From the NCBI GenBank assembly GCA_964630695.1, contig CAZVYZ010000002.1, forward strand, positions 8,951 to 72,950: a DNA stretch of 64,000 nucleotides, read 5' to 3'. The notes under the pieces were generated by a model. That model made no database searches, was not told where the DNA came from, and was given only the letters and a program-made list of their open reading frames with translations. Position 1 is the first letter of the stretch. Every line of letters begins with the position of its first letter. The translations under genes were made by a program, and so were the position numbers. The DNA comes from an uncultured Ruminococcus sp. GTDB taxonomy: Bacteria; Bacillota; Clostridia; Oscillospirales; CAG-272. Below are positions 1 to 64,000 of the stretch, piece after piece.

Positions 1-65
1 CCCCTCGGGGGGAAGCTGTCGCGTTAGCGACTGATGAGGGGGGATAAATCTGCACCCTCAAAAAA

Positions 66-2624
66 TTACAGCACCCGATACCCTGCCGCCCGAACCGCTT
101 GTTTCAGCCGTTTCGGTGCAACCGGTGCCGCAAGCGTGACGACCGCCGTGCCCGCCGTATGGCTGACCTCGGCACTCGTCACCTCGGGAAGCGCCTCCAG
201 CGCGTCCTTGACCCGCTTTTCGCAATGCCCACACATCATGCCGCCGATTTTCAGCGTCAGCCGTTCCGTCTCCCCGCTCTCACCGCGTTTCAAACCCGTT
301 CCGTCCGCAAGGGGCGCTTGCTTCCGGTGCGCCTGCCGTATTTTGCGGTCGTGCTTCGGGCTTTTCAGTTTGCACAGATTCAGCCGCAGAGCGTTGGTCA
401 CCACGCAGAAACTCGAAAGACTCATTGCCGCCGCACCGTACATCGGGTTGAGCGTCACACCTGCCCAGACGAACGCGCCCGCCGCAAGCGGAATGCAGAT
501 GACGTTGTAAAGGAACGCCCAGAACAGATTCTCGTGAATATTCCGCAGAGTCGCGCGGCTCAAACGAATCGCCGCAGGGACGTCCGCGAGACTGCTCTTC
601 ATCAGCACCACGTCCGCCGCGTCAATCGCAACGTCGGTCCCCGCGCCGATTGCAATGCCCGTATCCGCCGCGGTCAGCGCGGGCGCGTCGTTGATGCCGT
701 CACCGACCATCGCAACGTGACCCTGCCGCCGCAGGTCGCGGATGACCTGCTCCTTGCCGTCCGGCAGAACGCCCGCAACCACCTCTTCAATGCCCGCGCG
801 ACCCGCAACCGCCCGTGCGGTCCGTTCGTTGTCACCCGTCAGCATGACCACGCGCACGCCCATTCCGCGCAGTTCTTCCACCGCGCGCGGGCTGTCGTCC
901 TTAACGGTATCCGCAACTGCGATGATGCCGAGTAGTTTTCCGTCCCGCAGAAACAGCAGTGGCGTTTTGCCGTTGTCGGCAAGCGCACCGACCGATTTCT
1001 GCACAGCGTCTGTCAGTTTTGTCTGTCCGCCGATGAATTTCGCGCTCCCACCGACGAGGACCGCACCGTCCTTTTTCCCGCGCACGCCGTTGCCCGCAAG
1101 CGCCTCGAAGCCGTCCACCGCATCGGCATTGACGCCCCGCGTCTCCGCCTCGCGCACCACCGCGCGCGCCAGAGGATGCTCGCTCTTTTTTTCAAGCGCC
1201 AACGCCGCCGCAAGCAGGTCCGTCGCGTGGGTTCCCTCTGCGGGCAGGACGTCCGTCACGCTCGCAATACCTGTCGTCACGGTCCCGGTTTTGTCCAGTG
1301 CCACAATCTGCGTCCGCCCTGCGGACTCCAGTGACGCGGCGGTCTTAAAGAGAATCCCGTTCCGCGCGCCCACGCCGTTTCCGACCATAATCGCCACGGG
1401 GGTCGCCAGTCCGAGCGCGCACGGGCAACTGATAACCAGCACCGAAATCGCCCGCGCCAATGCGTAGCCAAAGTCCCGTCCCACCGCAAGCCAGACAATC
1501 AGCACCACCAGTGCGACCGACATGACCGCCGGTACGAACACGCCCGACACGCGGTCCGCGACCTTTGCAATCGGGGCTTTCGTTGCCGCCGCGTCGCTGA
1601 CCATACGGATGATTTGCGACAGCGTGGTATCCTCTCCGACCCGCGTTGCCTCGCACCGCAAAAATCCCGACTGGTTGACCGTTGCCGCCGACACGCTGTC
1701 CCCTTGATGCTTGTCCGCGGGGATGCTCTCGCCCGTCAGCGCCGCCTCGTTGACCGCACTCTCTCCGTCCAGTACCACACCGTCCACGGGAATATTCTCC
1801 CCGGGGCGGACGACGAAAACGTCGCCTTTCTTCACCTGTTCAATCGGGACCGTCACCTCCGCGCCGTCCCGCACGACCAAGGCGGTTTTGGGGGCGAGTT
1901 TCATCAGCGACCGCAGAGCGTCGGTGGTTTTTCCTTTCGACCGTGCCTCAAGCATCTTTCCGACGGTAATCAGCGTCAGAATCATTGCCGCCGACTCGAA
2001 ATAGAACTCGTCCATGTAGGTCATCACCGCCGCCATGTCCCCTCTTGCCTGTGCGCCCGTCATGGCGAACAGCGCGTAAACGCTCCAGACGAACGCCGCA
2101 CCCGAGCCGAGCGCCACAAGCGTATCCATGTTCGGGGAACGGTGCCAAAGCGCGCGGAAGCCGCTCTCGAAAAAGTGGCGGTTGATGACCATGATTGCAA
2201 TGCAGAGGAGCAGTTGGACCAACCCCATGGCAACGTGGTTGCCGTCAAAGAACGGCGGCAGTTTCCAGCCCCACATCATATGCCCCATGGAGAAATACAT
2301 CAGCACCGCAAGGAAACCGATTGACCAAAGCAGGCGCCGCTTCAGCGCAGGCGTTTCGCGGTCGGCAAGCGGGTCATCCCCGCCGACCTCCGCACCTGCG
2401 GTCTGCCCTGCCCCCTGTGGGTCTGTACCCCTCAACTTTGCGCCGTAGCCCGCCGCCTTGACCGCCGCGATTACGGCTTCGGGTGACGCACTCCCCTCCA
2501 CGCCCATGGAATTGGTCAGCAGGCTGACCGCGCAGGAGGTGACCCCCGCCACGCGCCCGACCGCCTTTTCCACTCTCGCTTGGCAGGAGGCGCAACTCAT
2601 TCCTGTCACTTCATATTGTTGCAT
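66..2624 (-). CDS. copA: Copper-translocating P1B-type ATPase
   Basis: 852-aa ORF with an N-terminal HMA (GMSCASCQ), TGES, CPC (SCPCALG), DKTGT and GDGINDAP. A second HMA (GMMCGHCE) sits at the extreme C-terminus. Confidence 0.95.
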   Translation of the reverse strand: MQQYEVTGMSCASCQARVEKAVGRVAGVTSCAVSLLTNSMGVEGSASPEAVIAAVKAAGYGAKLRGTDPQGAGQTAGAEVGGDDPLADRETPALKRRLLWSIGFLAVLMYFSMGHMMWGWKLPPFFDGNHVAMGLVQLLLCIAIMVINRHFFESGFRALWHRSPNMDTLVALGSGAAFVWSVYALFAMTGAQARGDMAAVMTYMDEFYFESAAMILTLITVGKMLEARSKGKTTDALRSLMKLAPKTALVVRDGAEVTVPIEQVKKGDVFVVRPGENIPVDGVVLDGESAVNEAALTGESIPADKHQGDSVSAATVNQSGFLRCEATRVGEDTTLSQIIRMVSDAAATKAPIAKVADRVSGVFVPAVMSVALVVLIVWLAVGRDFGYALARAISVLVISCPCALGLATPVAIMVGNGVGARNGILFKTAASLESAGRTQIVALDKTGTVTTGIASVTDVLPAEGTHATDLLAAALALEKKSEHPLARAVVREAETRGVNADAVDGFEALAGNGVRGKKDGAVLVGGSAKFIGGQTKLTDAVQKSVGALADNGKTPLLFLRDGKLLGIIAVADTVKDDSPRAVEELRGMGVRVVMLTGDNERTARAVAGRAGIEEVVAGVLPDGKEQVIRDLRRQGHVAMVGDGINDAPALTAADTGIAIGAGTDVAIDAADVVLMKSSLADVPAAIRLSRATLRNIHENLFWAFLYNVICIPLAAGAFVWAGVTLNPMYGAAAMSLSSFCVVTNALRLNLCKLKSPKHDRKIRQAHRKQAPLADGTGLKRGESGETERLTLKIGGMMCGHCEKRVKDALEALPEVTSAEVSHTAGTAVVTLAAPVAPKRLKQAVRAAGYRVL

Positions 2625-2670
2625 CCTTTTTCATCTCTTTTCAGGAACGATTCTTATTCTTTTTCTCGTT

Positions 2671-3018
2671 TTACCGCATCAGTTTTTTCAGCGTGGTCAT
2701 CAACTCGTCGATTACCTCGTCGCGTCCCTCGCGGATGTCTCTTGCCACACAGCCGTGAATGTGACTGCCCAGAATCTCGCGCTCAAACGCGGAGAGTGCC
2801 GCTCCGACCGCCGCCGACTGAATCAGAATATCGTTGCAGTAAGCGTCGCGTTCCAACATCGCTTCAATACCGCGCAACTGCCCCTCCATCCGTCGCAGGC
2901 GATTGAGCAGTTGTTTCTTCTGCTCCTCCCCGCGGACGGTGGTCTTTTCCCCGCTGTTCTCGGCGCCGTCCGCGTTTTCTCCCGCACAGCAACAGTAGTG
3001 CTTTTCCGTTTCTTCCAT
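2671..3018 (-). CDS. csoR: CsoR/RcnR-family metal-sensing repressor
   Basis: 115-aa ORF directly upstream of copA. The core LLNRLRRMEGQLRGIEAMLE..YCNDIL..HIHGC is typical of CsoR, and there is a Cys-rich N-terminal extension (YCCCAG). Confidence 0.9.
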   Translation of the reverse strand: MEETEKHYCCCAGENADGAENSGEKTTVRGEEQKKQLLNRLRRMEGQLRGIEAMLERDAYCNDILIQSAAVGAALSAFEREILGSHIHGCVARDIREGRDEVIDELMTTLKKLMR

Positions 3019-3030
3019 CTCGTTCCTCCT

Positions 3031-3080
3031 ATACCCCTGTTGGGTATTTTTATTATATACCCCCGCAGGGTATTTGTCAA
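3031..3080 (-). promoter_or_regulatory. csoR-copA promoter with two CsoR-type operators
   Basis: On the minus strand, TTGACA (3075-3080), a 17-nt spacer and TATAAT (3052-3057). Two 17-nt inverted repeats, ATACCCCCGCAGGGTAT (3057-3073, filling the spacer) and ATACCCCTGTTGGGTAT (3031-3047, just downstream of -10), match the GC-rich TACCC..GGGTA CsoR box type. Confidence 0.75.
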
Positions 3081-3096
3081 GAGGTTTTTAAAAATT

Positions 3097-4215
3097 TCAT
3101 GCGGAATTTTTTTCTTTCCCTTTTGCATCCGCCCTGCCGCGCAAAAGGGCGCTGACCGCCATTGCCGCAACAGGTCCGAGCGCCATGCCGAGGAAGCCGA
3201 ACCACCGCCACCCCGCGTAGCCTGCAATCAGCGCCGCCAACGGATGCAGTCCGAGACTCTTTCCAATCAGCCTCGGTTCAATGACCTGCCGCAGGACCGA
3301 CACCGCCGCAAACAGAATGAGCAACCCGAAACCGAGATAAAAATTCTTTCGCAACAGTTCGATAATCGCCCACGGGACGAGAACCGTCCCCACACCGAGG
3401 ACGGGCAGGAAATCCACAACCGCAATGAGAAGCGACAGGAGAAATGCGTACCGGACCCGCAGAATCAGGAACCCGATAAACAACTGAACGAACGTAGCAA
3501 ACAGAATCAGCAGATAAGCGCGCAGGTAGCGCAGGGACACCGCCTTTGCCCGCGCGCGCAGGGACGGTACTTTTTCCGCCAAGCGACGGGGCAGATGCGC
3601 GGCGAGGAATTTCCCCACCTGCCCGGGTTCCACGCAGAAATAGAAGCCTGCGATTACGGTCACAAGCACAAACAGGAGTGCCGACGGCATCACGGAAATC
3701 AGTTTACCCGCCACGTCGGGCAGTTTGGCGCTCAGCGCGCCCGCAAGCGAGGAAAGCATTTCCCCCACCATCGCGTTGAACTCCTCGCGGAACATCTTGT
3801 ATTTCTCCCCGACCTCGGCGCGGCGGAACAGCCCCACGCCCTCCGTAATTTTACCGAACCAGTCAAAGGTTTCCCCGCTCTCGGCAGTCTCCCCGCTCCC
3901 GCCGAAATTTCCGTCGGCAAGGAGCGCGGCAAGCAGGTCCTCCAATTCGCTTATCCCGCGTGCCACACCCGCAGAGATTCCCGCAACCGAAAGTCCGAGC
4001 GTCAGCACCAGAAGCAGGACCGCCCACACCTTGCGCGGGACGCGCGTCCGCTTTGAAAGCGCATTTGCCGCGGGAGAAACGACCAATGAAAGTCCCCACG
4101 CAAGCACAAACGGTAACAGCACGCCAAACAGAAGCCGTACACCCAACAGCACCGCCGCCACGCCTGCCGCCGCGCAGATTACGATTGCGGCGCGCGTTTC
4201 CCATTTCCTCTCCAT
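3097..4215 (-). CDS. ytvI: AI-2E family transporter / sporulation membrane protein YtvI-like
   Basis: 372-aa polytopic membrane ORF. The C-terminal IEPRLIGKSLGLHPL motif is typical of AI-2E/PerM/YtvI proteins. Confidence 0.75.
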   Translation of the reverse strand: MERKWETRAAIVICAAAGVAAVLLGVRLLFGVLLPFVLAWGLSLVVSPAANALSKRTRVPRKVWAVLLLVLTLGLSVAGISAGVARGISELEDLLAALLADGNFGGSGETAESGETFDWFGKITEGVGLFRRAEVGEKYKMFREEFNAMVGEMLSSLAGALSAKLPDVAGKLISVMPSALLFVLVTVIAGFYFCVEPGQVGKFLAAHLPRRLAEKVPSLRARAKAVSLRYLRAYLLILFATFVQLFIGFLILRVRYAFLLSLLIAVVDFLPVLGVGTVLVPWAIIELLRKNFYLGFGLLILFAAVSVLRQVIEPRLIGKSLGLHPLAALIAGYAGWRWFGFLGMALGPVAAMAVSALLRGRADAKGKEKNSA

Positions 4216-4357
4216 TTTTCCCTCCGCGCAGTCAGATGATATTCTGTATTATTCTATCCGTTTCGGTTGTAAATTATTTCTCAATTTGCCCGAAAGCCTT
4301 GACAGGACGGGCATTTTCTGCTACAATAAGGGTATTATAAGGAAAGGAAAAACCAAC

Positions 4358-5038
4358 ATGAAAAACCGTCTGTCCCGTATTTCCACTGCAACCGCAACTG
4401 CAAAACCCTTTCTGCTTCTGATTGTTGCGATTCTCCTCTTGACCTGCACGCTGACCGCCTGCAGAAGCAAGACCATCACCTGCGGTTGGGACGAATCCGC
4501 CGACCCGACCGACTATGTGTGTCTCACGGTCCGCTACGTCAATTCCGACAAGAAAACCGTAACCGGCGATATTGTCATCAAACTGCGGGAAGACGTCGCG
4601 CCGATTACCGTTGCGAATTTCAAAGAACTCGTCGCATCCGGCTTCTACGACAATCTGACCTTTCACCGTGTCTATTCGGGCTTCATGATTCAGGGTGGCG
4701 ACCCCGATGGTGACGGCACGGGCGGCTCCGAAAAGACCATCAAAGGCGAATTCTCCTCAAACGGGGTGAACAACACGCTCAGTCACACGCGCGGTGTGGT
4801 TTCCATGGCGCGTTCATACAATCCAGACTCCGCTTCCAGCCAATTCTTCATCTGCCACGCGGACAGCACATCCCTTGACGGCAATTACGCCGCATTCGGT
4901 GAAGTGGTCTTCGGAATGGAGACCGTGGACGGAATTGCCGGAACAGCGGTTACCTTAAGCAACGGGGAACGCTCCAAACCGGTTACCGCACCCGTGATTC
5001 TCAAAGCCCGTTTTGTCACAGCGCCCGACGGGAACTGA
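4358..5038 (+). CDS. Cyclophilin-type peptidyl-prolyl cis-trans isomerase, lipoprotein
   Basis: Internal ATG of ORF 3725..5038 (residue 212). Signal peptide with lipobox LTAC. The FHRVYSGFMIQGGDPDGDGTGG cyclophilin signature is present. Confidence 0.9.
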   Translation: MKNRLSRISTATATAKPFLLLIVAILLLTCTLTACRSKTITCGWDESADPTDYVCLTVRYVNSDKKTVTGDIVIKLREDVAPITVANFKELVASGFYDNLTFHRVYSGFMIQGGDPDGDGTGGSEKTIKGEFSSNGVNNTLSHTRGVVSMARSYNPDSASSQFFICHADSTSLDGNYAAFGEVVFGMETVDGIAGTAVTLSNGERSKPVTAPVILKARFVTAPDGN

Positions 5039-5045
5039 GAATATC

Positions 5046-5086
5046 AAAAGAGAACGGAACGACTACGGTCGTTCCGTTCTTTTTTG
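5046..5086. terminator. Bidirectional intrinsic terminator between convergent genes
   Basis: 13-bp stem AGAACGGAACGAC / GTCGTTCCGTTCT, flanked by an A-run and a T-run. Confidence 0.7.
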
Positions 5087-5094
5087 TCTTGCAA

Positions 5095-6321
5095 TCAGGG
5101 CTTCAGCGTCACCACGTCCATCGGCTCGCGCAGGACCCATTTGCCGTCTGTGAAATCGGGAATTGCCTGCGGTGCGCCGCCCTGTGCAATCGAGGCTTCG
5201 GACAGCACCGAAATACACATCCACGCGGCGGTGTCGTAGATGTCAATCGGCATCGGTTTCCCCGCCTTGAGGCAGTCCACGAACACGCGGAATTCCACCG
5301 CATCCATCCCGCCGTGTCCCGCCTCGGTGTCCTCCGAGGTGATATTCCGCCAGACGGGCGGCAAGTAGTCATTTTCGTATTTGGCGGCGTTATTGCCGTA
5401 CTTTCCGTACTGTTCCGCCGTTTCCCAGACTTCCGGCTCGCCCATCAGGTAAACGTAGTTGTTCCCCTGTTCGTAAAGTCCCTTGGTCCCGCGCACGGTA
5501 AACTCGCGCGAATAGAAGCGCGGCAGGGTGGTATCGAGCCGCAGGGAGACGGTAGAGCCGTCCGCGCAGGTGATAATGGTATTGACAATATCCCCCTGTG
5601 CGAAATTCGTTCCGATGAAGTCTCCGTATTTCTCCGGATGGCTCTTTGCGTATGCCTCCAGACCCGCCGCACGGGAAGCAATCGAAACGAGCGACACCAT
5701 CCGGTTTCCGCGGTTAATATTCAGGATTTTTGCAATCGGACCGAGTTCATGGGTCGGGTAATTCTCGCAATTGCGCCGCATATAGTTGCGCAGGCGATAA
5801 TGGCGTTCTTTCTCGCCCATGAGAATTTCGTCACCGAGGAAATGGGCATAAGCGCCGTGGCAATGGACAACGTCCCCGAAGACGCCGCCGCGGACCATAG
5901 AGGTAACGAGCAATTCGTCCTTACCGAAGCAGCAATTCTCCATGAGCATAACGGGGGTTCCGGTTTCCTCCTGTGTACGGACCATGCGCCAGAGGCTTTC
6001 GACGGAATACGCGCCGCCGACTTCCAATGCAACGGGAACGCCGCGCCGCATGGCTTCCATGGCGATTTCGGCGTGGTACTCCCACGCGGCGGCGATATAC
6101 ACGCCGTCCAACGGTTCCTTTTCGAGCAGTTCCCGATAATCGGCATACCCCTTTGCAGGCTTTCCCTCTTTCTTCTCCACATCCGCGCATCCCCCGCGCA
6201 CGCGGTCCTCGTAACTGTCGCAGATTGCGGTGACCTCCACGTCTTTCATGCGGAGCAGGACTTCGCGGGTAACCGAGGACCCGCGTTTTCCATACCCGAT
6301 AACGCCCATTCTGAATTTCAT
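5095..6321 (-). CDS. Gfo/Idh/MocA-family NAD-dependent enzyme, GH109-like (possible alpha-N-acetylgalactosaminidase)
   Basis: 408 aa with an N-terminal Rossmann MGVIGYGKRG. The C-terminal GHGGMD ... IPDFTDGKW region resembles GH109 as I recall it. Confidence 0.7.
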   Translation of the reverse strand: MKFRMGVIGYGKRGSSVTREVLLRMKDVEVTAICDSYEDRVRGGCADVEKKEGKPAKGYADYRELLEKEPLDGVYIAAAWEYHAEIAMEAMRRGVPVALEVGGAYSVESLWRMVRTQEETGTPVMLMENCCFGKDELLVTSMVRGGVFGDVVHCHGAYAHFLGDEILMGEKERHYRLRNYMRRNCENYPTHELGPIAKILNINRGNRMVSLVSIASRAAGLEAYAKSHPEKYGDFIGTNFAQGDIVNTIITCADGSTVSLRLDTTLPRFYSREFTVRGTKGLYEQGNNYVYLMGEPEVWETAEQYGKYGNNAAKYENDYLPPVWRNITSEDTEAGHGGMDAVEFRVFVDCLKAGKPMPIDIYDTAAWMCISVLSEASIAQGGAPQAIPDFTDGKWVLREPMDVVTLKP

Positions 6322-6338
6322 TGTGTGCCTCCTTTTTA

Positions 6339-6414
6339 GACCTCGGGATACTATCCCGAACCCTTCCTAAAAACTTCTTTCAGGAAGTTTTCAGGACTTT
6401 CAAGAATTTAACCC
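6339..6414. repeat. Palindrome-rich intergenic element, family A (copy 1, inverted relative to copy 2 at 59921-59995)
   Basis: About 80 percent identity over ~75 nt to the reverse complement of 59921-59995. It contains hairpins AAAACTTC..GAAGTTTT and CGGGA..TCCCG. Confidence 0.7.
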
Positions 6415-6591
6415 AATTGAATTTTTGATTCTGTCTATACGTTGTGCAGATTTTGCGTGTAGCCATATTCCGCACTACCGAAAGTTAGTTGATGATTCGG
6501 ATTGGGTTTCGTTTATAGTATAGCATACAGGAAATTCGCTTGTCAAGCGCGGCAATCGAAATATATCGAAATTCAAAGAGCGTGTCCATGT

Positions 6592-6852
6592 TTACAGACA
6601 TCCATCCCCATCCGTCAGCGGCGGAAAGAGGAGACAGCCGTTCCGTCGGAATTTGAGGATCCACGCGTCCAGTGTTTCCCGTGTCCACCCGAGATGTTTT
6701 GCAATGCAGTCACGGCAGAGGTATTCGCTGTCGCATTTCCCGATGAACTTCCGATGTGCGCCGACGTCCATGGTGTCAAGTGTATTCCCGCAGGCGGCAA
6801 GCGGCAGGAGCGCCAACAAGACCGCCAGAAGTGCAATGCCAAATTTTTTCAT
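6592..6852 (-). CDS. Small lipoprotein, unknown function
   Basis: Start taken at MKKFGIALLAVLLALLPLAAC (lipobox). 86 aa with several Cys in the mature part. Last gene of the surface-protein operon. Confidence 0.55.
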   Translation of the reverse strand: MKKFGIALLAVLLALLPLAACGNTLDTMDVGAHRKFIGKCDSEYLCRDCIAKHLGWTRETLDAWILKFRRNGCLLFPPLTDGDGCL

Positions 6853-6947
6853 GGTTTCTCCTTGACACGGCACCTTCCGCCCGACAAACGCCGCGGCGGA
6901 AGGTGCCCTTTTCTAATATCAGGATGTCAATTGTCGGTTTTCAGCGG

Positions 6948-9182
6948 TCAATTGTCCTGTTTTCTTTTTCCCTTCAGGGCAACACCCACGAGGGAAACGA
7001 CCGCGAGCAGGACCACCCCCTCTGCGCCGATAACCGAGCCGCAACCGCCCTTCTTCTCCTCCTCGGGAGCAGTCTCGGTGGTCTGCGCGGGCTTGTTTCC
7101 GTCGTCTGCATCTGCGGGCTTCTCCTCCGAGCCGCCCGTGATGTTATAGGTTCTGCTGACAACCTTGGAATCGGTTCTGCCCTCCATCACGGCAATCACT
7201 TTCAGAATGCAGGACTTACTCAGCGTGATGGGACCCGTGTAGAGAATGCCGTTCTCGGCGGTCGGTGTGCTTCCGTCGATGGTGTAGTAAATCTTCGCGC
7301 CCTCGGTTGTACAGGTGACGGTAACGGTCTGATTGCCCTCGTATTTACCGCCTGCCAGACTCGGGTTCGGCTGTGCGACCGTCAGCGTGACCTTGTAATC
7401 AAAGGTCACCACGGAGCTGTCTATGTACCCGTCCTTCACGGCAATGACCTTGAGAACCGTATCTTGGGAAATGGTGATTGCGCCGTTGTAAAGCGTTCCG
7501 TTGGTTGCGCTCGGGGTGCTTCCGTCGGTGGTGTAATACAGCTTTGCGCCCTCGGTCGCGGTTTTCAGTTCGACCGAAATCTCCTCGGTGTACTTCTCCG
7601 ATACGGGGGTCAGCGCGTTCGGGTTTGCAACTTTCGTCTTGTTTGCTTTCTCCTCGGACTCATGGAAACTGACTTCCAGAATGGAGATTTCGGTCTCCCC
7701 GGCGTCATAGTAGAACCGGAGGGTAAAGTTGTTGTCGCCCACCCAATCTTTCCACATGTCGCTGTTCTCCCAGAGGTCGATGACCACGGTCTTATAGGTT
7801 TCGGATGGCTCCAGCGGAATCTTTTGCGAACGGCTTGCTTCTCTCGTCGCATCGTTATAATGGTCGGGATGGTACTCCACCTGCACGGAGGCGGAGCATT
7901 TGTAGGTCAGAGTCATGTAACGGTGATAGCCGTTCGGCATCGCCACGTTCGGATTACCAAACCCATAATAACTTTCCACGCGGATTGCATTTTCCGTGTC
8001 TTTCTTCACCGATTTCACCACGGCGCCGAATTCATCGTTGACGCCGCCCGCACCGAACAATGCGTTAAAAAGGTCGTTGTGGTAAACGCCGCTCGTTTCC
8101 TGCCACTCGCCGTTTTTGGAGCCGGCGACCAATCCGGCAAACGACCAGTAAATATCTGCGGGGATGATGGCGTTGAACTCCACTTTTGCCACCTTACTGT
8201 CTTCCAGACCCGCCTTGACCGCAATTGCCTGTACGGTCATTTTTCCGGTGACCGGAATCGGAGTGCTGTAGACAGGGCTTTCCGCCGTCGGTTTTTTCCC
8301 GTCGGTCGTATAGTGAACGGTCGCGCCCTCGGTCTTGGTTGCAATAGTGAGGGATTTGCCTGCGGGAATATTGCCGCCTTTAAGGTTAAAGGTCGGTTCT
8401 GCCACGATATTCAGATTGAGTTCGTAGACATACGAATTCACAGGGCTGTAGCGGTCGGTTGCAGGGTCGTAGGCAACCGTTTTGAGCGTAGCGGGCCCCG
8501 TGACCGAAACGGCTTCGGTATAATGGGTGGAAGCCTTGGTCGGAGTGGTTCCGTCCAGCGTGTAGTAAATCTGCGCGTTCGCGGTATCGGAGGTCAGTTC
8601 CACGCTCTGCGCTTCCTCGTAGTAGCCGGACCCAACGGACGCTTTGGCGGGGTGCGGCAGGGGCTTGCCCTCGTAGAAACTCTCTTGGCACTTCGCCTCG
8701 TTTTCCGCCGCCTCCTCGGTATCGAAGAAACCGATGTAGTCGATTACGTAGTAGGCGTCCTCACCCTCCAGAACTGGGAAAGTCAAAGCCCAGAAATCCA
8801 TCGTAACAGGCCAGTGCTCAACGTTTGCCTTGGCTCCGGTATCCTTATCCACCAGTTTTTCATCGAGTTTGACCGTATAGGTTTTCCAGACATCGTTCTC
8901 AATCTCCATGTTTTCGAGTGTCAGCACCGCAGAGGTAGCCCAACCGTTACCGCAACTCCCCGTCGCGGTCTGAAGCCCTGTATTGGTCGCGTTTTTCACC
9001 TGATAGTGAATGGAGAAGTAATTGGTAGCAGACGCATTGTAGGTCCACTCTCTGAGCAGGAACGACCATGCCCCCGCACGCTGGTCGGCAACCGCGCCGT
9101 GGAATTCCATTCCGTATCCGTTTTCAGAGTACGGTTTGTATCTGTCAAAGACGCTATCCGTACTGTTTTCTTTACTCGGCAT
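6948..9182 (-). CDS. Large surface-type protein: unknown N-terminal module, four CHB_HEX_C/Fn3_assoc-like repeats, C-terminal TM anchor
   Basis: Start taken at MPSKENST (residue 46 of the ORF), overlapping the upstream stop by 11 nt. The four repeat motifs are AQIYYTLDGTTPT, ATVHYTTDGKKPT, AKLYYTTDGSTPS and AKIYYTIDGSTPT. A hydrophobic tail (VVLLAVVSLVGVAL) is followed by KGKRK. No N-terminal signal peptide is present. Confidence 0.7.
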   Translation of the reverse strand: MPSKENSTDSVFDRYKPYSENGYGMEFHGAVADQRAGAWSFLLREWTYNASATNYFSIHYQVKNATNTGLQTATGSCGNGWATSAVLTLENMEIENDVWKTYTVKLDEKLVDKDTGAKANVEHWPVTMDFWALTFPVLEGEDAYYVIDYIGFFDTEEAAENEAKCQESFYEGKPLPHPAKASVGSGYYEEAQSVELTSDTANAQIYYTLDGTTPTKASTHYTEAVSVTGPATLKTVAYDPATDRYSPVNSYVYELNLNIVAEPTFNLKGGNIPAGKSLTIATKTEGATVHYTTDGKKPTAESPVYSTPIPVTGKMTVQAIAVKAGLEDSKVAKVEFNAIIPADIYWSFAGLVAGSKNGEWQETSGVYHNDLFNALFGAGGVNDEFGAVVKSVKKDTENAIRVESYYGFGNPNVAMPNGYHRYMTLTYKCSASVQVEYHPDHYNDATREASRSQKIPLEPSETYKTVVIDLWENSDMWKDWVGDNNFTLRFYYDAGETEISILEVSFHESEEKANKTKVANPNALTPVSEKYTEEISVELKTATEGAKLYYTTDGSTPSATNGTLYNGAITISQDTVLKVIAVKDGYIDSSVVTFDYKVTLTVAQPNPSLAGGKYEGNQTVTVTCTTEGAKIYYTIDGSTPTAENGILYTGPITLSKSCILKVIAVMEGRTDSKVVSRTYNITGGSEEKPADADDGNKPAQTTETAPEEEKKGGCGSVIGAEGVVLLAVVSLVGVALKGKRKQDN

Positions 9183-11649
9183 AATCCCACAGCTGCAAAT
9201 TGTTGAAGTCCCGCTCCAGATGTCCGAATATGCTTCCGTATTCGTGGACGAAGATATTGCCCTCCAGATTGTACCGTTTGGTTCCCCAACCGAAGCCGTC
9301 CACAAGCGCGCAGGCATTGCCCCACGTTGTGTTGTCGTGCATTCTCACGTTCTCATACAGCGGCTTCTCCCCGTTAAAGGAATCGGCAAACACCTGTCCG
9401 CCGTTGCTGCCGGCGCCGATTGCTCTCGCTCTGCCGAAGCCGCATCCCGTCCGACGCATCAGGTTGCCCGAAATATCCCAGTCCTTGCACTTGAAGTTTT
9501 CGTTGTTCGCCTGCTTTCCGCCGATATTCATCCAGAATTCGATGTTGGCAGAGTTGTTTTCGTAGCAGTTGTCCAGAACTTCCACGTTCTCCATCACAAC
9601 CCGCGTCAGTCCCTCCCAGCTCGATTGCTGGCTGGAGGTTGCGCCGTCGAAAATCTGGTGCTGGTAGTTGTTCAGAATGCGGAAGTTCTTACAGTTGCCC
9701 CAGTTCTGAATGCCCTCGCCGAAGCGGGTGGGCTCGTCTCTGCCGCCCCATGTATAGCCCTGCACGCTTCCGCCGCACCAGCCGATTTCGCAGTTCCGAA
9801 CCGTGAAGTCGACCGCCTGATTGACGGAAATACCGTGACAGCCCCAGTACTTGAACGCGAGGTTATCCAGCGTCACGTTTTTGGAAACGCTTTCGGTGCC
9901 GCCGAAGAAGCCGTAGCCCTCGACCACCAACTTGATTTTGCTGAACACCTCGGCAGGGTTGCCGCCGTCACAGTAGAGGTACAGTCGGCTCTCGGTCGGG
10001 TTGTGGTAATACTCCAGATTTTGGGCAAGGTCCTTTTGGTCCGTAAACGGGCGGGCATGGTGTGTCAGCGTCCCAAAGCCCGTGGGAACCGTTCCGAGTT
10101 CGATACTGGTATTGACCGCGTTTTTCTTCGTAATCTTCACGCCCCAGCCTTCGTCGTCGTTGAAAATGATATTTCCGATGTCGTTGCCGTCCGCCCCGTC
10201 AACCGAGGTGATGTACGATCCGGGAATATCCAGTTTCGGGTATTTGTCGGAAATATCAATGCCTTCGTAGTTCTTTCCGGGAGGGTTCGGCGTTTCGTAA
10301 GAACCGCTGTAGACCCAGAGATTTTCGCCAACGTTCGTCCAGTCCGAGGTTTTTGACGCATCAATGTAGTTGGCAAAAACCGGTTTTGCACCCGTCCCAT
10401 AGGCAGAGAAGGTCACGTTGGCTTTGGAGAGGAAACGCCCCTCCATATTCCAGATGTCTCCTCGCTTGAAAAGAATCACGCTCCCTGCCGGAACCGTCGT
10501 ATTGTTGACTCTCGTCAGCGTTTTCCACGGTTTGGCTTCGGACAGCCCGTCGTTCGCATCGTCTCCGCTGCTTGACGAGACGTAGTAAATCTTTCCGCTC
10601 CCCGTTACGCTGTACGCACTCTTTGCGTTCAGAATCGCGTCTCTGGCGGACTCAAAATTCCGGTCGAGCATTTCGATGAATTCGCTGTCCGCGAATTGCA
10701 TATTGTCAATAATCGGCATCACTTTGGTTTCCTTTACCGTTTCCAGATTGATTGTTTTTCCGATCTTGCCCGAGAGTTCGGTTTCAAAAAAGAGTTCTAC
10801 CAAACGTTCCGTTTGATTGAAAATGCCGTCCATTCCGTTTCCGACGAAGCACAAAGCCCCATCGCGGTATTCGTACAGCATGTTCAGGTCCTCGGTCGTG
10901 TCGAATCCGACGTAAAGATAGTTCCCTCCCGTCGGCTTTTCTTGGGAATAGGCAATCGGCATTCTCACGCCGCACAGTCTGCCGAATCCCGCGTGTACGG
11001 CTTTTGCCGCGTCCTCATAGCCCTTGCGGGCGGCAATCGTACACTTCCCGATGTCCACCGACGCAATGGAGATTGCAGTGTGCGGATAGGTATAGATTGC
11101 CTTGAACGCATCCCCCGTAGTGACGACAAGCCCCTTGTTCTCGGTATCCTGATAGAGTTCGACAAAGCGGTTGACCGCATTCTCCAACGCCTCGTCGGAG
11201 CCGCCGTAAATACGGACCTTTTTGCCGTCAAACGTCCAGCCGTAATCGTAGTAGGTCAGATTTTCGGTGGAAACATTGCCCGTGCGGTTGGTGTCCCCAA
11301 TCAGGATTTCATATTCCTGCTCCGCACTGCTGCTGTCCGACTTCACATCCATCCGCTGACCGAAATAGTCCTTGACGAGATTATAAAACAACGTGGCGGC
11401 GCCGTTCAGATTTCCGTCGGTGCTGTCCTCTCCGAACACAATGCGGAATCGATTCCCCGACACGATGTAGCGGTCCCCGCTCCCCGCGGTGTGGGATTCG
11501 GTATAGAATCCCACACCCTCTCCGTCGTTCTGCCGTTTATCCGTGCTGCTCGTTCCGTCGGTTCCGTCTTGCCCGCGCCCGCAGGAAGCCGTCAAAAGCA
11601 ACAGAACTCCGACAAGCGACAGGCATACAGCCTGAATGATTTTTTTCAT
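9172..11649 (-). CDS. Lipoprotein with right-handed parallel beta-helix (pectate-lyase-fold) domain
   Basis: 825 aa with signal plus lipobox (LLLTASC). Repeated N-x-x-V/I turns and the RNCEIGWCGG motif are typical of beta-helix repeat proteins. Confidence 0.75.
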   Translation of the reverse strand: MKKIIQAVCLSLVGVLLLLTASCGRGQDGTDGTSSTDKRQNDGEGVGFYTESHTAGSGDRYIVSGNRFRIVFGEDSTDGNLNGAATLFYNLVKDYFGQRMDVKSDSSSAEQEYEILIGDTNRTGNVSTENLTYYDYGWTFDGKKVRIYGGSDEALENAVNRFVELYQDTENKGLVVTTGDAFKAIYTYPHTAISIASVDIGKCTIAARKGYEDAAKAVHAGFGRLCGVRMPIAYSQEKPTGGNYLYVGFDTTEDLNMLYEYRDGALCFVGNGMDGIFNQTERLVELFFETELSGKIGKTINLETVKETKVMPIIDNMQFADSEFIEMLDRNFESARDAILNAKSAYSVTGSGKIYYVSSSSGDDANDGLSEAKPWKTLTRVNNTTVPAGSVILFKRGDIWNMEGRFLSKANVTFSAYGTGAKPVFANYIDASKTSDWTNVGENLWVYSGSYETPNPPGKNYEGIDISDKYPKLDIPGSYITSVDGADGNDIGNIIFNDDEGWGVKITKKNAVNTSIELGTVPTGFGTLTHHARPFTDQKDLAQNLEYYHNPTESRLYLYCDGGNPAEVFSKIKLVVEGYGFFGGTESVSKNVTLDNLAFKYWGCHGISVNQAVDFTVRNCEIGWCGGSVQGYTWGGRDEPTRFGEGIQNWGNCKNFRILNNYQHQIFDGATSSQQSSWEGLTRVVMENVEVLDNCYENNSANIEFWMNIGGKQANNENFKCKDWDISGNLMRRTGCGFGRARAIGAGSNGGQVFADSFNGEKPLYENVRMHDNTTWGNACALVDGFGWGTKRYNLEGNIFVHEYGSIFGHLERDFNNLQLWDYAE

Positions 11650-11688
11650 GGAAAGCCCTTTCTGCTTTGTGGTTGTATCTTGCCCGAA

Positions 11689-11841
11689 TCAGCCAATATT
11701 CGTGGGGAACAGCTCCGCAAACAGACCTCCGTCCTCCTCTTTGCCCTCAAGGTTGTTGGCGGAAATCAGCGACACCGTCAACACGTCCGCATTCTCTGTC
11801 AACATCAGCCGGAACTCTGCTTTTACATACGTTTTTCTCAT
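11689..11841 (-). CDS. 50-aa sORF, paralog of 35876..36007 (leader-peptide-like)
   Basis: Not in the track (<60 aa). ATG is preceded by GAGGG 6 nt upstream. The product is MRKTYVKAEFRLMLTENADVLTVSLISANNLEGKEEDGGLFAELFPTNIG. Its N-terminal 24 aa align with the second sORF. Confidence 0.4.
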   Translation of the reverse strand: MRKTYVKAEFRLMLTENADVLTVSLISANNLEGKEEDGGLFAELFPTNIG

Positions 11842-11877
11842 TGCAATACCCTCATTTCCATAAATTTGTTGTTCAGG

Positions 11878-13413
11878 TCAGTGATAGGTAACCGGTGTTT
11901 CCGCGTTGCTCCGGTCGTATACAACCGTAAAGGTCGGACCGCAGACTTCCGCGCCCTTAATCTTCGCATACACGCAGACTTTGAACGTGATTTTGTCATC
12001 GGTGAAAGCCGAATCGGGAATTCCGTTGATGCAATAGGTGAAGTACGCGCTGTTGTCATCCTGTCCGGTCACGGAATTTTCCTCAAGGCCGATAAGCACG
12101 CCGTTTTCCATAATCTGACTGTAAACGTAATTCTGAATCTTGCCCGTTGCAATCGTTTCGGTCACCTTGTCACCCAGGCAGAATTTGAAGCCGAATTCTT
12201 CGTAAGCCTCGGACATATAGTCGTCAATCACGCCGACAAACCGAATGCCGGTGGTTCCGTCGACTTTCGCCTGCACGCCGCTGAACCGCACCGCGTCGCC
12301 GTCAAATACGCGTGCGCGTTTGGTGTTCGCGTCTGCCGCCGCGTCGTTGTGGAAGAAGCCAACGTAATCAATGACATATTTCATCGAGGTATCCGCCGAC
12401 GGGAAGTCAATCGAGGTAATCCCAAAATCCTGAATCGGGTACATTCCGGAGGGATGTGCCTCATCATCAATGTAAATCCTTGTTACAGACCATCCATCCT
12501 TGTCCTTAGTGGTCACAACATCTTTGATTGTCACATTGATTTTAACATTATTATTCTCATAGCCGATTTTTACCACGTCCTTTGTAAATGCGGGCGGGTC
12601 CACCGGAGTTCCGTTCAGGTCTGTTGTTTTATATCTCAGTTCAACAATTTTGGCACACACATATTGAAGATTCGTATTGCTGATACAAATCGGCGACCAA
12701 AGCCCCTCCGTTTTCTTGGTAACCATCACGAGATTGCCGTCCGCATCATTGTAAAAGTCTCTCCCGTCTTTGGGGGCAAACTGGTTAATACCGCTGTCGG
12801 TAGCCCACGTCTGCCAACCATCCGTGAGATGGATTCCCGTAAAACGAATCACCTGTCCGTCATCGGCACCTGCCTGATTTTTGGAAACAAAGGTCCCGTT
12901 CTCTGCAATGCGGATGCTCTCGCCCTTGTGCAATTCTGCCTGCGTCGTCTCCGCCGCTTCAACCGATTGGAACAGTCCGATGTATTCGATTACAAGCGTT
13001 GTCCCCTCGGTAAGCCCGCTGAAGTTGAGTTTGTTACAGTTGTTCAGATTGTTCTCGTCATCTCCGTTGACCTTCCAGTTTCCGAAGGGTTTGTCTTTCT
13101 CCGTTGGGGTCAGCGCGCAAACGGTTTCCACCCAACTGCCGTCTGCACGAAGTTCCAGACTGCCATCTGACCCGAGGCCGTTTCCCGTCCCCTTAAATGC
13201 AACGGTCCCGTTCTCGGTCTGACCGAGAACCCGATAGCGGATTGCAATTGCGCAGATATCATAGAATGCGCCATAGTTATTCGTATTCGGATATATTGAC
13301 AAGAACAGAGAAAACAGCCGAACGCAAACGTCCGTTCCGGATATTCCGTCTTTGGTCTGCCGAAATGCAAAGAATACTAAATTTTGTCTATCCGACAAAA
13401 AAGCACAAGGCAT
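11878..13413 (-). CDS. Multi-module protein of unknown function (two IDY[IV]GFF-type modules); 5' end probably truncated
   Basis: 511-aa ORF. The only upstream ATG lies inside a terminator hairpin, with no RBS and no signal peptide. Motifs LVIEYIGLFQSVEAAE and YVIDYVGFFHNDAAAD match VIDYIGFFDTEEAAE in 6948..9182. Confidence 0.5.
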   Translation of the reverse strand: MPCAFLSDRQNLVFFAFRQTKDGISGTDVCVRLFSLFLSIYPNTNNYGAFYDICAIAIRYRVLGQTENGTVAFKGTGNGLGSDGSLELRADGSWVETVCALTPTEKDKPFGNWKVNGDDENNLNNCNKLNFSGLTEGTTLVIEYIGLFQSVEAAETTQAELHKGESIRIAENGTFVSKNQAGADDGQVIRFTGIHLTDGWQTWATDSGINQFAPKDGRDFYNDADGNLVMVTKKTEGLWSPICISNTNLQYVCAKIVELRYKTTDLNGTPVDPPAFTKDVVKIGYENNNVKINVTIKDVVTTKDKDGWSVTRIYIDDEAHPSGMYPIQDFGITSIDFPSADTSMKYVIDYVGFFHNDAAADANTKRARVFDGDAVRFSGVQAKVDGTTGIRFVGVIDDYMSEAYEEFGFKFCLGDKVTETIATGKIQNYVYSQIMENGVLIGLEENSVTGQDDNSAYFTYCINGIPDSAFTDDKITFKVCVYAKIKGAEVCGPTFTVVYDRSNAETPVTYH

Positions 13414-13589
13414 TCCGCGCCTTGTGCTTTTTCATTTTCTGCATTTTTCAAAATCCGATTCCCTGTATGCCGAATGTTATCCAAGCCCGCGCCGAGAATG
13501 ACATACTGTCCGGCACCGGTCAGAACGGCGGTTTTGAACGCCCGCCCGAATGCACTCATCAGGGCGGTCAGACCGGCTTTCCGATTCAT
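13377..13589 (-). pseudogene. N-terminal fragment of a class I SAM-dependent (TIGR00027-like) methyltransferase
   Basis: GGAG RBS plus MNRKAGLTALMSAFGRAFKTAVLTGAGQYVILGAGLD, after which the sequence turns unrelated and runs through a terminator. Confidence 0.4.
13396..13433. terminator. Bidirectional hairpin terminator
   Basis: AAAAAAGCACAAGG-loop-CCTTGTGCTTTTT. Confidence 0.6.
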
Positions 13590-13639
13590 TTCAGTCTCCA
13601 GCCTTTCCTTGCTTTTCCATGAAATTCCTTTTCGGCGGC

Positions 13640-14386
13640 TCAGTCCCCGACACCCGCCAGCGCCAGAAACTTCTTGTCCGACTGAATGCTCTGCGTCAGA
13701 AACCGACCGTCGCGGAACAGCGCGTAGGTCGTGACCGGCGAGGAGAGATTCTGCGCGGTTTCTTTGTCGGTGATATGGATGACTTTCAGCGGAATGCCGT
13801 GTTCCTTTGCCGCTTCCTGCACCCTCGGCACCCAATAATAGGTAAACGGACACTGGTCCGTATAGTAAAGGACAAAGCCGTCCCCGTCCGCCTTGGGATG
13901 CTTGGCGCAGTCCCTGAATTTCGGCGGTTCCGCATCCGGAACGAGGGGCAAATACATCAGGTTGATTCCGCAGTCGGATACGTCCGAGACGCGAAAGCCC
14001 TTGTAAGTCAGAAACTTTGAATCGGCAAGAAATTCCCGCTTCCGTCCCTCGGCGCAGAGAATGCAAATGCCTTTCCTGCCCTGTTCTTCGGCGTCCCGGA
14101 TGCACGCGGAAAGGAGGTCACCCGAATAGCCGTGTCCTTTCATCGCGCCCGCAATCCACAGGCAGTTGATATAGAGATAGCCGTCCGCCTCAATCGGTAC
14201 CCACGCATTTTCCGCCGGAATGTATTCGATAAAGCACTTGCCGCGCTCCTCACTGCGGTAAAAAACAAGTCCCTCGTCGAAACGCTGTTTGAGCCATTCC
14301 TTTTTTGCAAGGCTCTGCTTGCCCGACATCGCACAGCAGATATGTTCCCTGTCGATATTTTCTTTGGTAATATGGATGTAATTCAT
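13640..14386 (-). CDS. GNAT N-acetyltransferase with YoaP-like C-terminal domain
   Basis: Start at MNYIHITKENIDREHICC (AGGAGG RBS), 248 aa. The layout matches B. subtilis YoaP-type proteins. Confidence 0.75.
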   Translation of the reverse strand: MNYIHITKENIDREHICCAMSGKQSLAKKEWLKQRFDEGLVFYRSEERGKCFIEYIPAENAWVPIEADGYLYINCLWIAGAMKGHGYSGDLLSACIRDAEEQGRKGICILCAEGRKREFLADSKFLTYKGFRVSDVSDCGINLMYLPLVPDAEPPKFRDCAKHPKADGDGFVLYYTDQCPFTYYWVPRVQEAAKEHGIPLKVIHITDKETAQNLSSPVTTYALFRDGRFLTQSIQSDKKFLALAGVGD

Positions 14387-14422
14387 AAACTGCCTCCTAT
14401 CGTTTTTTCCGTCACAGAACGG

Positions 14423-14485
14423 GATGAAGGCAATACCGCGCAATCCGCGATTGTGCCATCGGAATTGCTCGGTATTGCCTTCATC
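14423..14485. repeat. Palindromic element, family B (short copy)
   Basis: ~27-nt arms GATGAAGGCAATACCGCGCAATCCG / CGGAATTGCTCGGTATTGCCTTCATC. They share the GGCAATACCGCGCAATTCCGATGG core with 23165-23336. Confidence 0.7.
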
Positions 14486-14553
14486 CTGTGCCGCCGGAAT
14501 TGCGCCTCTGTATGCCCGTTCCGGATGGGAACGGACAATCGCTTCGTCGTATT

Positions 14554-15759
14554 TCAGCGTGTTGTTGGCGATGATGCTTGCACACCCCTGCGCAAGCAGG
14601 AAAACCGTTCCAGAATGAATTCCATCACGAACGCGGCGCTCCATGAGAACGAATTATTGAACCGTCCGCGACGTTCCACGGAATCGTAGTTTTCCGAAAT
14701 GCCGCGCGACAGTCCGTCATAAACCATCGAGAGGATGAATTCCCGTATCTCCTCCGCGACCTTTGTAAAGCCGTAGTCATCCAGCCCCCGATAGGCGAAA
14801 TACGCCACGTTCAGCCACGTCTGTCCGCGCCAATAATCGGTGGAATATGCAGGGCAATCGTAGGTTACGGTCGGCATCCCGGGGTAGAATTTCTTCGGGT
14901 CGGCGGCAAGACGCGCCATCGCTTCCGCGCGCGCACGGGAGGCGGTCCCGATATACAGCGGCATGAAGGAAGCGGGCGACAGGACCGTGACGAATGCGCC
15001 CGTTTTGCGGTTGCGGTCGGCATAAGCGTCCTGCGCGGGGTCAAACAGTTCCGACTCAATCCGCTCGGCGAGTGCCGCCGCCTTGTCGAGCCAAATGCCC
15101 TTTTCCTCTCCCAATACCTCCGCCGCTTCCGCCATGGCGCGGTAGAACGTCACCATGTAGCAGTTGAGGTCGATTGCCCAAAGGTCGGGAATCGGGAATT
15201 CATCCCACCGCGGGGAATTGTCCCATCCCGATTCCCACCGCGGATGGAGGTAATTCTCCGCCTCGGGGTGCTGTTGGGCGGAATAGAAAAACAGTCCGCG
15301 GTCACAGCGATTTTCTTCCCAGAATGCCGCGTTCCGCACATAGCGGTCGTAGCACCGCCGCAGGAAATCGCGGTCCCCGTCGCGGTGAAAGACAATCATC
15401 GTTGCCCACGGGAGCACGGGCGGCTTGCCGTAGTTGTCGCAGATTCTGCCGTCAACGTAAATCACGTCGGGGAACATTCCCGTGGGAAGTTGGAATTTGA
15501 TAAACGCGTCGATACAACTTTTCGCAAGCGCCGTGTCGTAGCGCGAGACCGCCATGGCATGGAACGCGGAATCCCAGTTCCAGATTCCCGCACAGGGACC
15601 CGACCACGGCGAAATAACGGGAACATCGCCCCACGGCGCGCCCTTTTCGCAGATGGTGTTTCGTTTCAGGACCTCATAGGCGGCGTCCAACAGGCAGGCA
15701 TCCCGTTCGCTGACGGTCTTGCGCAAGGGCGCCAACCATTCCTCTTTTGTCAGAAGCAT
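14554..15759 (-). CDS. Six-hairpin glycosidase, GH63/MGH1-like (trehalase/glucosidase-type fold)
   Basis: 401 aa. Motifs WNWDSAFHA and HPRWESGWDNSPRWD are typical of GH63/GH37-like enzymes. Confidence 0.75.
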   Translation of the reverse strand: MLLTKEEWLAPLRKTVSERDACLLDAAYEVLKRNTICEKGAPWGDVPVISPWSGPCAGIWNWDSAFHAMAVSRYDTALAKSCIDAFIKFQLPTGMFPDVIYVDGRICDNYGKPPVLPWATMIVFHRDGDRDFLRRCYDRYVRNAAFWEENRCDRGLFFYSAQQHPEAENYLHPRWESGWDNSPRWDEFPIPDLWAIDLNCYMVTFYRAMAEAAEVLGEEKGIWLDKAAALAERIESELFDPAQDAYADRNRKTGAFVTVLSPASFMPLYIGTASRARAEAMARLAADPKKFYPGMPTVTYDCPAYSTDYWRGQTWLNVAYFAYRGLDDYGFTKVAEEIREFILSMVYDGLSRGISENYDSVERRGRFNNSFSWSAAFVMEFILERFSCLRRGVQASSPTTR

Positions 15760-15932
15760 TTTGTTCTCCTCTCGGGTTATCGCAAATTCGATAATATCGT
15801 TACCGCCTACAGTATAGCAGACTGCGGCGGAAAAGTCAATGGTTTGAGATGCTGTTTGTTGTAGTTTTCTGCCAAAAACGGACGGAGTGCCGAAGCGCTC
15901 CGCCCATTTCCGCTTTTACCATTTGATATTTT

Positions 15933-16220
15933 TTATATATCGACCAACGCGACGATGTCGTTTCTTCCCTCACAGCCGACCACAATCCCCTGTTCGGTCG
16001 GGAGATTTTGCCCTAACCGCCATTGTTCCGGCTCAAACGGAATAAGGAGATACATTTTCCCAATCTCCCGTTTCGTTGCCCAACGAGCCGTTCCGTGCGG
16101 TCCGTCTCCGACCGTTCGGAATTTGATGTTGAGGCTGTATAAGTGCGACAACAGCGGGATGCCGCCGAGAATCAGAGCGGCAACTGCCCCGACCAGGACG
16201 ACGATTAAAACACCGGACAT
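15933..16220 (-). pseudogene. N-terminal ~95 aa of a VirD4/TraG-type coupling protein
   Basis: TM segment followed by GPHGTARWATKREI ... GIVVG. It ends before any Walker A motif. Confidence 0.5.
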
Positions 16221-16353
16221 CCGACCGTCACCTCGCTTTCCATCGTTGCCTGCTCCGTTCGCCATGCCTGCAAATCCTCGTTGAAGTCCTTGTGTTCCGG
16301 TGACAGACGGTATACAGAAACAGACGGATAATCCGCTTTTCTTGTATCTTTCC

Positions 16354-17070
16354 TCACCTCCCTCCCGCATCGCCGAACAGCTTTGCCTGAAACTCCGGGG
16401 CTTGCACTTGAAGGAGGTATCTTGCATTGCCGCAATGGTAGAGGCAGACGCCGTGCTCAGGATGGTCGATCAGGGCGTATTCCGCCGGCGAGATGGACAG
16501 CGCGTTGCAGAAGTCCCGTTGCTCCACATGACCGGGATAAAACAGAAAACGGTTTGCAGGAATGGCGAAGAGCGGTTTTGTATACTCCCGCACATCGGGG
16601 GCAAGAAAATCGTCGATGTTCTGCGACGCGAGCAATACCGCCGAGTTTTTCTTTCGCACCCGCTTCATGGCGTTGCGGATATATTCGATGGTGGTCAGGT
16701 TGGAAAGGAACAGGTAGGCTTCGTCAATGGACGCTTGTATTCCTCCTCGGCGAGACTGTAGAGGTCAGAGAGGATTGGGTAATCGGTCGGGCGGAGGTCG
16801 GAGAGATCTGCCGTGCGCCCGATGCCGAAATTCTCATACAGCTTGGTCAACAGAATGCCGATTGCATCCAGCTGCGGGTCGGTGAAGTCCTTGTAGCAAT
16901 CCCGTCAGCTTTACAATTTTTTCTCCGATGTGCTCCGGTGACAGGACCGACAGATTGCTCGCTCCGACAAGAAACCACACAGTTTCGACTCCTGCGTCCG
17001 TTATGACTCCGTTCTCCCCGAACCGATTCAGCCCGATGAGGTCTTGTGTGCGACTTTGTTTTTTCGCCAT
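16354..17070 (-). pseudogene. VirB4-like conjugation ATPase, internally deleted and frame-broken
   Basis: The N-terminal ~70 aa (MAKKQSRTQDLIGLNRF...) and the C-terminal ~130 aa (IDEAYLFLSN..., then MKRVRKKNSAVLLASQNIDDF...) are present in different frames. The roughly 500 aa expected between them is missing. Confidence 0.6.
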
Positions 17071-17343
17071 TTACTTCTTCTCCCTCCATTCGTAATATTG
17101 TTGCCCCGACCAAAAGTAGCGGACGGCACAGGACAGGAAGTCCAGCACCGACTGTTCCTCCGGTCGGACGGACAGAAATGCACCCAACGCGACCATCGCC
17201 GCGGGGAAATACCACCCAAACTTCACCGCAACCAGCGCCGCGCCCGCTGCGCACAGTCCGAGGATGATCAGATCCCGCACCGACCACAGCCACAGTTTCG
17301 GCTTCAGTCGCATATTCTGCGGGTACAGATATTGTTTTTTCAT
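17071..17343 (-). CDS. Small conjugative-transfer membrane protein (PrgI/TcpE/VirB3-like)
   Basis: 90 aa with two TM segments, positioned immediately upstream of the VirB4 remnant. Confidence 0.5.
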   Translation of the reverse strand: MKKQYLYPQNMRLKPKLWLWSVRDLIILGLCAAGAALVAVKFGWYFPAAMVALGAFLSVRPEEQSVLDFLSCAVRYFWSGQQYYEWREKK

Positions 17344-17364
17344 GAAACTCCTTTCTGTAAGTCA

Positions 17365-18102
17365 TTATTTTTTCGCCAGCGTTTTCGTCAGATTCACCGC
17401 CGTTGTGGTCGTGTGCATGACCGAGGTCATATTGACCTTGACGCCGGTATCCAATCCGAACACCTGCGCGATGCGGGGGACTTTGTTTGCGGCGAGCATC
17501 ACGCCGAAGCCGAGCAGAACATTATTTTTCCATGTCATAAGACCGAGAAACAGCAAGGTGGTCTGCATGAAGGTGGTCAGGCAGAGTGCGACCACCTGTT
17601 TGCACCATTGCGTGAAGCCGTCCGCATAGCCGCGCGGCAGGGAGAACAGGTAGAGACTCCCGACGGCAATTTGCGTCAGGAGAATGCCCCCGCGCTTGAT
17701 GTTGGAGAAAAAGACCTTGATGACGCAGTAGCCGAGGGCAATCAGGAACAGGAGTTCCAGCAGACCGAAGCCGTTCAGGGCATTTACGCCGTTTGGCGAG
17801 TACCGATACAATACCTCCCGCGCGAGTTCCAGCACATTTCCGCTTGCCGTGCCGATGAGGTCCTTCGTAAATGTGTTTTGCAGGGTAACGGTGAAGCGGT
17901 AAAGCTCGACCGGAAGCCTTGTGAACAGGGACGCGGCAAAGAAGCCTTTCAGGATGTTCAAAAGCGTTGTTTTAATATTCGCCCGCCCGCAGCATTGGTA
18001 CTCAATGGCGAAGATTCCGCGATAGCCCCGAGCACTGTGCGGTATCATCATATCCCCCCAAAAAAACACTTTACCATACGCATGAAAAAGGACACCGCCC
18101 AA
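17365..18102 (-). CDS. TrbL/VirB6-like conjugal transfer membrane protein (N-terminus uncertain, possibly truncated)
   Basis: Polytopic membrane ORF upstream of PrgI-like. The first ~20 codons run through a terminator hairpin at the border of the AT-rich islet. Confidence 0.5.
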   Translation of the reverse strand: MGGVLFHAYGKVFFWGDMMIPHSARGYRGIFAIEYQCCGRANIKTTLLNILKGFFAASLFTRLPVELYRFTVTLQNTFTKDLIGTASGNVLELAREVLYRYSPNGVNALNGFGLLELLFLIALGYCVIKVFFSNIKRGGILLTQIAVGSLYLFSLPRGYADGFTQWCKQVVALCLTTFMQTTLLFLGLMTWKNNVLLGFGVMLAANKVPRIAQVFGLDTGVKVNMTSVMHTTTTAVNLTKTLAKK

Positions 18103-18135
18103 ACGATGTCCTTTTTATGTTGTCCGAATCTACAG

Positions 18136-18480
18136 CTACGGAGTAATCTTCCGTGTATGAATTCCGGAATCCATAAATTCTATATATAACCTCAAGGCAC
18201 TTCTCAAAGTAGCCGTGCCATCATAAAGATTTCCATCCATCGGTACCCTATGTAGAACAGGAACGCCTAAAAGCTCTGCTCTTTTTGGATATGACAATGA
18301 ACGTAAAAGTCCATTGCACCGATTCAGTTCGTATTGCTTATCAAGGTCATACAGTTTATCCAATCGCCGACAATTGGATATGCGGCTCTCTGTAGTTTTA
18401 GCCGATAATCCCTTGGTTGCTTGTAGCCAACTCTCAAACTTTTTCTCTTCCTTCATAACTTTCCTTTCGATATACTTCAT
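18136..18480 (-). CDS. Hypothetical protein (114 aa)
   Basis: AT-rich ORF with 11-nt spacing from the upstream gene. No family recognised. Confidence 0.45.
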   Translation of the reverse strand: MKYIERKVMKEEKKFESWLQATKGLSAKTTESRISNCRRLDKLYDLDKQYELNRCNGLLRSLSYPKRAELLGVPVLHRVPMDGNLYDGTATLRSALRLYIEFMDSGIHTRKITP

Positions 18481-18491
18481 TCATTGATTTT

Positions 18492-19574
18492 TTATTTTGA
18501 AAAAAGTGATTCAATTGTGACATTCCCATCTGTACAGATAATTTCTGTAGCAGGAATATTTTCAAAAGTTGATTTGCTTATACCAATCCTTCTTAATTCA
18601 TCCTTTGTTCCAAGATAAGTAATTTTGCTAAGTTGCACACAATTACAAAAAGTACTTGTTCCAATATCAATAATGGAATTCGGAATTGTTATACTTTTCA
18701 ACTTTGTCGACCTATAAAATGCTCCCGAACAGATAAAGTGTGTTCCCTCTTGAATTTTCACAGAGTCAGATATTTTGTTAACATCCACAGTAGTTAATAA
18801 GTCCTCAATATACTGAACCCCGTCAATATTTCTAACATTATCATTATAATATTTCGTGTTTTCAAACGGCCATGAGGTATTTCCACCGGTTTCTACAGAA
18901 TCCCCGCCCCATCCGTACGGATTAAAGAACGAAGCAAATCGGTTATTGGGAAGTCTTATCGCCTCTAAGGTACTACATTTTTTAATAGGGTTACCATAAA
19001 TAACAACACCATTACAGGTTTTATCAAAAATGATTTCTTTTAACGATGATTTGATACTGGGGGCTTTTATTGGATTTCCGATGGGAGCGTTGATATGTTT
19101 AATATTGTCATGAATAAGTACCGTTGTTACACTTCCCCGCACCACATCAAATATTCCAAAACCAATAGAACAAACAGGAAGCGATTCATACTTGTGAGGA
19201 AATTCCAAAATTCCATTTTCTACTGCGGAAAGTGAAATATTCGTTATTGCATAACAATATTCATGCGTTGGGCATGGAGTTGCACATGATTTTGAAAGCA
19301 GTTTAAAGGAAAACCCTTCGGTTTCTGCCCTACCGCAAGTTTTGCAAGAATAATTCTTTTCCCCTTCTACATACCGATGTCCCAATGAATTGATATATGA
19401 ATCTCGGTATTCATTTTTGCAGTTTTTACATATATGAAGTGTATATCCTTGATAAACACAAGTCGGTGCAACAGTAGAGGTATAATAATCATGATGACAT
19501 TCACCATCTGCATTATGCATCCCACATCCACTCATAAATATTAAGAGCAAACACACAAATAAAACTTTTTTCAT
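18492..19574 (-). CDS. BspA-type leucine-rich-repeat lipoprotein with Cys-rich N-terminal module
   Basis: Lipobox FMSGC. CxxC pairs (ICKNCKN, CKTCG). LRR_5-like units such as ITIPNSIIDIGTSTFCNCVQLSKI. Confidence 0.8.
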   Translation of the reverse strand: MKKVLFVCLLLIFMSGCGMHNADGECHHDYYTSTVAPTCVYQGYTLHICKNCKNEYRDSYINSLGHRYVEGEKNYSCKTCGRAETEGFSFKLLSKSCATPCPTHEYCYAITNISLSAVENGILEFPHKYESLPVCSIGFGIFDVVRGSVTTVLIHDNIKHINAPIGNPIKAPSIKSSLKEIIFDKTCNGVVIYGNPIKKCSTLEAIRLPNNRFASFFNPYGWGGDSVETGGNTSWPFENTKYYNDNVRNIDGVQYIEDLLTTVDVNKISDSVKIQEGTHFICSGAFYRSTKLKSITIPNSIIDIGTSTFCNCVQLSKITYLGTKDELRRIGISKSTFENIPATEIICTDGNVTIESLFSK

Positions 19575-19595
19575 TTTACTTTCTCTCCAAACACT

Positions 19596-20654
19596 TTATT
19601 TTCCTTCCAAATAGGTAATCGTTGCATTCGCTTGGCTACCAATTGGTTTGCCGTTCAAACCGCTCCGATAAAACACATCCCCGTTAAGCCTGATTTCTTC
19701 AAATTGCGTTTTGGTTCCTTTGTAAATATATTCTGATAGATTAGCGCAGTCAATAAATGCTCCATATCCAATTGCAACTACCGATTGAGGAATCGAAACA
19801 GATTTCAAATTCGTATTTTTATAAAAAACATAATTTCCTATTATTCTTGTACCTGTCTTGATTTCTATATTGCTCGAAAGTTTATCAACATCAGATGCGA
19901 GCAATAAATCTTTTATATAGAACATTCCGTCTTCTAAAACAGCCTGTTGTTTAAAGAATACTGTGTCCTGAAAAAGATATCTATCTGAACTAAGGAATTG
20001 GGTGGTATCTGACGTAATAACCGAAAAGCATCCAACAGTAAATTCAACTTTACTTAATATATAACATTGGTTAAAAGCACCTCTTGAAATTTCTATATTG
20101 GAACAATCAGAATCAAATACAACTGTTTCTAAAGCAATAGGATTTTTTGTTTCTTTTTGGGCGGTTGTCGTTTCAAATAAGCATCCCTCTATTGTTCTTA
20201 TATTCTTATGAATTCTTAATTCTTTAATAAAATACCTCTTGCTATAAAAAGCCTTATTACTAATTTTCGTCACAGGAATTCCATAATGCTTCAATGGTAT
20301 ATCCACTACTCCAAGATGAATAGCATCGTTTCCGCAACCAATAATCTCATATTCGGTTCCTTTTGGGTTAAGCTTAAAATCAAAGCCTTCATCTTGAAAA
20401 TGACCACATTTATTGCAGATATATGTATCCGGACCTTCTACAAATTCATGTTGCAAAGCCTCTGTATTATCCTCAGTTTTAATTTTCCCACATAAAGAGC
20501 AACGATAATTTGTATAACCGCCGTGATAGCAGTTTGCTTGGACTGTTTCTTGCTTTTCGTAATTATGGTTACATTCATTTACACCACTTGTTGATGAACA
20601 TCCTTCCATAGCCAAGCAAAACAGAAACAGTACTAATAAAAACACCTTTTTCAT
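19596..20654 (-). CDS. BspA-type leucine-rich-repeat lipoprotein, tandem paralog
   Basis: Lipobox AMEGC. CSLCGK / CNKCGH pairs. Units such as VSIPQSVVAIGYGAFIDCANLSEY. Same architecture as 18492..19574. Confidence 0.8.
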   Translation of the reverse strand: MKKVFLLVLFLFCLAMEGCSSTSGVNECNHNYEKQETVQANCYHGGYTNYRCSLCGKIKTEDNTEALQHEFVEGPDTYICNKCGHFQDEGFDFKLNPKGTEYEIIGCGNDAIHLGVVDIPLKHYGIPVTKISNKAFYSKRYFIKELRIHKNIRTIEGCLFETTTAQKETKNPIALETVVFDSDCSNIEISRGAFNQCYILSKVEFTVGCFSVITSDTTQFLSSDRYLFQDTVFFKQQAVLEDGMFYIKDLLLASDVDKLSSNIEIKTGTRIIGNYVFYKNTNLKSVSIPQSVVAIGYGAFIDCANLSEYIYKGTKTQFEEIRLNGDVFYRSGLNGKPIGSQANATITYLEGK

Positions 20655-20970
20655 ATTATCACTCCTTTTGAAAAATCTTTTTCATGGCTTTTAATTTAAA
20701 ATTTGATGTTGTATTGTCACTTTTTATCTCTTGTCATATTCTCCTTTTCCCGCTTCAATCACCTGAAATATTTTTACTGTCACTTACACGATTGAATATT
20801 ACCGCCTTTCTTGATATAAAATGTCTAACATTTTGAGATCTTCAATAAAACTCTTTTATACCCAAATCGACCTCCCCTATAACCATTATACTCTATTTTT
20901 GAGTATTTGTCAATACTCAATTATTGAGTGTGATAATATTTTATTATTACACATTTAAAAGGAGCGTTTC

Positions 20971-21195
20971 ATGGATTATCGTACTAGAATGAGAAACCTA
21001 CGGGAAGACGGGGATTTAACGCAGAGGGAAGTGGCAAAGGTCATTAACAAATCCCAGCAAGGATACAGCCACATTGAAGAAGGACGTGCTGAGTTGAAAA
21101 TTGATGATCTTATCAAGCTTTGCAAATTTTACAATGTTAGTTCTGACTATTTTATAGGAATCAGCGAATCGAAAAATATACACTACACAAAATAA
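20971..21195 (+). CDS. XRE-family HTH transcriptional regulator
   Basis: 74 aa with LTQREVAKVINKSQQGYSHIEEGRAEL. The upstream palindrome TTGAGTATTTGTCAATACTCAA overlaps its putative -35. Confidence 0.85.
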   Translation: MDYRTRMRNLREDGDLTQREVAKVINKSQQGYSHIEEGRAELKIDDLIKLCKFYNVSSDYFIGISESKNIHYTK

Positions 21196-21503
21196 ATCCC
21201 AAGTAAAACAAATAATCGCAAATATACGCGCTCGGTATCTTCCCCGCCTGTTCGCGCAGGTTCTGCCGTCCCGCCTCCGAGAATTTCAGCGAGGCGTACC
21301 AATCCTTGTTCAGCAAATACAGGAGTGGTAGATTTCCGACCACCATGCAAGCCATGATGAGATATTCCATCCGCGCGGCAAACAGGATGCCTTTGACTTC
21401 CCCCTGCACGCGGCGGATGTCTCCGAGCTTTTCGACCGTTGGCATCAGCGTGTCCTTCAGCGTTCTGTCATTCTGACAGGCAATCAGCGTAAATCTTCGC
21501 CGT

Positions 21504-21647
21504 CATGAGTTCGCGCCCCCACCAAAATCCTGAAAATATCTGCGTTTCGTGATTTTTTTGTCACCGTGCCAAAGTGCCAAAAAGGGGCAAAAAACCGGGT
21601 AAAAACCCGGTTTTTGCGAAGAATATCCATTTTATGTTCTTCATATG
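21504..21647. repeat. 144-bp direct repeat, copy A
   Basis: Near-identical to 45439-45580. It contains hairpin AAAAAACCGGGTAAAAACCCGGTTTTT. Confidence 0.9.
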
Positions 21648-21780
21648 TGTCACTCACACAATCCGGATATTTTCGGCAAAATAGCATGGCGGGGGTGAAC
21701 CCATGTCGGGATTCCCGCTGTGGCATTCGCAAGTGTTATTTACACGATCTTACTCGCCCCCGCTTTTTTTGAGAAAGTTA

Positions 21781-21809
21781 TTGACTTTTTCGGTACGGAG
21801 TGATATAAT
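21781..21809 (+). promoter_or_regulatory. Consensus sigma-A promoter for the SGNH hydrolase gene
   Basis: TTGACT, 17-nt spacer, TATAAT. Confidence 0.65.
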
Positions 21810-21915
21810 AGCATGAAAGCGGTTACACATCATTGCCGGACACCCACCGCTATGCAGGCATATTTGCCACAGCTTTGTGCTAACCCAAAAGTCGAAATGA
21901 AAAAGGAGTTCCGAT

Positions 21916-23010
21916 ATGAAACAGCTTTCTTTGGATGAAATCGATGCGAATTTCCACGTTCCGAAAACCGTGACCGATGCGGATATCACCTGGCGCGACG
22001 TGCGGCAAGCCCCCTTTGCGGTCTACGGACTTTACGACTACAAAAATACAGTCCCCTTCCGTCGGATGCCCGAGGAGACTGCCGCCGCAGTCAGCGCGGG
22101 CGTTGCCGAGCTTTCCTATAACACCGCAGGCGGGCGGGTGCGCTTCTCCACCGATTCCGACCTGATTGCCATTCACGCCACCATGAACCGCATCGGCAAA
22201 ATGCCGCATATCCCGCTCACGGGCTCCGCAGGCTTCGACCTCTATGTCGATGACCCCGCAACGGGGACGTCCCGCTATTTCCGCACCTTCATGCCGCCGT
22301 TTGACATTGTGGACGGCTACGAGGCTGCGGTCCGCTTCCCCTCGCGGAAGCTGCGGTACATCACCGTCAATTTCCCGCTTTACGCAGGGGTCGATACGCT
22401 CCTGATCGGAACGCGGGACAATGCAACGGTCGGCGAGGGACTTCGCTACCGCGACAGCGCGCCCATCGTCTATTACGGCAGCTCCATCACGCAGGGCGGT
22501 TGCGCCTCGCGCCCGGGGAACTGCTACCAGAACATTGTCGCGCGCCGCACGGGACTGGATTACGTCAACCTCGGCTTTTCCGGCAGCGGCAAGGCGGAGG
22601 ACGCGATGATCGATTACCTCGCATCGCTCGAAATGTGCGCATTCATCTCGGATTACGACCACAACGCGCCGAACCCCGAGCACCTGCGCAATACGCACTG
22701 CAAGCTCTATCAAGCAATCCGCGCCGCGCACCCCAACATCCCCTATCTCATGATTTCCCGCATCGACTTTGACAGCGCCTACACCGAGAACCTTGCGCGC
22801 AGGGATGTCATCCTCGACACCTACCGCTACGCGCTGGAGCACGGTGACCGCAACGTGTATTACATTGACGGCGCGTCGGTCTTTCGCGGTCCGGATGAGG
22901 ACGGTTGCACCGTGGACGGAACGCACCCGAACGACCACGGCTTCGCCCTTTACGCCGATGCGCTCTGTGCCGAGCTGAAACGAGCGTTCACCGAACAGGC
23001 GTTTCTGTGA
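21916..23010 (+). CDS. SGNH/GDSL-family hydrolase (carbohydrate esterase-like)
   Basis: 364 aa with block I YYGSSITQG, block III GSG and block V DGTHPND. Confidence 0.8.
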   Translation: MKQLSLDEIDANFHVPKTVTDADITWRDVRQAPFAVYGLYDYKNTVPFRRMPEETAAAVSAGVAELSYNTAGGRVRFSTDSDLIAIHATMNRIGKMPHIPLTGSAGFDLYVDDPATGTSRYFRTFMPPFDIVDGYEAAVRFPSRKLRYITVNFPLYAGVDTLLIGTRDNATVGEGLRYRDSAPIVYYGSSITQGGCASRPGNCYQNIVARRTGLDYVNLGFSGSGKAEDAMIDYLASLEMCAFISDYDHNAPNPEHLRNTHCKLYQAIRAAHPNIPYLMISRIDFDSAYTENLARRDVILDTYRYALEHGDRNVYYIDGASVFRGPDEDGCTVDGTHPNDHGFALYADALCAELKRAFTEQAFL

Positions 23011-23164
23011 GCGCGGACGATACGAAAAATGAGCCGGAATGCACGCATAAAAACCCAACCACAGAGAGAGAGGATCGATGCTTTGCGTCGATCCTCTCTC
23101 TCTGTCCGCCCCTCTCAAATAGTCATAAGGCACAATTTTGCTCTATACTTTTGTTTCATACCGA

Positions 23165-23336
23165 TTTAAGGCAACACCGCGCAATTCGCAATCGGCGCAC
23201 TCGCTCGCGCCTTTCCCGTCATACTTCACAAAAATCCTTGCCTGTAGCCGCGCTACAGCCTGCGAATTTTTGTATTGTCTGACGAAAAATCCGGCTTCGC
23301 GATTTCACCATCGGAATTGCGCGGTATTGCCTTAAG
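23165..23336. repeat. MITE-like element, family B (long copy)
   Basis: Terminal inverted repeats TTTAAGGCAACACCGCGCAATTCGCAATCGG / CCATCGGAATTGCGCGGTATTGCCTTAA enclose ~110 nt. Confidence 0.7.
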
Positions 23337-23577
23337 ATGAAAATCGCATATATTCAAAAACATTGAAAGGAATTCCGTCTACAACATTACAAGTGCATTT
23401 TCAAGCTCCGGTTACCGGATTGGGAAGTCCTTTCAGGTATTCTGATACATTCTGATATTCGTCGCCTTGCTCGGTAATCATGCTTTCTCCACGATACAAC
23501 ACATATCTTCCGGTTATTTTAACGAATAGTTCTTCCGTGCGTCGACATTTATCTATATCCCTAGGATTCCACCTTCC

Positions 23578-24210
23578 TCAGCAGTCCGTATCAAACAGCC
23601 GCCGTTCGACCTCGGCACAGATGGCGTGGTAAACAGGCAGATGATACTCCTGTACCATAAAGGTCTCGGTCACGGGAACGCGGATGGCAATGTCACAGAT
23701 TTCCGCCAGTTTTCCGCCGGTTGCGCCGGTCAAACCGATTGTGGTGACGCCGACCGCGTTGGCGGTTTTTGCGGCAAGGACGACGTTTTCGGAGTTGCCG
23801 GAGGTGGAGATGCCGAGAAAGACATCCCCCGACCGCGCGCAGGCAAGAACGGTCTGCGCATAGACCAGCTTCGGCTCTACATCGTTGGCAAACGCGCTGA
23901 GAATGGCACTCTGTTCGGGCAGGGAAATGGCGCACAGTCCCTGCTGGAATTTCGCCGTCATCTCGGCGGGAATGCCCGCGTCAAGCAGTTTCTTTTGCGC
24001 CGATTCCGATAAGGGTCGCTTGGAGAGAAAGCCTTTTTCCAACTCTCCCACAATGTGTCCGCAGTCCGCCGCGCTCCCGCCGTTGCCGCAAAGGAGCAGC
24101 TTTGCCCCCGCGCGGTGCATGGTGACGATGGCTTCCGCGGCACGTTCAATCTCCGGCAGGCAGTCCGTCAGAGCGGGATACCGCTTGCCGAGCAGTTCGA
24201 TGGTATTCAT
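23578..24210 (-). CDS. SIS-domain sugar-phosphate isomerase (GmhA/DiaA-like)
   Basis: 210 aa with LLLCGNGGSAADCGHIVGEL and ISTSGNSENV. Confidence 0.8.
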   Translation of the reverse strand: MNTIELLGKRYPALTDCLPEIERAAEAIVTMHRAGAKLLLCGNGGSAADCGHIVGELEKGFLSKRPLSESAQKKLLDAGIPAEMTAKFQQGLCAISLPEQSAILSAFANDVEPKLVYAQTVLACARSGDVFLGISTSGNSENVVLAAKTANAVGVTTIGLTGATGGKLAEICDIAIRVPVTETFMVQEYHLPVYHAICAEVERRLFDTDC

Positions 24211-25145
24211 TTGTTTTCCCTCCGTGCTTCTTCCGCGACCGCAATCGCGGCATAGTCTCCGATGGCGTTCCCCAACTGCGCGGTGCGGATCGAACAGACC
24301 GCCGCAGACATGGGGAGCGCTTCTTCCCGGATGATGCGTTCCGCTTCCGCCCGCAACAGGTTCTCCGAGTGGGTAAAGACACTGCCGATGACGATTGCCT
24401 CCGGATTGAACAGGTCAATCAGGATCGAAAGTCCCCGACCGAGCTGCTCGCCGCAATAGCGGTAGACCCCGATTGCATCCGTATCGCCCGCATCCGCCGC
24501 ATCGGCAATCGTTTTGGCGGTGACGGTCGGCAGTTCGGCTTCCGTCTGACAATAGAGCGGATGCCTTCCCTCCTTCAGGGCTTGGATGGCGCGCATCTGA
24601 CCCAACTGCTTCAGCCCGCCGCCACTGCAAAAGCCCTCAAACGAGCCTTTCTTGCCGTAGCCGACAGGACCGTCCGCCGCCATGCGGAGATGTCCGACCT
24701 CGCCCGCGTTGCCGTTTGTGCCGCCGTAGAGCCGACCGTCCAGAATCAGCCCCGCGCCCATACCCGTGCCGAAGGTGAGGAAAATCATGTTTTTCGTTCC
24801 TCTCCCCGCGCCGTACCGCCACTCTGCCAACGCGCAAGCGTTCGCATCGTTGCGCAGAGCGACCGGCACACCAAAGCGTTTCCGCAACCGCTCGCAGATC
24901 GGTACTTTATCCCACCCCGGCAGGTTCGGCGGGGAAAGAATGATACCGCGATTCTCGTCCAACGGTCCACCGCAGCTGATGCCGATGGCATCGAACGGGG
25001 CGAAGGACGCGACCAGTTCCTCGATTTTTGCAAGACTTTGCGCGCAAGGCAGGGTAGCGAACGCAACGCGGTTCAGGATTTTTCCCGTGTTATCCGCCTG
25101 TACGACGGCGCATTTCGTGCCGCCGATATCGATTCCAATTTTCAT
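24207..25145 (-). CDS. ROK-family sugar kinase
   Basis: 312 aa with MKIGIDIGGTKCAVV and GAGLILDGRLYGG. 4-nt overlap with the SIS gene. Confidence 0.85.
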   Translation of the reverse strand: MKIGIDIGGTKCAVVQADNTGKILNRVAFATLPCAQSLAKIEELVASFAPFDAIGISCGGPLDENRGIILSPPNLPGWDKVPICERLRKRFGVPVALRNDANACALAEWRYGAGRGTKNMIFLTFGTGMGAGLILDGRLYGGTNGNAGEVGHLRMAADGPVGYGKKGSFEGFCSGGGLKQLGQMRAIQALKEGRHPLYCQTEAELPTVTAKTIADAADAGDTDAIGVYRYCGEQLGRGLSILIDLFNPEAIVIGSVFTHSENLLRAEAERIIREEALPMSAAVCSIRTAQLGNAIGDYAAIAVAEEARRENK

Positions 25146-25194
25146 AAAAAATCCTCATAATTGTGTTTATTATCACATTGCCCTCCCCGAATAC

Positions 25195-25223
25195 TTGACA
25201 AATGTCGCTTTTTTTGATATAAT
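25195..25223 (+). promoter_or_regulatory. Consensus promoter for the LacI-family regulator
   Basis: TTGACA, 17-nt spacer, TATAAT. It is followed by the inverted repeat TTGATAT..ATATCAA. Confidence 0.6.
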
Positions 25224-25260
25224 GATAATATCAACCAAAATCACGGACAAGGAGAGCAAA

Positions 25261-26304
25261 ATGTCTGAAAACAAGGTCACAGTCTATACCCTTGCACAAG
25301 AGCTTGGCGTTTCGGTTGCCGCCATCAGCCGTGCTTTTGATCCAAAGTCCCGCCTCAGCCGCGAAAAGCGGGAAATGATTTTGCGTACCGCAGAAAAATA
25401 CGGTTACAAGCCAAACCGCATTGCATCCCGACTGTCGATGGAACCGATTCATATCGGTGTTCTGAATTTCGGCTACATCAAAAACTTTTATACCGAGATA
25501 CAGAACGGAATCAACAACGCGTATAACAATCTCAGGGATTATAAGCTGGAATGTGATATGCGGGTTCTGCAACGCGGCGAGCATACCATGCAGGAAGCCT
25601 TGTCTGTTCTGGATGAATTCTATGAGAAGCATTACGATGGGGTCATCATCAGCGGTATCTACGAGGACTGCGTTGTTGACTACATCAACCGTTTGGCAAA
25701 GGCGGGGATTCGGGTTGCCACGGTTCATTACAATCTGGAAAACAGCGACCGACTGTTTGCGTCTTTGAGCAACTATCAGGTAATCGGACAAATGGCTGCG
25801 GAGCTTTTCGGAATGCTCCTGCGAAACGCCCCCACACGCGAAACCGTGTTGTTTACGGGAAACCAATCCTCGATTCCGCACCAAATTCTGACCCAATCCT
25901 TCCGCGCCTCCTCTGAAAAATTCGGATTTCCCGTTGTCGCGGTATACGACACCAAGGACTCCCCCAAATGCGCAGCCGAATTGGTCGATGAGGCATTCGC
26001 GACACATCCGAAACTCGCGGCAATCTATGTCAGCTCGGCAAACTCCATTCCCATCTGTCGCTATCTGGCAGAGCATGGACTGTCACAGAAGGTGGTATGC
26101 GTGACATCCGATATTTTTGCGGAACTTTGCCCCTATATCGAAAACGGTACTGTCAATGCAACGATTTATCAGAACCCGTTCAGCATGGGCTATACCGCCT
26201 TGGATCTGCTTTATCATGCGATTGCAGAAGGAAAAAAAGTCAGCGGTTGCGTCTGTTCCACGCCGCACATCGTCCTTTCCTCCAATTTGAACTGCTATCG
26301 GTAA
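25261..26304 (+). CDS. LacI-family transcriptional regulator
   Basis: Start at MSENKVTVYTLAQELGVSVAAISRAF (HTH), followed by a periplasmic-binding-fold C-terminal domain. 347 aa. Confidence 0.9.
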   Translation: MSENKVTVYTLAQELGVSVAAISRAFDPKSRLSREKREMILRTAEKYGYKPNRIASRLSMEPIHIGVLNFGYIKNFYTEIQNGINNAYNNLRDYKLECDMRVLQRGEHTMQEALSVLDEFYEKHYDGVIISGIYEDCVVDYINRLAKAGIRVATVHYNLENSDRLFASLSNYQVIGQMAAELFGMLLRNAPTRETVLFTGNQSSIPHQILTQSFRASSEKFGFPVVAVYDTKDSPKCAAELVDEAFATHPKLAAIYVSSANSIPICRYLAEHGLSQKVVCVTSDIFAELCPYIENGTVNATIYQNPFSMGYTALDLLYHAIAEGKKVSGCVCSTPHIVLSSNLNCYR

Positions 26305-26441
26305 AAAGTCGCCGCGCCCTTTGGGCGCGGCGCAAAATCCGAAAAATAGAAATCCTCCATCAGCGAATTGACATAGTTGGTCCGTCTCCGCTCGCGCTTG
26401 GATTCCTGATCGATCCGCGCCTGTAATTGCTTTTTGTCCAT
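26295..26441 (-). CDS. Possible 48-aa highly charged sORF
   Basis: Strong RBS GGGAGGGGAG 4 nt before the ATG. The product is MDKKQLQARIDQESKRERRRTNY... Its 3' end runs through the LacI terminator hairpin, so it is doubtful. Confidence 0.25.
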   Translation of the reverse strand: MDKKQLQARIDQESKRERRRTNYVNSLMEDFYFSDFAPRPKGAATFYR

Positions 26442-26595
26442 CGGTCTCCCCTCCCGCCGTTTTTTGGGTACGGTTTCAGTATACCACATTCTCCCGGATT
26501 TTTCAAGAGAAAGAAAAAATTTGACCCGCAACCGTTCCGCCCTCCGTTTTCACGGAGTTTTGCGGAACGGCTGCGGGTTGTCCGGCCGAACGGTT

Positions 26596-27657
26596 TCAGA
26601 AGGTCAGTTCCTTCTTCTGCGCAGCCGAATCGTAGAGCGCCTGCAACAGCTTGGCACTCTCCAGAATGTTGTCGATGTGCGTCTTGGTGTGCTCACCGGT
26701 CTCGATGGCAGCAAGGAACGCCTCGTCTTCCTTCTGGTACATATCCGGGATCTTGTAGAGCGGCTGCTTCTTCATCAGCGTGCCGTCCTCAACCGTCCAC
26801 CACTCAAAGTCTTTTCCGTAGTGGAGACGGATACCGCCCTTATCGCCCATGAAATCGACGAACATCTCGTCCTCGCCGATGTTCTGCGCCCATGCGCCAT
26901 TGAAGGAAATGCTTGCCTTATCGGTGCGGATGTAGCCCGTAACCATATCGTCCACATCGTTTGTGCCGTTCAGATCCTTCGTATCCTCCGCCCACATCGA
27001 CTTGTAAACATAATCCTTCATGTCCTTTGCCATTTCGTTGTAGGTGTCGCAGGTGACGGTCTTGAGTTTTGCGCCGCCCAGCACGTACAGGATCAGGTCA
27101 AGGAAGTGAATGCCCCAGTCAATCAGTACGCCGCCGCCGGACTGCTCCTTGGTTGTAAAAGCGCCGCCCAGTCCCGGAATGCTGCGATAGTTGCGGAACG
27201 AGCAATATACATGATAGAGATTGCCGAGTTTACCCGAAGCGTTCAGCGCCTCGATCATCTCCACCGACTTCTGATACCGGTTGCAGACGCCGATGTTCAG
27301 CAGCTTCCCCTGCTTGTTTGCTTCCGCCGCCATTTCGCAGGAAAGCGGATAGCTGACGGTAATCGGCTTTTCGCACAGCACGTGCTTGCCTGCGCGGAGC
27401 GCGTCCATGGCAACCGTGTAGTGCGCATAGTTCGGAGTCAGAACCCAGACCGCTTCCACTTCCGGATCTTTCAGCGCGATATTGTAGTCGGTAATCGCCT
27501 GCTCGCAGCCGAAATCGCGAACCGCTTTTTCCGCCTTCTCCGCAATCAGATCGCAGGCGTACTTCACCCGGACATTATCCATTTTTGTAAATGCCGGAAG
27601 GTGCGCGTTCTGCGCGATTCTTCCGCAACCGATAACCGCAATGCAATGTTTTTTCAT
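26596..27657 (-). CDS. Gfo/Idh/MocA-family oxidoreductase
   Basis: 353 aa with a MKKHCIAVIGCGRIAQNAHLP Rossmann N-terminus. Confidence 0.9.
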   Translation of the reverse strand: MKKHCIAVIGCGRIAQNAHLPAFTKMDNVRVKYACDLIAEKAEKAVRDFGCEQAITDYNIALKDPEVEAVWVLTPNYAHYTVAMDALRAGKHVLCEKPITVSYPLSCEMAAEANKQGKLLNIGVCNRYQKSVEMIEALNASGKLGNLYHVYCSFRNYRSIPGLGGAFTTKEQSGGGVLIDWGIHFLDLILYVLGGAKLKTVTCDTYNEMAKDMKDYVYKSMWAEDTKDLNGTNDVDDMVTGYIRTDKASISFNGAWAQNIGEDEMFVDFMGDKGGIRLHYGKDFEWWTVEDGTLMKKQPLYKIPDMYQKEDEAFLAAIETGEHTKTHIDNILESAKLLQALYDSAAQKKELTF

Positions 27658-27773
27658 AGAATCATCCCCATTTTCAAAGACTTTGCGGATTCTTCCGCTA
27701 TCTGCATTATAGCATCAAATCCAGTTTTTGTCTTTATCCGTTGTAATCCGCTTGTTTAACATTTTTCGCACTT

Positions 27774-28649
27774 TCAGGTCTGCGATTCCTGCGTACTCCG
27801 GGCGGGAAGCCGGACTTCCGTCCACGGGCGCTCCGCCGCAACTCTCGCCGCCTGCATCACGCCGATCACCGTTACCGTCTCCTCCGGCTTTACGGGAACG
27901 TCCGCGCCGTCAAACATCGCAAGGATAGCGGCAATCAGCCGTTTGAAATAATCCCCGCCGATGTTGACATAGGGCAAGCGTTTTTCGGGGTCTGCGCTCT
28001 CCGGGGAGATTGCAAACCCCGGCGCGTGACGGCTGTCGTACAGGCACAGGTTCGCGATCCGTCCGTCGCGGTACTTCATGGCGAGCACCGTATTCCGACC
28101 TCCGGACAGCGCCATGACCGACCCGATATCCGCCCCCATCAGCCGCACGGCAATCTCCACGAAGTGAATCAGATAAATATCCAATCTGCCCGAACCGCTG
28201 ACCGTGACCGAGCGGAGCGATTCCTGCCAATCTGCCAGTTCATCCGCAAAGCGCAGAGCCGAGGAAGAGAACAGCTTTACGCCGTACTGCTTTGCAAGCG
28301 CAAAGATGGCGCGCGCCGTCTCCGCATCGGGCGCAAAGGTCTTGTCCATGTAGCAAGGCTTCCCGCAGGGGAACACCTGCCGGGCATAATCCAAATGGCG
28401 CTCCGGGTTGTCGGGAGAGAGCACGATCAGATAATCCGCCTTTTCGCAGACTTCCGCAATGGACGAACACTTCTGCGCGCCGAACTTTTCGCACCATTCG
28501 TCAGTTGTCACGCCGTCCGCGGGAGAAACGTCCACCTCCGCCCATGCGTAAGCGACTTCAAACGCCGGGTCAATCTCCCTGATCCATGCGGGGTAGTTGT
28601 TCGCATGCCATTCACTCAGATAATAGTCAATAAAGCCGATCTTTTTCAT
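27774..28649 (-). CDS. Gfo/Idh/MocA-like oxidoreductase (divergent)
   Basis: Start at MKKIGFIDYYLSEWHANNYP, 291 aa. Adjacent to a canonical family member. Confidence 0.6.
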   Translation of the reverse strand: MKKIGFIDYYLSEWHANNYPAWIREIDPAFEVAYAWAEVDVSPADGVTTDEWCEKFGAQKCSSIAEVCEKADYLIVLSPDNPERHLDYARQVFPCGKPCYMDKTFAPDAETARAIFALAKQYGVKLFSSSALRFADELADWQESLRSVTVSGSGRLDIYLIHFVEIAVRLMGADIGSVMALSGGRNTVLAMKYRDGRIANLCLYDSRHAPGFAISPESADPEKRLPYVNIGGDYFKRLIAAILAMFDGADVPVKPEETVTVIGVMQAARVAAERPWTEVRLPARSTQESQT

Positions 28650-28815
28650 ACCGCAATCGCACCTCCATATCGGTTCTTCCTGTCTATTATAGTACAAAAA
28701 GCCGCGTTTGTCTTTACCATTTACCGAGCGATTGTTTTACATTATCCCGGAAACATAACCGCTAAGTCCCGCCCCCGGCTTCATCCCGGCGCAACCGCTT
28801 TTGCAGCAAACCGTT

Positions 28816-29478
28816 TCACTCCGTCTCCGTTGCATCCCGGGAACTGTCCCCCATACACTCCGGCGCAAGATCATACACCGAGAAAAACGCCGCGCGGTGC
28901 TGCAATTCCTCCGCGGAAAGGTCTGTTTCCGTGCGGAGCAGGTATGTCACGCCGTCGGGAGAGGCCAGATTCAGATATTGATCCTCCGAGTCTGCCCCGC
29001 ATCCGGGAAAATCCACGCGAACCTTATGCGCAAAGACGTCGCTTTGCAACCGCAACCGATAAAGGCATTCCGACAGGCGCGTCACCGACAAACGGTAGGT
29101 CGGCTTCCGATAGCGGAAGCATTTCGGCTTACCAAACAGCAGAACCGATGTGGAGAGCACCGCTCCCTCCGCATCCGACAGACGGAATTCCAGAAAGCTG
29201 TCCGCTTCCCTTCCCGCTACGGTGTCGGTAAAATCAAACGAACCGACATCGGCAGCCGAAAGCGCGTCCGCCGTTACGGGGATCGTCCGACGGAATACGT
29301 CCTCAAACATCTGCGTTCGGACGCAGACCTGCACGAAGCCCGAAAACGCCTGCAGAGTCTCATTGGAAAGGTTGAATGTCACCCGCGCGCCGTCCTCATG
29401 CGCGGGAACAGCGCAAAGCGCGAACAGCATCAACAATGCAGTCAAAAGGGACATCGCTTTGGTAAGTCTGTGAGTTTT
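28816..29478 (-). CDS. Secreted hypothetical protein
   Basis: Start at MKTHRLTKAMSLLTALLMLFALCAVPA (signal peptide), 220 aa. Weak resemblance to the Ig-like C-terminal domains of GH2 enzymes. Confidence 0.45.
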   Translation of the reverse strand, partial: KTHRLTKAMSLLTALLMLFALCAVPAHEDGARVTFNLSNETLQAFSGFVQVCVRTQMFEDVFRRTIPVTADALSAADVGSFDFTDTVAGREADSFLEFRLSDAEGAVLSTSVLLFGKPKCFRYRKPTYRLSVTRLSECLYRLRLQSDVFAHKVRVDFPGCGADSEDQYLNLASPDGVTYLLRTETDLSAEELQHRAAFFSVYDLAPECMGDSSRDATETE

Positions 29479-29647
29479 CATAGCCAAAATTATATATTGA
29501 TTTTTTGTTTTTTGAAGCGGCGATACGGACAACCGTCAGGAATCCTGCATTTTCAGTTTCTCCACCATTTCCAAAAGGGGCTTGACAAGAGACGCGTTGA
29601 CCGTGTAGACCATCGAATTTCCGTAAGCGGACACCGCCATGGTACGG

Positions 29648-30883
29648 TCACACTTTGCTTACCAGATCCATACGGATCTCTTTTGCCCATGTCACATCGG
29701 CAAGGTCAAACGTGCGGTGCGCACGGATCAATTCCAGCATTTCAATGTCCTGCGGATTCCGCATGATCTGATATTTCAGCACTTTCTCGTAGTATGCGGG
29801 AAACACATACTGTGAAGAGCCGGATGCGAGTGCCTCCAGAATTACGCTTGCACGGTCGATATCCGAACAGGATTTCGGCACAACATGAAGCCATGCGTCC
29901 ACCACACGGGAATAGTAGTGATCCTGCGTTTCACTGTACTTGGGATACGGAAGAACGCCGTAATCCCAGTCCTTCACATCGCGGAGCAGACGCACCTTGC
30001 CAACAATGTTATTCTGGAACAACGCTCTGCCGTCCTTAAAGGTGGCAATCCATTTCTCGTCACTGCCTTCCCAGCCCTTCAGCTCCATTTGCCCGCCGTC
30101 AACCAGCGCGAGGATTTCCTCGGTGATCTTGATGATTGCCTCGTTGGAGCCGATGGAGAATCGCATTCCCGTGTTTCCGTTGGTTGTGGTCAGCATTGTC
30201 TGCCCGCAACCGAACCAGTAGGAGGTAGCGGTATAGTCGCTCATGCCGCTACACCCGTAAAAGGCGTTTTTTCCGTCTGCATCCATTCTCGTTGCGGTTT
30301 TGACCATTTCAAACATCCTCTGATAGGTCCAATCGCCGGACTTCACCAACGCATACGAGTCTTCCATTCCAAGACTTGTGACCTCCGATTGATTGAACAC
30401 AATGCAGACCGAGCGCTCAAAAGTATAAACAGACTCATCGCTGTAGGCAAACAGCGGAACGCCGTCAATCGTCAGCGCGTCGTTCACATCGCGCAGATAG
30501 TAATCCTTGCTCATGTCGATATGCTTCAGCTCCGAAGGCAGGCAAATCATCTCCTCCTGAATCGCCGTGTAAGCGTCACGGTTGATCAGCATGATCAGAT
30601 CCCAGTTTTCCGTCGGAGCAAGCGCCTCCTGCCGCAACCGGTTATAGCAGACCGTGTAGCCGGGCGTGCCGCCCTCATCCCCTGCGGTATAACTGTCAAA
30701 CACGACGTTGAAACGCTGTTCAATGATCCGATTCCGCGAATAAACGGCATCGTCGACCTGATCGCCCTGATAATCCTCGGGAACGTCAAAGGTTGTATAA
30801 GTTCCCTCCCGCGATGATGAAATCGTAGTTTTTCCGGACATTCCACGGTTCCCAGAGCGCGTCCGTGCAGTCCGTTCCGGCAA
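29648..30883 (-). pseudogene. Extracellular solute-binding protein (ABC-type) lacking its signal peptide and N-terminus
   Basis: 411-aa ORF with an SBP-like body (DDAVYSRNRIIEQRFNVVF...) but no signal or lipobox. Its 5' end overlaps a GH28-like fragment in another frame. Confidence 0.5.
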
Positions 30884-31127
30884 TCGGTTCCAGTCCGCTC
30901 TTCTCGCAATAGCAATACTTTTCGGTCTCCCGACTGCCGAGCAGGTGCGTGTTTTCCAAGAGGTGCAGCGTCACATTGCTTCGGAGTCTGACCGTTCCGA
31001 TCTCCCAATCCCCCTCGGGAATTGCAACCTCTCCCCCGCCGTGGCGGAACACCGTATCAACGGCATTCTGAATCCGCTCGGTCGGATCGGTTTCGCACAG
31101 TTCCCGTGCGTTCAGAATGATCTGCAT
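30786..31127 (-). pseudogene. N-terminal fragment of a GH28/pectate-lyase-fold protein
   Basis: MQIILNARELCETDPTERIQNAVDTVFRHGGGEVAIPEGDWEIGTVRLRSNVTLHL matches the usual N-terminus of beta-helix glycosidases. It stops after 113 aa. Confidence 0.5.
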
Positions 31128-31135
31128 TTCATGCC

Positions 31136-31813
31136 TCACTTTCCCGTGCGGTACAGACAGAGGTCATCGATATAAAAGACAGTGTCCGATCCGATATCCG
31201 GCTGAAAGGAAAAGGAAAGATACCTGACTTTTTTCGTCTCCGACAGCTCAGCGGGATCAATCGGAATTTCCACCAGAACCCATTGCCGCGGCGGAACGCT
31301 TGTAACCGTTGTATACTCCCCGTCATCGGCGAGCTTCAACAGCGCCGTGAAGTCCATTTCCTTTTGTTGGGCATTGTAAACCCAAAAGGAAATCTTTTTT
31401 ACACCTCCAAGATTGCTGAAATCCCCTCGATGAACCAAATTCAACGGCTGCGCCACCGAAACCGCCGCATAGGAGTTGTATTCCTTTTTGCAAATCAGCT
31501 TGGCACTCCGACTTCCCGAATGCACGGTTTCCTTCTCCACCGTAACGGTCATATTCCGTCTTGCCTGCATTGGGGAAAAATCGGCAGGTCTTTCGTAATC
31601 ATTGACGATAACACGATACAGTCCGTCCGCTCCGAGTTCCGGCATCGGTGGCTTCCACGAGGTGATCTCCCCATAGGTCACGGAGTCCGTATCGGCAAGG
31701 GACGAACCGGAGCCGGCGTCGGTAGCCGACGCGGACGGTTCCTGCCCTCTCCGGCAGCCTGCAACGGTCAGACAAAGCACCGCTGCCAACAGGAAATAAA
31801 CCGCTTTTCTCAT
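31136..31813 (-). CDS. Lipoprotein, unknown function (CBM-like beta-sandwich suspected)
   Basis: Start at MRKAVYFLLAAVLCLTVAGC (lipobox), 225 aa. ATGA overlap with the upstream gene. Confidence 0.6.
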   Translation of the reverse strand: MRKAVYFLLAAVLCLTVAGCRRGQEPSASATDAGSGSSLADTDSVTYGEITSWKPPMPELGADGLYRVIVNDYERPADFSPMQARRNMTVTVEKETVHSGSRSAKLICKKEYNSYAAVSVAQPLNLVHRGDFSNLGGVKKISFWVYNAQQKEMDFTALLKLADDGEYTTVTSVPPRQWVLVEIPIDPAELSETKKVRYLSFSFQPDIGSDTVFYIDDLCLYRTGK

Positions 31814-34428
31814 TCCCGTTCCTTCCTTTCCGCAGAAACGCTCAGAATGCAAATCTCCGTTGCCGTATTATTGTTCCAGACCAACTTCAGGTTTTCCAAT
31901 TTTCCGCGATTGGAAACCAAGCCGTAACCGGACAGTTCGACATAGTTGATTCCGGGTTGAAGTGTCAGCTTGACAGCCGGCATGGAAGGAAGATTGGAGG
32001 CGCGGTCATAGAACTGCGCATATTTCTTTCCCGCATTCTGTGCATAAAGCGCGGCGGTTACCACACGGTCGGAATCGTTATAGATAACAAGCCAAAGCGA
32101 TTGGGAGATGCGATCCACATCCAGATCGGCAAGGTTCAAAACCGTCTCCTGCCTGCCGCCCGCGATCCGGAGCCGATATGCCGCCCTGCCGCACGCTGCG
32201 TCATGCGCTGTATAGCTTCCGCTGTTCGGCGCGCTGATTGCGATGCGGTCGGCAATTCCGTCCGCAGAAACCGCTTTCTGTCCGGCTCCCAGCCAGAAGG
32301 TTCCATTAACCGTTCTCGCCCCGTCGGTTGCCGAAAGCGTAACCGTTTCGCTCACCGTCAGATCGGCGGTCAACAGCAACTGCCCGTTTCCGCTTGTTTT
32401 CAGTGCTTTTCCGTCGGAGGAAAGCGTTACATTCGCGGGTGCCTTCAGCTTAATTGTGACAAGCGCCGCTTTCTTTTCGACATCGGTTACGGTCACACCC
32501 ATTTCCAACAGCTCCAATACCGAAGCCATGCTTTCCCGAAGCGTTGAAAATCCGTTTGTCAGACTGTCCCCGATCTGTACCTGCAATCCATCGTAATATC
32601 CGAGCGTGAACAGTTCCATCAGGCTGTCGAATGCGGCATCCGTATACACGCCTCCGCTTTTCTCCACCTGTTCACGGAGCATCGACTCCATGAGGTACAG
32701 CACCTCATAATCCTCCATGCTGTCACGCAGAACCTCCAGTCGGATACTTCCCACAGGACCTGCAATGCCATACGGTGCACCCGGATAGAAGAGAAAACCG
32801 TCTCCGTTTGAAGTCGGAAACCGTTCGGCAGTTCCGTAGCAGTCCTGCAATTCGCTCATCACACCGTCATCGCCGTTTTCCATTCGGTAATAAAGGTTGG
32901 TATACCACATCTGCTGACCGATGATGTGATACTGCTTCATAAACCATCCGAATGAACGCAGGGTCAGCAAATCGTCATCAAGGTGCAGGGTGGGATATGG
33001 CGAGCGCGGCAGACAGCCGGTATAAGCCCAGAGTTCCCCGCTGTCCGTATTGTAATAGGCATTGTAGCGTGCCCGTTCCGCTTCGTAAAAGGCACGTTGC
33101 TCTGCCGTTTGCAGTTCTCCCAACTGAACGCATCGGGTAAAGGGATTTTCGAAATTGAAGCGCGAATCATTCCCGTAGGCAAGCGTGACGAAATGCTGCA
33201 CCGTCCGCATATCCTCCAGCACTTCCAGAATGAAATCCTTCTTGCATTGATGCACAAACCCCATCCAAAGCGTTCCGCTTTCGTCGACCTGCTTTTTATA
33301 CTCCCGATACAGCGCTTCCTGCGCCTCGTGCAGCTGCTCCGTCACATAGGCGGCATCCTCGGGCTTGTTCCGATAGTCCGCCTCATCCAGACAGGTCACC
33401 CACATTCCGAGTTTTTCCATCAGATTGACATTCTCTTTGAGCGAACGCTCCAGAAGCATCTTCAGAGTGTCTTTGTACAAGTCAATATCAACAAGGCTTG
33501 TCGACTGCTTACCGCTCGGTAGCGTGCCGCTGACGCGCTTATACGGAATGTTAATCCACGAGCAACGCACGTCCTGCGTATACTTGACCGTGGCATTCAG
33601 CCAGTTCCGCAAATCGTCACCCGAGGGGTCAAAGTTATGTCCCAAACCGACAGGCAAGGACTGCGGGTTCAGGCGATACCGCAGAAGTGCCTCGGTGTAA
33701 AGCGCCTCCATTTCGTTTGTATTGCTCAACTCACCCATTCCGAGTGCGTCATAATACACCGCATAACAGCTTTTCTGGTGCGTTTCGTCCGAAACCGTAA
33801 AATTCCAAACCGTCACCTCAACCGGAACCTCAACGCTTTCCCTGTCAACCGTCAGCGTAAAATTGCCGCTGTAAACACCGGCAGGCTGTTCCTTCGGAAT
33901 CAGGACCGTAAACCAGATACCCTGATTTGCCCCTTTCCGAATCTGATTTTCCCCATATTCCGCCGCCGTATCCAACGGCAGAAGCGCATCGGGATACATT
34001 CCCTCCTCGCATCCGGAAAGTGAATCATAGACCTTGGAAACCGCAATGTACTTTTCGTGATAGACCGAAAATTGCTCCCGCGGCAGCACTGCATCCCCGC
34101 AGGTCAGGTCATTCACGGTCACGTTGTAATCCAACACATTCCGTTCTGCCGATAAAATCAGCTGTGCGCTTTCATATTCGTTTCGGAACGCCTTGAACGT
34201 CAACGTCTGCGAACCGGAGGAAAACTTCTCCGTCAGCAGCATCTTGACCGTAGACGGTGCAGTACAGTACTGCACGCCGGATATCCGATTCGGCGTATCA
34301 TTCCGTCCGTTCCCGTTTTCCGTTCCGCTTTCGACCGTGCCGTTTTCCGCAGGCTTCCGACAGGCGGTCAGACTGCCGAAGAGCAGGATCACGGCAAGCA
34401 ACAGCGTTGCAACTCTTTTCAGCTTCAT
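31810..34428 (-). CDS. DUF4091-domain glycoside hydrolase-like lipoprotein (GH123-related)
   Basis: Start at MKLKRVATLLLAVILLFGSLTAC, 872 aa. Motifs FKAFRNEYESAQLIL and SNGDGFLFYPG are typical of DUF4091. Confidence 0.75.
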   Translation of the reverse strand: MKLKRVATLLLAVILLFGSLTACRKPAENGTVESGTENGNGRNDTPNRISGVQYCTAPSTVKMLLTEKFSSGSQTLTFKAFRNEYESAQLILSAERNVLDYNVTVNDLTCGDAVLPREQFSVYHEKYIAVSKVYDSLSGCEEGMYPDALLPLDTAAEYGENQIRKGANQGIWFTVLIPKEQPAGVYSGNFTLTVDRESVEVPVEVTVWNFTVSDETHQKSCYAVYYDALGMGELSNTNEMEALYTEALLRYRLNPQSLPVGLGHNFDPSGDDLRNWLNATVKYTQDVRCSWINIPYKRVSGTLPSGKQSTSLVDIDLYKDTLKMLLERSLKENVNLMEKLGMWVTCLDEADYRNKPEDAAYVTEQLHEAQEALYREYKKQVDESGTLWMGFVHQCKKDFILEVLEDMRTVQHFVTLAYGNDSRFNFENPFTRCVQLGELQTAEQRAFYEAERARYNAYYNTDSGELWAYTGCLPRSPYPTLHLDDDLLTLRSFGWFMKQYHIIGQQMWYTNLYYRMENGDDGVMSELQDCYGTAERFPTSNGDGFLFYPGAPYGIAGPVGSIRLEVLRDSMEDYEVLYLMESMLREQVEKSGGVYTDAAFDSLMELFTLGYYDGLQVQIGDSLTNGFSTLRESMASVLELLEMGVTVTDVEKKAALVTIKLKAPANVTLSSDGKALKTSGNGQLLLTADLTVSETVTLSATDGARTVNGTFWLGAGQKAVSADGIADRIAISAPNSGSYTAHDAACGRAAYRLRIAGGRQETVLNLADLDVDRISQSLWLVIYNDSDRVVTAALYAQNAGKKYAQFYDRASNLPSMPAVKLTLQPGINYVELSGYGLVSNRGKLENLKLVWNNNTATEICILSVSAERKERE

Positions 34429-34459
34429 CTCGCATCCCTCTCCTTTCCTCCTGTAGCAT

Positions 34460-35860
34460 TCATCTTTTTCCGCCCTCCTGCGATTCGGAATAGGTGACCC
34501 GGCGGATCGGAGACAGCCCGTGATCCGCCGACTGCACAAATGTAATCTGTTTCTTCCCGCGAAGCGCGTTGTAATACGCCGCCATCCCCGTCGGAGTTGC
34601 CGTATAGTCGATCAGTCCCGCCTGCGAGATGACAGTCGGGCAGGTTACGCGGGCGGCAAAGAAAGCCGAATCGAAGTAGTTCAGATTTTCGGTATAATCC
34701 GGCAACCATCCCGCCAAGCGCCCGATGCTTCTGCCGCCGACATCACACATCCAGACGATAAACACCGAAAGCTCCGTAACGCCCGGTTCCAGTGCCGCCA
34801 CCGCAGTTGCCTGAAAGCCGCCCATGCTCCCGCCGAAAAGCAGAACATCTTTGCCGTTCCATTCCTTCATCGTTTTCAGAAAGCGGAGCGCCTGCACATC
34901 CCGCAGAATCATATTGCGGAAATAACTGCCCGACGGATCGCGGTAGTCCTCCGCTTCAAAGCCGTAATGCTTCAGCGCGCCGTTTTGCAGGTCGGCATAA
35001 TAGCCTTTCTCCCGCCCGTTCTCCATGCTGTGCGCATTGACCGCAAAGGTTATACACCCATCCGTACACTGCGGAGACGGAGAAAAGGATGCGTTGTAGC
35101 CGTAAAAGAACATTCGGATTTTCAGGCTGCCTGCCTTTGCGTTTTTCGGGACGGTCAGATACCCCGTCGCGGGCGCGTCCGCATCATGGGAGCGGATTCC
35201 AACGCTGTACGCCCGAAAATTCGGATTGGGTGAATCCGCAGGGTCGATATACAGCAACTCGGGCGAAACCGCATCCAATTCTCCAAGCTGTGTCTGCCAG
35301 AACGCATCAAAATCTTTCGGGCATTCCGTTCCGGTCCGAATCTGCTCAAACCCGCAGATTGCTCCGCCGACAAACGGCTGTACTTCCCCGAGCTTTTCCC
35401 CATCGCGGTCGCAGGCTTCCACCGTGACCCGAATACTCCCCGGGGTTTTCATGGAAAACGTCAGGGTCAGCCTGCCGCTGTCTCCGCTGTCCGTTCCGCT
35501 CCAGAACTGCCCGTCATCCGCCTCCGCGTGCCAGACCAGTTTCGCGCAGGGGTAGGTCAGTCTGAAGTCGGCGGTGTCGGTCAATCGGATGTGAAACCGG
35601 ATCGACTCCCCCACCCGATAGGATATGGCATCCTTTTCTGTTTCTCCGTAGAGATACGCCACCCCCTTTGCCCGAATCGGCGGGTCGGTGCGCACCTCTG
35701 TTTCCGTATCTGTCATTGCTGTTGTTTGTGCCAAGTCCGATTCCGTCCCCGCGCCGCCGATTGTTTCCTGCATCGGGATACCGGAAGCGCACCCCGAAAG
35801 AAGGAACCCGCACAGGCAGAAAAACGCAAGTCCGATTCGCACCAATCGAAATCCTTTCAT
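34460..35860 (-). CDS. CE7-type acetylxylan esterase / cephalosporin-C deacetylase family lipoprotein with extra N-terminal domain
   Basis: Lipobox LLSGC. PKDFDAFWQTQL, the nucleophile elbow GGSMGG and a C-terminal HG motif are present. Confidence 0.75.
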   Translation of the reverse strand: MKGFRLVRIGLAFFCLCGFLLSGCASGIPMQETIGGAGTESDLAQTTAMTDTETEVRTDPPIRAKGVAYLYGETEKDAISYRVGESIRFHIRLTDTADFRLTYPCAKLVWHAEADDGQFWSGTDSGDSGRLTLTFSMKTPGSIRVTVEACDRDGEKLGEVQPFVGGAICGFEQIRTGTECPKDFDAFWQTQLGELDAVSPELLYIDPADSPNPNFRAYSVGIRSHDADAPATGYLTVPKNAKAGSLKIRMFFYGYNASFSPSPQCTDGCITFAVNAHSMENGREKGYYADLQNGALKHYGFEAEDYRDPSGSYFRNMILRDVQALRFLKTMKEWNGKDVLLFGGSMGGFQATAVAALEPGVTELSVFIVWMCDVGGRSIGRLAGWLPDYTENLNYFDSAFFAARVTCPTVISQAGLIDYTATPTGMAAYYNALRGKKQITFVQSADHGLSPIRRVTYSESQEGGKR

Positions 35861-35875
35861 TCAGTCTGTTGTCGC

Positions 35876-36007
35876 TCAGAAAAGAGAGCTGATATTCAGA
35901 TTTTCAATATAATCACTTGCCGCATCGATTCCTCCGCTTACCAATGTCAGAACATCATCGGAAAGCCGCTCCATCAGGAAACACGGTTTTTCATACAGTT
36001 TCTTCAT
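35876..36007 (-). CDS. 43-aa sORF with double-glycine-leader-like motif, paralog of 11689..11841
   Basis: Not in the track. AAGGAG sits 8 nt upstream of the ATG, and the ORF exactly fills the 36021-35861 gap. The product is MKKLYEKPCFLMERLSDDVLTLVSGGIDAASDYIENLNISSLF. Confidence 0.45.
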   Translation of the reverse strand: MKKLYEKPCFLMERLSDDVLTLVSGGIDAASDYIENLNISSLF

Positions 36008-36021
36008 AGCAAATACTCCTT

Positions 36022-37827
36022 TCATGCAGCCGCGTCGGTCGAATATTCAAACACCAACATATCGTCATATGTGCGAGCCCCGTTCTGATCGTGGAAAGAT
36101 CTGACCGCAAAGGTCACGCTTCCCCGATTCTGCGGCAATCCGTCCACCGTTGCGGTAAAGAGATAGCTGTATCCGCTAAGAATCGAAGCTGCGTCTTTTT
36201 TCTCTCCGTCCGCCATAACCGATTTGTAAACGGTTTGCGTGGAGGGCGCTTTGCCATCCGTCAGATTATTGACGGTCTTTACATCCGCACCGTCAAGACG
36301 GATAACGGTGATTTCAAGACCAACGCTTTCAAAATTCGCCAGTTCGGTTTCCGCACAGCGAAGGAGTCCGATCAAACGAACGCTCCGTGTTCCGTCCGTC
36401 TCCAACCTGTCCTGATATACCGCGGCATTGGTAACGGCAGTGCCGTTATCTTTTCCGTTGACGACATCGGAATAGAAGTGCAGAACCCCCATCGGGAGCG
36501 GCTTGGTTGCAGGCGTGGTCGCAAAACTGCCGGAAAAATCAACCGTAACGGTGTCATCCGAAAAGCGAAGCGAACGGTAACCTTCGGAAACAGAGGCGAT
36601 TAACTGATTTGCCTGCGTATTGGTTGCTTGGTTTGAACTGAAATTGCCCCATCCCCAATTCGTAACACCTTCCACATCACCGACAGTAACAACTTCCACA
36701 TCACCGACAATCCCATCTGCCCGATAGGTTGAATAGGAAGCGGCAATGCCAATCAGCTTTCCGTAATTATATAGAGGAGTTCCTGCGATTTCAATCTTCC
36801 CACCAAGAAGGATTGACCTGAAGGTCACGGTAGAGTTATCCCCTCCGTTTGTTGATCCGACCAACCCACCGATTTTTCCGACATTTCCCTTCCCGGTGAG
36901 CTTCATCATTCCGTAAAACGCGCTGTTCTTAACGGTTAAATTGCCGGGACGTGCGCTCGATACATCTCCGTTGTTCGCTCCGACCAATCCGACAAATCCA
37001 CCGATCCCAACATTTCCGTATGTTTCCGTAAAAGAGGTTTCCACCACTCCGTCAAATACGCAGTTTGTAATCAGCGTGTCGCTGCCCTGACCTCCTGCAC
37101 GTTCCCGCACGTGACCGAAAAATCCACCGGCATTTATGTTGGTAGCCTTCACATTTGCGGACATGACGGTATTTCCGACCGTCAGCTTTTTATCAAGCTC
37201 CCAACCAATCAACCCGCCGACGCACATTGTACCCGAAACAGTTCCGCGGATGATACACCCCGCAACCGTCATCTCATCGGCGCGGGAATCTCCCGCAATC
37301 CCGCCGCAGTATGCGCCCGAAGCGGAAACCGCAATCTCCAGATTCAGGTTTGCAAACAGCACTTTTCCTGCCGTTCCGGTATCAGAACCGATTCTCCCGA
37401 ACAATCCGCCGATCTGCGATGTACCGGATATCGATGAAGCCTTCACCGTGAGATTTTTGATTCCAACCGTAAAGGAATCATCGCCAACGGGCATCAGGCA
37501 ACTGCCGAACAGTCCCTGATAGTTGCTTTCGCTTTCCGATTTCAATCCGCTGACGGTATGTCCCTGACCGTCAATCATGCCGGAAAAGGTTACGTTATTC
37601 TTTCCCGCGAGCGGCCATACAGCATTCGCCATGTCAAAATCGGCGTTCAGATAAACCGTCTGCTTTGCAAAGGTATCCCCGCCCGCCAAGCGGTTCGCAA
37701 AATCCAGCAACTCCTCCTTTGTGTGAATTTGAAGTTCTGTCTCCGCACTCGCGGAAAGGGAAAGAATCGGAAGGAAGGTCATCAACAATCCAACCAATAA
37801 AAGGGATGCCAAGAGTTTTCTGTTCAT
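36022..37827 (-). CDS. Secreted GLUG-motif repeat protein
   Basis: Start at MNRKLLASLLLVGLLMTFLPILSLSASA. Repeated GGLFG / GGIAG / GGLIG / GGFFG / GGFVG / GGLVG (GLUG) motifs. Confidence 0.7.
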   Translation of the reverse strand: MNRKLLASLLLVGLLMTFLPILSLSASAETELQIHTKEELLDFANRLAGGDTFAKQTVYLNADFDMANAVWPLAGKNNVTFSGMIDGQGHTVSGLKSESESNYQGLFGSCLMPVGDDSFTVGIKNLTVKASSISGTSQIGGLFGRIGSDTGTAGKVLFANLNLEIAVSASGAYCGGIAGDSRADEMTVAGCIIRGTVSGTMCVGGLIGWELDKKLTVGNTVMSANVKATNINAGGFFGHVRERAGGQGSDTLITNCVFDGVVETSFTETYGNVGIGGFVGLVGANNGDVSSARPGNLTVKNSAFYGMMKLTGKGNVGKIGGLVGSTNGGDNSTVTFRSILLGGKIEIAGTPLYNYGKLIGIAASYSTYRADGIVGDVEVVTVGDVEGVTNWGWGNFSSNQATNTQANQLIASVSEGYRSLRFSDDTVTVDFSGSFATTPATKPLPMGVLHFYSDVVNGKDNGTAVTNAAVYQDRLETDGTRSVRLIGLLRCAETELANFESVGLEITVIRLDGADVKTVNNLTDGKAPSTQTVYKSVMADGEKKDAASILSGYSYLFTATVDGLPQNRGSVTFAVRSFHDQNGARTYDDMLVFEYSTDAAA

Positions 37828-37906
37828 CTTTTTTGCCTCTCTTTCTTTATTTGTGTAAGCGGTTACACACCGGCGCACAAAAAGTGTGCAACCGTTTACA
37901 AAAACA

Positions 37907-37935
37907 ATTATATCATAAAGCATTCAGGTTGTCAA
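37907..37935 (-). promoter_or_regulatory. Consensus promoter of the GLUG-sORF-CE7-DUF4091 operon
   Basis: Minus strand: TTGACA (37930-37935), 17-nt spacer, TATAAT (37907-37912). Confidence 0.65.
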
Positions 37936-38001
37936 TAGAAAAATCGCAATCGACAGCGCCAAAAAACAGCACTCAAATTTGGGCAATATGACGGTTTTCG
38001 G

Positions 38002-40410
38002 TCACGCAAACCAACCGTCACGAAATCCCGCCAAGGTCATGCCGCGCAGGTAACGATCCAAATCGATTTTCCGTTCCAAGTAACTGATATAATGGTTCTT
38101 TCCGCTGTGGCGTTTTGCGTGCAACGTATATTCCCACTCCAGCAGATAGAATTCCTGCTCCCCCTCTCGGGTCGGAATCCCGCCGAGCCTGACCGATTTG
38201 TCGATACCGATTGCACACTCCCCCGAGAGAACGGTTTCCCGGTCAGACAGTCTTTGAACCCGATACGAAACCGTGACGGGCTCTGTCAGGTCGTTGACAC
38301 CGTATACCGCAATCTCCCCGCCCTTCGGTTCCGCGCACATCAGGGCAATCGGTGCCTGTGACCGCTTGAGATAGCTGTACGCCAATTTTTTCTTTCCGTA
38401 ATAGTCCACCACGGCATCGGAAATCTGCGCCCAACCATCAATCAGGTTCCACCAAATGATTCCGGCGCGGACGCCTTTTCCGATGCGGAAGGTCTCCACA
38501 AAGTATTTGTCCGCCTCTGCCTGAGAAATCTGGCTTTCCGCCGCAAACCGCGTCAGGTCCTCCGAATCCTCTCCAAACAGTGTTTGAACCTGCTCTGCCA
38601 TCAGCCCGATCCGATAGGCATAGGGACACCATTTGCTGATTTCCATGCACGCCGCATGGGTCAGCCATTCCGCATTTGCACACTCACCCTGCGGAAAGCG
38701 GCGATGGGACAGTGCATCGGCAGAGAGAAACCGCCTCAGAGAATCCGGTTCGGGGCATCCGTGATACCCAATCTCGCTTGCAAAACGGCAGACCGTATTG
38801 CTGTAATACTGCCCCTTGAACCAATCGCGCGGCCCCCAGATGTGATCCTCGGAAAGCGGAAGTCCCGTGGCGAAAGCCTTCTCGTCCACAAAGGGAGAGG
38901 ACGGCAGATACGGACGGGTCATATCCTCGCGTGCCAGCACCTCGGGGAGCACGCGGCGAGTCAGGATGTTCCGATTTGGGTCGAATTTTCTTGCATCCCA
39001 TGAGCGAAATACGTCACATTCATTGTCTCCCGCCCACAGTGCCAGCGAGCAATGTCCGCGATAGCGACGGACAACCTGCTCTGCCTCCGCCCGCAGTTTG
39101 CCGACAAAGGCTTCATTCTGCGGGTAAATTCCACACGCCATTGCGAAATCCTGCCAGATCAGAATACCGTTTTCATCGCAGAAATCAAACAGGTCCTCAT
39201 CCTCATATGCATTCCCGCCCCAAAGACGGACCATGTTACAGCCCAGATCGTTCAGCATGGGCAGAATTTCCCGCAGGCGGGACTTCGCCTGCGATCGGAA
39301 TGCGTCCACAGGAACCCAGTTGGTTCCGAGGACAAAAATCGGCTGTCCGTTTACGCGGAACCCGAATTTGCCGCATCCCATCTCTGTCCCGTTCGGCTCG
39401 ATGACTGAGGAGCGCTCCAATTCCACCGTGCGGATACCGAGACGGAAGATCCACTCGTCCATAACCGTCTCCCCGTACAGAAGCGTTGCCCGTACATCGT
39501 ACAGATTCGCCTCCCCCGCGTTTCGCGGCATCCAGAATTTCGCATTGTTGACCCACGCAGTCAGGTTTCCCTCCGAATGGCGGAGCGGCTCTTCACAACA
39601 AAAGGAACGGTCTCCGCAATTTCCGACGATGCGCAGGCGGTAAGCCGATGCCGCCGCATCCCCCAAGACCGCGCGGTAACGGAAGGTCAGTCGTGCCGTC
39701 TTTGCCGAAGGATTGACATCTGCCGTGTACCCGAACAGGTCATCCAACCGCACCTCGGGTCGCCGCAAAAGCTCCACGCTCCCCGTAATCCCCCCGCAGC
39801 AGAGCCGCGGCATGATGTCCCAACCGAAACTGCTTGCTGCCTTTCGCAAAGCAAGACTTTCGTAATTGTAAAGTTGGGCGGCACACATCGCATCGGTTTC
39901 CAAGCCGCGCGCATAAATCGTTGCGGGCTTGATATGCACGACCAACTCGTTCTCCCCGTCCCACAGCAGTCCGTCCATATCCGCTTCTTGGCAGAGAAAC
40001 ATATTCTCACATTCCAGAATCCGCTCCCCGTTCAGAAACACCTCCACCGCCGTGTCGATTTCCGCGAAGCGAAGAACCCACCCGTCGCTCTCCTTCGGCT
40101 TTGCAAACCGACAGGTATAGAACTGGTGCATGACCTCATATTTCTGCATCTCAATGGTGTGAGTTCCGAAATACGGGTCTTCACAGAGTCCCGCACGGAA
40201 AAGCGACAGCTCGAAATTGTTCGGAACGGTCGTTGTAATATGCGCAAAGCCGCCCGCCTCCAACGCCGCCCTTGTGCACAGGCGCGGGGTGGAAAGCGTA
40301 ATATCCTTTTTGTCACACTCGCCCCTTTTCCGAAGCTCCTCATGGGATGCCCAGAACAGCTCCCATTCCCCGTCCAAGGACACCGTCTGATCGTACAAAT
40401 GCCGAATCAT
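38002..40410 (-). CDS. GH2 family glycosidase, beta-mannosidase-like
   Basis: 802 aa with VRLWGGNAYEDEDLFDFCDENGILIWQDF and LWAGDNE (acid/base region). Confidence 0.8.
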   Translation of the reverse strand: MIRHLYDQTVSLDGEWELFWASHEELRKRGECDKKDITLSTPRLCTRAALEAGGFAHITTTVPNNFELSLFRAGLCEDPYFGTHTIEMQKYEVMHQFYTCRFAKPKESDGWVLRFAEIDTAVEVFLNGERILECENMFLCQEADMDGLLWDGENELVVHIKPATIYARGLETDAMCAAQLYNYESLALRKAASSFGWDIMPRLCCGGITGSVELLRRPEVRLDDLFGYTADVNPSAKTARLTFRYRAVLGDAAASAYRLRIVGNCGDRSFCCEEPLRHSEGNLTAWVNNAKFWMPRNAGEANLYDVRATLLYGETVMDEWIFRLGIRTVELERSSVIEPNGTEMGCGKFGFRVNGQPIFVLGTNWVPVDAFRSQAKSRLREILPMLNDLGCNMVRLWGGNAYEDEDLFDFCDENGILIWQDFAMACGIYPQNEAFVGKLRAEAEQVVRRYRGHCSLALWAGDNECDVFRSWDARKFDPNRNILTRRVLPEVLAREDMTRPYLPSSPFVDEKAFATGLPLSEDHIWGPRDWFKGQYYSNTVCRFASEIGYHGCPEPDSLRRFLSADALSHRRFPQGECANAEWLTHAACMEISKWCPYAYRIGLMAEQVQTLFGEDSEDLTRFAAESQISQAEADKYFVETFRIGKGVRAGIIWWNLIDGWAQISDAVVDYYGKKKLAYSYLKRSQAPIALMCAEPKGGEIAVYGVNDLTEPVTVSYRVQRLSDRETVLSGECAIGIDKSVRLGGIPTREGEQEFYLLEWEYTLHAKRHSGKNHYISYLERKIDLDRYLRGMTLAGFRDGWFA

Positions 40411-40418
40411 AATGCGTC

Positions 40419-41237
40419 TTACTCCGTTTCGGTATAGCGATAAGGCGTACCGATGAACCCAAGTTGCTTGAAATCAAGATAGTTGTGGCGAACGATGTAA
40501 TCCAGATAGGAGGCAACCATCCGTCCCGTGAGCGCATACCCCAACGGGTTCAGATGTCCGCCGAGATAATACACCTGCTTGAATTCTGCCGTGTAGATCG
40601 GTGCATATGCGTAAAAATCCAACACATAGGTATTGGGAAACAGCTCCGCCAATTCATACAGCAGGTTTCTGTGCAGCTGCTTGAGCGAATCGTGCCAGAT
40701 GTCGTTGCTCTGCGGCATGGTCATCAGGAAGAACCGCGCGTCGGGTTGAATCTCCCGATAGCGCTGAATAATCTGCGCATAGTAACCGACAAAGCTGTGC
40801 GCGTTCTGCCGCCAATCCTTCACGCATACATCTGCAACGGTTCCGATTTCCGTTTCCGAAAGGTCATACCCCTGATTGAACAGATCGTTGACCCCCAACG
40901 CCAAAATATAAGCCTGACATTTCTTTTCGGGGTCCCAATACCCCATCTGCTCCGCAAAGCTCTCGCAGTATTCCCTTGCGGTCATGCCTCCGCGTGAGAA
41001 ATTATAAACGCGGTTTCCGCTCAGCCTTGCAAAAAACTGCCCCCACGAATATTCAAACATATCGTGATAGGTCTTTTCTCCCGCCTCGTTGGTCGCCTCG
41101 AATTCCCCCGAAGAAAGGCTGTCCCCAACACAGCCGACTGTCCTGAAAATGCCGCTCATGCCTCCGTCCGTGCAAAGGGTGTCAAGCGGCTTTTCCTCCC
41201 CGTTCGGGATCAGATGCTCTTTCCAATTTCTTTCCAT
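40419..41237 (-). CDS. SGNH/GDSL-family esterase
   Basis: 272 aa with VGCVGDSLSSGE (block I) and LALGVNDL (block III). Confidence 0.8.
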   Translation of the reverse strand: MERNWKEHLIPNGEEKPLDTLCTDGGMSGIFRTVGCVGDSLSSGEFEATNEAGEKTYHDMFEYSWGQFFARLSGNRVYNFSRGGMTAREYCESFAEQMGYWDPEKKCQAYILALGVNDLFNQGYDLSETEIGTVADVCVKDWRQNAHSFVGYYAQIIQRYREIQPDARFFLMTMPQSNDIWHDSLKQLHRNLLYELAELFPNTYVLDFYAYAPIYTAEFKQVYYLGGHLNPLGYALTGRMVASYLDYIVRHNYLDFKQLGFIGTPYRYTETE

Positions 41238-41240
41238 GTC

Positions 41241-42470
41241 TTATTCTCCTTTTATTTTCAGATTTTCGCAACCGTTTTCCGCGATATACAGTGAGTCCGC
41301 CGCCGAAAACGGCGCAGGCTCGAGCCACGGAATGTTCGGTTGCAGATCCAACTTTCCGACATAATACGGGTGTGTACTGCCCTTTTTATGGGTATATATG
41401 CATCCCGAAAGCGTGACATTGCGGATGTTCCGGTTTTCTCCCGCAATCAGGGACGGGTTCTCCTGCGTAAAGTGGCAGTTCTTCAGCGTGATATTCGCAA
41501 TCTCTCCGCTCGACCTCTTGGCGCAGAGGACAAATCCTTCGCCCTTGCCCCACCATGTTCCCGCAAAAATCCGCGTCTCGGCTTCCAGATTTTCAATTTC
41601 GATGTTTTCAACCCGCCCGCCGTCGGCGGCAAAAACGGCTACGGCACGGCTTGACGGCAGAACTTTGATGTTTTTGACACGGACATTTCTCACATGGCTC
41701 GAAAGATGTCCGAAGCGGAGCGCCGCAGAGCGGGAGGACAACAGGCAATCCCGAATCTCGATGTCCTCGCAAACACCGTCCCAATCGGTAATGCAGGTTG
41801 CCGCAATGCAATCGTCGCCGCACAGAAATGTGCAGTTCTGTACAACGATCTGCCGCGACGCGGAAAAATGGACCCCGTCATTGTTCGGTATCCGTCTGTG
41901 ATTGTCAACAGAAAGGTCACTCAGCACGATATCCGCACAGCGGGAAAAGGTAATCCCCCAACACGGTGCATTGCAGACCGTGATTCCTTCCAGACGGATA
42001 TGCCGGCAGGAATCAAAGAAGATCGGCTGGGTCGGACGCTCCCGCGCACTAACGACAGTCTGCTCAATGTATTCCCGCGTCATCGTAGAGCGGTCAATCT
42101 CGCTCGGAAGAGCATACGATGCAAAATTCATGAATGCGTCACCGGAAAGCTGAATCTTTCCCTTTCCGCAAATCGTGATATTCTCCTCGTTCAGCGCGTA
42201 CAAAAGCGACACGGTTTGGTTCATTTCATTGTGGTGAAAGCCGCACGCCCGATACTGCGCAAGATTGCGGGAAGCGCAGATTTCCGCATCTTCCCTGATC
42301 TCAATGGTGATATTGCTCCGCAAAGCAAGCGTTCCCGTCAGAAAACTCCCGTTTGAGAAAACCAAGGTGCCCCCTGCCTCAACCGAATCAATCGCCCGCT
42401 GAATCGCAACGGTATCCAAAGTTGTTCCGTCACCCTTTGCACCGTACACTCTGACATCTACTGTTTTCAT
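41241..42470 (-). CDS. GH28 family glycoside hydrolase (polygalacturonase-like)
   Basis: Start at MKTVDVRVYGAKGDGTTLDT. NNDGVHF, CGDDCIA and RFGH motifs, then RVKNI. Confidence 0.8.
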   Translation of the reverse strand: MKTVDVRVYGAKGDGTTLDTVAIQRAIDSVEAGGTLVFSNGSFLTGTLALRSNITIEIREDAEICASRNLAQYRACGFHHNEMNQTVSLLYALNEENITICGKGKIQLSGDAFMNFASYALPSEIDRSTMTREYIEQTVVSARERPTQPIFFDSCRHIRLEGITVCNAPCWGITFSRCADIVLSDLSVDNHRRIPNNDGVHFSASRQIVVQNCTFLCGDDCIAATCITDWDGVCEDIEIRDCLLSSRSAALRFGHLSSHVRNVRVKNIKVLPSSRAVAVFAADGGRVENIEIENLEAETRIFAGTWWGKGEGFVLCAKRSSGEIANITLKNCHFTQENPSLIAGENRNIRNVTLSGCIYTHKKGSTHPYYVGKLDLQPNIPWLEPAPFSAADSLYIAENGCENLKIKGE

Positions 42471-42474
42471 CCCT

Positions 42475-44073
42475 TTACCTCTTCTCAATTTGGTCATACG
42501 CATAATGACCGAACCAATCCACCGTAAATTCTTCTCCGTTGAGACTCCACCGACGCGGGCAGTTGTTTTCCATCCAGTCCAGCGGAATCAGTTGATCCTC
42601 CTGCCGCGAATTGACCCGTAGCGTCTCGCAAACCGCCACTCGAATATCTTCCGTATCCTGCGATGGCTCCCAGCTGATAAAAAGCGGCGTTCCGCTGTGG
42701 GCAAGCAGGTGCATCCACCGTTGATTCAGCTCCCACGGGACAAGTCCGGTCAACCCAACACAATCTGCATCCGACACATAGAAGGTTCCGTTCTGAATCG
42801 AACGGAATGCCAATGTATTCACGCCGAATTGTCTGGTCCTGCGCCAATCCCGCCCGCTGGTGTCATCCCCCGTTCGGTTGATCTCCACCAAACCCGCACA
42901 CAGATGTCCGATCGCGTTACACCCGATCAGCACGGCATCTCCCGAAGCCTCGCGTATTGCCCGATAGAGCCGCAAAATGATTTCCGCCGAGGTTTTGGAG
43001 CGGTCGTGAAAGCTCCAATTTCCGTCCGCAAAAAAGCCCGGGCATTCCCAGCCCCACTTTCCAAACAAATCGTAGGTTACAAAATCGAATTTTATCAGCC
43101 GATACCCCCAGCCGACAAGGCGGGAGAACTGCGTTTTGATGTAATCCAACGAGCCGTCATCCGAAGGATCCAGAAAACAGCCGTTCCGCTCCAACCGACA
43201 TACCTGCGGCAGGTTGAGAAGCGCCATCTGGGAAAGCGGACGGAGCCAGATTCCGGGGTTCACCCCCATCTCTGTCATCTGCTCAGCCAACCCTTTCATG
43301 TCCGGAAATTTCTCATTCCCGTGATCCCACGGTCCGTCACAAGCATTCGGCTGCCAGCAATCATCAATCACCATATAAGGTTTGTGCAAGCCCTTGGTAC
43401 AATCTGCGAGCTTTGCGGCATCGCGCAGAACCTCCTCTGCGGAGCTGACTCCGTAAGCATAGTAAAAATTGTTAAAACCATACACGGGTTCTCTCGGAAA
43501 AATCGGGTCGCCGCACATTTCCCCGCAAAAGCATTTCCCGCTTTGGTAAGCACTGCAATCGCGGTAGTCCCGAAACAGAATCTCTGCCGCCCGGAGCGTC
43601 CGTCCTCCAAGGATAACGCCTCGCCCGCCGCACCGAATGTCCAACGTCAAAGTAACACCGCCGTCATCGTATTGCCAGAATGCAAAGGAGGAAGGACGAA
43701 CCTTAACCCCAAAGCATTCGGTATATCTTCCGGCATAACAGGGGTTGGAATCTGTACCGTTTGAAACCATGCAATACCAAGGCATACACCGCTCCGGCAC
43801 AATTCCTTGCCACGACAGATCCCCGTAGGCACGCTCCCACGCATCTCCCAAAATATGAACCGGCTCAGCACGGCGTTCCCCGTCATGGAAAAACCATTTC
43901 AACACAACATAGCACAGCGGTACCTCGTCCGCAGTGACTGCGGGGATCAAATTGCCCCTCTCAAAATACAGCTTCATGGAAACGCCTGCTCCATCCGCGT
44001 TTCCGTCGGATGTCAGAATCCGTTTCCCGTTTTCTCCGTAAATCCAATAAATATCCGGAAATCTGATTTGCAT
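42475..44073 (-). CDS. Clan GH-D alpha-galactosidase-like enzyme (GH36/GH27-type)
   Basis: Start at MQIRFPDIYW (GGAGGG RBS). MVIDDCWQ and LIKFDFV motifs. Confidence 0.65.
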   Translation of the reverse strand: MQIRFPDIYWIYGENGKRILTSDGNADGAGVSMKLYFERGNLIPAVTADEVPLCYVVLKWFFHDGERRAEPVHILGDAWERAYGDLSWQGIVPERCMPWYCMVSNGTDSNPCYAGRYTECFGVKVRPSSFAFWQYDDGGVTLTLDIRCGGRGVILGGRTLRAAEILFRDYRDCSAYQSGKCFCGEMCGDPIFPREPVYGFNNFYYAYGVSSAEEVLRDAAKLADCTKGLHKPYMVIDDCWQPNACDGPWDHGNEKFPDMKGLAEQMTEMGVNPGIWLRPLSQMALLNLPQVCRLERNGCFLDPSDDGSLDYIKTQFSRLVGWGYRLIKFDFVTYDLFGKWGWECPGFFADGNWSFHDRSKTSAEIILRLYRAIREASGDAVLIGCNAIGHLCAGLVEINRTGDDTSGRDWRRTRQFGVNTLAFRSIQNGTFYVSDADCVGLTGLVPWELNQRWMHLLAHSGTPLFISWEPSQDTEDIRVAVCETLRVNSRQEDQLIPLDWMENNCPRRWSLNGEEFTVDWFGHYAYDQIEKR

Positions 44074-44115
44074 GATTTTGTCCCTCCCGCCAGAAGCGTA
44101 ATCGGTTACACAATG

Positions 44116-44144
44116 ATTATACCACAAAATCCATATCATGTCAA
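44116..44144 (-). promoter_or_regulatory. Consensus promoter of the aGal-GH28-SGNH-GH2 operon
   Basis: Minus strand: TTGACA (44139-44144), 17-nt spacer, TATAAT (44116-44121). Confidence 0.65.
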
Positions 44145-44391
44145 GCATTTTTATTTTGTCTCATTACACAAAATCAGTCACACCAAATTATGCTTTATGC
44201 ACAATGCGTATTTGCGATGATTCAACATATCGTTTTCCCTTTTTCCCCAACCGTATCCCTTCAGGTGGGTACTTCACCTTCCCCGCTCACGGTGAACCGG
44301 GGCGGGGGTCAGCGCGGAGGCAGAGTTCCGTCTTGGCAGGAAAATTGTTTTTTTTGCGACAGCCCATTTTCTGCCGATGTCCTCCCCGTTT

Positions 44392-44649
44392 TCAATGCTT
44401 CAGCAGATACAGATTGCTGCTCCTTGCCCCGTTTCTTCGGAGACGGGGTTCTTTTTGCAGCCAGCCGGCGGCGACGAGGTCTTGGATGGCGCGCTTGACG
44501 GCGGCTTCGGACAGACCTGTATCGCGGGAGACGGTCGGAATGGACGGGAAACAGGTACCGTCCTTATTGCTTCGCTCGCGGAGGTAGAGATAGACGGTCA
44601 CGGCGCGGGAAGGGAGGTTTTGTTGGTAGAACGTGTCAAGAAAGCCCAT
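44392..44649 (-). CDS. Winged-helix/HTH DNA-binding protein typical of integrative elements
   Basis: Start at MGFLDTFYQQNL, 85 aa. AVTVYLYLRERSNKDGTCFPSIPTVSRDTGLSEAAVKRAIQDLVAAGWL. Confidence 0.55.
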   Translation of the reverse strand: MGFLDTFYQQNLPSRAVTVYLYLRERSNKDGTCFPSIPTVSRDTGLSEAAVKRAIQDLVAAGWLQKEPRLRRNGARSSNLYLLKH

Positions 44650-44650
44650 G

Positions 44651-45263
44651 TCATACCTCCTGCTCCGGTGGATGACGTTGGTGCGACTGCGGGCGCGGAT
44701 GCAAACGGATGCTCCTGCCGCGCTTTGGCGGGTTTGGGGACAGTACCAAATCCTCCGCTCCGACGGGGATTGCGCCCTCCGGGATTTCGGAATCCGGATT
44801 CTGTGTTTTGGGCTTCGGGTAGCGGGCTTGGATTGCCTGAAGCAGTTCGTCCTTTGCAGCATAGGCAACGGCTCGGTTGCCGTGTTCCTCTGCGTGGTGG
44901 GAAAACGAATTTGATTTTTCACTTGAAGAATAATTTCTGTATCTTGATGCACGATATAAAGAATCTATCAAATAATAGCAAAGCGCACCCGCCTCTTTGC
45001 ACAAGTCCATTAAAAACGGACAATTGAAAAAAAGAGCCTCCTGCGGAACGAAACAATGCGTATGCGTCCGGCTGAATGCCGCAAAGGTGGACGGCGGACA
45101 GATCAGCTTTGCCGTCTCGGAACGCGCCCCGCACCTGTTTCCACAATGTCTTGTCTGCGGTCAAAAGATACACCGCCGCAAGATGGTGCGCGGGCGGGCG
45201 GTGCTTCTGCCGCCTGATGTAGTTCTGAAAAATCTGCCTGTGCTTCTCCCCTCGAAATTCCAT
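44651..45263 (-). pseudogene. DUF6075-like mobile-element protein, apparently frameshifted
   Basis: Two overlapping ORFs (44919..45263 and 44651..45010) read as N- and C-parts of one protein. A T7 run (A7 at 45027-45033 on plus) lies at the switch point. Confidence 0.4.
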
Positions 45264-45438
45264 TGTATTTTCTCCGCAAATTGCAACTTGCTATTGCAAT
45301 TTGCGCTTTTTTATTTTGAGAAACAAAAAAGGCGAATGAGAGCCTTTCATTCGCCGCGCCGCTTGGACGCGAAAAAATTTCTCATTCGCCTGTTTGTGAT
45401 TCAATTTTTTCTTGCCTGTTGGGTCAAAAATCCGATGA

Positions 45439-45580
45439 CATGAGTTCGCGCCCCACCAAAATCCTGAAAATATCTGCGTTTCGTGATTTTTTTGTCACCG
45501 AGTCAAAGTGCCAAAAAGGGGCAAAAAACCGGGTAAAAACCCGGTTTTTGCGAAGAATATCCATTTATGTTCTTCATATG
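45439..45580. repeat. 144-bp direct repeat, copy B
   Basis: Near-identical to 21504-21647. It ends at CATATG, directly abutting the tmRNA 3'-end duplicate. Confidence 0.9.
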
Positions 45581-45598
45581 GTGGAAGTGATGGGAATC
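45579..45598 (-). repeat. Duplicate of the tmRNA 3' end (att remnant 1)
   Basis: TGGTGGAAGTGATGGGAATC is identical to 56454-56473. The flanking CTGAACCG mimics the T-loop. Confidence 0.85.
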
Positions 45599-45778
45599 TG
45601 AACCGAAATGTGCGGTTCAGACAGTGCGTCGCCTTTCGGAGGACTGTCGCACATTCATTCCGCCGTCTTTTGATTAGAGATACGCTTTTTGTTTCATGCG
45701 GCGGAGTGGGTTCGATTTTTTCGAGCGTTCTACCAAGCAACAAGAGAACCGACGCAATGCGTCGGTTCTCTTGTTGCT

Positions 45779-45798
45779 TGGTGGAGATGATGGGAATC
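45779..45798 (-). repeat. Degenerate duplicate of the tmRNA 3' end (att remnant 2)
   Basis: TGGTGGAGATGATGGGAATC has 2 mismatches to the ssrA 3' end and lies 100 nt from the integrase stop. Confidence 0.8.
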
Positions 45799-45898
45799 TA
45801 CACAAACGCCCAATATATCTATATTTTGTGTAAATCATCATTCACAGAACACAATATATAGTATTCAAGGACGGTATGTTTTGTTACATAACATTTCG

Positions 45899-47038
45899 TT
45901 AGATTTTCGAGATGATATCCAGTTTGTCCTCTTCGTATAAGTGACCGTAAGTTTTCATTACTTGTTCCACTGTATCGCCAATCAAATCCGCAACCACCAT
46001 TATATTTGCACCGAGGTGTATCAACATAGAGACAAACGAATGCCGAAGATCGTGTAACCGAATCGGCTCTAATCCAGCCTTTTTGCAGTAGACGAGAAAA
46101 CGATGCCTCACGGTATTTTCTGCAAATGGAGTCTCTCCACCAAAGAAAAATGTCTTCTGTCCATTATAGCCTTTCAGAATCTCCTGCAACGGCTTGCAAA
46201 TCGGCGTTGTCGCTTTTTTCTCATTCTTGGTGTTTGTGATTGTATATGGCGTTCCATCATGCGTCTTGCGTGAGTATGTCTTTGTAAAACTGATTCGATC
46301 CGGCTTGATGTCCTCATACTGTAAAGCGAGAACCTCACCCTTTCTTCTTCCGGTATAAAACAGAACCGCGAAAAAGGCTTTGTACCTTTGGTCATCCACA
46401 ACAGAAAGAAACTGTTGGAACTGTTCCTTCGTCCAAAATTTCATTTCCGTTTTCTGCGCGCGCTTCTTCGGTGGTTTCACCCTACGGAGACTGTTCGGAA
46501 TCCCATATCGGCTTTCTGCATAGGAAAGGATCGGCATCAGGATGTTTCGGATTTTCGCCGTATACGCTTGTGAATATGGCTCTCCGTTCGGTTTACGCAT
46601 TGCCAGAATCTCGTCCTGCCAACGAAATAGGCGCTCCGTTGTCAAGTCACACAGCTTCTCTTTGCCGAGAGAAGGCTTGATATATAGGTCATACAGCTGT
46701 TTTTTGTCCCAAATCGTAGAGCCTTTGTTTTGGGCGCTTGCAGCAGCAAGATAGATTGGGAACATTTCTTCAACAGTATAATCATGCACCGCTGCGGAAG
46801 TGTCTGCGGCTTTTTTCTTGTTTGCAACATCCGGGGAAATCAACTCGCAGTACTTGGTAACGAAATCGATGTACCCGCGCCCCGCTTCTTTTCTCGACTT
46901 AAAGCCGCAAAGCCGTTTCTGCTTTGTCTGCCCGTCGAGCGTGACCACGCGAAACACAATATCAAACGAGGACTTGCCGTCTTTCATGATGCGTTCCTGT
47001 ACGCTGTATTTATTCGAGGTGATATATAACTCTGTCAT
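45899..47038 (-). CDS. Tyrosine recombinase / phage integrase
   Basis: 379 aa with an N-terminal arm-binding-like domain, TGRRKGEVLAL, HDLRHSFVSML and GHLY (catalytic Tyr). Confidence 0.9.
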   Translation of the reverse strand: MTELYITSNKYSVQERIMKDGKSSFDIVFRVVTLDGQTKQKRLCGFKSRKEAGRGYIDFVTKYCELISPDVANKKKAADTSAAVHDYTVEEMFPIYLAAASAQNKGSTIWDKKQLYDLYIKPSLGKEKLCDLTTERLFRWQDEILAMRKPNGEPYSQAYTAKIRNILMPILSYAESRYGIPNSLRRVKPPKKRAQKTEMKFWTKEQFQQFLSVVDDQRYKAFFAVLFYTGRRKGEVLALQYEDIKPDRISFTKTYSRKTHDGTPYTITNTKNEKKATTPICKPLQEILKGYNGQKTFFFGGETPFAENTVRHRFLVYCKKAGLEPIRLHDLRHSFVSMLIHLGANIMVVADLIGDTVEQVMKTYGHLYEEDKLDIISKI

Positions 47039-47148
47039 AGCAATCCTCCTTATTATGTTTTATTCTGCCAATTTGTCACCGATAAATAGCCAAGTTACCT
47101 AATGACTTTTCCATTTTTCAAAAATAAATTAGTTTCGACAAAATTCAC

Positions 47149-47177
47149 TTGACTTTTAACAAACTATGAATTATAAT
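47149..47177 (+). promoter_or_regulatory. Consensus promoter for the 47-aa sORF
   Basis: TTGACT (47149-47154), 17-nt spacer, TATAAT (47172-47177). Confidence 0.6.
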
Positions 47178-47209
47178 GAATGTAATCGAATATTAGAAAG
47201 GGGCATGAA

Positions 47210-47353
47210 ATGAACGAACTATCTGCTTTGATTGAATCCTGCGCCGACAAGCAATCCGCCATACGGATTGCAACATCCGTTATTCTGGCGTATCTTGGGC
47301 AATTGCGATCCGGTCAAGCAGTTCGTTCTGCCGGTAAAACCGGCAATACATAA
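47210..47353 (+). CDS. 47-aa sORF with its own promoter and terminator
   Basis: RBS GAAAGGGG. The product is MNELSALIESCADKQSAIRIATSVILAYLGQLRSGQAVRSAGKTGNT. It is followed by hairpin GTGGTTG..CAACCAC plus T6. Confidence 0.35.
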   Translation: MNELSALIESCADKQSAIRIATSVILAYLGQLRSGQAVRSAGKTGNT

Positions 47354-47436
47354 TATACTGTGGTTGTTTCCGTTATGGAGGCAACCACTTTTTTCGTTAA
47401 GGCATACTTGTACCAATCTTAGACGAACCTTAGACG

Positions 47437-47523
47437 AAAAAAGACCCATAGGCTCGGCATTCCTCTGATAATAGAGGGTGCGTACTGCTATGGATCGGTT
47501 GAATGTAAGCGTCCGGAACGCTT
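47437..47523 (-). ncRNA. Candidate ~87-nt small RNA (promoter and terminator only, function unknown)
   Basis: Minus strand: TTGACA (47553-47558), 17-nt spacer, TATAAT (47530-47535). The nested hairpins GATCCATAGC..GCCTATGGGTC and CCTCT..AGAGG end in T6 (47437-47442). Confidence 0.3.
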
Positions 47524-47585
47524 GCTCATATTATACCATAGAACAGCCGCTTTGTCAATAGTTCTTAAAGTTTCTAAGGTTCGGA

Positions 47586-48914
47586 TCATCCCTCGCCAAA
47601 ATATTTCATAGCCCTTCGGAATCCCTTGTCCTCTGCTTCAGCAACCGTTTTTGCAAAGAACTCGCCTCTGTTTGGCTCAATGATAACATCATCGTACTTT
47701 TGGTCAAACGGAAGATGATAGATTTTCTCTTTTGTGGTACGGTTGATGTTACATTTGATGCGCGGGAAATCCTCCAACTTTTTGTTTTCAACAGTCTCTA
47801 TGTGTAAATAACGCGCAACATCCTTTGCAGTCCTCGAAAGCGATGTAGAGGTAACAAATACACCAGATACCTCTTTCCACCGATGGCTCAACTGATACAA
47901 AACAACCGTTCCATATAGCTGAAAAATATGTTTTTCGTGGATTTCTTTTTCCTGCGACCAGTTTTTACATTGGACAATCAGAATGCGGTCTCCTTTTTCC
48001 ACTATGAGGTCTCTGCCCATATCCTCCAGCTTCTTTATGATGCCGCAATACGAAACCTTTGCGCCTTCTTTTTCATATTGGAATCCGATGAACATCTCAT
48101 AGTCTCTTCCAATTTGCCATTTTGTTTTCTTTCCTTGCAAGTATCGGTCAAGCGCAAGTTGATTCCTTTCCGTAACAGACAACTTCTGATATTCTTCTGA
48201 TGATAAAAACAGCCGCGTTCTATCGGTATCCGCTTCTGTCTCTAATTCAAAACCACCTTCTGATTCTTCAAAACCATCCTCGAAAATATCCTCTACATTT
48301 GGGAAAAGTTCAACAATGTAATTATATTTATACTCATATATTTTTTTCTCTACCAAAATGTCTTTTGTTTGCTTTTTCAATTCACGGATTCTCTTGGCTT
48401 CTGCAAAAGCTGGGCGCTCCTTAACCTCCAGCAATCTCGCCGCATAATCATAATTTATCAATTTTAGATCGGCAGATGCCGCCGCTATTCTCGGATATGC
48501 CTCGGAACATTTATCAATAATCAAATCCGTTTGCTTGGTGACAGAATTGTATATTCGGGCTGCAATCCCTCCAAGTTCTTCTTCTTTTTCCGATATTTCT
48601 TGTATCAAGCTATCTTTTTCTGTTTTAAGCTTTGCTATTTCTTCGGAGAAAGACTTCCTCTCTTTCTGTATTAAGAGATCGACATCTCTTTTTTGGTTTT
48701 CAATTTCTTGTATTTGTTGTTTTTTTCTATTCTCTTCCTCTGCTTCTTGTTTGACTCGCATCAATATTGTGCCGCAAATCTCATGATTGTCATTGTAAAG
48801 TGGAGTTACTTTCTTATTTTCTCGGAGCGAAATTGTTAGGCTATGCTGGTAGATGATATAAAGCACAATAACAATAATGATTGCAAAGAACACACCTACT
48901 GCAATAAACTCCAT
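47586..48914 (-). CDS. Membrane-anchored coiled-coil protein with Mrr-type (PD-(D/E)xK) restriction-endonuclease domain
   Basis: 442 aa with an N-terminal TM (AVGVFFAIIIVIVLYIIY) and a Lys/Glu-rich coiled coil. Nuclease core GRDYEMFIGFQYE..GRDLIVEKGDRILIVQCKNW. Confidence 0.65.
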   Translation of the reverse strand: MEFIAVGVFFAIIIVIVLYIIYQHSLTISLRENKKVTPLYNDNHEICGTILMRVKQEAEEENRKKQQIQEIENQKRDVDLLIQKERKSFSEEIAKLKTEKDSLIQEISEKEEELGGIAARIYNSVTKQTDLIIDKCSEAYPRIAAASADLKLINYDYAARLLEVKERPAFAEAKRIRELKKQTKDILVEKKIYEYKYNYIVELFPNVEDIFEDGFEESEGGFELETEADTDRTRLFLSSEEYQKLSVTERNQLALDRYLQGKKTKWQIGRDYEMFIGFQYEKEGAKVSYCGIIKKLEDMGRDLIVEKGDRILIVQCKNWSQEKEIHEKHIFQLYGTVVLYQLSHRWKEVSGVFVTSTSLSRTAKDVARYLHIETVENKKLEDFPRIKCNINRTTKEKIYHLPFDQKYDDVIIEPNRGEFFAKTVAEAEDKGFRRAMKYFGEG

Positions 48915-48915
48915 G

Positions 48916-49281
48916 TCACTTCTCCGTTTTTTTCAGCCCTGACATCTTCAGAGCCGTTTCTATCAAAGCCAACAATTCCTTTTGGTTTTCTTTCGGCACA
49001 GACTGAAACAACCGATGCATCTCTTTCTCTTCCTCTGTCATTGTACTATAAGTCGGTTTTTCTTCTCTTTCTACGGATACTTCACAACCCATGAGCCAAG
49101 ATTCACTGACACATAAAGCAACTGCAAGTTTATGGAGCGCAATTTGGCGCGCCTCATGCCGACCGTTCATATACTGACTTATCTGTGCTTTTGAAAGTCC
49201 GGACAATCTGGCTAAGTCTGCGGCTTTTACCCCTCTCATATCCATAGCTTCCAATAATCTCTTTTGAAAAGTGCTTTCCAT
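48916..49281 (-). CDS. CI-like XRE-family repressor
   Basis: 121 aa with RLLEAMDMRGVKAADLARLSGLSKAQISQYMNG. Divergent from the cro-like gene. Confidence 0.85.
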   Translation of the reverse strand: MESTFQKRLLEAMDMRGVKAADLARLSGLSKAQISQYMNGRHEARQIALHKLAVALCVSESWLMGCEVSVEREEKPTYSTMTEEEKEMHRLFQSVPKENQKELLALIETALKMSGLKKTEK

Positions 49282-49313
49282 ATTTTCTCCATGTCAAAAT
49301 TACCTTTTTCTAT

Positions 49314-49432
49314 ATTATACACCGCAGTTAAACCAATTTCAAGAGGAAAATAAAAAAATTAAAATATTTTTACGAAACCACTTGACAAGCAGTGTTAAAT
49401 ATGTTATACTATTGTCAGTTAAATAAGTTTAA
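49314..49432. promoter_or_regulatory. Divergent lysogeny-switch promoters and operator palindrome
   Basis: Minus strand: TTGAAA-17-TATAAT (49337-49342 / 49314-49319). Plus strand: TTGACA-17-TATACT (49382-49410). Palindrome GTTAAATAAGTTTAAC (about 49417-49432), with GTTAAAC half-sites. Confidence 0.6.
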
Positions 49433-49452
49433 CCAAAAAGGGAGGTTATAAG

Positions 49453-49674
49453 ATGTTCAACTATTCAAAGTTGAGGGGAAGAATCCGCGAGAAATATGAT
49501 ACACAGTCAAATTTTGCGCAGAAAATGGGCATTTCTACTGTGTCTGTGTCGTGCAAACTTGGAAACAAGGCACAATGGACACAAGAAGAAATTTTGAAAG
49601 CAGCACAGCTTCTCGAAATTTCAAACGAAGAAATACCGACATATTTTTTTACCGAAAGAGTTAAGGATATTTAA
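49453..49674 (+). CDS. DUF739-family Cro-like protein
   Basis: 73 aa: MFNYSKLRGRIREKYDTQSNFAQKMGIS... This matches the phage DUF739 pattern as I recall it. Confidence 0.75.
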   Translation: MFNYSKLRGRIREKYDTQSNFAQKMGISTVSVSCKLGNKAQWTQEEILKAAQLLEISNEEIPTYFFTERVKDI

Positions 49675-49859
49675 CTACATGGCGCAAAAATTCGTAAAAG
49701 GAGGAGAAAATGGACTTTATACAACGTAAAAAAGCAGAAGCTAAAGACATTCAGTCGATGATTGAACTTACATCTGAGATATAATATTCTTAGAACTCAA
49801 CTTCATGATTATTATAACATGAGAATTAAATTTTGTCAAGATTAAAGGAGGAAAATACA

Positions 49860-50051
49860 ATGTCTATCGGACGAAACATCATGATTCTCTCTTTCGACAA
49901 GCGGATCACACAGAAGGAACTCGCAGAAGCGGCAGGGGTTACGGAATCTATGATTTCAAAAATCATTAACACCGACCTGATTCCATCCGTTGTAAAACTG
50001 AAGAGGATTGCGGACAAGCTCGGCGTTACAATTGACGATCTGCTGAAATAA
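49860..50051 (+). CDS. XRE-family HTH protein
   Basis: Start at MSIGRNIMILSFDKRITQKELAEAAGVTESMISKIIN with an AAAGGAGG RBS. Confidence 0.75.
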   Translation: MSIGRNIMILSFDKRITQKELAEAAGVTESMISKIINTDLIPSVVKLKRIADKLGVTIDDLLK

Positions 50052-50201
50052 GGAGGAGAACATGGAAGAAATCTTTGCAGAGATGGACAGAATCACCGAA
50101 AAGTTTTACAACGAGATCGACCGACTGACGGAGAAGCTACAGCCGAAGCAACGACCGTACATCCGGAAGATTGTGTCAGAGGCTACGAAAGGAGAACAGC
50201 A

Positions 50202-50564
50202 ATGACCACGGAAGAAACCAACCAAGAGGTTGTTCCCGTAAAAATGACCCTCGCACAGCGGCGTGAGATGTTCGCAAAGGATTACCTTGACCTGACCGAT
50301 CTGACCATGCTGCTCGGCATCTGCTACACGAGGGCATCGGAAATCGTGCGGGAGATCAAGTTCAACACCCGCGACCGTCTGCACACAAGAGGAAGAGTAC
50401 ATGTGCAGGACTACTTCGACTACTACGGACTTGACCCAAAGAACTACTATCGCTTCAGCGCGGAGGACACCGAAAATGATGAACCGAATGCCGGAAGCAA
50501 TGAACGATTTCTATCAAAGGAGGATCAGAAAAAATGTGGATCGACAAGAATTACAAAGGATTGA
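50202..50564 (+). CDS. Hypothetical phage protein, possible excisionase-like DNA binder
   Basis: 120 aa. The LTDLTMLLGICYTRASEIVREIK segment looks HTH-like. No firm family assignment. Confidence 0.45.
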   Translation: MTTEETNQEVVPVKMTLAQRREMFAKDYLDLTDLTMLLGICYTRASEIVREIKFNTRDRLHTRGRVHVQDYFDYYGLDPKNYYRFSAEDTENDEPNAGSNERFLSKEDQKKCGSTRITKD

Positions 50565-51169
50565 AGCAGATTGAGAACGGCGACTATGTGCTGGAAGGTG
50601 ATCTGATTTCCGATGAGGAGATCGAAATCGATCTGGATGACAGATTGATTGTCCGTGGAGATGTGATTTCCAAAAAGTATATCAAAGCAGATCGCGCTTT
50701 GATTGCAGAAAAGAGTATCAAAGCCAGTGATGGCATCAAAGCCGGTCGGGGCATCAAAGCCGGTGATGGCATCGAAGCCGGTTGGGGCATCGAAGCCGGT
50801 GATGGCATCGAAGCCGGTTGTGGCATCAAAGCCGGTCGGGGCATCAAAGCCAGTGATGGCATCAAAGCCGGTCGGGGCATCAAAGCCAGTGATGGCATCG
50901 AAGCCGGTTGGGGCATCAAAGCCGGTTATGGCATCGAAGCCGGTTGGGGCATCAAAGCCGGTGATGGCATCGAAGCCGGAACATTCATAGACTCCGGAAA
51001 TCGTATCTTCGCAGGTATTTCTGTTTACAGAACCAGTGATGATTGTGAAAAATTCATTCGATGCTCAGAACTGCGAAACGGTGAAATATGCTACGGGGAT
51101 CTGATTATTACAGAGAAGAAAGAGGAAGTTGAAAATGGAACAGAAAAAGAAAACCATGGTAACCGATGA
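50534..51169 (+). CDS. Hexapeptide-repeat (GI[KE]A[GS]x) beta-solenoid-like protein
   Basis: 211 aa with 15 consecutive 6-residue units encoded by an 18-bp tandem repeat, flanked by unique N- and C-terminal regions. Confidence 0.6.
   Translation: MWIDKNYKGLKQIENGDYVLEGDLISDEEIEIDLDDRLIVRGDVISKKYIKADRALIAEKSIKASDGIKAGRGIKAGDGIEAGWGIEAGDGIEAGCGIKAGRGIKASDGIKAGRGIKASDGIEAGWGIKAGYGIEAGWGIKAGDGIEAGTFIDSGNRIFAGISVYRTSDDCEKFIRCSELRNGEICYGDLIITEKKEEVENGTEKENHGNR
50714..50983 (+). repeat. 18-bp tandem repeat x15 inside the CDS
   Basis: The unit is GGCATC[A/G]AAGCC[G/A]GTNNN. Higher-order 36-bp duplications are visible. All six frames are open across it. Confidence 0.9.
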
Positions 51170-51383
51170 TGAAGTGGAGATTGAGATCGCGCATCTGCTT
51201 GCCGATCCTGATGTGAAGTTGGCAAAGGCGGAGGAACGCATCAGAACCCGCCGCAGACAGTACCTCTACCAGTTGAGAAGCCGTCGCAGGCGCGGCATGG
51301 CTCTGCGGTTGATCGGAGTCGATGAAGATGCCCTGCGCCGCCGCGATCCATACGACCCAATGTATGAGGAGGAATTACGATGA
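51129..51383 (+). CDS. Hypothetical phage protein (84 aa, Arg-rich)
   Basis: ORF in the early-gene series. No family recognised. Confidence 0.45.
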   Translation: MKMEQKKKTMVTDDEVEIEIAHLLADPDVKLAKAEERIRTRRRQYLYQLRSRRRRGMALRLIGVDEDALRRRDPYDPMYEEELR

Positions 51384-51549
51384 AACAGACACTGAAAGCG
51401 ATCTCCGAATGGTTTCGATTCCTTGTAACCGGGAAGTCGGACAAGGCAGTTTCGGACAAGCTGTGTGACTTCTCCGGACAAGGGCGCGACCGGTACGGTC
51501 GGTAAATCAATAATAAGAACTGATTTCATTCTAAAAGGAGAACAGAAAA

Positions 51550-51846
51550 ATGGCAACACTTTACGAAATCAACGAGCAGATTGCGGGGCTTGTAGACCCA
51601 GAAACCGGAGAGATCGCCGACTTTGAAGCATTTGAGAAACTGAACCTCGACCTTGATACGAAAATCAAGAACATCGCGCTGTGGATCGTCAACCTCCGCT
51701 CCGATGCGGAGCAGTTGGAGGAGCAGGAAAAGAAATTCCGTGACAGAAAGACCGCCGCGAAGAACAAAGCGGAATCCCTGAAAAGTCTGCTTGACGGCTT
51801 CCTTTCCGGCGAGAAGCGTTCTTTCCCAGAGGTGGTCATCTCTTAG
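51550..51846 (+). pseudogene. Siphovirus Gp157-like protein, C-terminally truncated
   Basis: MATLYEINEQIAGLVDPETGEI...KIKNIALWIVNLRSDAEQLEEQEKKFRDRK matches the Gp157 N-terminal two-thirds. It ends at 98 aa, exactly at the junction with the portal gene. Confidence 0.55.
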
Positions 51847-53303
51847 CTGTCCGTGATGCCGATATTCCGCTTTGCCATTTCATACTGCCGCTCCGACTGT
51901 TGCATATCCTGTTGGATTGACATTTCACAAGTGATGCTCCCGATGCAGTCCCGCGCGATCTGTCCCTCCGGCACTTCAAGCGATTGGTCGAAGATCCCGT
52001 TTGAAATGGTAGTTGATACACCCTTTCTGTGAAACTCGATTGCACCTGAACGCATCAGCTTTTCGTGAATGCGGCTCTCCAGTTTGTTGATTTCCTGCTG
52101 TTGCGGGCGGATGACCTCGCAGTCACTCTGACCGTACAGGCTTTTCGGAATGGACACATTGCGGCGGCAGATCACGGGGAGGCGCTTGGGCTTGTAGTAG
52201 GGCAGTCTCGTGGGAGCGGTTTTGGGGCGAAGGACTTTGTGCATCTGCGGGATGATTGCGCCCGTTGCCGTCCGTTGCATCACAGGCTCTCCTGTTTCAT
52301 CGAGAACCGGTTCGTCCGCCTCTTCCATCACAGGCTCTCCGTCCTTGTAGACCGGGCTGAACGCGGGAATCTTCTTCTGTACCCGTTGCTTGATGACCGC
52401 TCCCGTGGAGGTCATCACATCCTCATATGCGTAATCGGGGAGGATAATATCCTCGGTCAGTTCCTCGTAATCCTCGTCCTGCATTTCGTAATCGGGATCG
52501 GAGCAGGGGTTCTCTTCGCACAGTTCCTTCCGTTTGCCGCAACAGCGGCAGATGTACTTCTTCCGCGCGTAATAGTCATCCACATCCTGCAATTCGGTGT
52601 CTCCGCTCCAGACGTACTTGCATACTGCTCCGCTTTCGTTCCGCCAAAAGCAGGTGTACACCGTCACCACATTGTACTGCTCCAAGCCGACATCGTCATC
52701 CTCGGGATCGATGTCGGATTCCTCCGCAACACGGAGCGGGACACCGTATGTCCGCATGATGTCCTCCCTTGTCATACGGGAGCGGATGAAGATGTATTCC
52801 ATTTCGTTGACATCGTAAATACCCGGCTGCGGGATGATGTCGGACGGGTCGATGATCGACACCTTGCCCTCGCCGACCGTGAAGTGCGTTCGGACGCTGT
52901 TGTCGAACTCAACCAGATAAAAGGTCGCGCCGAGGGTCGGAGCGTAGAACTCGTCGGTGTTGTTCAACCGTTCAAACGGCAGCTTGTCCCGAAGCATATT
53001 CAGAAGCCGCTCGGTCGCTTTGGCGTTCCGATCGGTGTGCTGAAGCGATATGCGGGGCGTGACCTTCGGCGCGGGTATCCGCATATCTTTCTGGCTCTCA
53101 ATCAGTTCGCGGGTGATATTGCGGACAACGATTGCGTCATCCGGAATTTCCGAAGAATCATCCACCGGATCGATCTTCTTTGAACCGTTGTACTGCTCGA
53201 TATTTCTTTTGTTGAGTGTCATCTGCCGCTCATAGTCGGGATGCGTTTTTGCATCCTGCATCAGCTTCTCGAAGAACTCGCGTTTATTACCATCAATTCT
53301 CAT
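51843..53303 (-). CDS. Probable phage portal protein
   Basis: 486 aa. Called by position immediately downstream of terminase large subunit and by size. No motif verified. Confidence 0.5.
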   Translation of the reverse strand: MRIDGNKREFFEKLMQDAKTHPDYERQMTLNKRNIEQYNGSKKIDPVDDSSEIPDDAIVVRNITRELIESQKDMRIPAPKVTPRISLQHTDRNAKATERLLNMLRDKLPFERLNNTDEFYAPTLGATFYLVEFDNSVRTHFTVGEGKVSIIDPSDIIPQPGIYDVNEMEYIFIRSRMTREDIMRTYGVPLRVAEESDIDPEDDDVGLEQYNVVTVYTCFWRNESGAVCKYVWSGDTELQDVDDYYARKKYICRCCGKRKELCEENPCSDPDYEMQDEDYEELTEDIILPDYAYEDVMTSTGAVIKQRVQKKIPAFSPVYKDGEPVMEEADEPVLDETGEPVMQRTATGAIIPQMHKVLRPKTAPTRLPYYKPKRLPVICRRNVSIPKSLYGQSDCEVIRPQQQEINKLESRIHEKLMRSGAIEFHRKGVSTTISNGIFDQSLEVPEGQIARDCIGSITCEMSIQQDMQQSERQYEMAKRNIGITDS

Positions 53304-53315
53304 TGGATATCCTCC

Positions 53316-53603
53316 TTAAAAGTATCTGTAGCCTGTGGGCGCTCCGCCCATCATTTTTTCCATAGCAACACGGACATCGGCAGAAGCCCGACACCAATCG
53401 TCGTACATATCCTTTGTCCACAGTCGCTCCTCCCGTTCTTCGCGCTCAGGTGCGGCGGAAGTCCACGCGATCATTCCGTACCGTAGGCTGTCGCAGTTAT
53501 GGACGATCAGCCCACCATTTACAGAGAAGCAATGTGTCTTTTTTACATAAAGGTCATATACCGGTTCCGGATCATTTTGCACAGTTATTCGCTTGATACG
53601 CAT
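53316..53603 (-). CDS. terL: Terminase large subunit, C-terminal fragment preceded by a 36-aa split-intein C-half
   Basis: MRIKRITVQNDPEPVYDLYVKKTHCFSVNGGLIVHN (intein blocks F/G, 53496-53603) is followed by CDSLRYGM..., the conserved terminase nuclease motif. Confidence 0.75.
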   Translation of the reverse strand: MRIKRITVQNDPEPVYDLYVKKTHCFSVNGGLIVHNCDSLRYGMIAWTSAAPEREEREERLWTKDMYDDWCRASADVRVAMEKMMGGAPTGYRYF

Positions 53604-54136
53604 TTTGCTGTCCTTTCTGCTGCTCTACGTCTCAGAAGCGCTTTCGCTTTGCAGTTGTTCCCGCAGAATTTACTCTTATATGCCATCATAGAAATCGTTT
53701 CGTATTCTTTTCCGCAAACCTGACAGACCTTTTTAACCTTTTCACTCATGTGTTTTCCAATTGAGTTGTTCCACTGGCTTTTATGCCATTCGCGTCCCGT
53801 TTCGCTCCTATGCCATTCTGGTGCTTTTGCAATTGCCTGTACGATATTCCGTTTTGCGCTTTCTATCCTTTCTGTCTGATTGCAATGAATCCGGTTGTGC
53901 TCTTTTTCTAACAGCATTTGCAGATTGCTTATGTCATTGTTTTCTCTGTCCCAATCGATATGGTGAATATCATATCCTTTCGGAATCTCCCCGTTGTATT
54001 TTTCCCATACATAGATATGCAGTCTTTTTGGCTTTCCGTTTACAGATCCCAAATAGTATCCCTGTTCCGTGTTCCAAAATTTGATACCATCGTAGATTAC
54101 TGTTTTCTGCGTTCCGTGTCCTTTTGTATGTCGCAT
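53585..54136 (-). CDS. Free-standing HNH homing-type endonuclease
   Basis: Start at MRHTKGHG with an AGAGGGGGA RBS, 183 aa. HIYVWEKYNGEIPKGYDIHHIDWDRENNDISNLQMLLEKEHNRIH, with a C-terminal CxxC..CxxxC. It overlaps both terL fragments in a third frame. Confidence 0.8.
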   Translation of the reverse strand: MRHTKGHGTQKTVIYDGIKFWNTEQGYYLGSVNGKPKRLHIYVWEKYNGEIPKGYDIHHIDWDRENNDISNLQMLLEKEHNRIHCNQTERIESAKRNIVQAIAKAPEWHRSETGREWHKSQWNNSIGKHMSEKVKKVCQVCGKEYETISMMAYKSKFCGNNCKAKALLRRRAAERTAKCVSSE

Positions 54137-55722
54137 ATATCGTCCCCCTCTTTCAAATTCTTTGCCGCAACCCATCCGCGATTTGTCGTGAGAATGCGGT
54201 GATCTGCGGTGCATTTTATTGTTCTCCCATCTTCCAACTCGATGCAAAGCACCTTTGCGCACGGGTTTGTCATAAAGCACTTGCTATATTCCGCTTCGCA
54301 TGAAATTCCATTGTCGTAAGATAAAACCACACCGCTTGTACCAACCATATCACGAATCATTCTTTGCCCGCTCGGAGTATCCACCATCGTATCTCCCACT
54401 AGACAAACGTGCGTGATGTCGTGCGGCTCGGTCATGCAGTCGGTCGGATGCTTCGGGTCGATCTGGAGCAGGGGAATATCGTGGATCAGTCTGCGGCAGT
54501 TCCGGAAAATCTGCATCTTCGGCAGTCCGTCCGGCTGAATCCGAAGAACCGATTTGACGGAAAGCCACCCCGCCTCACGGTCATTTGATGCCTCTACGAG
54601 CGGAAGACCCGCCGCGCGGAACAGATCAGCTTTTGTCTTGCCTGTCTCCTGCGTTCGGGAACGGATAATATCGGGTGGCGCCCATGTTGCCGCAATCTCT
54701 TCGCCGCTCTCCGTGTACTCCAACGCTTTGCCTGCCGCATCCTCGATTGTCAGATTCGGGGAGCAGAACTCTTTGTAGATGTAAACCCTCCCGTCGGGGG
54801 AGATTGCAAACCACAGCATGGCGAACATATCCAAGCCGTAGTCCAGACAGCGGTATTTCTTCCAGTGCGCCGGGATTGGGAACGGCTCGATGACATGGAT
54901 CGCCGGGTCGAACTCTGTAAAATACTGCCCCTCGATGACATCCCATCGTCCCTCCAGAAGCGTCTGCCGCAGAATCTCCGGAAGAGTCTCCATGCTTTTC
55001 AGGTATTCCGGGTCGTTCTCCATCAGATAGGCGTTCTCGGTCAGCTTGGCGGGGATGAACATCCTGCGCCGACCGTCCTTGCCCACAAACGGCGTCTCCG
55101 GCTCTGCCGGGTCTACAAAGTTTTCCTTCACCCATGCGTGTCCCACGTTTCCGGGGTTCGTGGAGAGAGCGAGAAATCGCGGTGCAGGGAAGCGACCGCG
55201 AACACGGGAACGGAGATAGACAAATTGGTCATAGGTGAAGTGTGTGGCTTCGTCCAATCGAATCACATCGAATTCCGCGCCCTGATATTGGAATACATCG
55301 TTCTCATTGGCGCAGTATCCGAACCGGATGGTTGACCCGTTCCAAAGCGTTCCGACATGCTTGGAAGAATTGTACCGATACCACGGCTCTCCGGGGAAGT
55401 GCTTGAAATGCTCCTTGATGAGAGAGCCTTCCAGTTCCACGAATGTCCGCCGCAACATCAGCTGTGTAGAACCGGGGTAATCAATAGCATAGAGCAGAGC
55501 CGCAATGCACTGTGCCGCGCTCTTGCCGCCGCCTGCCGCCCCTCCGTACATGATTTCATCCACACCGCGTTCGAATACGAATTTCTCCTGCTTCGGGAGC
55601 AGTTCAATGTGTAGCTTCGGTTCTTCGCGCTTTCGTTTCTGCCCGGCAATCTTCTTTGCCTTCGCATACTCCCGCCGATTCAGTCCGGCAATTACGAACT
55701 TTGCATATTCCTCTCCGGTCAT
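54097..55722 (-). CDS. terL: Terminase large subunit, N-terminal 439 aa fused to a 102-aa split-intein N-half
   Basis: Walker A GGAAGGGKS and Walker B DVIRLDEATHF. At residue 440 the sequence becomes CLVGDTMVDT...KCTADHRIL (intein blocks A/B, 54100-54405), then stops. Confidence 0.85.
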   Translation of the reverse strand: MTGEEYAKFVIAGLNRREYAKAKKIAGQKRKREEPKLHIELLPKQEKFVFERGVDEIMYGGAAGGGKSAAQCIAALLYAIDYPGSTQLMLRRTFVELEGSLIKEHFKHFPGEPWYRYNSSKHVGTLWNGSTIRFGYCANENDVFQYQGAEFDVIRLDEATHFTYDQFVYLRSRVRGRFPAPRFLALSTNPGNVGHAWVKENFVDPAEPETPFVGKDGRRRMFIPAKLTENAYLMENDPEYLKSMETLPEILRQTLLEGRWDVIEGQYFTEFDPAIHVIEPFPIPAHWKKYRCLDYGLDMFAMLWFAISPDGRVYIYKEFCSPNLTIEDAAGKALEYTESGEEIAATWAPPDIIRSRTQETGKTKADLFRAAGLPLVEASNDREAGWLSVKSVLRIQPDGLPKMQIFRNCRRLIHDIPLLQIDPKHPTDCMTEPHDITHVCLVGDTMVDTPSGQRMIRDMVGTSGVVLSYDNGISCEAEYSKCFMTNPCAKVLCIELEDGRTIKCTADHRILTTNRGWVAAKNLKEGDDICDIQKDTERRKQ

Positions 55723-56126
55723 TTCTTTTCCTCTTTCCTGCTGACGATAACATTCAGCGTTCCTCCGCCGGAATTCAACTCCACATTGGCTTTCTCGTCC
55801 TTTTCTCTGTACCCGTGATTTGCCGCAAGCAGGAACTTTGCAAAGCCGGGATCAAATACCCGTGTCAACCCGCCGTTGATCAACATCCGCTCCTGTATCC
55901 GCATGGCTTCCACGAAAGCCGTTGCAAAGTCATCATGCTCTCTGACCCAAGCGCAACAGGCATCGGTATATGTCCCAATGCTTTGAGCGAACCGTTGCAG
56001 TGTCGGCACGCCCACTTCCTCGCCCTCCGAATAATGCCTGAAGAACTCCAACAGCTTCCCGGCATACTCCGGATTGTAATCTGACTTTGCCCTGACCACA
56101 TTCCGAGACCCCTTTGGTCTCCCCAT
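55719..56126 (-). CDS. terS: Probable terminase small subunit
   Basis: Start at MGRPKGSRN, 135 aa with an HTH-like N-terminus. 4-nt overlap with the terL start. Confidence 0.6.
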   Translation of the reverse strand: MGRPKGSRNVVRAKSDYNPEYAGKLLEFFRHYSEGEEVGVPTLQRFAQSIGTYTDACCAWVREHDDFATAFVEAMRIQERMLINGGLTRVFDPGFAKFLLAANHGYREKDEKANVELNSGGGTLNVIVSRKEEKK

Positions 56127-56453
56127 GCTCTCACATCCTTTCACGCGCGTAATGATCGAAAAATACTCTGTTTTTATTATTTTACAGGGATAACAGGTAT
56201 AAAAAAAGCCCCGATTGGTTCAAAATCGGGGGTAAATGGTTCAACTTTTCGTATTTTCAGAGTATTTCATGGAAAAAGAAAAAGGACACCGAAGCAGGTG
56301 TCCTTCAATCGCGACTTTGGATTTTCGATGTAACAAAAAATGTAACAAAACGAGTCAAAATCGGTGTAAATCAGTGTAACACGGAAGCAGAGAACCACAA
56401 TATCTTGTTTTGCAAGCGCGCATTATTAACAAGATATTGTGGTTTCCGGATAT

Positions 56454-56844
56454 TGGTGGAAGTGATGGGAATCGAACCCATGTCCGAAAACCCCTTGACA
56501 CAACTTTCTTCGTGGACAGTCTGTTCTTTATTCTTCCCGTTCAGAGACGCGAGCAGACACGCTTCCCCTCACGGTAGCACCTTTTTTCCTGACCGGTTCA
56601 GGCGCGACCGCCGATGCAGGTTCACCGCTCATTTGACGCTCAGTCCCAAGCCGCGGTACTCATGGGAGGAACGGGTGACCCGCAGGTCACGGCACTGCTT
56701 GAATTTTACGCTTTCGCGTAAAACTCAGGCAGCCATAGCAACAGTATCGTTGTCGTTTATTATTTGTTTTGGGCAGTTTTCGAGTTTACCCGGCTCGCCA
56801 CGCTTATCATGCCTCAGAATCCCCGTCGAAACCTTTACACCCCC
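56454..56844 (-). ncRNA. ssrA: tmRNA (SsrA)
   Basis: Minus strand 5' GGGGGTGTAAAGGTTTCGACGGGG ... GGGTTCGATTCCCATCACTTCCACCA 3'. Internal tag frame ...AAC GAC AAC GAT ACT GTT GCT ATG GCT GCC TGA (NDNDTVAMAA-stop). smpB lies 850 nt upstream. Confidence 0.9.
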
Positions 56845-56882
56845 ATATTTCATGATTTGACCGTTTTCTTCGGTTCCATTCC

Positions 56883-56911
56883 ATTATACACCCTTTTCCC
56901 GCTTTTGTCAA
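56883..56911 (-). promoter_or_regulatory. ssrA promoter
   Basis: Minus strand: TTGACA (56906-56911), 17-nt spacer, TATAAT (56883-56888). It overlaps the stop of the HAD gene and leaves a ~30-nt leader before the mature 5' end. Confidence 0.65.
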
Positions 56912-57678
56912 GAGAAAAGCGCGGGAAAATAGTGTCTTACGCCCTCCGCAACACCGTATTCGGTCTTTGCGCGGTAACTTGCCAACGCTTCCAGTTCCTT
57001 TGGCGACCCTTTCATGCTCACCGCCTTTCCCGTATAGGCAAACGCGGCGAGGTCGTTGAGGCTATCGCCGAACGCGATACACTGTCCTCGCTCAATCCCG
57101 TACCGCTCGCAGAAATCCCGCAGGATTGCCCCCTTATCCAGCCCTTTCGGAAACAGTTCCAGATAGGTTTTCTGGTCGACAACGTGAATCCCCTCCGTCG
57201 GTTCTCCCTCCACGGTTGTCACGCCGACCGACAGTTTCATCAACGTCTGTCCGTCCGTCAGCATACGGTATGCTTCCAGAAACGCCTGCTTTTTCGCTTC
57301 CGTGAGCGGCAGGCTTTCCTTATTGAACAGAAACTGTTGGTTTTCCTTATCGCATTCCACGTTAACCCATGCGCCCCGCTCCATTGCCGAGCAGAACCAT
57401 GCCTCGCATTCTGCGGGGTCCATTTTTCCCAACACCCGGCGCTCCCCACGGTATGTATAGTCCGCGCCGCCGTACAACTCTCCATCCCAGTCAACGCCTT
57501 GATTCTGCGGATTCGCGAAATCCAGTCCGCCACGCGAACGACCCGTGTTGAGTATCACCTGATGTCCCGCTTTCCTGACGGTTGCAAGCGCTTTGCGGAC
57601 ACTTTGCGGAATCTCTCCGCGCAGAAAAACGGTTCCGTCAAAATCAAGAAAAAGATAACAGGTTTTGCTTGTGTCCAT
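56908..57678 (-). CDS. HAD-superfamily (Cof-type) phosphatase
   Basis: Start at MDTSKTCYLFLDFDGTVF (DxDGT motif), 256 aa. C-terminal FGDSLNDL. Confidence 0.85.
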   Translation of the reverse strand: MDTSKTCYLFLDFDGTVFLRGEIPQSVRKALATVRKAGHQVILNTGRSRGGLDFANPQNQGVDWDGELYGGADYTYRGERRVLGKMDPAECEAWFCSAMERGAWVNVECDKENQQFLFNKESLPLTEAKKQAFLEAYRMLTDGQTLMKLSVGVTTVEGEPTEGIHVVDQKTYLELFPKGLDKGAILRDFCERYGIERGQCIAFGDSLNDLAAFAYTGKAVSMKGSPKELEALASYRAKTEYGVAEGVRHYFPALFS

Positions 57679-57691
57679 GCTCGTGTCTCCG

Positions 57692-58171
57692 TTACGATCC
57701 TTCGTATTTTCTGTCCTTGAGGTGGCGGTCGATGTCCCGGTTCGCCTGCCGTTCGGCATCCGACTCCCGCTTATCGTAAAGTTTCTTGCCGCGGCAAAGT
57801 CCCAACTCTGCCTTGACGTAGCCCCCCGAAAAATAGAGCGACAGCGGCACAAGGGTATACCCTTTTTGCTGAATCAGCCCTTGCAGTTTCATGATCTCCC
57901 GCCGGTGCATGAGCAGTTTTTTGTCCCGCAACGGTTCATGGTTGTAGCGGTTTCCCTGTTCGTAGGGGCTGATATGGACCCCGACCGCAAACAACTCGCC
58001 CCCCGTGACCTCGCAATAGGAGTCCTTGAGGTTCACTCTCCCCTGTCGGATGCTCTTGATTTCGGTCCCCGTCAGGACGACCCCTGCCTCATATTTTTCC
58101 TCCACGAAATAATCGTGCCATGCTTTCTTGTTCTGCGCAATCATCTTCTGCGCTTTTTTTACTTCCGCCAT
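57692..58171 (-). CDS. smpB: SsrA-binding protein
   Basis: 159 aa with IAQNKKAWHDYFVEEKYEAGVVLTGTEIKSIR, the canonical SmpB pattern. Confidence 0.95.
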   Translation of the reverse strand: MAEVKKAQKMIAQNKKAWHDYFVEEKYEAGVVLTGTEIKSIRQGRVNLKDSYCEVTGGELFAVGVHISPYEQGNRYNHEPLRDKKLLMHRREIMKLQGLIQQKGYTLVPLSLYFSGGYVKAELGLCRGKKLYDKRESDAERQANRDIDRHLKDRKYEGS

Positions 58172-58181
58172 GCCGTCCCCC

Positions 58182-58478
58182 TCAGGATTTCCGATTGTTA
58201 AAGAAAATTTCTTCGTCCGGAAAGAAGAGATTCCAGAATTTTCTCGCCATCCGAACGATGTACCCCTCGTCCTTGTTTGCCTCGGTCAACTCTTTCAGTT
58301 CCTCTTTTTCATCGGTCAGTTCGTTTCTCGTCTGCTCCAGTTCTTCTTTCTGCTTGCTCAGTTCATTGTACCGCATGACGCTGCTGACGAATACCACGAT
58401 GGACACGACCACGAGAACCGCGAGAAAGATTCTGACCATCAGGCTCAGGCTGAATTGTTTTTTCCTTGTTTTTGCCAT
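58182..58478 (-). CDS. divIC: Septum formation initiator (FtsB/DivIC family)
   Basis: Start at MAKTRKKQFSL, with one TM then a coiled coil (ELSKQKEELEQTRNELTDEKEELKEL). Its position after yabQ matches Bacillus. Confidence 0.7.
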   Translation of the reverse strand: MAKTRKKQFSLSLMVRIFLAVLVVVSIVVFVSSVMRYNELSKQKEELEQTRNELTDEKEELKELTEANKDEGYIVRMARKFWNLFFPDEEIFFNNRKS

Positions 58479-59025
58479 CCTGCTCCGCCTCCTCGGCTTT
58501 TTGCAATTTTCCGAATTCCGTTTTCGTATAATGCGCCCGCTCGCGCCGTTCATACGCAAGTCTGCCACGCCGCGCAAGCACCGCCGCGCCCTTTACGGGG
58601 AGGGCGGCGAAGTGGCAGATATAGCGGACCGCGACTTCCAGAAGAAAGCCGACCAACGCCGCCACCCGCAGGGCAAGCCTGCCGAAACTGACGTGAAACG
58701 CGCCGAATCCCGCCGCAATCAGCGCGAGAGCGGGGACCCGTATTTTTCCGTCAAACGCCTCGTAAAACAGGAGAACCGCCGCAACGCCCGCAATCAGACA
58801 AAAAAGGAAGTCCTCTAAAAAAATCAGCACCGCCGTGGCACGGCGTTTTTTCGGCTCGGGCAGAACACCCAGAATCGGCAGTTTCCGCCGTCTCAGCCCA
58901 ATCGGCGGTACGCTCCCCGGGAGCAGTCTCGTCAGGCGCAGGCAGTCATACACCGCGCCGAGAAACACCCCCGTGAGAAACGACCACAGATACAGCCACG
59001 CGATTGCCGTTTGCGACAGATACAC
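58363..59025 (-). CDS. yabQ: Spore cortex biosynthesis protein YabQ
   Basis: Membrane ORF immediately after yabP. N-terminus MYLSQTAIAWLYLWSFLTGVFLGAVYD. The 3' end overlaps divIC, so the true stop region is uncertain. Confidence 0.65.
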   Translation of the reverse strand: MYLSQTAIAWLYLWSFLTGVFLGAVYDCLRLTRLLPGSVPPIGLRRRKLPILGVLPEPKKRRATAVLIFLEDFLFCLIAGVAAVLLFYEAFDGKIRVPALALIAAGFGAFHVSFGRLALRVAALVGFLLEVAVRYICHFAALPVKGAAVLARRGRLAYERRERAHYTKTEFGKLQKAEEAEQDGKNKEKTIQPEPDGQNLSRGSRGRVHRGIRQQRHAVQ

Positions 59026-59027
59026 GG

Positions 59028-59312
59028 TCAGTGAAAGAGTTTGGCGAACAGCCCGCGCTTCTCATTGTCCGCCGCAGTCGGCTCTTCGTACAGCAGACTG
59101 TCAACCACACCGTCCACGCTGACATGCCCCGAATCAAGGTCCAGCACGCGAACGTGCAGTCCCTTTCCCTCCACCGTCAGCATCCCCGCACTTGTGGAGA
59201 ACACCGCACTTTCCTCGTCAAATCGCACCACGTCCTCCACGCCGCCCAACTCCAATACCTTGCGGTCGGTCAGCGACACCGTTTGAATCAGTCCGGACCT
59301 CTCTTGGTTCAT
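59028..59312 (-). CDS. yabP: Sporulation protein YabP
   Basis: Start at MNQERSGL with a GAGGGAGGGG RBS, 94 aa. LTDRKVLELGGVEDVVRFDEESAVFSTSAGMLTVEGKGLHV. Confidence 0.85.
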   Translation of the reverse strand: MNQERSGLIQTVSLTDRKVLELGGVEDVVRFDEESAVFSTSAGMLTVEGKGLHVRVLDLDSGHVSVDGVVDSLLYEEPTAADNEKRGLFAKLFH

Positions 59313-59920
59313 CTCTTTCCCCTCCCTCATCGGGCGTTTTCGCCCCATTGTACCTAACTATATGAGAGATGGGGCTTGTTCTATTCCGATGGGGATGCGT
59401 TGGGGAAACTTCTTGAAAGGAAGTTAACGCTTCGCTACTGACGGTTGCAAGCAACCGTCATTCCCCAAGCCCTTTCAAGAACTTTCAACGCATTTATGGA
59501 GTGGGTGCGAATATGGTGCCTCTGAATTTCGGTAATTCCGCAAGCACTCGTCCTTACGTGAGTGCCGAGATTCCGCCTGCCGGCGCCCCTGCGGGGTTCG
59601 ACTCCGCGGCGATTGTTAATTTCAGCGTTTGTCCTCGCGCATCGGTGCCGCTCCGCTCAGAATGACACAGTGGGCTGATTGTTGCGTATGTGGTGCAACA
59701 TGAGTCGATTATAGTAACATTCAACCGAAGCGGAACGACCCGCGTGTCATTCCGCCCCAATCATTAACTAACCTGAACTCTTTCTATCCGGTAGCGGAGA
59801 GAGACGATAGTCGTACAAATCCCGCTTGACGGGATTTGGCTCGGAGCAGCCGGAATTCGTAGCACATAAGCGGCTACAGAAAAATCCGAACCACCTAAAC
59901 AGAGGGGTAAAATCCCCTTG

Positions 59921-59995
59921 TGTAAAGTTCTTGAAAGTCTTGAAAACTTCTTTCAAGAAGTTTTCAAGTAGGGTTCGGGGCAAAGCCCTGAGGTC
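59921..59995. repeat. Palindrome-rich intergenic element, family A (copy 2)
   Basis: Matches the reverse complement of 6339-6414. Hairpins GAAAACTTCT..AGAAGTTTTC and GGGC..GCCC. Confidence 0.7.
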
Positions 59996-60001
59996 CTGAC
60001 C

Positions 60002-60241
60002 CTAGATTACCTCGTAAAGCCCCGCCGCGTCAGCCTTTGCGGTGTAGTCTTTGACGCTCAGAACGCGGACTTTCAGAACCCGCTCGCCGAACGTAATCTC
60101 CAGAACGTCGCCCTCTTTCACATCGTAGGACGCCTTGGCGGGTCTGCCGTTGACCGTCACGTGCGCGGCATCGCAGGCATCGTTTGCAACGGTGCGCCGC
60201 TTGATAATGCGCGATACTTTTAAGTATTTATCCAACCTCAT
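60002..60241 (-). CDS. yabO: S4-domain RNA-binding protein (YabO/HslR-like)
   Basis: 79 aa: [36 protein letters not shown]. Confidence 0.85.
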
Positions 60242-60313
60242 AAAGAATCCTCTCCGTTTCGGACTTTGTTACTTTTATTCTATCACAGGATTGCCCGAAA
60301 AGCAAGACTTTTT

Positions 60314-61036
60314 TCAAATGTTCACCGAGTTTTCGGTATTTTCAACCTCTTTTATCACCTGCTCGACCGCGCCGCCGAGACTTTCCTCCGCATCGGCACC
60401 GCAAACCGCCGCCAACCGGCAAAGGTCAAACAGGACCCGCCCGAGTTCCGCCGTGTCCCCCGTTGCAAGCGCAGGCAAAGCCGCGGCAATCTCTCCGGTC
60501 AGGTCCGCAGGACTTGTCCCGTCCGCTAACCCCGCCTTTTTCGCAATCTTCTGCGCACGCATCAGCGCGGGAAGCATCGCGGGAACCGCACGCAGACGGG
60601 AGGAGAGCGTCCCCCGCCCTTTCTCCGTAATCTTCCGCGCCTCCCAGCGCGCCAATGCCTCGTCCGCATCGGTCGGCTCCTCGTCGCCGAATACCTGCGG
60701 GTGACGGTCAATCATCTTCCGCGCGTTGCCGTCCACTACGTCGCCGATGGTGAAACCGCCCCGCTCCGCTTCCAGTTGCGCGTGAAAGACCGCCTGAAAC
60801 AACAGGTCCCCCAATTCCTCGCAAAGCAGAGCGGAATCGTTTTTGTCAATCGCTTCCACCACCTCGTACGCTTCCTCAATCGCGCAGTTCCGAATACTCG
60901 CGTGGGTCTGCGCACGGTCCCATGGACAGCCGCCCTCCCCGCGCAAGACCCGCACGATTGCACACAGGTCGTCGAAATCAAACCGTTCTTTCTTCGACAG
61001 TTCTTTTGCCGTTTCGTTCATGACGTCCCTTTTCAT
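60314..61036 (-). CDS. mazG: MazG-family nucleoside triphosphate pyrophosphohydrolase
   Basis: 240 aa with GCPWDRAQTHASIRNCAIEEAYEVVEAID and EELGDLLFQ. The start codon is uncertain because of the overlap with the upstream gene. Confidence 0.85.
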   Translation of the reverse strand: MKRDVMNETAKELSKKERFDFDDLCAIVRVLRGEGGCPWDRAQTHASIRNCAIEEAYEVVEAIDKNDSALLCEELGDLLFQAVFHAQLEAERGGFTIGDVVDGNARKMIDRHPQVFGDEEPTDADEALARWEARKITEKGRGTLSSRLRAVPAMLPALMRAQKIAKKAGLADGTSPADLTGEIAAALPALATGDTAELGRVLFDLCRLAAVCGADAEESLGGAVEQVIKEVENTENSVNI

Positions 61037-62681
61037 CCTTTCCCTGCCGCGGCAGAAGCCTGCACGCGGTCAATATCCGGCACAACTTCTCCCCCGCCGG
61101 CAAGAGCATTACGTCCTCCCGCCCGATTCCGCCGCAAAGGCAACCGAACACGGGATACAGCACCACACAGCCAATCAGCGCCCCGAGTGTCAGGAGCGCG
61201 CGCTCCCCTGCCGAACGCGTGAGAAGCCGATAGCACACGCCGCACAGACCAACCGACAGCACCGCCGCGACAAGCGGCTTTGCAAAGGTCCCGCCGAGTT
61301 TCTTCACCCGACACAAACGGGCGGCAAACGAGAGATTCATCCCCACAACCACCGCGTCGCAGAGAAACGTACTGATGGGCGCGCCGAGAAGCCCGACCGT
61401 CGGTGAGCCGATGAGAACGTATGCAACCGCAATTTTGACTGCCGCGCCCGCAAGAAGCGAGAGAATCGGCTTTGTGACCGCGCGATAAGCATGAAGCACC
61501 GAATTGGTCGTTCCAATCATGCAGGAAAGAAAGACCGACGGTCCCAGAAGCGCCAGAAGCGGCGCCGCCTGCGCGACCGCCTCGGGTTCCCTGCCGAACA
61601 GAAGCGACAGAATCGGATGCGCGAACATCGCAAGTCCGAGCGAGGCGGGAAGCGAAATAATGGCGGTCAGACGGTAGGATGCACGAATCAGCGCGCTCTG
61701 ACGGTCACGGTCGCCCGCGGCGATGGCGGAGGACAGAAGCGGCACAAGCGGAAGCGCAACCGAGGACAACAGCGTCGGCACCAACGCGTAAACCGAAAGC
61801 GCCAGCGTCGTGTAACTCCCGTACGCCGCGTTTGCCGCAATCTCGCTGTACCCGACGCTCCGCAACCGACGCAGAATCATCGTCATGTCAATCAGTTTGG
61901 TCAGACTGACCGCAGACGCGCCGACCGTCATCGGAAGTGCCAATTTTCCCAACTGACGCAAGGTCCCGCGTCCGCGCGGCACACGGTCTTTCTCCACCGC
62001 CCGCGGGCGAAGCCGTAAAAACTCGGCAACGAGATAAAACGTGGAGAACAGGGTCCCGAGCGTCAGTCCCACGCCCGCCATTGCGGCAATCGAGGGAACG
62101 CCCCAACCGCGCTCGGCGGCAACGTCTGCCAGCACCAGTCCGAATGCCAGTTTTCCAACCGCCTCAATCAGTTGCGAAACGGCAGTGGGCGCCATTTTCT
62201 GATGTCCCTGGAACCAACCGCGGATTGCCGAGGAAACGCAGATGAGAAACACCGTCGGGCTGATTGACAGGATACACCCGTAGGCATTTCCGCTCCGAAT
62301 CAGGCGGCAGAACAGCGGTGCCAAAAGCACCATAACGCCGCTCCCGAGCGCGCCGATGCCGAGGAAAACACCCAGAGACGTGCGGAAAATCCGTGCGGCG
62401 CCGCGTTCATCTCCATCTGCCAGCGCCGCCGAGACCAGAACCGACAGCGCCACGGGCAATCCCGCCGTGCTGATGACGCAGAAAAGCGCGTAAATCTCAT
62501 ACGCCGACTGAAAATACCCCATGCCCTCGGCGCCGAGGTAGGAAAGCATGGGGATTTTATAGAGTAAACCGAGAATTTTGACCGACACGGTGGAAAGTGT
62601 GAGCGCAAACACGCCCGATAAAAAGGTTCGTTCGGTTGTTCTTTCCTGTTCCGCCATGTCCGTCTCCGCTCCCTTACTCAA
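60978..62681 (-). CDS. MOP-superfamily flippase (YabM/SpoVB-like polysaccharide or lipid II transporter)
   Basis: 567 aa with about 14 TM segments. Start overlaps the upstream stop (ATGA-type coupling). Synteny with mazG is as in Bacillus yabM-yabN. Confidence 0.8.
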   Translation of the reverse strand: MSKGAETDMAEQERTTERTFLSGVFALTLSTVSVKILGLLYKIPMLSYLGAEGMGYFQSAYEIYALFCVISTAGLPVALSVLVSAALADGDERGAARIFRTSLGVFLGIGALGSGVMVLLAPLFCRLIRSGNAYGCILSISPTVFLICVSSAIRGWFQGHQKMAPTAVSQLIEAVGKLAFGLVLADVAAERGWGVPSIAAMAGVGLTLGTLFSTFYLVAEFLRLRPRAVEKDRVPRGRGTLRQLGKLALPMTVGASAVSLTKLIDMTMILRRLRSVGYSEIAANAAYGSYTTLALSVYALVPTLLSSVALPLVPLLSSAIAAGDRDRQSALIRASYRLTAIISLPASLGLAMFAHPILSLLFGREPEAVAQAAPLLALLGPSVFLSCMIGTTNSVLHAYRAVTKPILSLLAGAAVKIAVAYVLIGSPTVGLLGAPISTFLCDAVVVGMNLSFAARLCRVKKLGGTFAKPLVAAVLSVGLCGVCYRLLTRSAGERALLTLGALIGCVVLYPVFGCLCGGIGREDVMLLPAGEKLCRILTACRLLPRQGKDEKGRHERNGKRTVEERTV

Positions 62682-63970
62682 TCAAAGTAATGAGCAAAGG
62701 TCTCGCGACAATCGAAGCGCAACCGTTCCTCATCAATGGAAGTATACTCGCCATTGCGGAAAAGTATGCGTCCGTCAACCATGGTCATTTTTACATCGGT
62801 TGCCTGCGCGCTGAACGCCAGCATCGCGTAGTCGTCATAATCCGGCAGATTGTGCAATCCGTTCCGGTCAATCAGGATCAGGTCGGCACGGTAGCCCGGT
62901 TCGACCCTGCCGCAATCGCGTCTGCCCTGTGCCCGCATCCCGTTTTCCGTTGCCATCGGGACCAGCTCCGCGGCGCGGAGCTCGGTGGGATTGTTGGTCA
63001 CACCCTTGTGGATCAGCGCGGCGGTCTGGAGCTCCCGCAGGATATCCAGACGGTTATTGGAGGCGGCACCGTCGGTTCCCAGCGCGACATTCACGCCGGC
63101 ATCCAGCAGCTTCCGCACCGGCGCGACCCCGCTTCCGAGCTTAAGATTGCTCACGGGATTGTGCGCAACGGTCACGCCCTTCTCACGCAGGATCGCAATG
63201 TCACTGTCGGTGACCCATACACAGTGCGCGGCAGTTGTCGGCACCTCAAATACGCCGGTATCGCGGAAGAACTCCGCCGGGGTTTTCCCCCATCGCGCCA
63301 GGCACTCCTCCTGCTCCCGCCGGGTCTCCGAAAGATGGATCTGCATCCCGGTATGGAGGCGCTCCGCCAGCGTTGCGACATACTCGCAGGCTTTGGGAAC
63401 GTTGGTATACTCCGCATGCAGGGAGAAATCGATGAGAAGCCGGTTGTCGTCGCTCCCCTGATACCACTCGGCAAGCCGGATCGCCTCGACCGTGCGCGCC
63501 TCCTTCCCCATATCGACCTCCGGGTCAAAGGAAACGAGCGAGCGCGACAGATTCGCCTTGATGCCGGTTGCAAGCACCGCCTCGGCGACCGCATCCTCAA
63601 ACATATACATATCCGAAAAGGACGCGATTCCGTTCCGCAGCATTTCGGCGATCGCCAGCATGGAGGCGTGGTAAACACTGCGGAAGGTCAGCTTTTCCTC
63701 CGCAGGAAAGATCTTTTTCTCCAGCCAGTCCTGAAGCGGCAGATCCTCGCCGTAGCCACGGAACAGCGTCATGGCGGCATGGCAATGGGCATTGCAGAAC
63801 GCCGGCATCAGCAGATCTCCCGCACAGTCGATCACCTCATCCGCGTGTGCGGACGCGGGGAGCTCCTCGGAGATTCCCGTGATCTTCCGGTTTTTCACGG
63901 TAACATGGACAAGCCGGTCTCCGAACCCGTATTCCGGCAGGAGCGTTGCGTTTTTCAGTATTGTTTTCAT
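62678..63970 (-). CDS. mtaD: Amidohydrolase, 5-methylthioadenosine/S-adenosylhomocysteine deaminase-like
   Basis: 430 aa with PAFCNAHCHAAMTLFRG (HxH metal site), a later HLSE motif and TDGAASNN. Confidence 0.8.
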   Translation of the reverse strand: MKTILKNATLLPEYGFGDRLVHVTVKNRKITGISEELPASAHADEVIDCAGDLLMPAFCNAHCHAAMTLFRGYGEDLPLQDWLEKKIFPAEEKLTFRSVYHASMLAIAEMLRNGIASFSDMYMFEDAVAEAVLATGIKANLSRSLVSFDPEVDMGKEARTVEAIRLAEWYQGSDDNRLLIDFSLHAEYTNVPKACEYVATLAERLHTGMQIHLSETRREQEECLARWGKTPAEFFRDTGVFEVPTTAAHCVWVTDSDIAILREKGVTVAHNPVSNLKLGSGVAPVRKLLDAGVNVALGTDGAASNNRLDILRELQTAALIHKGVTNNPTELRAAELVPMATENGMRAQGRRDCGRVEPGYRADLILIDRNGLHNLPDYDDYAMLAFSAQATDVKMTMVDGRILFRNGEYTSIDEERLRFDCRETFAHYFD

Positions 63971-64000
63971 ATTCAGATGAATTCCTTATACAGTGATTCG

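Follow-up and report, generated by a model that had tools for sequence, protein, structure and literature searches.

An uncharacterised family of small peptides with a putative leader-like module, encoded behind genes of secreted surface proteins in gut bacteria

RiPP precursors normally cluster with the genes of an RRE, a peptidase, a maturase and an exporter. Phr peptides of Bacillus are encoded directly downstream of rap genes, often overlapping with them or coupled to them, and their mature part is specific for the partner. As for leader motifs, a [Y/W]xxPxh motif together with a conserved Thr occurs in lasso and LPP leaders, and YxxPxh is found in PQQ precursors (PMC13381572). The LPP leader motif is YxxPxVLxHQxIxFETxxS, and in LPP precursors a Thr stands at the cleavage site (PMC13381572). 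Here we compare with these systems a small gene, sORF1, and its relatives.

sORF1 lies in a stretch of DNA of 64,000 nt, which we call the window. The original prediction held that this unannotated ORF of 132 nt is a real gene, and its coordinates, its AAGGAG and its flanks are indeed as described there (Table 1). The AAGGAG adjoins the stop codon (TGA, 36024-36022) of the gene before it, a layout that is also present in the related loci L001, L005, L014 and L016, and the fact that this TGA directly abuts the AAGGAG implies translational coupling of sORF1. Another ATG in the same frame, at 36025, overlaps the stop codon of the upstream gene. Since the six codons between both ATGs vary non-conservatively among orthologues, the ATG at 36007 is the likelier start; it is separated from the upstream stop by a gap of 14 nt. 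The esterase gene begins 15 nt past the stop of sORF1, which sits in the middle of an operon, and the order partner, sORF1, esterase is kept in L001-L014. Regarding the partner itself, its orthologues align from residue 33 on, and its true start is likely M33 at 37827 (MNRKLLASLLLVGLL...). Its C-terminus is a region of beta-sandwich type (...YLFTATVDGLPQNRGSVTFAVRSF...), and a Pfam scan of the protein gave no match.

Table 1. Features of the two sORF loci, in positions of the window
Feature	Position	Strand	Description
sORF1 CDS	35876..36007	-	132 nt, 43 codons + TGA; ATG 36007-36005, TGA 35878-35876; product MKKLYEKPCFLMERLSDDVLTLVSGGIDAASDYIENLNISSLF
sORF1 residues 1-24	36007-35936	-	Conserved leader-like module MKKLYEKPCFLMERLSDDVLTLVS
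sORF1 residues 25-43	35935-35879	-	Variable acidic tail, last residues LF
Shine-Dalgarno AAGGAG of sORF1	36016..36021	-	8 nt 5' of ATG
Upstream partner gene of sORF1	36022..37923	-	633-aa secreted protein, signal peptide, GLUG-like repeats
Gene downstream of sORF1	34460..35860	-	AXE1/CE7-type esterase, lipoprotein signal (..LLSGC); ATG at 35860
sORF2	11689..11841	-	50-aa paralogue (by profile searches) of sORF1: MRKTYVKAEFRLMLTENADVLTVSLISANNLEGKEEDGGLFAELFPTNIG
SD-like GAGGG of sORF2	11849..11853	-	7 nt 5' of ATG
Upstream partner gene of sORF2	11878..13413	-	C-terminal 'G[LI]RF' domain, shared with many other partners
Gene downstream of sORF2	9172..11649	-	825-aa lipoprotein, no Pfam match

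The position of sORF1 is retained in L001-L014, though the flanking protein there is just 39-65% identical. A check of codon constraint across relatives, which had been suggested along with the prediction, turned out in favour of the ORF: the comparison with L001 gives a dN/dS of 0.16, against 0.18-0.21 for the flanking genes. The central 14 codons, ERLSDDVLTLVSGG, carry 8 synonymous changes and no non-synonymous one. Given syntenic orthologues with such a dN/dS and such a ratio in the central codons, sORF1 is coding. For sORF2 the dN/dS is 0.25-0.40 overall and 0.15-0.23 across the N-terminal 25 codons. Constraint is thus stronger in the N-terminal half of the peptide than in its tail, and these comparisons show both sORFs to be real protein-coding genes. 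As to expression, public RNA-labelled runs contain no more than two short contigs over sORF1 of the window; their origin is uncertain, and DNA may be present in the libraries. For one relative, cluster 11299, the catalogue row gives, for human stool, MetaRibo-Seq RPKM values of 115 and 41 (PMC7324362).

The original prediction also saw a paralogue in sORF2. A BLASTP comparison of the two peptides shows no similarity; in profile searches intermediates, P0019 among them, join the two. An HMM of the family from which both clades had been left out, run on 1375 six-frame segments of the window, recovers sORF2 with E=1.9e-6 and sORF1 with E=1.2e-4, the third-best match having only E=1. By this measure sORF2 is a true paralogue of sORF1. 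Its orthologues P0011, P0018 and P0019 occupy the same operon slot, and orthologues of the 825-aa lipoprotein gene come after the sORF in L015, L019 and L020. The start of sORF2 lies 36 nt from the upstream stop. In comparison with the L020 orthologue, its partner in the window is 5'-truncated: about 100 residues are missing from the N-terminus, the signal peptide among them. The signal peptide is present in orthologues of this partner. A near-identical copy of it in L118 matches the HMM of the C-terminal domain with E=5.8e-19, and the C-terminal 220 amino acids of the two partners, that of sORF1 and that of sORF2, fall into one BLAST cluster.

That the two copies would be the sole occurrences had been named as an outcome against the prediction, and this is not the case. 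Scanning gut and rumen metagenomes with a DNA pattern yielded at least 120 loci with at least 101 distinct peptides. Since M, K, Y, P/A, D, T and S are prescribed by the pattern, conservation of those columns in this set is partly built in, and unbiased support for the consensus columns comes only from the approximately 20 members found by HMM; an alignment free of this bias has Y, D, L and T as invariant residues. The peptides have 33-64 amino acids. They belong mostly to Clostridia of gut and rumen, a few cases being Bacteroidota-like, and there are several copies per genome and per locus. An N-terminal module of about 24 amino acids with the consensus MKKxYxxPEhEhhEF..D[VI][IL]TxS is followed by a variable acidic tail. 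Tails are rich in Gly, Asp and Asn, often end in an aromatic residue or in Leu-Phe, and have no Cys and no fixed modifiable residue. Those of sORF1 (43 aa) and sORF2 (50 aa) are net negative and contain or end in LF. Both sORFs agree with the family in length, acidic tail, SD and placement as well as in HMM membership, and on these grounds we assign them to a large, uncharacterised peptide family. Four candidate members (P0014, P0015, P0082 and P0131) were discarded as spurious or as clustering artefacts.

The resemblance of KxYxKPxF to the YxxPxL motif of RRE-type leaders, noticed at the beginning for sORF1 only, turned out to be the feature that defines the family. In sORF1 the residues Y5, P8, F10 and T21 make up the [Y/W]xxPxh motif and the Thr near the junction. 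Pfam and NCBIfam scans of sORF1, sORF2 and 10 typical members gave no match (for both sORFs none at E<=10); one atypical member of 87 amino acids has a weak match to thiopep_precurs (E=0.026), which is short of the cut-off of that model. Nothing useful came from the PDB, searched with the family profile and with both partner proteins as queries, and no real family matches were seen in phage and plasmid collections. Public records label members as "hypothetical protein" (for instance EDM51741.1 and WP_158574506.1). A literature search by sequence strings and keywords found no paper on the family, the sole mention being one catalogue row. That row is cluster 11299 of the '4k families' of Sberro et al. 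(PMC7324362), with the representative MKKKYISPEMDIIEFDTKDVITTSG...NWSDFY; this cluster belongs to the same family and comes from Eubacterium ventriosum and CAG:156; each of its 34 members has an RBS, and RNAcode and MetaRibo-Seq support it (PMC7324362).

What do the genes of this family have in common besides their product? Among the loci listed, 97 of 117 family genes begin at most 60 nt from the stop of a same-strand upstream gene, typically about 20 nt or less from it or overlapping it, and an SD-like site precedes 106 of the 117. Thirteen loci have no upstream ORF, and 12 of these are at a contig end. The upstream partners are nearly always surface proteins with a signal peptide: an N-terminus resembling a signal peptide is present in 45 of 52 complete partners versus 69 of 208 other ORFs, their Pfam matches are to domains of surface proteins, and in many of them the C-terminus is a related domain of beta-sandwich type. 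The terminal 'GxRF' domain is found in 33 of 77 partners versus 6 of 322 control ORFs. The sORFs had originally been viewed as an orphan family tied to surface glycan-degrading operons. This holds as far as operons of secreted and surface proteins are concerned, but glycosidases are not a consistent link; judging from the gene neighbourhoods, the link is with the 3' end of signal-peptide-bearing surface-protein genes and not with glycosidases as such. A fusion to the upstream protein by read-through or frameshifting was considered and rejected, given mixed frames of the gaps (52, 25 and 20) and no long in-frame extensions.

The best explanation that we can offer, and we offer it tentatively, is that the peptide is a leader-plus-tail partner of the upstream surface protein, served by a recognition, peptidase and export system encoded in trans. 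The peptide would be synthesised in step with the surface protein. Its N-terminal module would serve for docking to, or processing by, a shared recognition protein or a peptidase and exporter, with genes elsewhere in the genome, and the variable tail would act on the cognate surface protein or together with it, be it as ligand, anchor or maturation factor for the C-terminal domain. The structure prediction is consistent with such a role, since AlphaFold2 with an alignment of 15 sequences returns sORF1 as essentially disordered (pLDDT 57), like leader peptides on their own. We found no Sec signal or hydrophobic segment in the family peptides, and for this reason their export is purely our inference.

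It is possible, if unlikely, that the peptide never leaves the cytoplasm and is not processed at all, being a mini-chaperone or adaptor that binds the nascent C-terminal domain of the partner or a component of the Sec or chaperone machinery, and so keeps the partner fit for export or times its release. Strict translational coupling to the 3' ends of secreted-protein genes would be expected of such an accessory, and so would the lack of a signal peptide and of processing or export genes nearby. Disorder would fit folding on binding, and tail motifs do follow the C-terminal class of the partner. On the other hand, the module matches leader motifs and no known chaperone, and it is the same in follower peptides of partners whose C-terminal regions are quite different. 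Further, in L129, L049 and L127 a lipoprotein closes with the 15-mer (..DDGLNWSPLVPVN) that is also found in the tail of the following sORF, and sharing of this 15-mer with the extracytoplasmic end of a lipoprotein points to a binding partner outside the membrane. That the tail mimics the C-terminus of the partner as a general rule is an idea that we gave up: the similarity of tails to cognate C-termini is not above that to non-cognate ones (p=0.12), and the mimicry holds solely in the three loci just named. For the leader-plus-tail reading, the shared 15-mer is evidence that the tail can act outside the cell.

What surrounds the genes speaks against that reading, as do tails without Cys or a fixed modifiable residue and no closer to cognate C-termini than to others. 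In the window, a Pfam scan of 43 ORFs and inspection of small gap ORFs by eye revealed no C39 exporter, radical-SAM enzyme, lasso enzyme, RRE or sensor kinase, in agreement with the earlier opinion that this is no classical bacteriocin locus. Near other members, the first of two batches of flanking ORFs (104 ORFs; the second has 105) matched 94 different Pfam families, of which only those of sugar metabolism recur; Transglut_core matched 2 of the 104. PCAT, B1/RRE, B2, C and LPP-type genes are not among the most frequent of these families. From the LPP cluster, the SipW-like peptidase, discrete RRE, HprK-like kinase, NTP transferase and MsbA-like exporter were not found in the window, nor do they stand among those most frequent families. 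Near none of the more than 100 family loci did we find an RRE, a leader peptidase, a maturase or a dedicated exporter, and inspection by eye of the loci without a tight upstream partner showed no biosynthetic genes.

It has to be asked, then, whether these are ordinary scattered RiPP precursors (lasso, LPP or a new RRE-dependent class) for which a site behind surface genes is merely convenient for expression, like the multi-copy prochlorosin precursors that share one enzyme. The product would then be an antimicrobial or a signal with no relation to the neighbouring gene. YxxPxh with an invariant Thr, a conserved leader with a hypervariable core, and several copies per genome and locus all speak for it. 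We nevertheless regard it as improbable, because it explains neither why nearly all of these genes come after one for a secreted protein nor why the tail correlates with the class of the partner, and because neither Asp/Glu at core positions 7-9 nor an FET/HQ motif nor B, C, SpI or kinase genes were seen. The lasso identity in particular looked attractive for several members, which seemed to fit a Ser-1 to Asp/Glu-9 ring. However, the Asp/Glu frequency is flat family-wide, 0.14-0.30 over core positions 6-17, with no fixed peak at positions 7-9, and on account of this flat profile we reject the lasso reading; sORF1, with T21 taken as -2, has Asp at core positions 6 and 10.

We disagree with the original prediction regarding the double-glycine leader. 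According to it, a C39-peptidase ABC exporter, with its gene outside the locus, would cut the precursor after G26 and so release an anionic pheromone or bacteriocin of 17 amino acids. By eye sORF1 does agree with the consensus LSxxELxxIxGG at 6 of 7 positions, and it shares with its close orthologues L15, S16, L20, V23, G25 and G26; also, ERLSDDVLTLVSGG is invariant in this clade despite heavy synonymous change. But only the closest orthologues have the GG. Where the operon slot is occupied by positional orthologues that are more distant, these have SLASGN (P0010) or SLEQGY (P0013) instead, and sORF2 has no GG. In the family, GG occurs within 6 residues of the invariant Thr in 14 of 100 peptides, and even a loose -4/-7/-12 spacing is found in 4 of 100. 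There is no match to a GG-leader model, and no PCAT gene in the window or recurring among the neighbours. A double-glycine precursor is thus very improbable, and we consider the GG of the sORF1 clade incidental, at most a local variant of the junction of module and tail.

Finally, we give almost no credence to a peptide without function, whose ORF would be just a translational device (for ribosome traffic, mRNA protection or coupling to the next gene), since its tight spacing, its SD placement and, in the window, its mid-operon location are outweighed by amino-acid constraint at saturated synonymous change, by an N-terminal motif kept in about 100 divergent members, by the approximately 40% of members without a same-strand downstream gene within 400 nt, and by a lack of Rfam matches for an RNA element.

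If the partner role is true, it would represent an unknown step in the assembly or regulation of the surface of Gram-positive gut bacteria, with the leader-type motif as a handle for seeking the recognition protein. One may go further and speculate about a new two-gene module, in which a surface protein with a terminal beta-sandwich domain is paired with a leader-bearing follower peptide, one trans-encoded RRE-type recognition, peptidase and export system serves all such pairs of a cell, and each tail binds, anchors or matures its own partner. In this complete form we find the idea rather unlikely; if true, it would mean, in gut Firmicutes and possibly in Bacteroidota, a new class of leader-dependent peptides that serve cell-surface assembly instead of antibiosis or quorum sensing. 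Most small proteins of gut anaerobes have yet to be characterised, and this family is abundant and present in cultured species such as Eubacterium ventriosum, whose strain ATCC 27560 carries EDM51741.1 and EDM51046.1. Its rule of position is unusually strict, with translational coupling to genes of large surface proteins, those of glycan-degrading operons included. The motif together with the position rule is a simple aid for annotating genes that pipelines often miss or call "hypothetical".

How does the family compare with what has been described? In small-protein catalogues it is broken into many clusters of 50% identity with no function given (PMC7324362), and as far as could be found the leader-like motif and the follower rule went unremarked there. 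Likeness to the double-glycine leaders of class II bacteriocins and other PCAT substrates is restricted to the sORF1 clade, where LSxxVLxxVxGG is rightly distanced from the N-terminus and a short anionic peptide comes after it. The conserved part of the family, in contrast, is N-terminal to the region where a GG leader carries its information, and neither GG nor the -4/-7/-12 pattern is conserved in orthologues, paralogue or family.

Lasso precursors, whose leader is bound by B1/RRE, resemble the follower peptides in a length of about 40-50 amino acids, in [Y/W]xxPx[LVIAFY], in a Thr near the junction, in a hypervariable C-terminal part and in being disordered on their own. They differ in that Y and T stand 1-2 residues further apart in the followers, which have no ring signature of Gly/Ala/Ser/Cys-1 with Asp/Glu-7-9 and no B1, B2 or C genes nearby; what the followers are coupled to is a gene of a surface protein, not a biosynthetic cluster. 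LPP precursors share the conserved N-terminus with YxxPxh, the Thr, the highly variable C-terminus and the several copies per genome, and they too are found in Bacillota, at cell-surface polysaccharide loci (PMC13381572). The family motif, YxxPEhEhhEFxxxD[VI][IL]TxS, is nevertheless another one, with no H-Q and no F-E-T. Phr peptides are like the followers in gene arrangement, a small peptide gene directly 3' of the gene for the protein that is acted on, and in the variable mature part. A Phr peptide, however, has a Sec signal peptide and a cytoplasmic regulator as its partner, whereas the follower is made without a signal peptide and it is the partner that is secreted.

The 43-codon sORF1 is a real gene, and it lies exactly at the place and on the strand that the original prediction had given. 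Its Shine-Dalgarno site abuts the TGA (36024-36022) of the 633-aa ORF on the 5' side, and the gene on the 3' side, for an AXE1-type esterase that bears a lipoprotein signal, starts at 35860. An extra in-frame ATG at 36025 overlaps the stop of the 5' ORF. We favour 36007 because the six codons added by the earlier start differ non-conservatively among orthologues (VFA, VPG, AFA); these are likely the Shine-Dalgarno spacer. Against the metagenome locus L001, dN/dS is 0.16 for sORF1 and 0.18-0.21 for the flanking genes (neighbour protein 65% identical), and the 14 codons of ERLSDDVLTLVSGG carry 8 synonymous and 0 non-synonymous changes. The ORF is also kept in the positional orthologues P0010 and P0013 (database proteins), where the neighbour protein is 58% and 39% identical, respectively. 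Two short contigs from RNA-labelled libraries span sORF1, though those libraries may contain DNA. The 50-aa sORF2 behaves alike: its orthologues P0011, P0018 and P0019 are flanked by homologues of the same two genes, dN/dS is 0.25-0.40 overall and 0.15-0.23 across the N-terminal 25 codons, and no Rfam family matched in its region.

Coordinates of the small ORFs and of genes in the prophage-like island
Feature	Position	Strand	Remarks
sORF1	ATG 36007, TGA 35878-35876	minus	43 codons, product MKKLYEKPCFLMERLSDDVLTLVSGGIDAASDYIENLNISSLF
Shine-Dalgarno AAGGAG	36021-36016	minus	8 nt before ATG of sORF1
sORF2	11689-11841	minus	GAGGG 7 nt before start
Tyrosine integrase	45899-47038		prophage-like island
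Mrr-type nuclease	47586-48914		prophage-like island
Large terminase, ORF with intein splicing domain	54097-55722, continuing 53316-53603		prophage-like island

A word-indexed protein search with sORF1 returned only P0001-P0008, all of them close relatives that share one position in a conserved operon (GH28, GDSL, GH2, ~600-aa secreted protein, sORF, AXE1, GH123 and so on). One of them, the 65-aa P0005, joins the N-terminus of the window ORF 55719-56144 (MKGCESMGRPKGSRNVVRAKSDY) to sORF1 and has the look of a chimeric assembly fused across a short common string. The full operon (window 31810-44148 and L001-L013) is kept in several uncultured Clostridiales, with GH28, GDSL esterase, GH2, GLUG-like protein, sORF, CE7 esterase, GH123, GH28 and SBP, and is preceded in L011 by an AraC-type regulator; such a gene set would fit a locus for using pectin or host-glycan side chains. 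The genome closest to the window is that of the uncultured Clostridiales MAG UMGS1014, and the DNA of the window is present in human and pig gut metagenomes. Elsewhere in the window, the prophage-like island (~45900-56200) also holds several XRE-type small regulators, and at 17365-20654 (-) a TrbL-type conjugal-transfer protein fragment adjoins two BspA-type leucine-rich-repeat proteins; these may be what is left of a conjugative element integrated between the two glycan operons.

The second copy that had been proposed is indeed present. BLASTP finds no similarity between sORF1 and sORF2, but two profile searches (one against 1.84 billion representatives, one against a 5.8-billion set) bridge them, e.g. 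by P0019, MKKTYEKADFLLMPALDADILTVSL...ATLFPSTI. Judged by sequence, the two are paralogues inside a much larger family. A degenerate DNA pattern, M-[KR]-K-x-Y-x-x-[PA]-(9-10 aa)-D-[VI]-[LIV]-T-x-S, matches at least 120 loci on metagenome contigs, with at least 101 distinct peptides, nearly all being complete ORFs of 33-64 aa. The architecture is in two parts. Among the matches listed, the consensus M-K-K-x-Y-x-x-P-E-h-E-[IV]-[IV]-E-F-[DE]-x-E-D-[VI]-[IL]-T-T-S-G is followed by a tail of median 22 aa and median net charge -3, rich in Gly, Asp, Asn, Ser and Glu and nearly devoid of Cys, with an aromatic among the four final residues in 63 of 101. The pattern itself fixes some of these columns. 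Those it leaves free (E9, h10, E11, h12-13, E14, F15) show strong conservation, which extends to the size of the ORF and its genomic position. An independent HMM, built from 98 family peptides with both window clades left out, finds sORF2 (E=1.9e-6) and sORF1 (E=1.2e-4) as its sole matches in the window (next-best E=1). HMM searches of the loci added further tandem copies missed by the pattern. In the unbiased alignment M1, Y5, D18, L20 and T21 are invariant and a C-terminal Phe nearly so. One relative stands as the representative of cluster 11299 in the published set of "4k" small-protein families, with an RBS in 34/34 members and an RNAcode p-value of 2.7e-7; the cluster is among 623 families with MetaRibo-Seq RPKM >10 in human stool (RNA 14.6 / Ribo 115.3; RNA 0 / Ribo 41.5) (PMC7324362 supplement).

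The family is tightly coupled to secreted surface-protein genes. Among the matches listed, a large same-strand ORF stops no more than 60 nt from the start codon of 97 of 117 family ORFs, and an SD-like sequence accompanies 106 of the 117; 13 members have no 5' ORF, 12 of them at a contig end. The usual gap is 11-20 nt, with overlaps of 1 or 4 nt in some, and since gap frames are mixed, read-through fusion to the partner is ruled out. A signal-peptide-like N-terminus marks 45 of the 52 complete partners, as compared with 69 of the 208 other ORFs, and there is a common ~160-aa domain marked G[LI]RF at the extreme C-terminus in 33 of 77 distinct partners against 6 of 322 control ORFs (both among the matches listed). 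The C-terminal regions of both window partners form one BLAST cluster, and many other partners show, by eye, a terminal Y-h-h-h-h-h-x-G-[IV]-P...h-x-h-x-h beta-strand pair. Most partners have no Pfam match; those with one show domains usual on Gram-positive surfaces (LRR_5, DUF285, F5/8-C, Flg_new, Glug, CBM26, Big_2, cohesin, MucBP). The smallest modules comprise just a signal peptide, a single beta-sandwich and the sORF, and tandem modules occur in L049, L064, L095, L127 and L129. About 40% of the members listed have no same-strand gene within 400 nt on the 3' side. Other neighbours are unrelated (104 flanking ORFs, 94 Pfam families), and local processing genes are absent: no PCAT, radical-SAM, lasso or RRE genes occur among the most frequent families listed for these ORFs nor, by eye, at loci without a tight partner.

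Several loci deserve separate mention. The partner of sORF2 (11878-13413, minus strand) lacks the first ~100 residues, including the signal peptide, of its L020 orthologue; homology begins at ~13320, the same shortened form occurs in another sample (L118), and the gene may be decaying or re-started. Family-like sORFs at L084:9511-9681 and L137:3118-3288 lie 33-46 nt 3' of proteins ending in Bacteroidota-type T9SS C-terminal sorting domains (...GLYIQNGKKIIK); therefore the module may reach beyond Firmicutes. In two members, those of L082 and L112, the tail is long and rich in His and Gly (..HGHHYGWGDPQPGHGNDHGHGHNHGGH); the one in L112 is flanked by SSB-like and RtcB-like genes, with no surface protein ahead.

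In L129 (10621-11199) and the related L049 and L127, a ~150-aa lipoprotein with a long low-complexity linker, rich in Ser/Thr/Glu/Lys (end ..MPDDGLNWSPLVPVN), ends in ...DDGLNWSPLVPVN, and the family sORF 9 nt further 3' has the tail ...DDGLEWSPLIPVN, nearly the same 15-mer. Both copies are conserved between species. Two carriers therefore bear the 15-mer, a Sec/lipoprotein one and the MKKxYxxP module, which hints at extracellular action of the tail. As a general rule, mimicry of the partner C-terminus was not borne out (p=0.12). Tail motifs do vary with the C-terminal class of the partner (W-S-D-F-Y-type, E-L-P-h-type and L-F-type ends, one class each), a pairing that co-inheritance alone could explain.

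Discrete RRE domains bind lasso leaders via Y-x-x-P-x-h, which also occurs in PQQ precursors and newly described LPP leaders; a leader-peptidase Thr is conserved at -2 (lasso) or -1 (LPP) (PMC13381572). The family module shares Y-x-x-P-x-h with all three, and the Thr with lasso and LPP leaders. Membership fails in either case: core positions 7-9 lack the Asp/Glu peak of lasso peptides, there is no HQ or FET motif as for LPP, and cluster genes of either are absent from the window and from the most frequent families listed for neighbouring ORFs. Modelled as a single chain, the peptide is predicted disordered (pLDDT 57).

In our opinion, the coupling and the class correlation point to a peptide that would partner the protein encoded directly 5'. 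Given the likeness of motifs, its N-terminal module may serve a common RRE-type factor, encoded in trans, as a handle for docking or processing, and the lipoprotein case suggests that the tail would be the effector part. We hold this composite model tentatively, as a possible account. A purely cytoplasmic peptide with an accessory or chaperone role appears unlikely to us. We consider it improbable that these are scattered RiPP precursors with no relation to the neighbouring gene.

The double-glycine leader that had been read into sORF1 is very doubtful. The fit to LSxxELxxIxGG is genuine, and the segment is invariant in sORF1's own clade, but GG is not kept elsewhere: the matching sites are SLASGN in P0010, SLEQGY in P0013 and SLISAN in sORF2, and among the matches listed only 14 of 100 family peptides have GG within 6 residues of the invariant Thr and 4 of 100 meet even the loose -4/-7/-12 pattern. 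Because, in addition, GG-leader models gave no match and the window holds no C39 exporter, we rate this reading low. A translational device without a functional peptide is the least credible proposal of all.

The family is already in databases and small-protein catalogues, as hypothetical proteins only (e.g. EDM51741.1 and EDM51046.1 from Eubacterium ventriosum ATCC 27560; WP_158574506.1), and we found no paper on its motif, position rule or function. Compared with known leader-dependent peptides, what distinguishes it is a leader-like module without a biosynthetic cluster, hard-wired instead to surface-protein genes.

Follow-up and report, generated by a model that had tools for sequence, protein, structure and literature searches.

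The large terminase subunit gene (terL) in the 64,000-nucleotide stretch of uncultured Ruminococcus sp. DNA analyzed here (the window) is, with a probability of about 0.8, a fractured gene that carries a selfish 910-nt cassette made of the two halves of a split intein and an HNH endonuclease gene. As the sequence patterns described below suggest, its TerL product would be restored by protein trans-splicing and the cassette would spread by homing.

Organization of the terL locus

On the minus strand, an ORF encoding most of TerL fused to the N-terminal half of an intein (IntN) is followed by a free-standing HNH_3 endonuclease gene and then by an ORF in which the C-terminal intein half (IntC) precedes the end of TerL (541, 183, and 95 aa, respectively; Table 1). 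The three ORFs lie in three different frames (offsets 1586 mod 3 = 2 and 533 mod 3 = 2) and overlap by 40 nt at the first junction (54097..54136) and by 19 nt at the second (53585..53603), and the stop codon of the upstream terS gene overlaps the TerL start (ATGA).

The N ORF carries a Walker A motif (GGAAGGGKS) and a Walker B motif (VIRLDEA) in an extein of 439 residues that ends in EPHDITHV. It continues for 102 residues (CLVGDTMVDT...KCTADHRIL...RRKQ) and then stops. The C ORF reads MRIKRITVQNDPEPVYDLYVKKTHCFSVNGGLIVHN/CDSLRYGM..., where the slash, here and below, marks the extein junction. The ATG of the HNH gene is preceded by GAGGGGGA, and IntC starts at an ATG of its own (53603), 7 nt downstream of an AAAGGA Shine-Dalgarno sequence. 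The coordinates, sequences, overlaps, and frames given for this locus in an earlier note, made from the DNA sequence alone, were all exact on recheck, and the 183-aa HNH ORF that it placed in a third frame between the halves was borne out by the ORF coordinates and the Pfam match.

Table 1 Positions of the terL locus components and of the surrounding prophage remnant in the window.
Feature	Position	Strand	Evidence
terS, small terminase subunit	55719..56144	-	Pfam GP3_package, E = 4.2e-7
N ORF (TerL-N+IntN), 541 aa	54097..55722	-	
TerL N-extein, residues 1-439, with the ATPase domain and the larger part of the nuclease domain	54406..55722	-	Terminase_3, Terminase_6N; PHROG 979, E = 1.6e-46
IntN, 102 codons, Cys1...block B TADH, plus TAA stop at 54097..54099	54097..54405	-	TIGR01445
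Free-standing HNH_3 endonuclease gene, 183 aa, own ATG	53585..54136	-	PF13392, E = 9.5e-15; phrog_15471, E = 2.6e-30
C ORF (IntC+TerL-C), 95 aa	53316..53603	-	
IntC, 36 codons, blocks F and G ending ...LIVHN	53496..53603	-	TIGR01443
TerL C-extein, 59 codons from Cys+1 (CDSLRYGM...) plus stop	53316..53495	-	identical to the P0002 C-terminus
Mobile cassette IntN-HNH-IntC, 910 nt	53496..54405	-	missing from the empty-site allele L006
Truncated portal gene, 486 aa (relatives 686-689 aa)	51843..53303	-	phrog_156 portal
tmRNA gene	56454..56844	-	ARAGORN
Second copy of the 20-nt att core, TGGTGGAAGTGATGGGAATC	45579..45598	.	exact repeat
Tyrosine integrase of the remnant	45899..47038	-	Phage_integrase, E = 7.3e-17

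Intein and terminase signatures

An intein HMM search of the two halves, proposed earlier, placed both above the curated cut-offs. NCBIfam intein_Nterm (TIGR01445) scored 27.8 bits on N-ORF residues 440-512 (cut-off 24.5 bits), and intein_Cterm (TIGR01443) scored 21.7 bits on C-ORF residues 14-37 (cut-off 15.6 bits). Pfam Intein_splicing (PF14890) matched both ORFs, each over a different, complementary section of its 155 positions (11-101 and 122-155), with a score on the N ORF of 34.8 bits, slightly below the gathering score of 35.8. Terminase_3 and Terminase_6N were above their cut-offs on the N ORF, and the intein and terminase match of the locus is far beyond chance.

The catalytic set of the intein is complete: Cys1, the T..H of block B, the penultimate His, the terminal Asn, and Cys+1 are all present, and the C-terminal splicing region reads ...PVYDLYVKKTHCFSVNGGLIVHN/C, with blocks F/G ending in His-Asn and Cys at +1. 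In an alignment of 21 family members, Cys1, the block B Thr and His, and the terminal Asn are invariant, and the penultimate His and Cys+1 are conserved in at least 90%. The fused halves align through the 102/103 break with solved mini- and split inteins (Pho RadA, NrdJ-1, gp41-1, DnaE, and RecA; best E = 3e-7), and the break corresponds to the loop into which endonucleases insert, which separates the N-terminal blocks from block F, and leaves halves of 102 and 36 aa. A single-sequence AlphaFold2 model of fused IntN and IntC had a pLDDT of 35; by sequence homology, the halves would form a class-1 intein with a predicted Hint fold.

The intein is naturally split, as its halves are on separate polypeptides, each joined to a single extein; IntN ends at a stop and IntC has its own start codon. 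It is truly split because the intein frame is closed by stops. The same separate-polypeptide design was found in the related loci L002, L004, L005, L081, and L007. A contiguous bifunctional HNH intein was also considered and rejected, as stop codons part the three ORFs and 0 of 71 IMG/VR loci held an in-frame case.

A PDB sequence search with the spliced TerL (P0002) gave no match, and a GTDB genome scan for TerL relatives returned only distant, intein-free ones, in Clostridia and Oscillospiraceae MAGs, which suggests a host among the gut Clostridia. With the fused mini-intein as query, a homologue search constrained by its word prefilter found no more than three clusters, all of C fragments.

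An intein-free allele and the cassette boundaries

The intein-free terL allele of locus L006 (protein P0002) is a single ORF of 498 aa, 99% identical to the predicted spliced TerL, in which the ATPase Walker A/B motifs and the C-terminal nuclease domain are reunited in one protein. Its blastn alignment covers window positions 56460..54404 and 53495..51844, homology resuming exactly at 53495, and its junction reads ...DITH(I)/CDSLRY. The empty-site sequence is given as CACGACATCACGCACATT/TGCGACAGCCTACGGTAC or CACGACATCACGCACATT/TGCGACAGCC. Because L006 lacks precisely 53496..54405, presence or absence at this one site is precise and the intein boundaries are exact. No HNH gene was found in the sequenced stretch of L006 (94.6-97.7% identical), which covers terS, the genes beyond the portal gene, and everything in between. 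It had been proposed from the window sequence that intein halves of 102 and 36 aa split TerL at ...EPHDITHV/CDSLRYGM and that joining the exteins restores a canonical TerL of 498 aa; the ORFs, the HMM matches, and this natural allele confirm both points.

Divergence of the cassette and selection on its parts

L081, a more diverged MAG locus from NCBI, shares the frames of the window and shows 0 gaps. Its cassette and that of the window are 95.4% identical at the nucleotide level against 83.2% and 68.9% for the TerL flanks, and identity drops sharply at the C boundary. Synonymous divergence (dS) is 0.91 in the N-extein versus 0.20 in IntN, 0.14 in the HNH gene, and 0.11 in IntC. Such a low-divergence 910-nt block in diverged flanks is a signature of homing. 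Gene conversion with no role for the HNH protein could in principle also account for the lower divergence of the cassette. The cassette has spread independently of its flanks and is precisely present or absent at its site, as homing genes are.

Closer relatives were also compared. The L001 assembly is 100% identical to the window across the locus and is probably the same strain. The independent assemblies L002, L004, and L005, which come from other samples (97.5, 97.4, and 94.9% identity), keep the three-ORF layout with 0 gaps, and L007, whose TerL is only 50% identical, has the same layout with different overlaps. The earlier argument that this is no frameshifted contiguous intein is upheld by the zero-indel layout of the diverged assemblies and by the varied overlaps of L007.

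Of the codon differences counted, 41 are synonymous and 5 non-synonymous in the N ORF; for the C ORF the corresponding numbers are 6 and 0. The dN/dS ratio is 0.02-0.07 in the exteins, 0.03-0.13 in IntN, and 0 in IntC, which shows zero non-synonymous differences from L002 or L081. The exteins and the intein halves are under strong purifying selection. For the HNH gene, dN/dS is ~1.0 against L002, calculated from just 11 substitutions, and 0.24-0.27 against L081, so that constraint on this gene is weak between close variants. Five amino-acid changes in the HNH protein are private to the window lineage, one of them (G62W) next to the HH motif, and the window copy may be decaying.

The HNH family and fractured terL genes across phages

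Residues H58, H59, N66, N67, N71, H80, and H84 of the HNH protein are invariant in the family alignment (A1), and the best 120 of 596 homologues are all stand-alone proteins of 167-242 aa with PF13392 only and no intein domain. Of the 71 IMG/VR loci that hold a member of this family, 31 are fractured at the TerL site of the window and have the HNH gene between the two intein halves. In 21 others, as well as in phage phiCDHM19, the TerL intein is contiguous and the HNH gene is nested within it in another frame. Among named phages, Lactobacillus phage CL2 has a split TerL with an HNH protein of the window family between the intein halves, and Brochothrix phage BL3 has a split TerL from which the HNH gene has been lost except for a zinc-finger remnant. 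The family also occurs free-standing after an intact terL (PAE1). The search of relatives for allele types that had been suggested thus recovered split, intein-free, and nested contiguous forms.

The frame relations of the ORFs vary among the fractured IMG/VR loci. IntN and HNH share a frame and are parted by a stop codon in L022/L023 and CL2, and IntN and IntC share a frame in L010. In a representative library, 97 of 142 C-ORF matches were stand-alone (≤140 aa), 70 of those with the TerL junction. Split TerL broken at the canonical site is common in phage data, and the element belongs to an extensive but poorly annotated phage family in which TerL inteins are associated with HNH genes.

A prophage remnant at the tmRNA gene

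The prophage that holds the window terL, integrated at the tmRNA gene, has been reduced by deletion to a remnant of ~10.9 kb. The remnant is bounded by two att cores, one formed by the 3′ 20 nt of the tmRNA gene (56454..56473), which adjoins terS, and the other its exact copy at 45579..45598. Its integrase is homologous to the integrase that adjoins terS in L002 and L081. Homology to every relative ends at 51844, inside the truncated portal gene (blastn end points), and the window prophage is without head and tail genes. The earlier note had overlooked this deleted-prophage setting. Because the gene lies in such a remnant, a functional TerL is probably no longer needed in the window genome, and most likely the cassette was stranded there recently and remains intact.

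Alternative explanations

Two indel errors in a single contiguous HNH intein would also give three frames with short overlaps, but such a sequencing or assembly artefact is effectively refuted by L002, L004, L005 (94.9-97.5%), and L081, which keep the frames with 0 gaps over the region, by L007 and the 31 IMG/VR loci, which share the architecture with other overlaps and frame combinations, and by the lack of any in-frame HNH-intein relative among the 120 best of the 596 HNH homologues. Programmed ribosomal frameshifting could be imagined to join the three ORFs into a contiguous intein-HNH precursor, as both junctions are short overlaps needing a shift in the same direction (-1/+2). We rejected this, with practically no chance left to it, as no in-frame X XXY YYZ slippery heptamer was seen in either overlap on reading the sequence, frame relations differ by lineage (L022/L023, CL2, and L010), and the start codons with their Shine-Dalgarno sequences are conserved. 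A third possibility is that real frameshifts in a once-contiguous bifunctional intein have left a TerL pseudogene that does not splice, which would agree with the location of this copy in a deleted remnant with a truncated portal gene and with the relaxed constraint and window-private substitutions of its HNH gene. That the gene is dead in this sense is nevertheless highly improbable: purifying selection is strong on both extein parts and both intein halves across lineages, the layout is retained in L002 and L081, whose prophage contigs are fuller (44.8 and 47.5 kb), and a split TerL is also kept by CL2 and BL3, isolated phages that depend on this protein. Moreover, both downstream ORFs have their own start codon and Shine-Dalgarno sequence, and the intein catalytic residues are conserved family-wide.

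We also see little chance that the intein halves merely hold the TerL fragments together as a complex, with no ligation, like NrdA of phage Aeh1. The residues that serve only splicing (Cys1, T..H, His-Asn, and Cys/Ser+1) are invariant or nearly so in the 21 members, the break falls inside the nuclease motif H../CDxxRY, where 138 extra residues would occupy the active site, and the related fractured-gene inteins gp41-1 and NrdJ-1 splice efficiently. Genes in pieces that work without splicing do exist, Aeh1 nrdA being cited as one in PMC2677866 (see also PMC3045599). As for the HNH protein, it could be a packaging co-factor of the terminase, of the HK97 gp74 type, rather than a homing endonuclease; terminase-adjacent HNH proteins can be required for cos cleavage, according to a passage in PMC10448857 that cites Kala et al. 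2014. This very improbable reading was rejected because the intein-free locus has no HNH gene in its sequenced stretch. The HNH gene, in addition, forms a single low-divergence block with the intein halves, together with which it is inherited and transferred, its family membership is PF13392 (HNH_3), and BL3 keeps just the zinc-finger remnant.

Relation to known split inteins

The earlier note had taken this layout to be reported for only a handful of phage-like genes and not for a terminase, which was wrong. Fractured genes, including a phage terminase, were described by Dassa, London, Stoddard, Schueler-Furman & Pietrokovski 2009 (PMC2677866), AceL-TerL, GOS-TerL, and MIJ3 PolB are known, and canonical-site TerL is common. 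The window layout therefore belongs to a kind already known, and the arrangement is not a new principle. Like the genes of the 2009 study, the window locus has two co-oriented adjacent host genes, a split intein, a free-standing endonuclease gene between them, overlapping coding regions, a phage-like setting, and a terminase host, and its 102- and 36-aa halves fall inside the reported ranges (IntN 88-105 and IntC 33-54 aa); the window terL is a fractured gene as defined there. The endonucleases of that study are GIY-YIG or Vsr-like, HNH being merely predicted as possible, whereas that of the window is HNH_3, and its sole terminase has an unusual split point with a 122-aa C part, whereas the window gene is split 102/36 at the canonical endonuclease-insertion loop.

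AceL-TerL and GOS-TerL are characterized split TerL inteins, and Cat-TerL is also naturally split (review PMC11766414). All three resemble the window intein as naturally split class-1 inteins in phage TerL with Cys+1, but they are set apart, by size descriptions, as atypically split (IntN 25-37 and IntC 104-115 aa, versus 102/36). Assignment of the window intein to the atypically split TerL type (IntN 25-37 and IntC 104-122 aa) was considered and rejected on the size of its halves. [quoted passage not shown] In an actinobacteriophage survey (bioRxiv 10.1101/2025.01.02.630785), free-standing endonucleases invade intein genes, with split inteins as one outcome. The nested HNH form (the 21 IMG/VR loci and phiCDHM19) fits the out-of-frame endonuclease described there; however, the out-of-frame enzyme of the survey is Endonuclease VII-like and its HNH cases are in frame, whereas the window intein is truly split, stops closing its frame. 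No explicit description of the BL3/CL2 split terminases, or of a trans-splicing TerL split at the canonical site, was found in the literature.

The halves of cyanobacterial DnaE split inteins, about 102-123 aa (N) and 35-36 aa (C), are of the size class of those in the window. Npu and Ssp DnaE share with it the canonical split site and the Cys1/Cys+1 chemistry, and DnaE structures are among the sequence matches. However, the genes for the two DnaE halves lie far apart and are not accompanied by an endonuclease gene, whereas the window halves are 0.5 kb apart with the HNH gene between them.

Proposed mechanism and implications

The two TerL polypeptides of a live phage would come together via IntN and IntC, and protein trans-splicing would then ligate the exteins into a 498-aa TerL and release the intein halves. 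The insertion point of the cassette, between ...HDITHV and CDSLRY, appears to fall inside the coding sequence of the active-site motif of the TerL nuclease; we take H...D-x-x-R-Y to be the metal-binding motif of the nuclease, as in TerL structures. To judge from the sequence patterns, the HNH protein would act as the homing endonuclease of the cassette: when phages co-infect a cell, or in a lysogen, it would cleave terL alleles that lack the intein, and repair from the occupied allele would copy the entire cassette.

It is improbable, in our estimate, that the split intein has been co-opted as a switch of the terminase nuclease, H.../C-D-x-x-R-Y being completed only after the polypeptides meet and splice. 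If it were, DNA cleavage would be delayed or dosed relative to the ATPase and to prohead assembly, and this could explain why the fractured form persists to 50% TerL identity and in many phage lineages.

A fractured TerL with a selfish cassette has consequences for annotation, as several C fragments (BL3 gp3, an unannotated CL2 ORF, and PHROG 28563, “unknown function”) are terminase ends that had been missing; database records that name the N fragment “terminase large subunit” are incomplete. At least 70 clusters (50% identity) of natural split inteins with the canonical site and Cys1/Cys+1 are potential orthogonal trans-splicing pairs. The HNH family is seen in four states, free (PAE1), nested, between split halves, and lost (BL3), a series that matches the steps of the 2009 gene-breaking model and to which the window cassette adds a measurable homing signature.

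Organization of the fractured terL gene

The minus strand of the window at 53316..55722 holds three ORFs, in three different frames, that overlap by 40 nt and 19 nt. The N ORF carries the Walker A (GGAAGGGKS) and Walker B (VIRLDEA) motifs of a terminase large subunit (TerL), reads as TerL up to ...EPHDITHV, and then continues as CLVGDTMVDT...IKCTADHRIL.... The C ORF starts with MRIKRITVQNDPEPVYDLYVKKTHCFSVNGGLIVHN, followed by CDSLRYGM.... When the ORFs were re-read from the sequence, every coordinate, length, overlap and frame that the earlier note had listed for them was correct.

Features of the fractured terL locus, the surrounding prophage and a low-GC island of the window
Feature	Position	Strand	Description
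N ORF (TerL-N+IntN)	54097..55722	minus	541 aa; TerL residues 1-439, then 102 intein-like residues, stop
HNH ORF	53585..54136	minus	183 aa; own ATG, preceded by GAGGGGGA
C ORF (IntC+TerL-C)	53316..53603	minus	95 aa; own ATG, preceded by AAAGGA
tmRNA gene	56454..56844	minus	tag DNDTVAMAA
Integrase gene of the remnant	45899..47038
Mrr_cat-type restriction endonuclease gene	47586..48914		inside the remnant
HTH_3 gene	48916..49281		adjoins the Mrr gene
BspA-type leucine-rich-repeat protein genes, two paralogs	18492..19574 and 19596..20654	minus	in the low-GC island

In profile searches, Terminase_3 and Terminase_6N matched N ORF residues 1-260, and the middle ORF matched HNH_3 (E = 9.5e-15). That both outer ORFs contain intein sequence, as first read from the sequence alone, was borne out by NCBIfam intein_Nterm on N ORF residues 440-512 (27.8 bits, cut-off 24.5), by intein_Cterm on C ORF residues 14-37 (21.7 bits, cut-off 15.6) and by the 155-position Pfam model Intein_splicing, of which the N ORF covers 11-101 and the C ORF 122-155, two complementary halves. 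The class-1 catalytic set is complete (Cys1, the block B T-x-x-H as TADH, the penultimate His, the terminal Asn and Cys+1), and across 21 aligned IntN+IntC fusions of the same family each of its residues is either invariant or conserved at 90% or more. The fused halves also align with mini-inteins of solved structure and with natural split inteins (among them Pho RadA, NrdJ-1, gp41-1, DnaE, DnaB and RecA; lowest E, 3e-7), and since these alignments run unbroken through the 102/103 break, the split lies at the canonical endonuclease-insertion loop. An AlphaFold2 model of the fused halves, with a single sequence as input, had a pLDDT of 35, too low to be informative on the fold. The two TerL fragments bear complementary intein halves with intact catalytic residues, and a separately encoded HNH lies between them; the interpretation of a TerL fractured by a split intein is supported.

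Conservation of the locus

Exact-protein look-ups recovered the same 541/183/95 gene triplet from other public assemblies. One locus, L001, is 100% identical to the window and probably represents the same strain, and three others are 97.5% (L002), 97.4% (L004) and 94.9% (L005) identical over up to 3 kb, without a single gap in any of the four. Of the codon differences between the window and L002, 41 are synonymous and 5 non-synonymous in the N ORF, and all 6 are synonymous in the C ORF; dN/dS (Nei-Gojobori) ranges over 0.02-0.07 in the exteins and 0.03-0.13 in IntN, and is 0 in IntC. The layout is also identical in L081, a less similar variant in an NCBI MAG (N ORF identity 92%), where it sits inside a fuller prophage. 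On these comparisons, the fractured terL is real and is neither an assembly error nor a pseudogene.

The HNH gene, a member of Pfam HNH_3 and PHROG 15471, is less constrained than the genes beside it: its dN/dS is 0.24-0.27 in the comparison with L081 and, from 11 substitutions, about 1 in that with L002. The window lineage carries five private HNH replacements (G62W, H81N, P88T, A113T and R168L), a picture compatible with this copy being in decay. Among 596 HNH homologs found, the best 120 were all 167-242 aa long with HNH_3 only and no intein fusion, so the HNH is always a free-standing gene product.

Empty site and cassette divergence

The best non-split homolog, P0002, is a natural intein-free TerL of 498 aa with 99% identity and the junction ...EPHDITHI-CDSLRYGM..., and so matches the predicted spliced product in length and sequence. 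The P0002 locus (L006) aligns to the window at 56460..54404 and then at 53495..51844; therefore, the element is exactly 53496..54405, 910 nt from the Cys1 codon through the terminal Asn codon. The sequenced stretch of L006 contains terS, terL and portal genes and no HNH gene. The close intein-free alleles P0002-P0004 keep Cys at position +1 (H(I/V)-C-D(S/A)LRY), and a motif search of more distant intein-free TerLs from Clostridia MAGs (L082-L095) found Pro there in 13 of 14 (H(L/V)-P-DALRY). The Cys+1 of intein-free alleles may have been left behind by an intein that once occupied the site, or may be required for an intein to invade.

When the window is compared with L081, the cassette is 95.4% identical at the nucleotide level, the N-extein 83.2% and the C-extein 68.9%; identity climbs little by little across the final ~60 nt ahead of the N boundary and drops abruptly at the C boundary. 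Synonymous divergence reaches 0.91 in the N-extein and saturation in the C-extein, against only 0.20 in IntN, 0.14 in HNH and 0.11 in IntC. The presence/absence polymorphism is precise, and the divergence of the cassette is decoupled from that of its flanks. Recent copying of IntN-HNH-IntC between diverged terL alleles, with some co-conversion, would leave just such a pattern, which is a classical homing footprint; the break would be made by the HNH.

Distribution among phages

The TerL of L007 is only 50% identical, yet it keeps the three-gene layout, with overlaps of 8 nt and 23 nt, and its IntN and HNH show equal divergence (48-49%). A scan of IMG/VR with an HNH alignment gave 71 loci. In 31 of them, IntN, HNH and IntC ORFs occupy the same TerL site (...(D/N)H↓C...HN↓C(x)DA(L/T)RY), with all kinds of frame relations among the three; in 21, an unbroken TerL intein ORF contains the HNH nested in a different frame; an HNH in frame with the TerL intein was found in none of the 71. 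Nested loci (L028, L037, L047, L048, L051, L055, L056, L059, L062 and L064-L076) and phiCDHM19 (21 viral contigs plus this phage) translate in frame across the HNH gene as a low-complexity linker of ~200 aa, an overprinted spacer around which the intein would have to splice.

Isolated phages cover every state. Lactobacillus phage CL2 (L008, NC_028835) is fractured, with a C fragment at 2490..2774 that lacks annotation. Brochothrix phage BL3 (L009) has a split intein whose HNH is reduced to a zinc-finger remnant (2298..2420), and its IntC plus TerL C-terminus (2311..2607) is named only "gp3" in the record. Clostridium phage phiCDHM19 (L097, 443..2842) has the nested form in an 800-aa TerL, and Pseudomonas phage PAE1 (L096, NC_028980) carries a free-standing HNH relative between terL and the portal gene (2265..2882), with no intein and an uninterrupted terL ending in ...EDHIADCIRYRV, possibly the ancestral state of the TerL-HNH association. 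Since these phages are viable and cannot do without TerL, we infer that the split form must yield an active terminase.

A full HMMER scan of the C ORF against 1.84 billion representative proteins gave 142 hits, 97 of them stand-alone (at most 140 aa), with the TerL junction in 70 of the 97; PHROG 28563 ("unknown function") also matches this ORF. The distant intein-free TerL relatives come from gut Clostridia and Oscillospiraceae MAGs. In phage records, IntN-like sequences beside "hypothetical protein" ORFs likewise interrupt ribonucleotide reductase genes of Campylobacter phages (one remarked "this gene has been disrupted") and DNA helicase genes of Salmonella S16-like phages, probably further fractured genes in isolated phages.

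Prophage context

The 3′ 20 nt of the tmRNA gene (TGGTGGAAGTGATGGGAATC on the plus strand, the CCA end, 56454..56473) recur as an exact direct repeat at 45579..45598, bounding an element of ~10.9 kb (45599..56453). Down from the tmRNA gene, it contains terS, the fractured terL, a portal gene truncated at codon 486 of ~686, early-region fragments that span ~2.5 kb, and genes for an HTH protein, an Mrr-type nuclease and the integrase. Homology to all relatives ends at 51844, the integrase gene of L002 and L081 immediately precedes terS, the order that the circular form should have, and no head, tail or lysis genes were found between the repeats. The element is therefore a deletion remnant of a prophage, in which the fractured terL copy is intact but probably idle.

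The HTH and Mrr genes lie in a low-GC patch (47586..49281, about 37-43% GC); the HTH part is 96.6% identical to L081, and the Mrr gene, which has no counterpart there, may be a defence-gene insertion. An 86.6-kb bacterial contig (L003 5277..6288, ENA ERZ18533980) holds a different decay product of the same prophage: the equivalent of window 53837..55978 is deleted (part of terS, TerL-N+IntN and the first half of HNH), and a 95-aa IntC+TerL-C ORF and a full 686-aa portal are retained. Elsewhere in the window, 18000..22000 is a low-GC island (36-39% against about 54% around).

Proposed mechanism and relation to known fractured genes

IntN and IntC would bind each other and, by splicing in trans, produce a 498-aa TerL in which the nuclease motif H...CDSLRY is complete, and the HNH would cut empty alleles, whose repair would copy the cassette. 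Artefact, pseudogene, non-covalent rescue of the fragments, an HNH acting in packaging, and frameshifting are each contradicted by at least two independent results.

The novelty is more modest than the earlier note proposed: the definition of fractured genes (a split intein plus a free-standing endonuclease) goes back to a 2009 study of GOS data, whose set already included a terminase (PMC2677866). However, the enzymes of that set were GIY-YIG or Vsr-like, its terminase split was atypical and HNH was only predicted as possible. That terminase lineage led to the characterised AceL-TerL, GOS-TerL and Cat-TerL inteins, whose IntN is 25-37 aa (PMC11766414), in contrast to 102 aa in the window. MIJ3 PolB has been reported to contain a split intein together with an HNH ORF (PMC6892783), and a 2025 study described out-of-frame endonucleases in actinophage inteins (bioRxiv 10.1101/2025.01.02.630785). 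TerL inteins are common in Firmicutes prophages. In the openly searchable literature, we found no account of a TerL intein split at the canonical site and paired with an HNH_3 gene, nor of how abundant this arrangement is. To the known fractured genes, the present family adds evidence of homing as a unit, a series of four states within a single HNH family and a measure of how large that family is.
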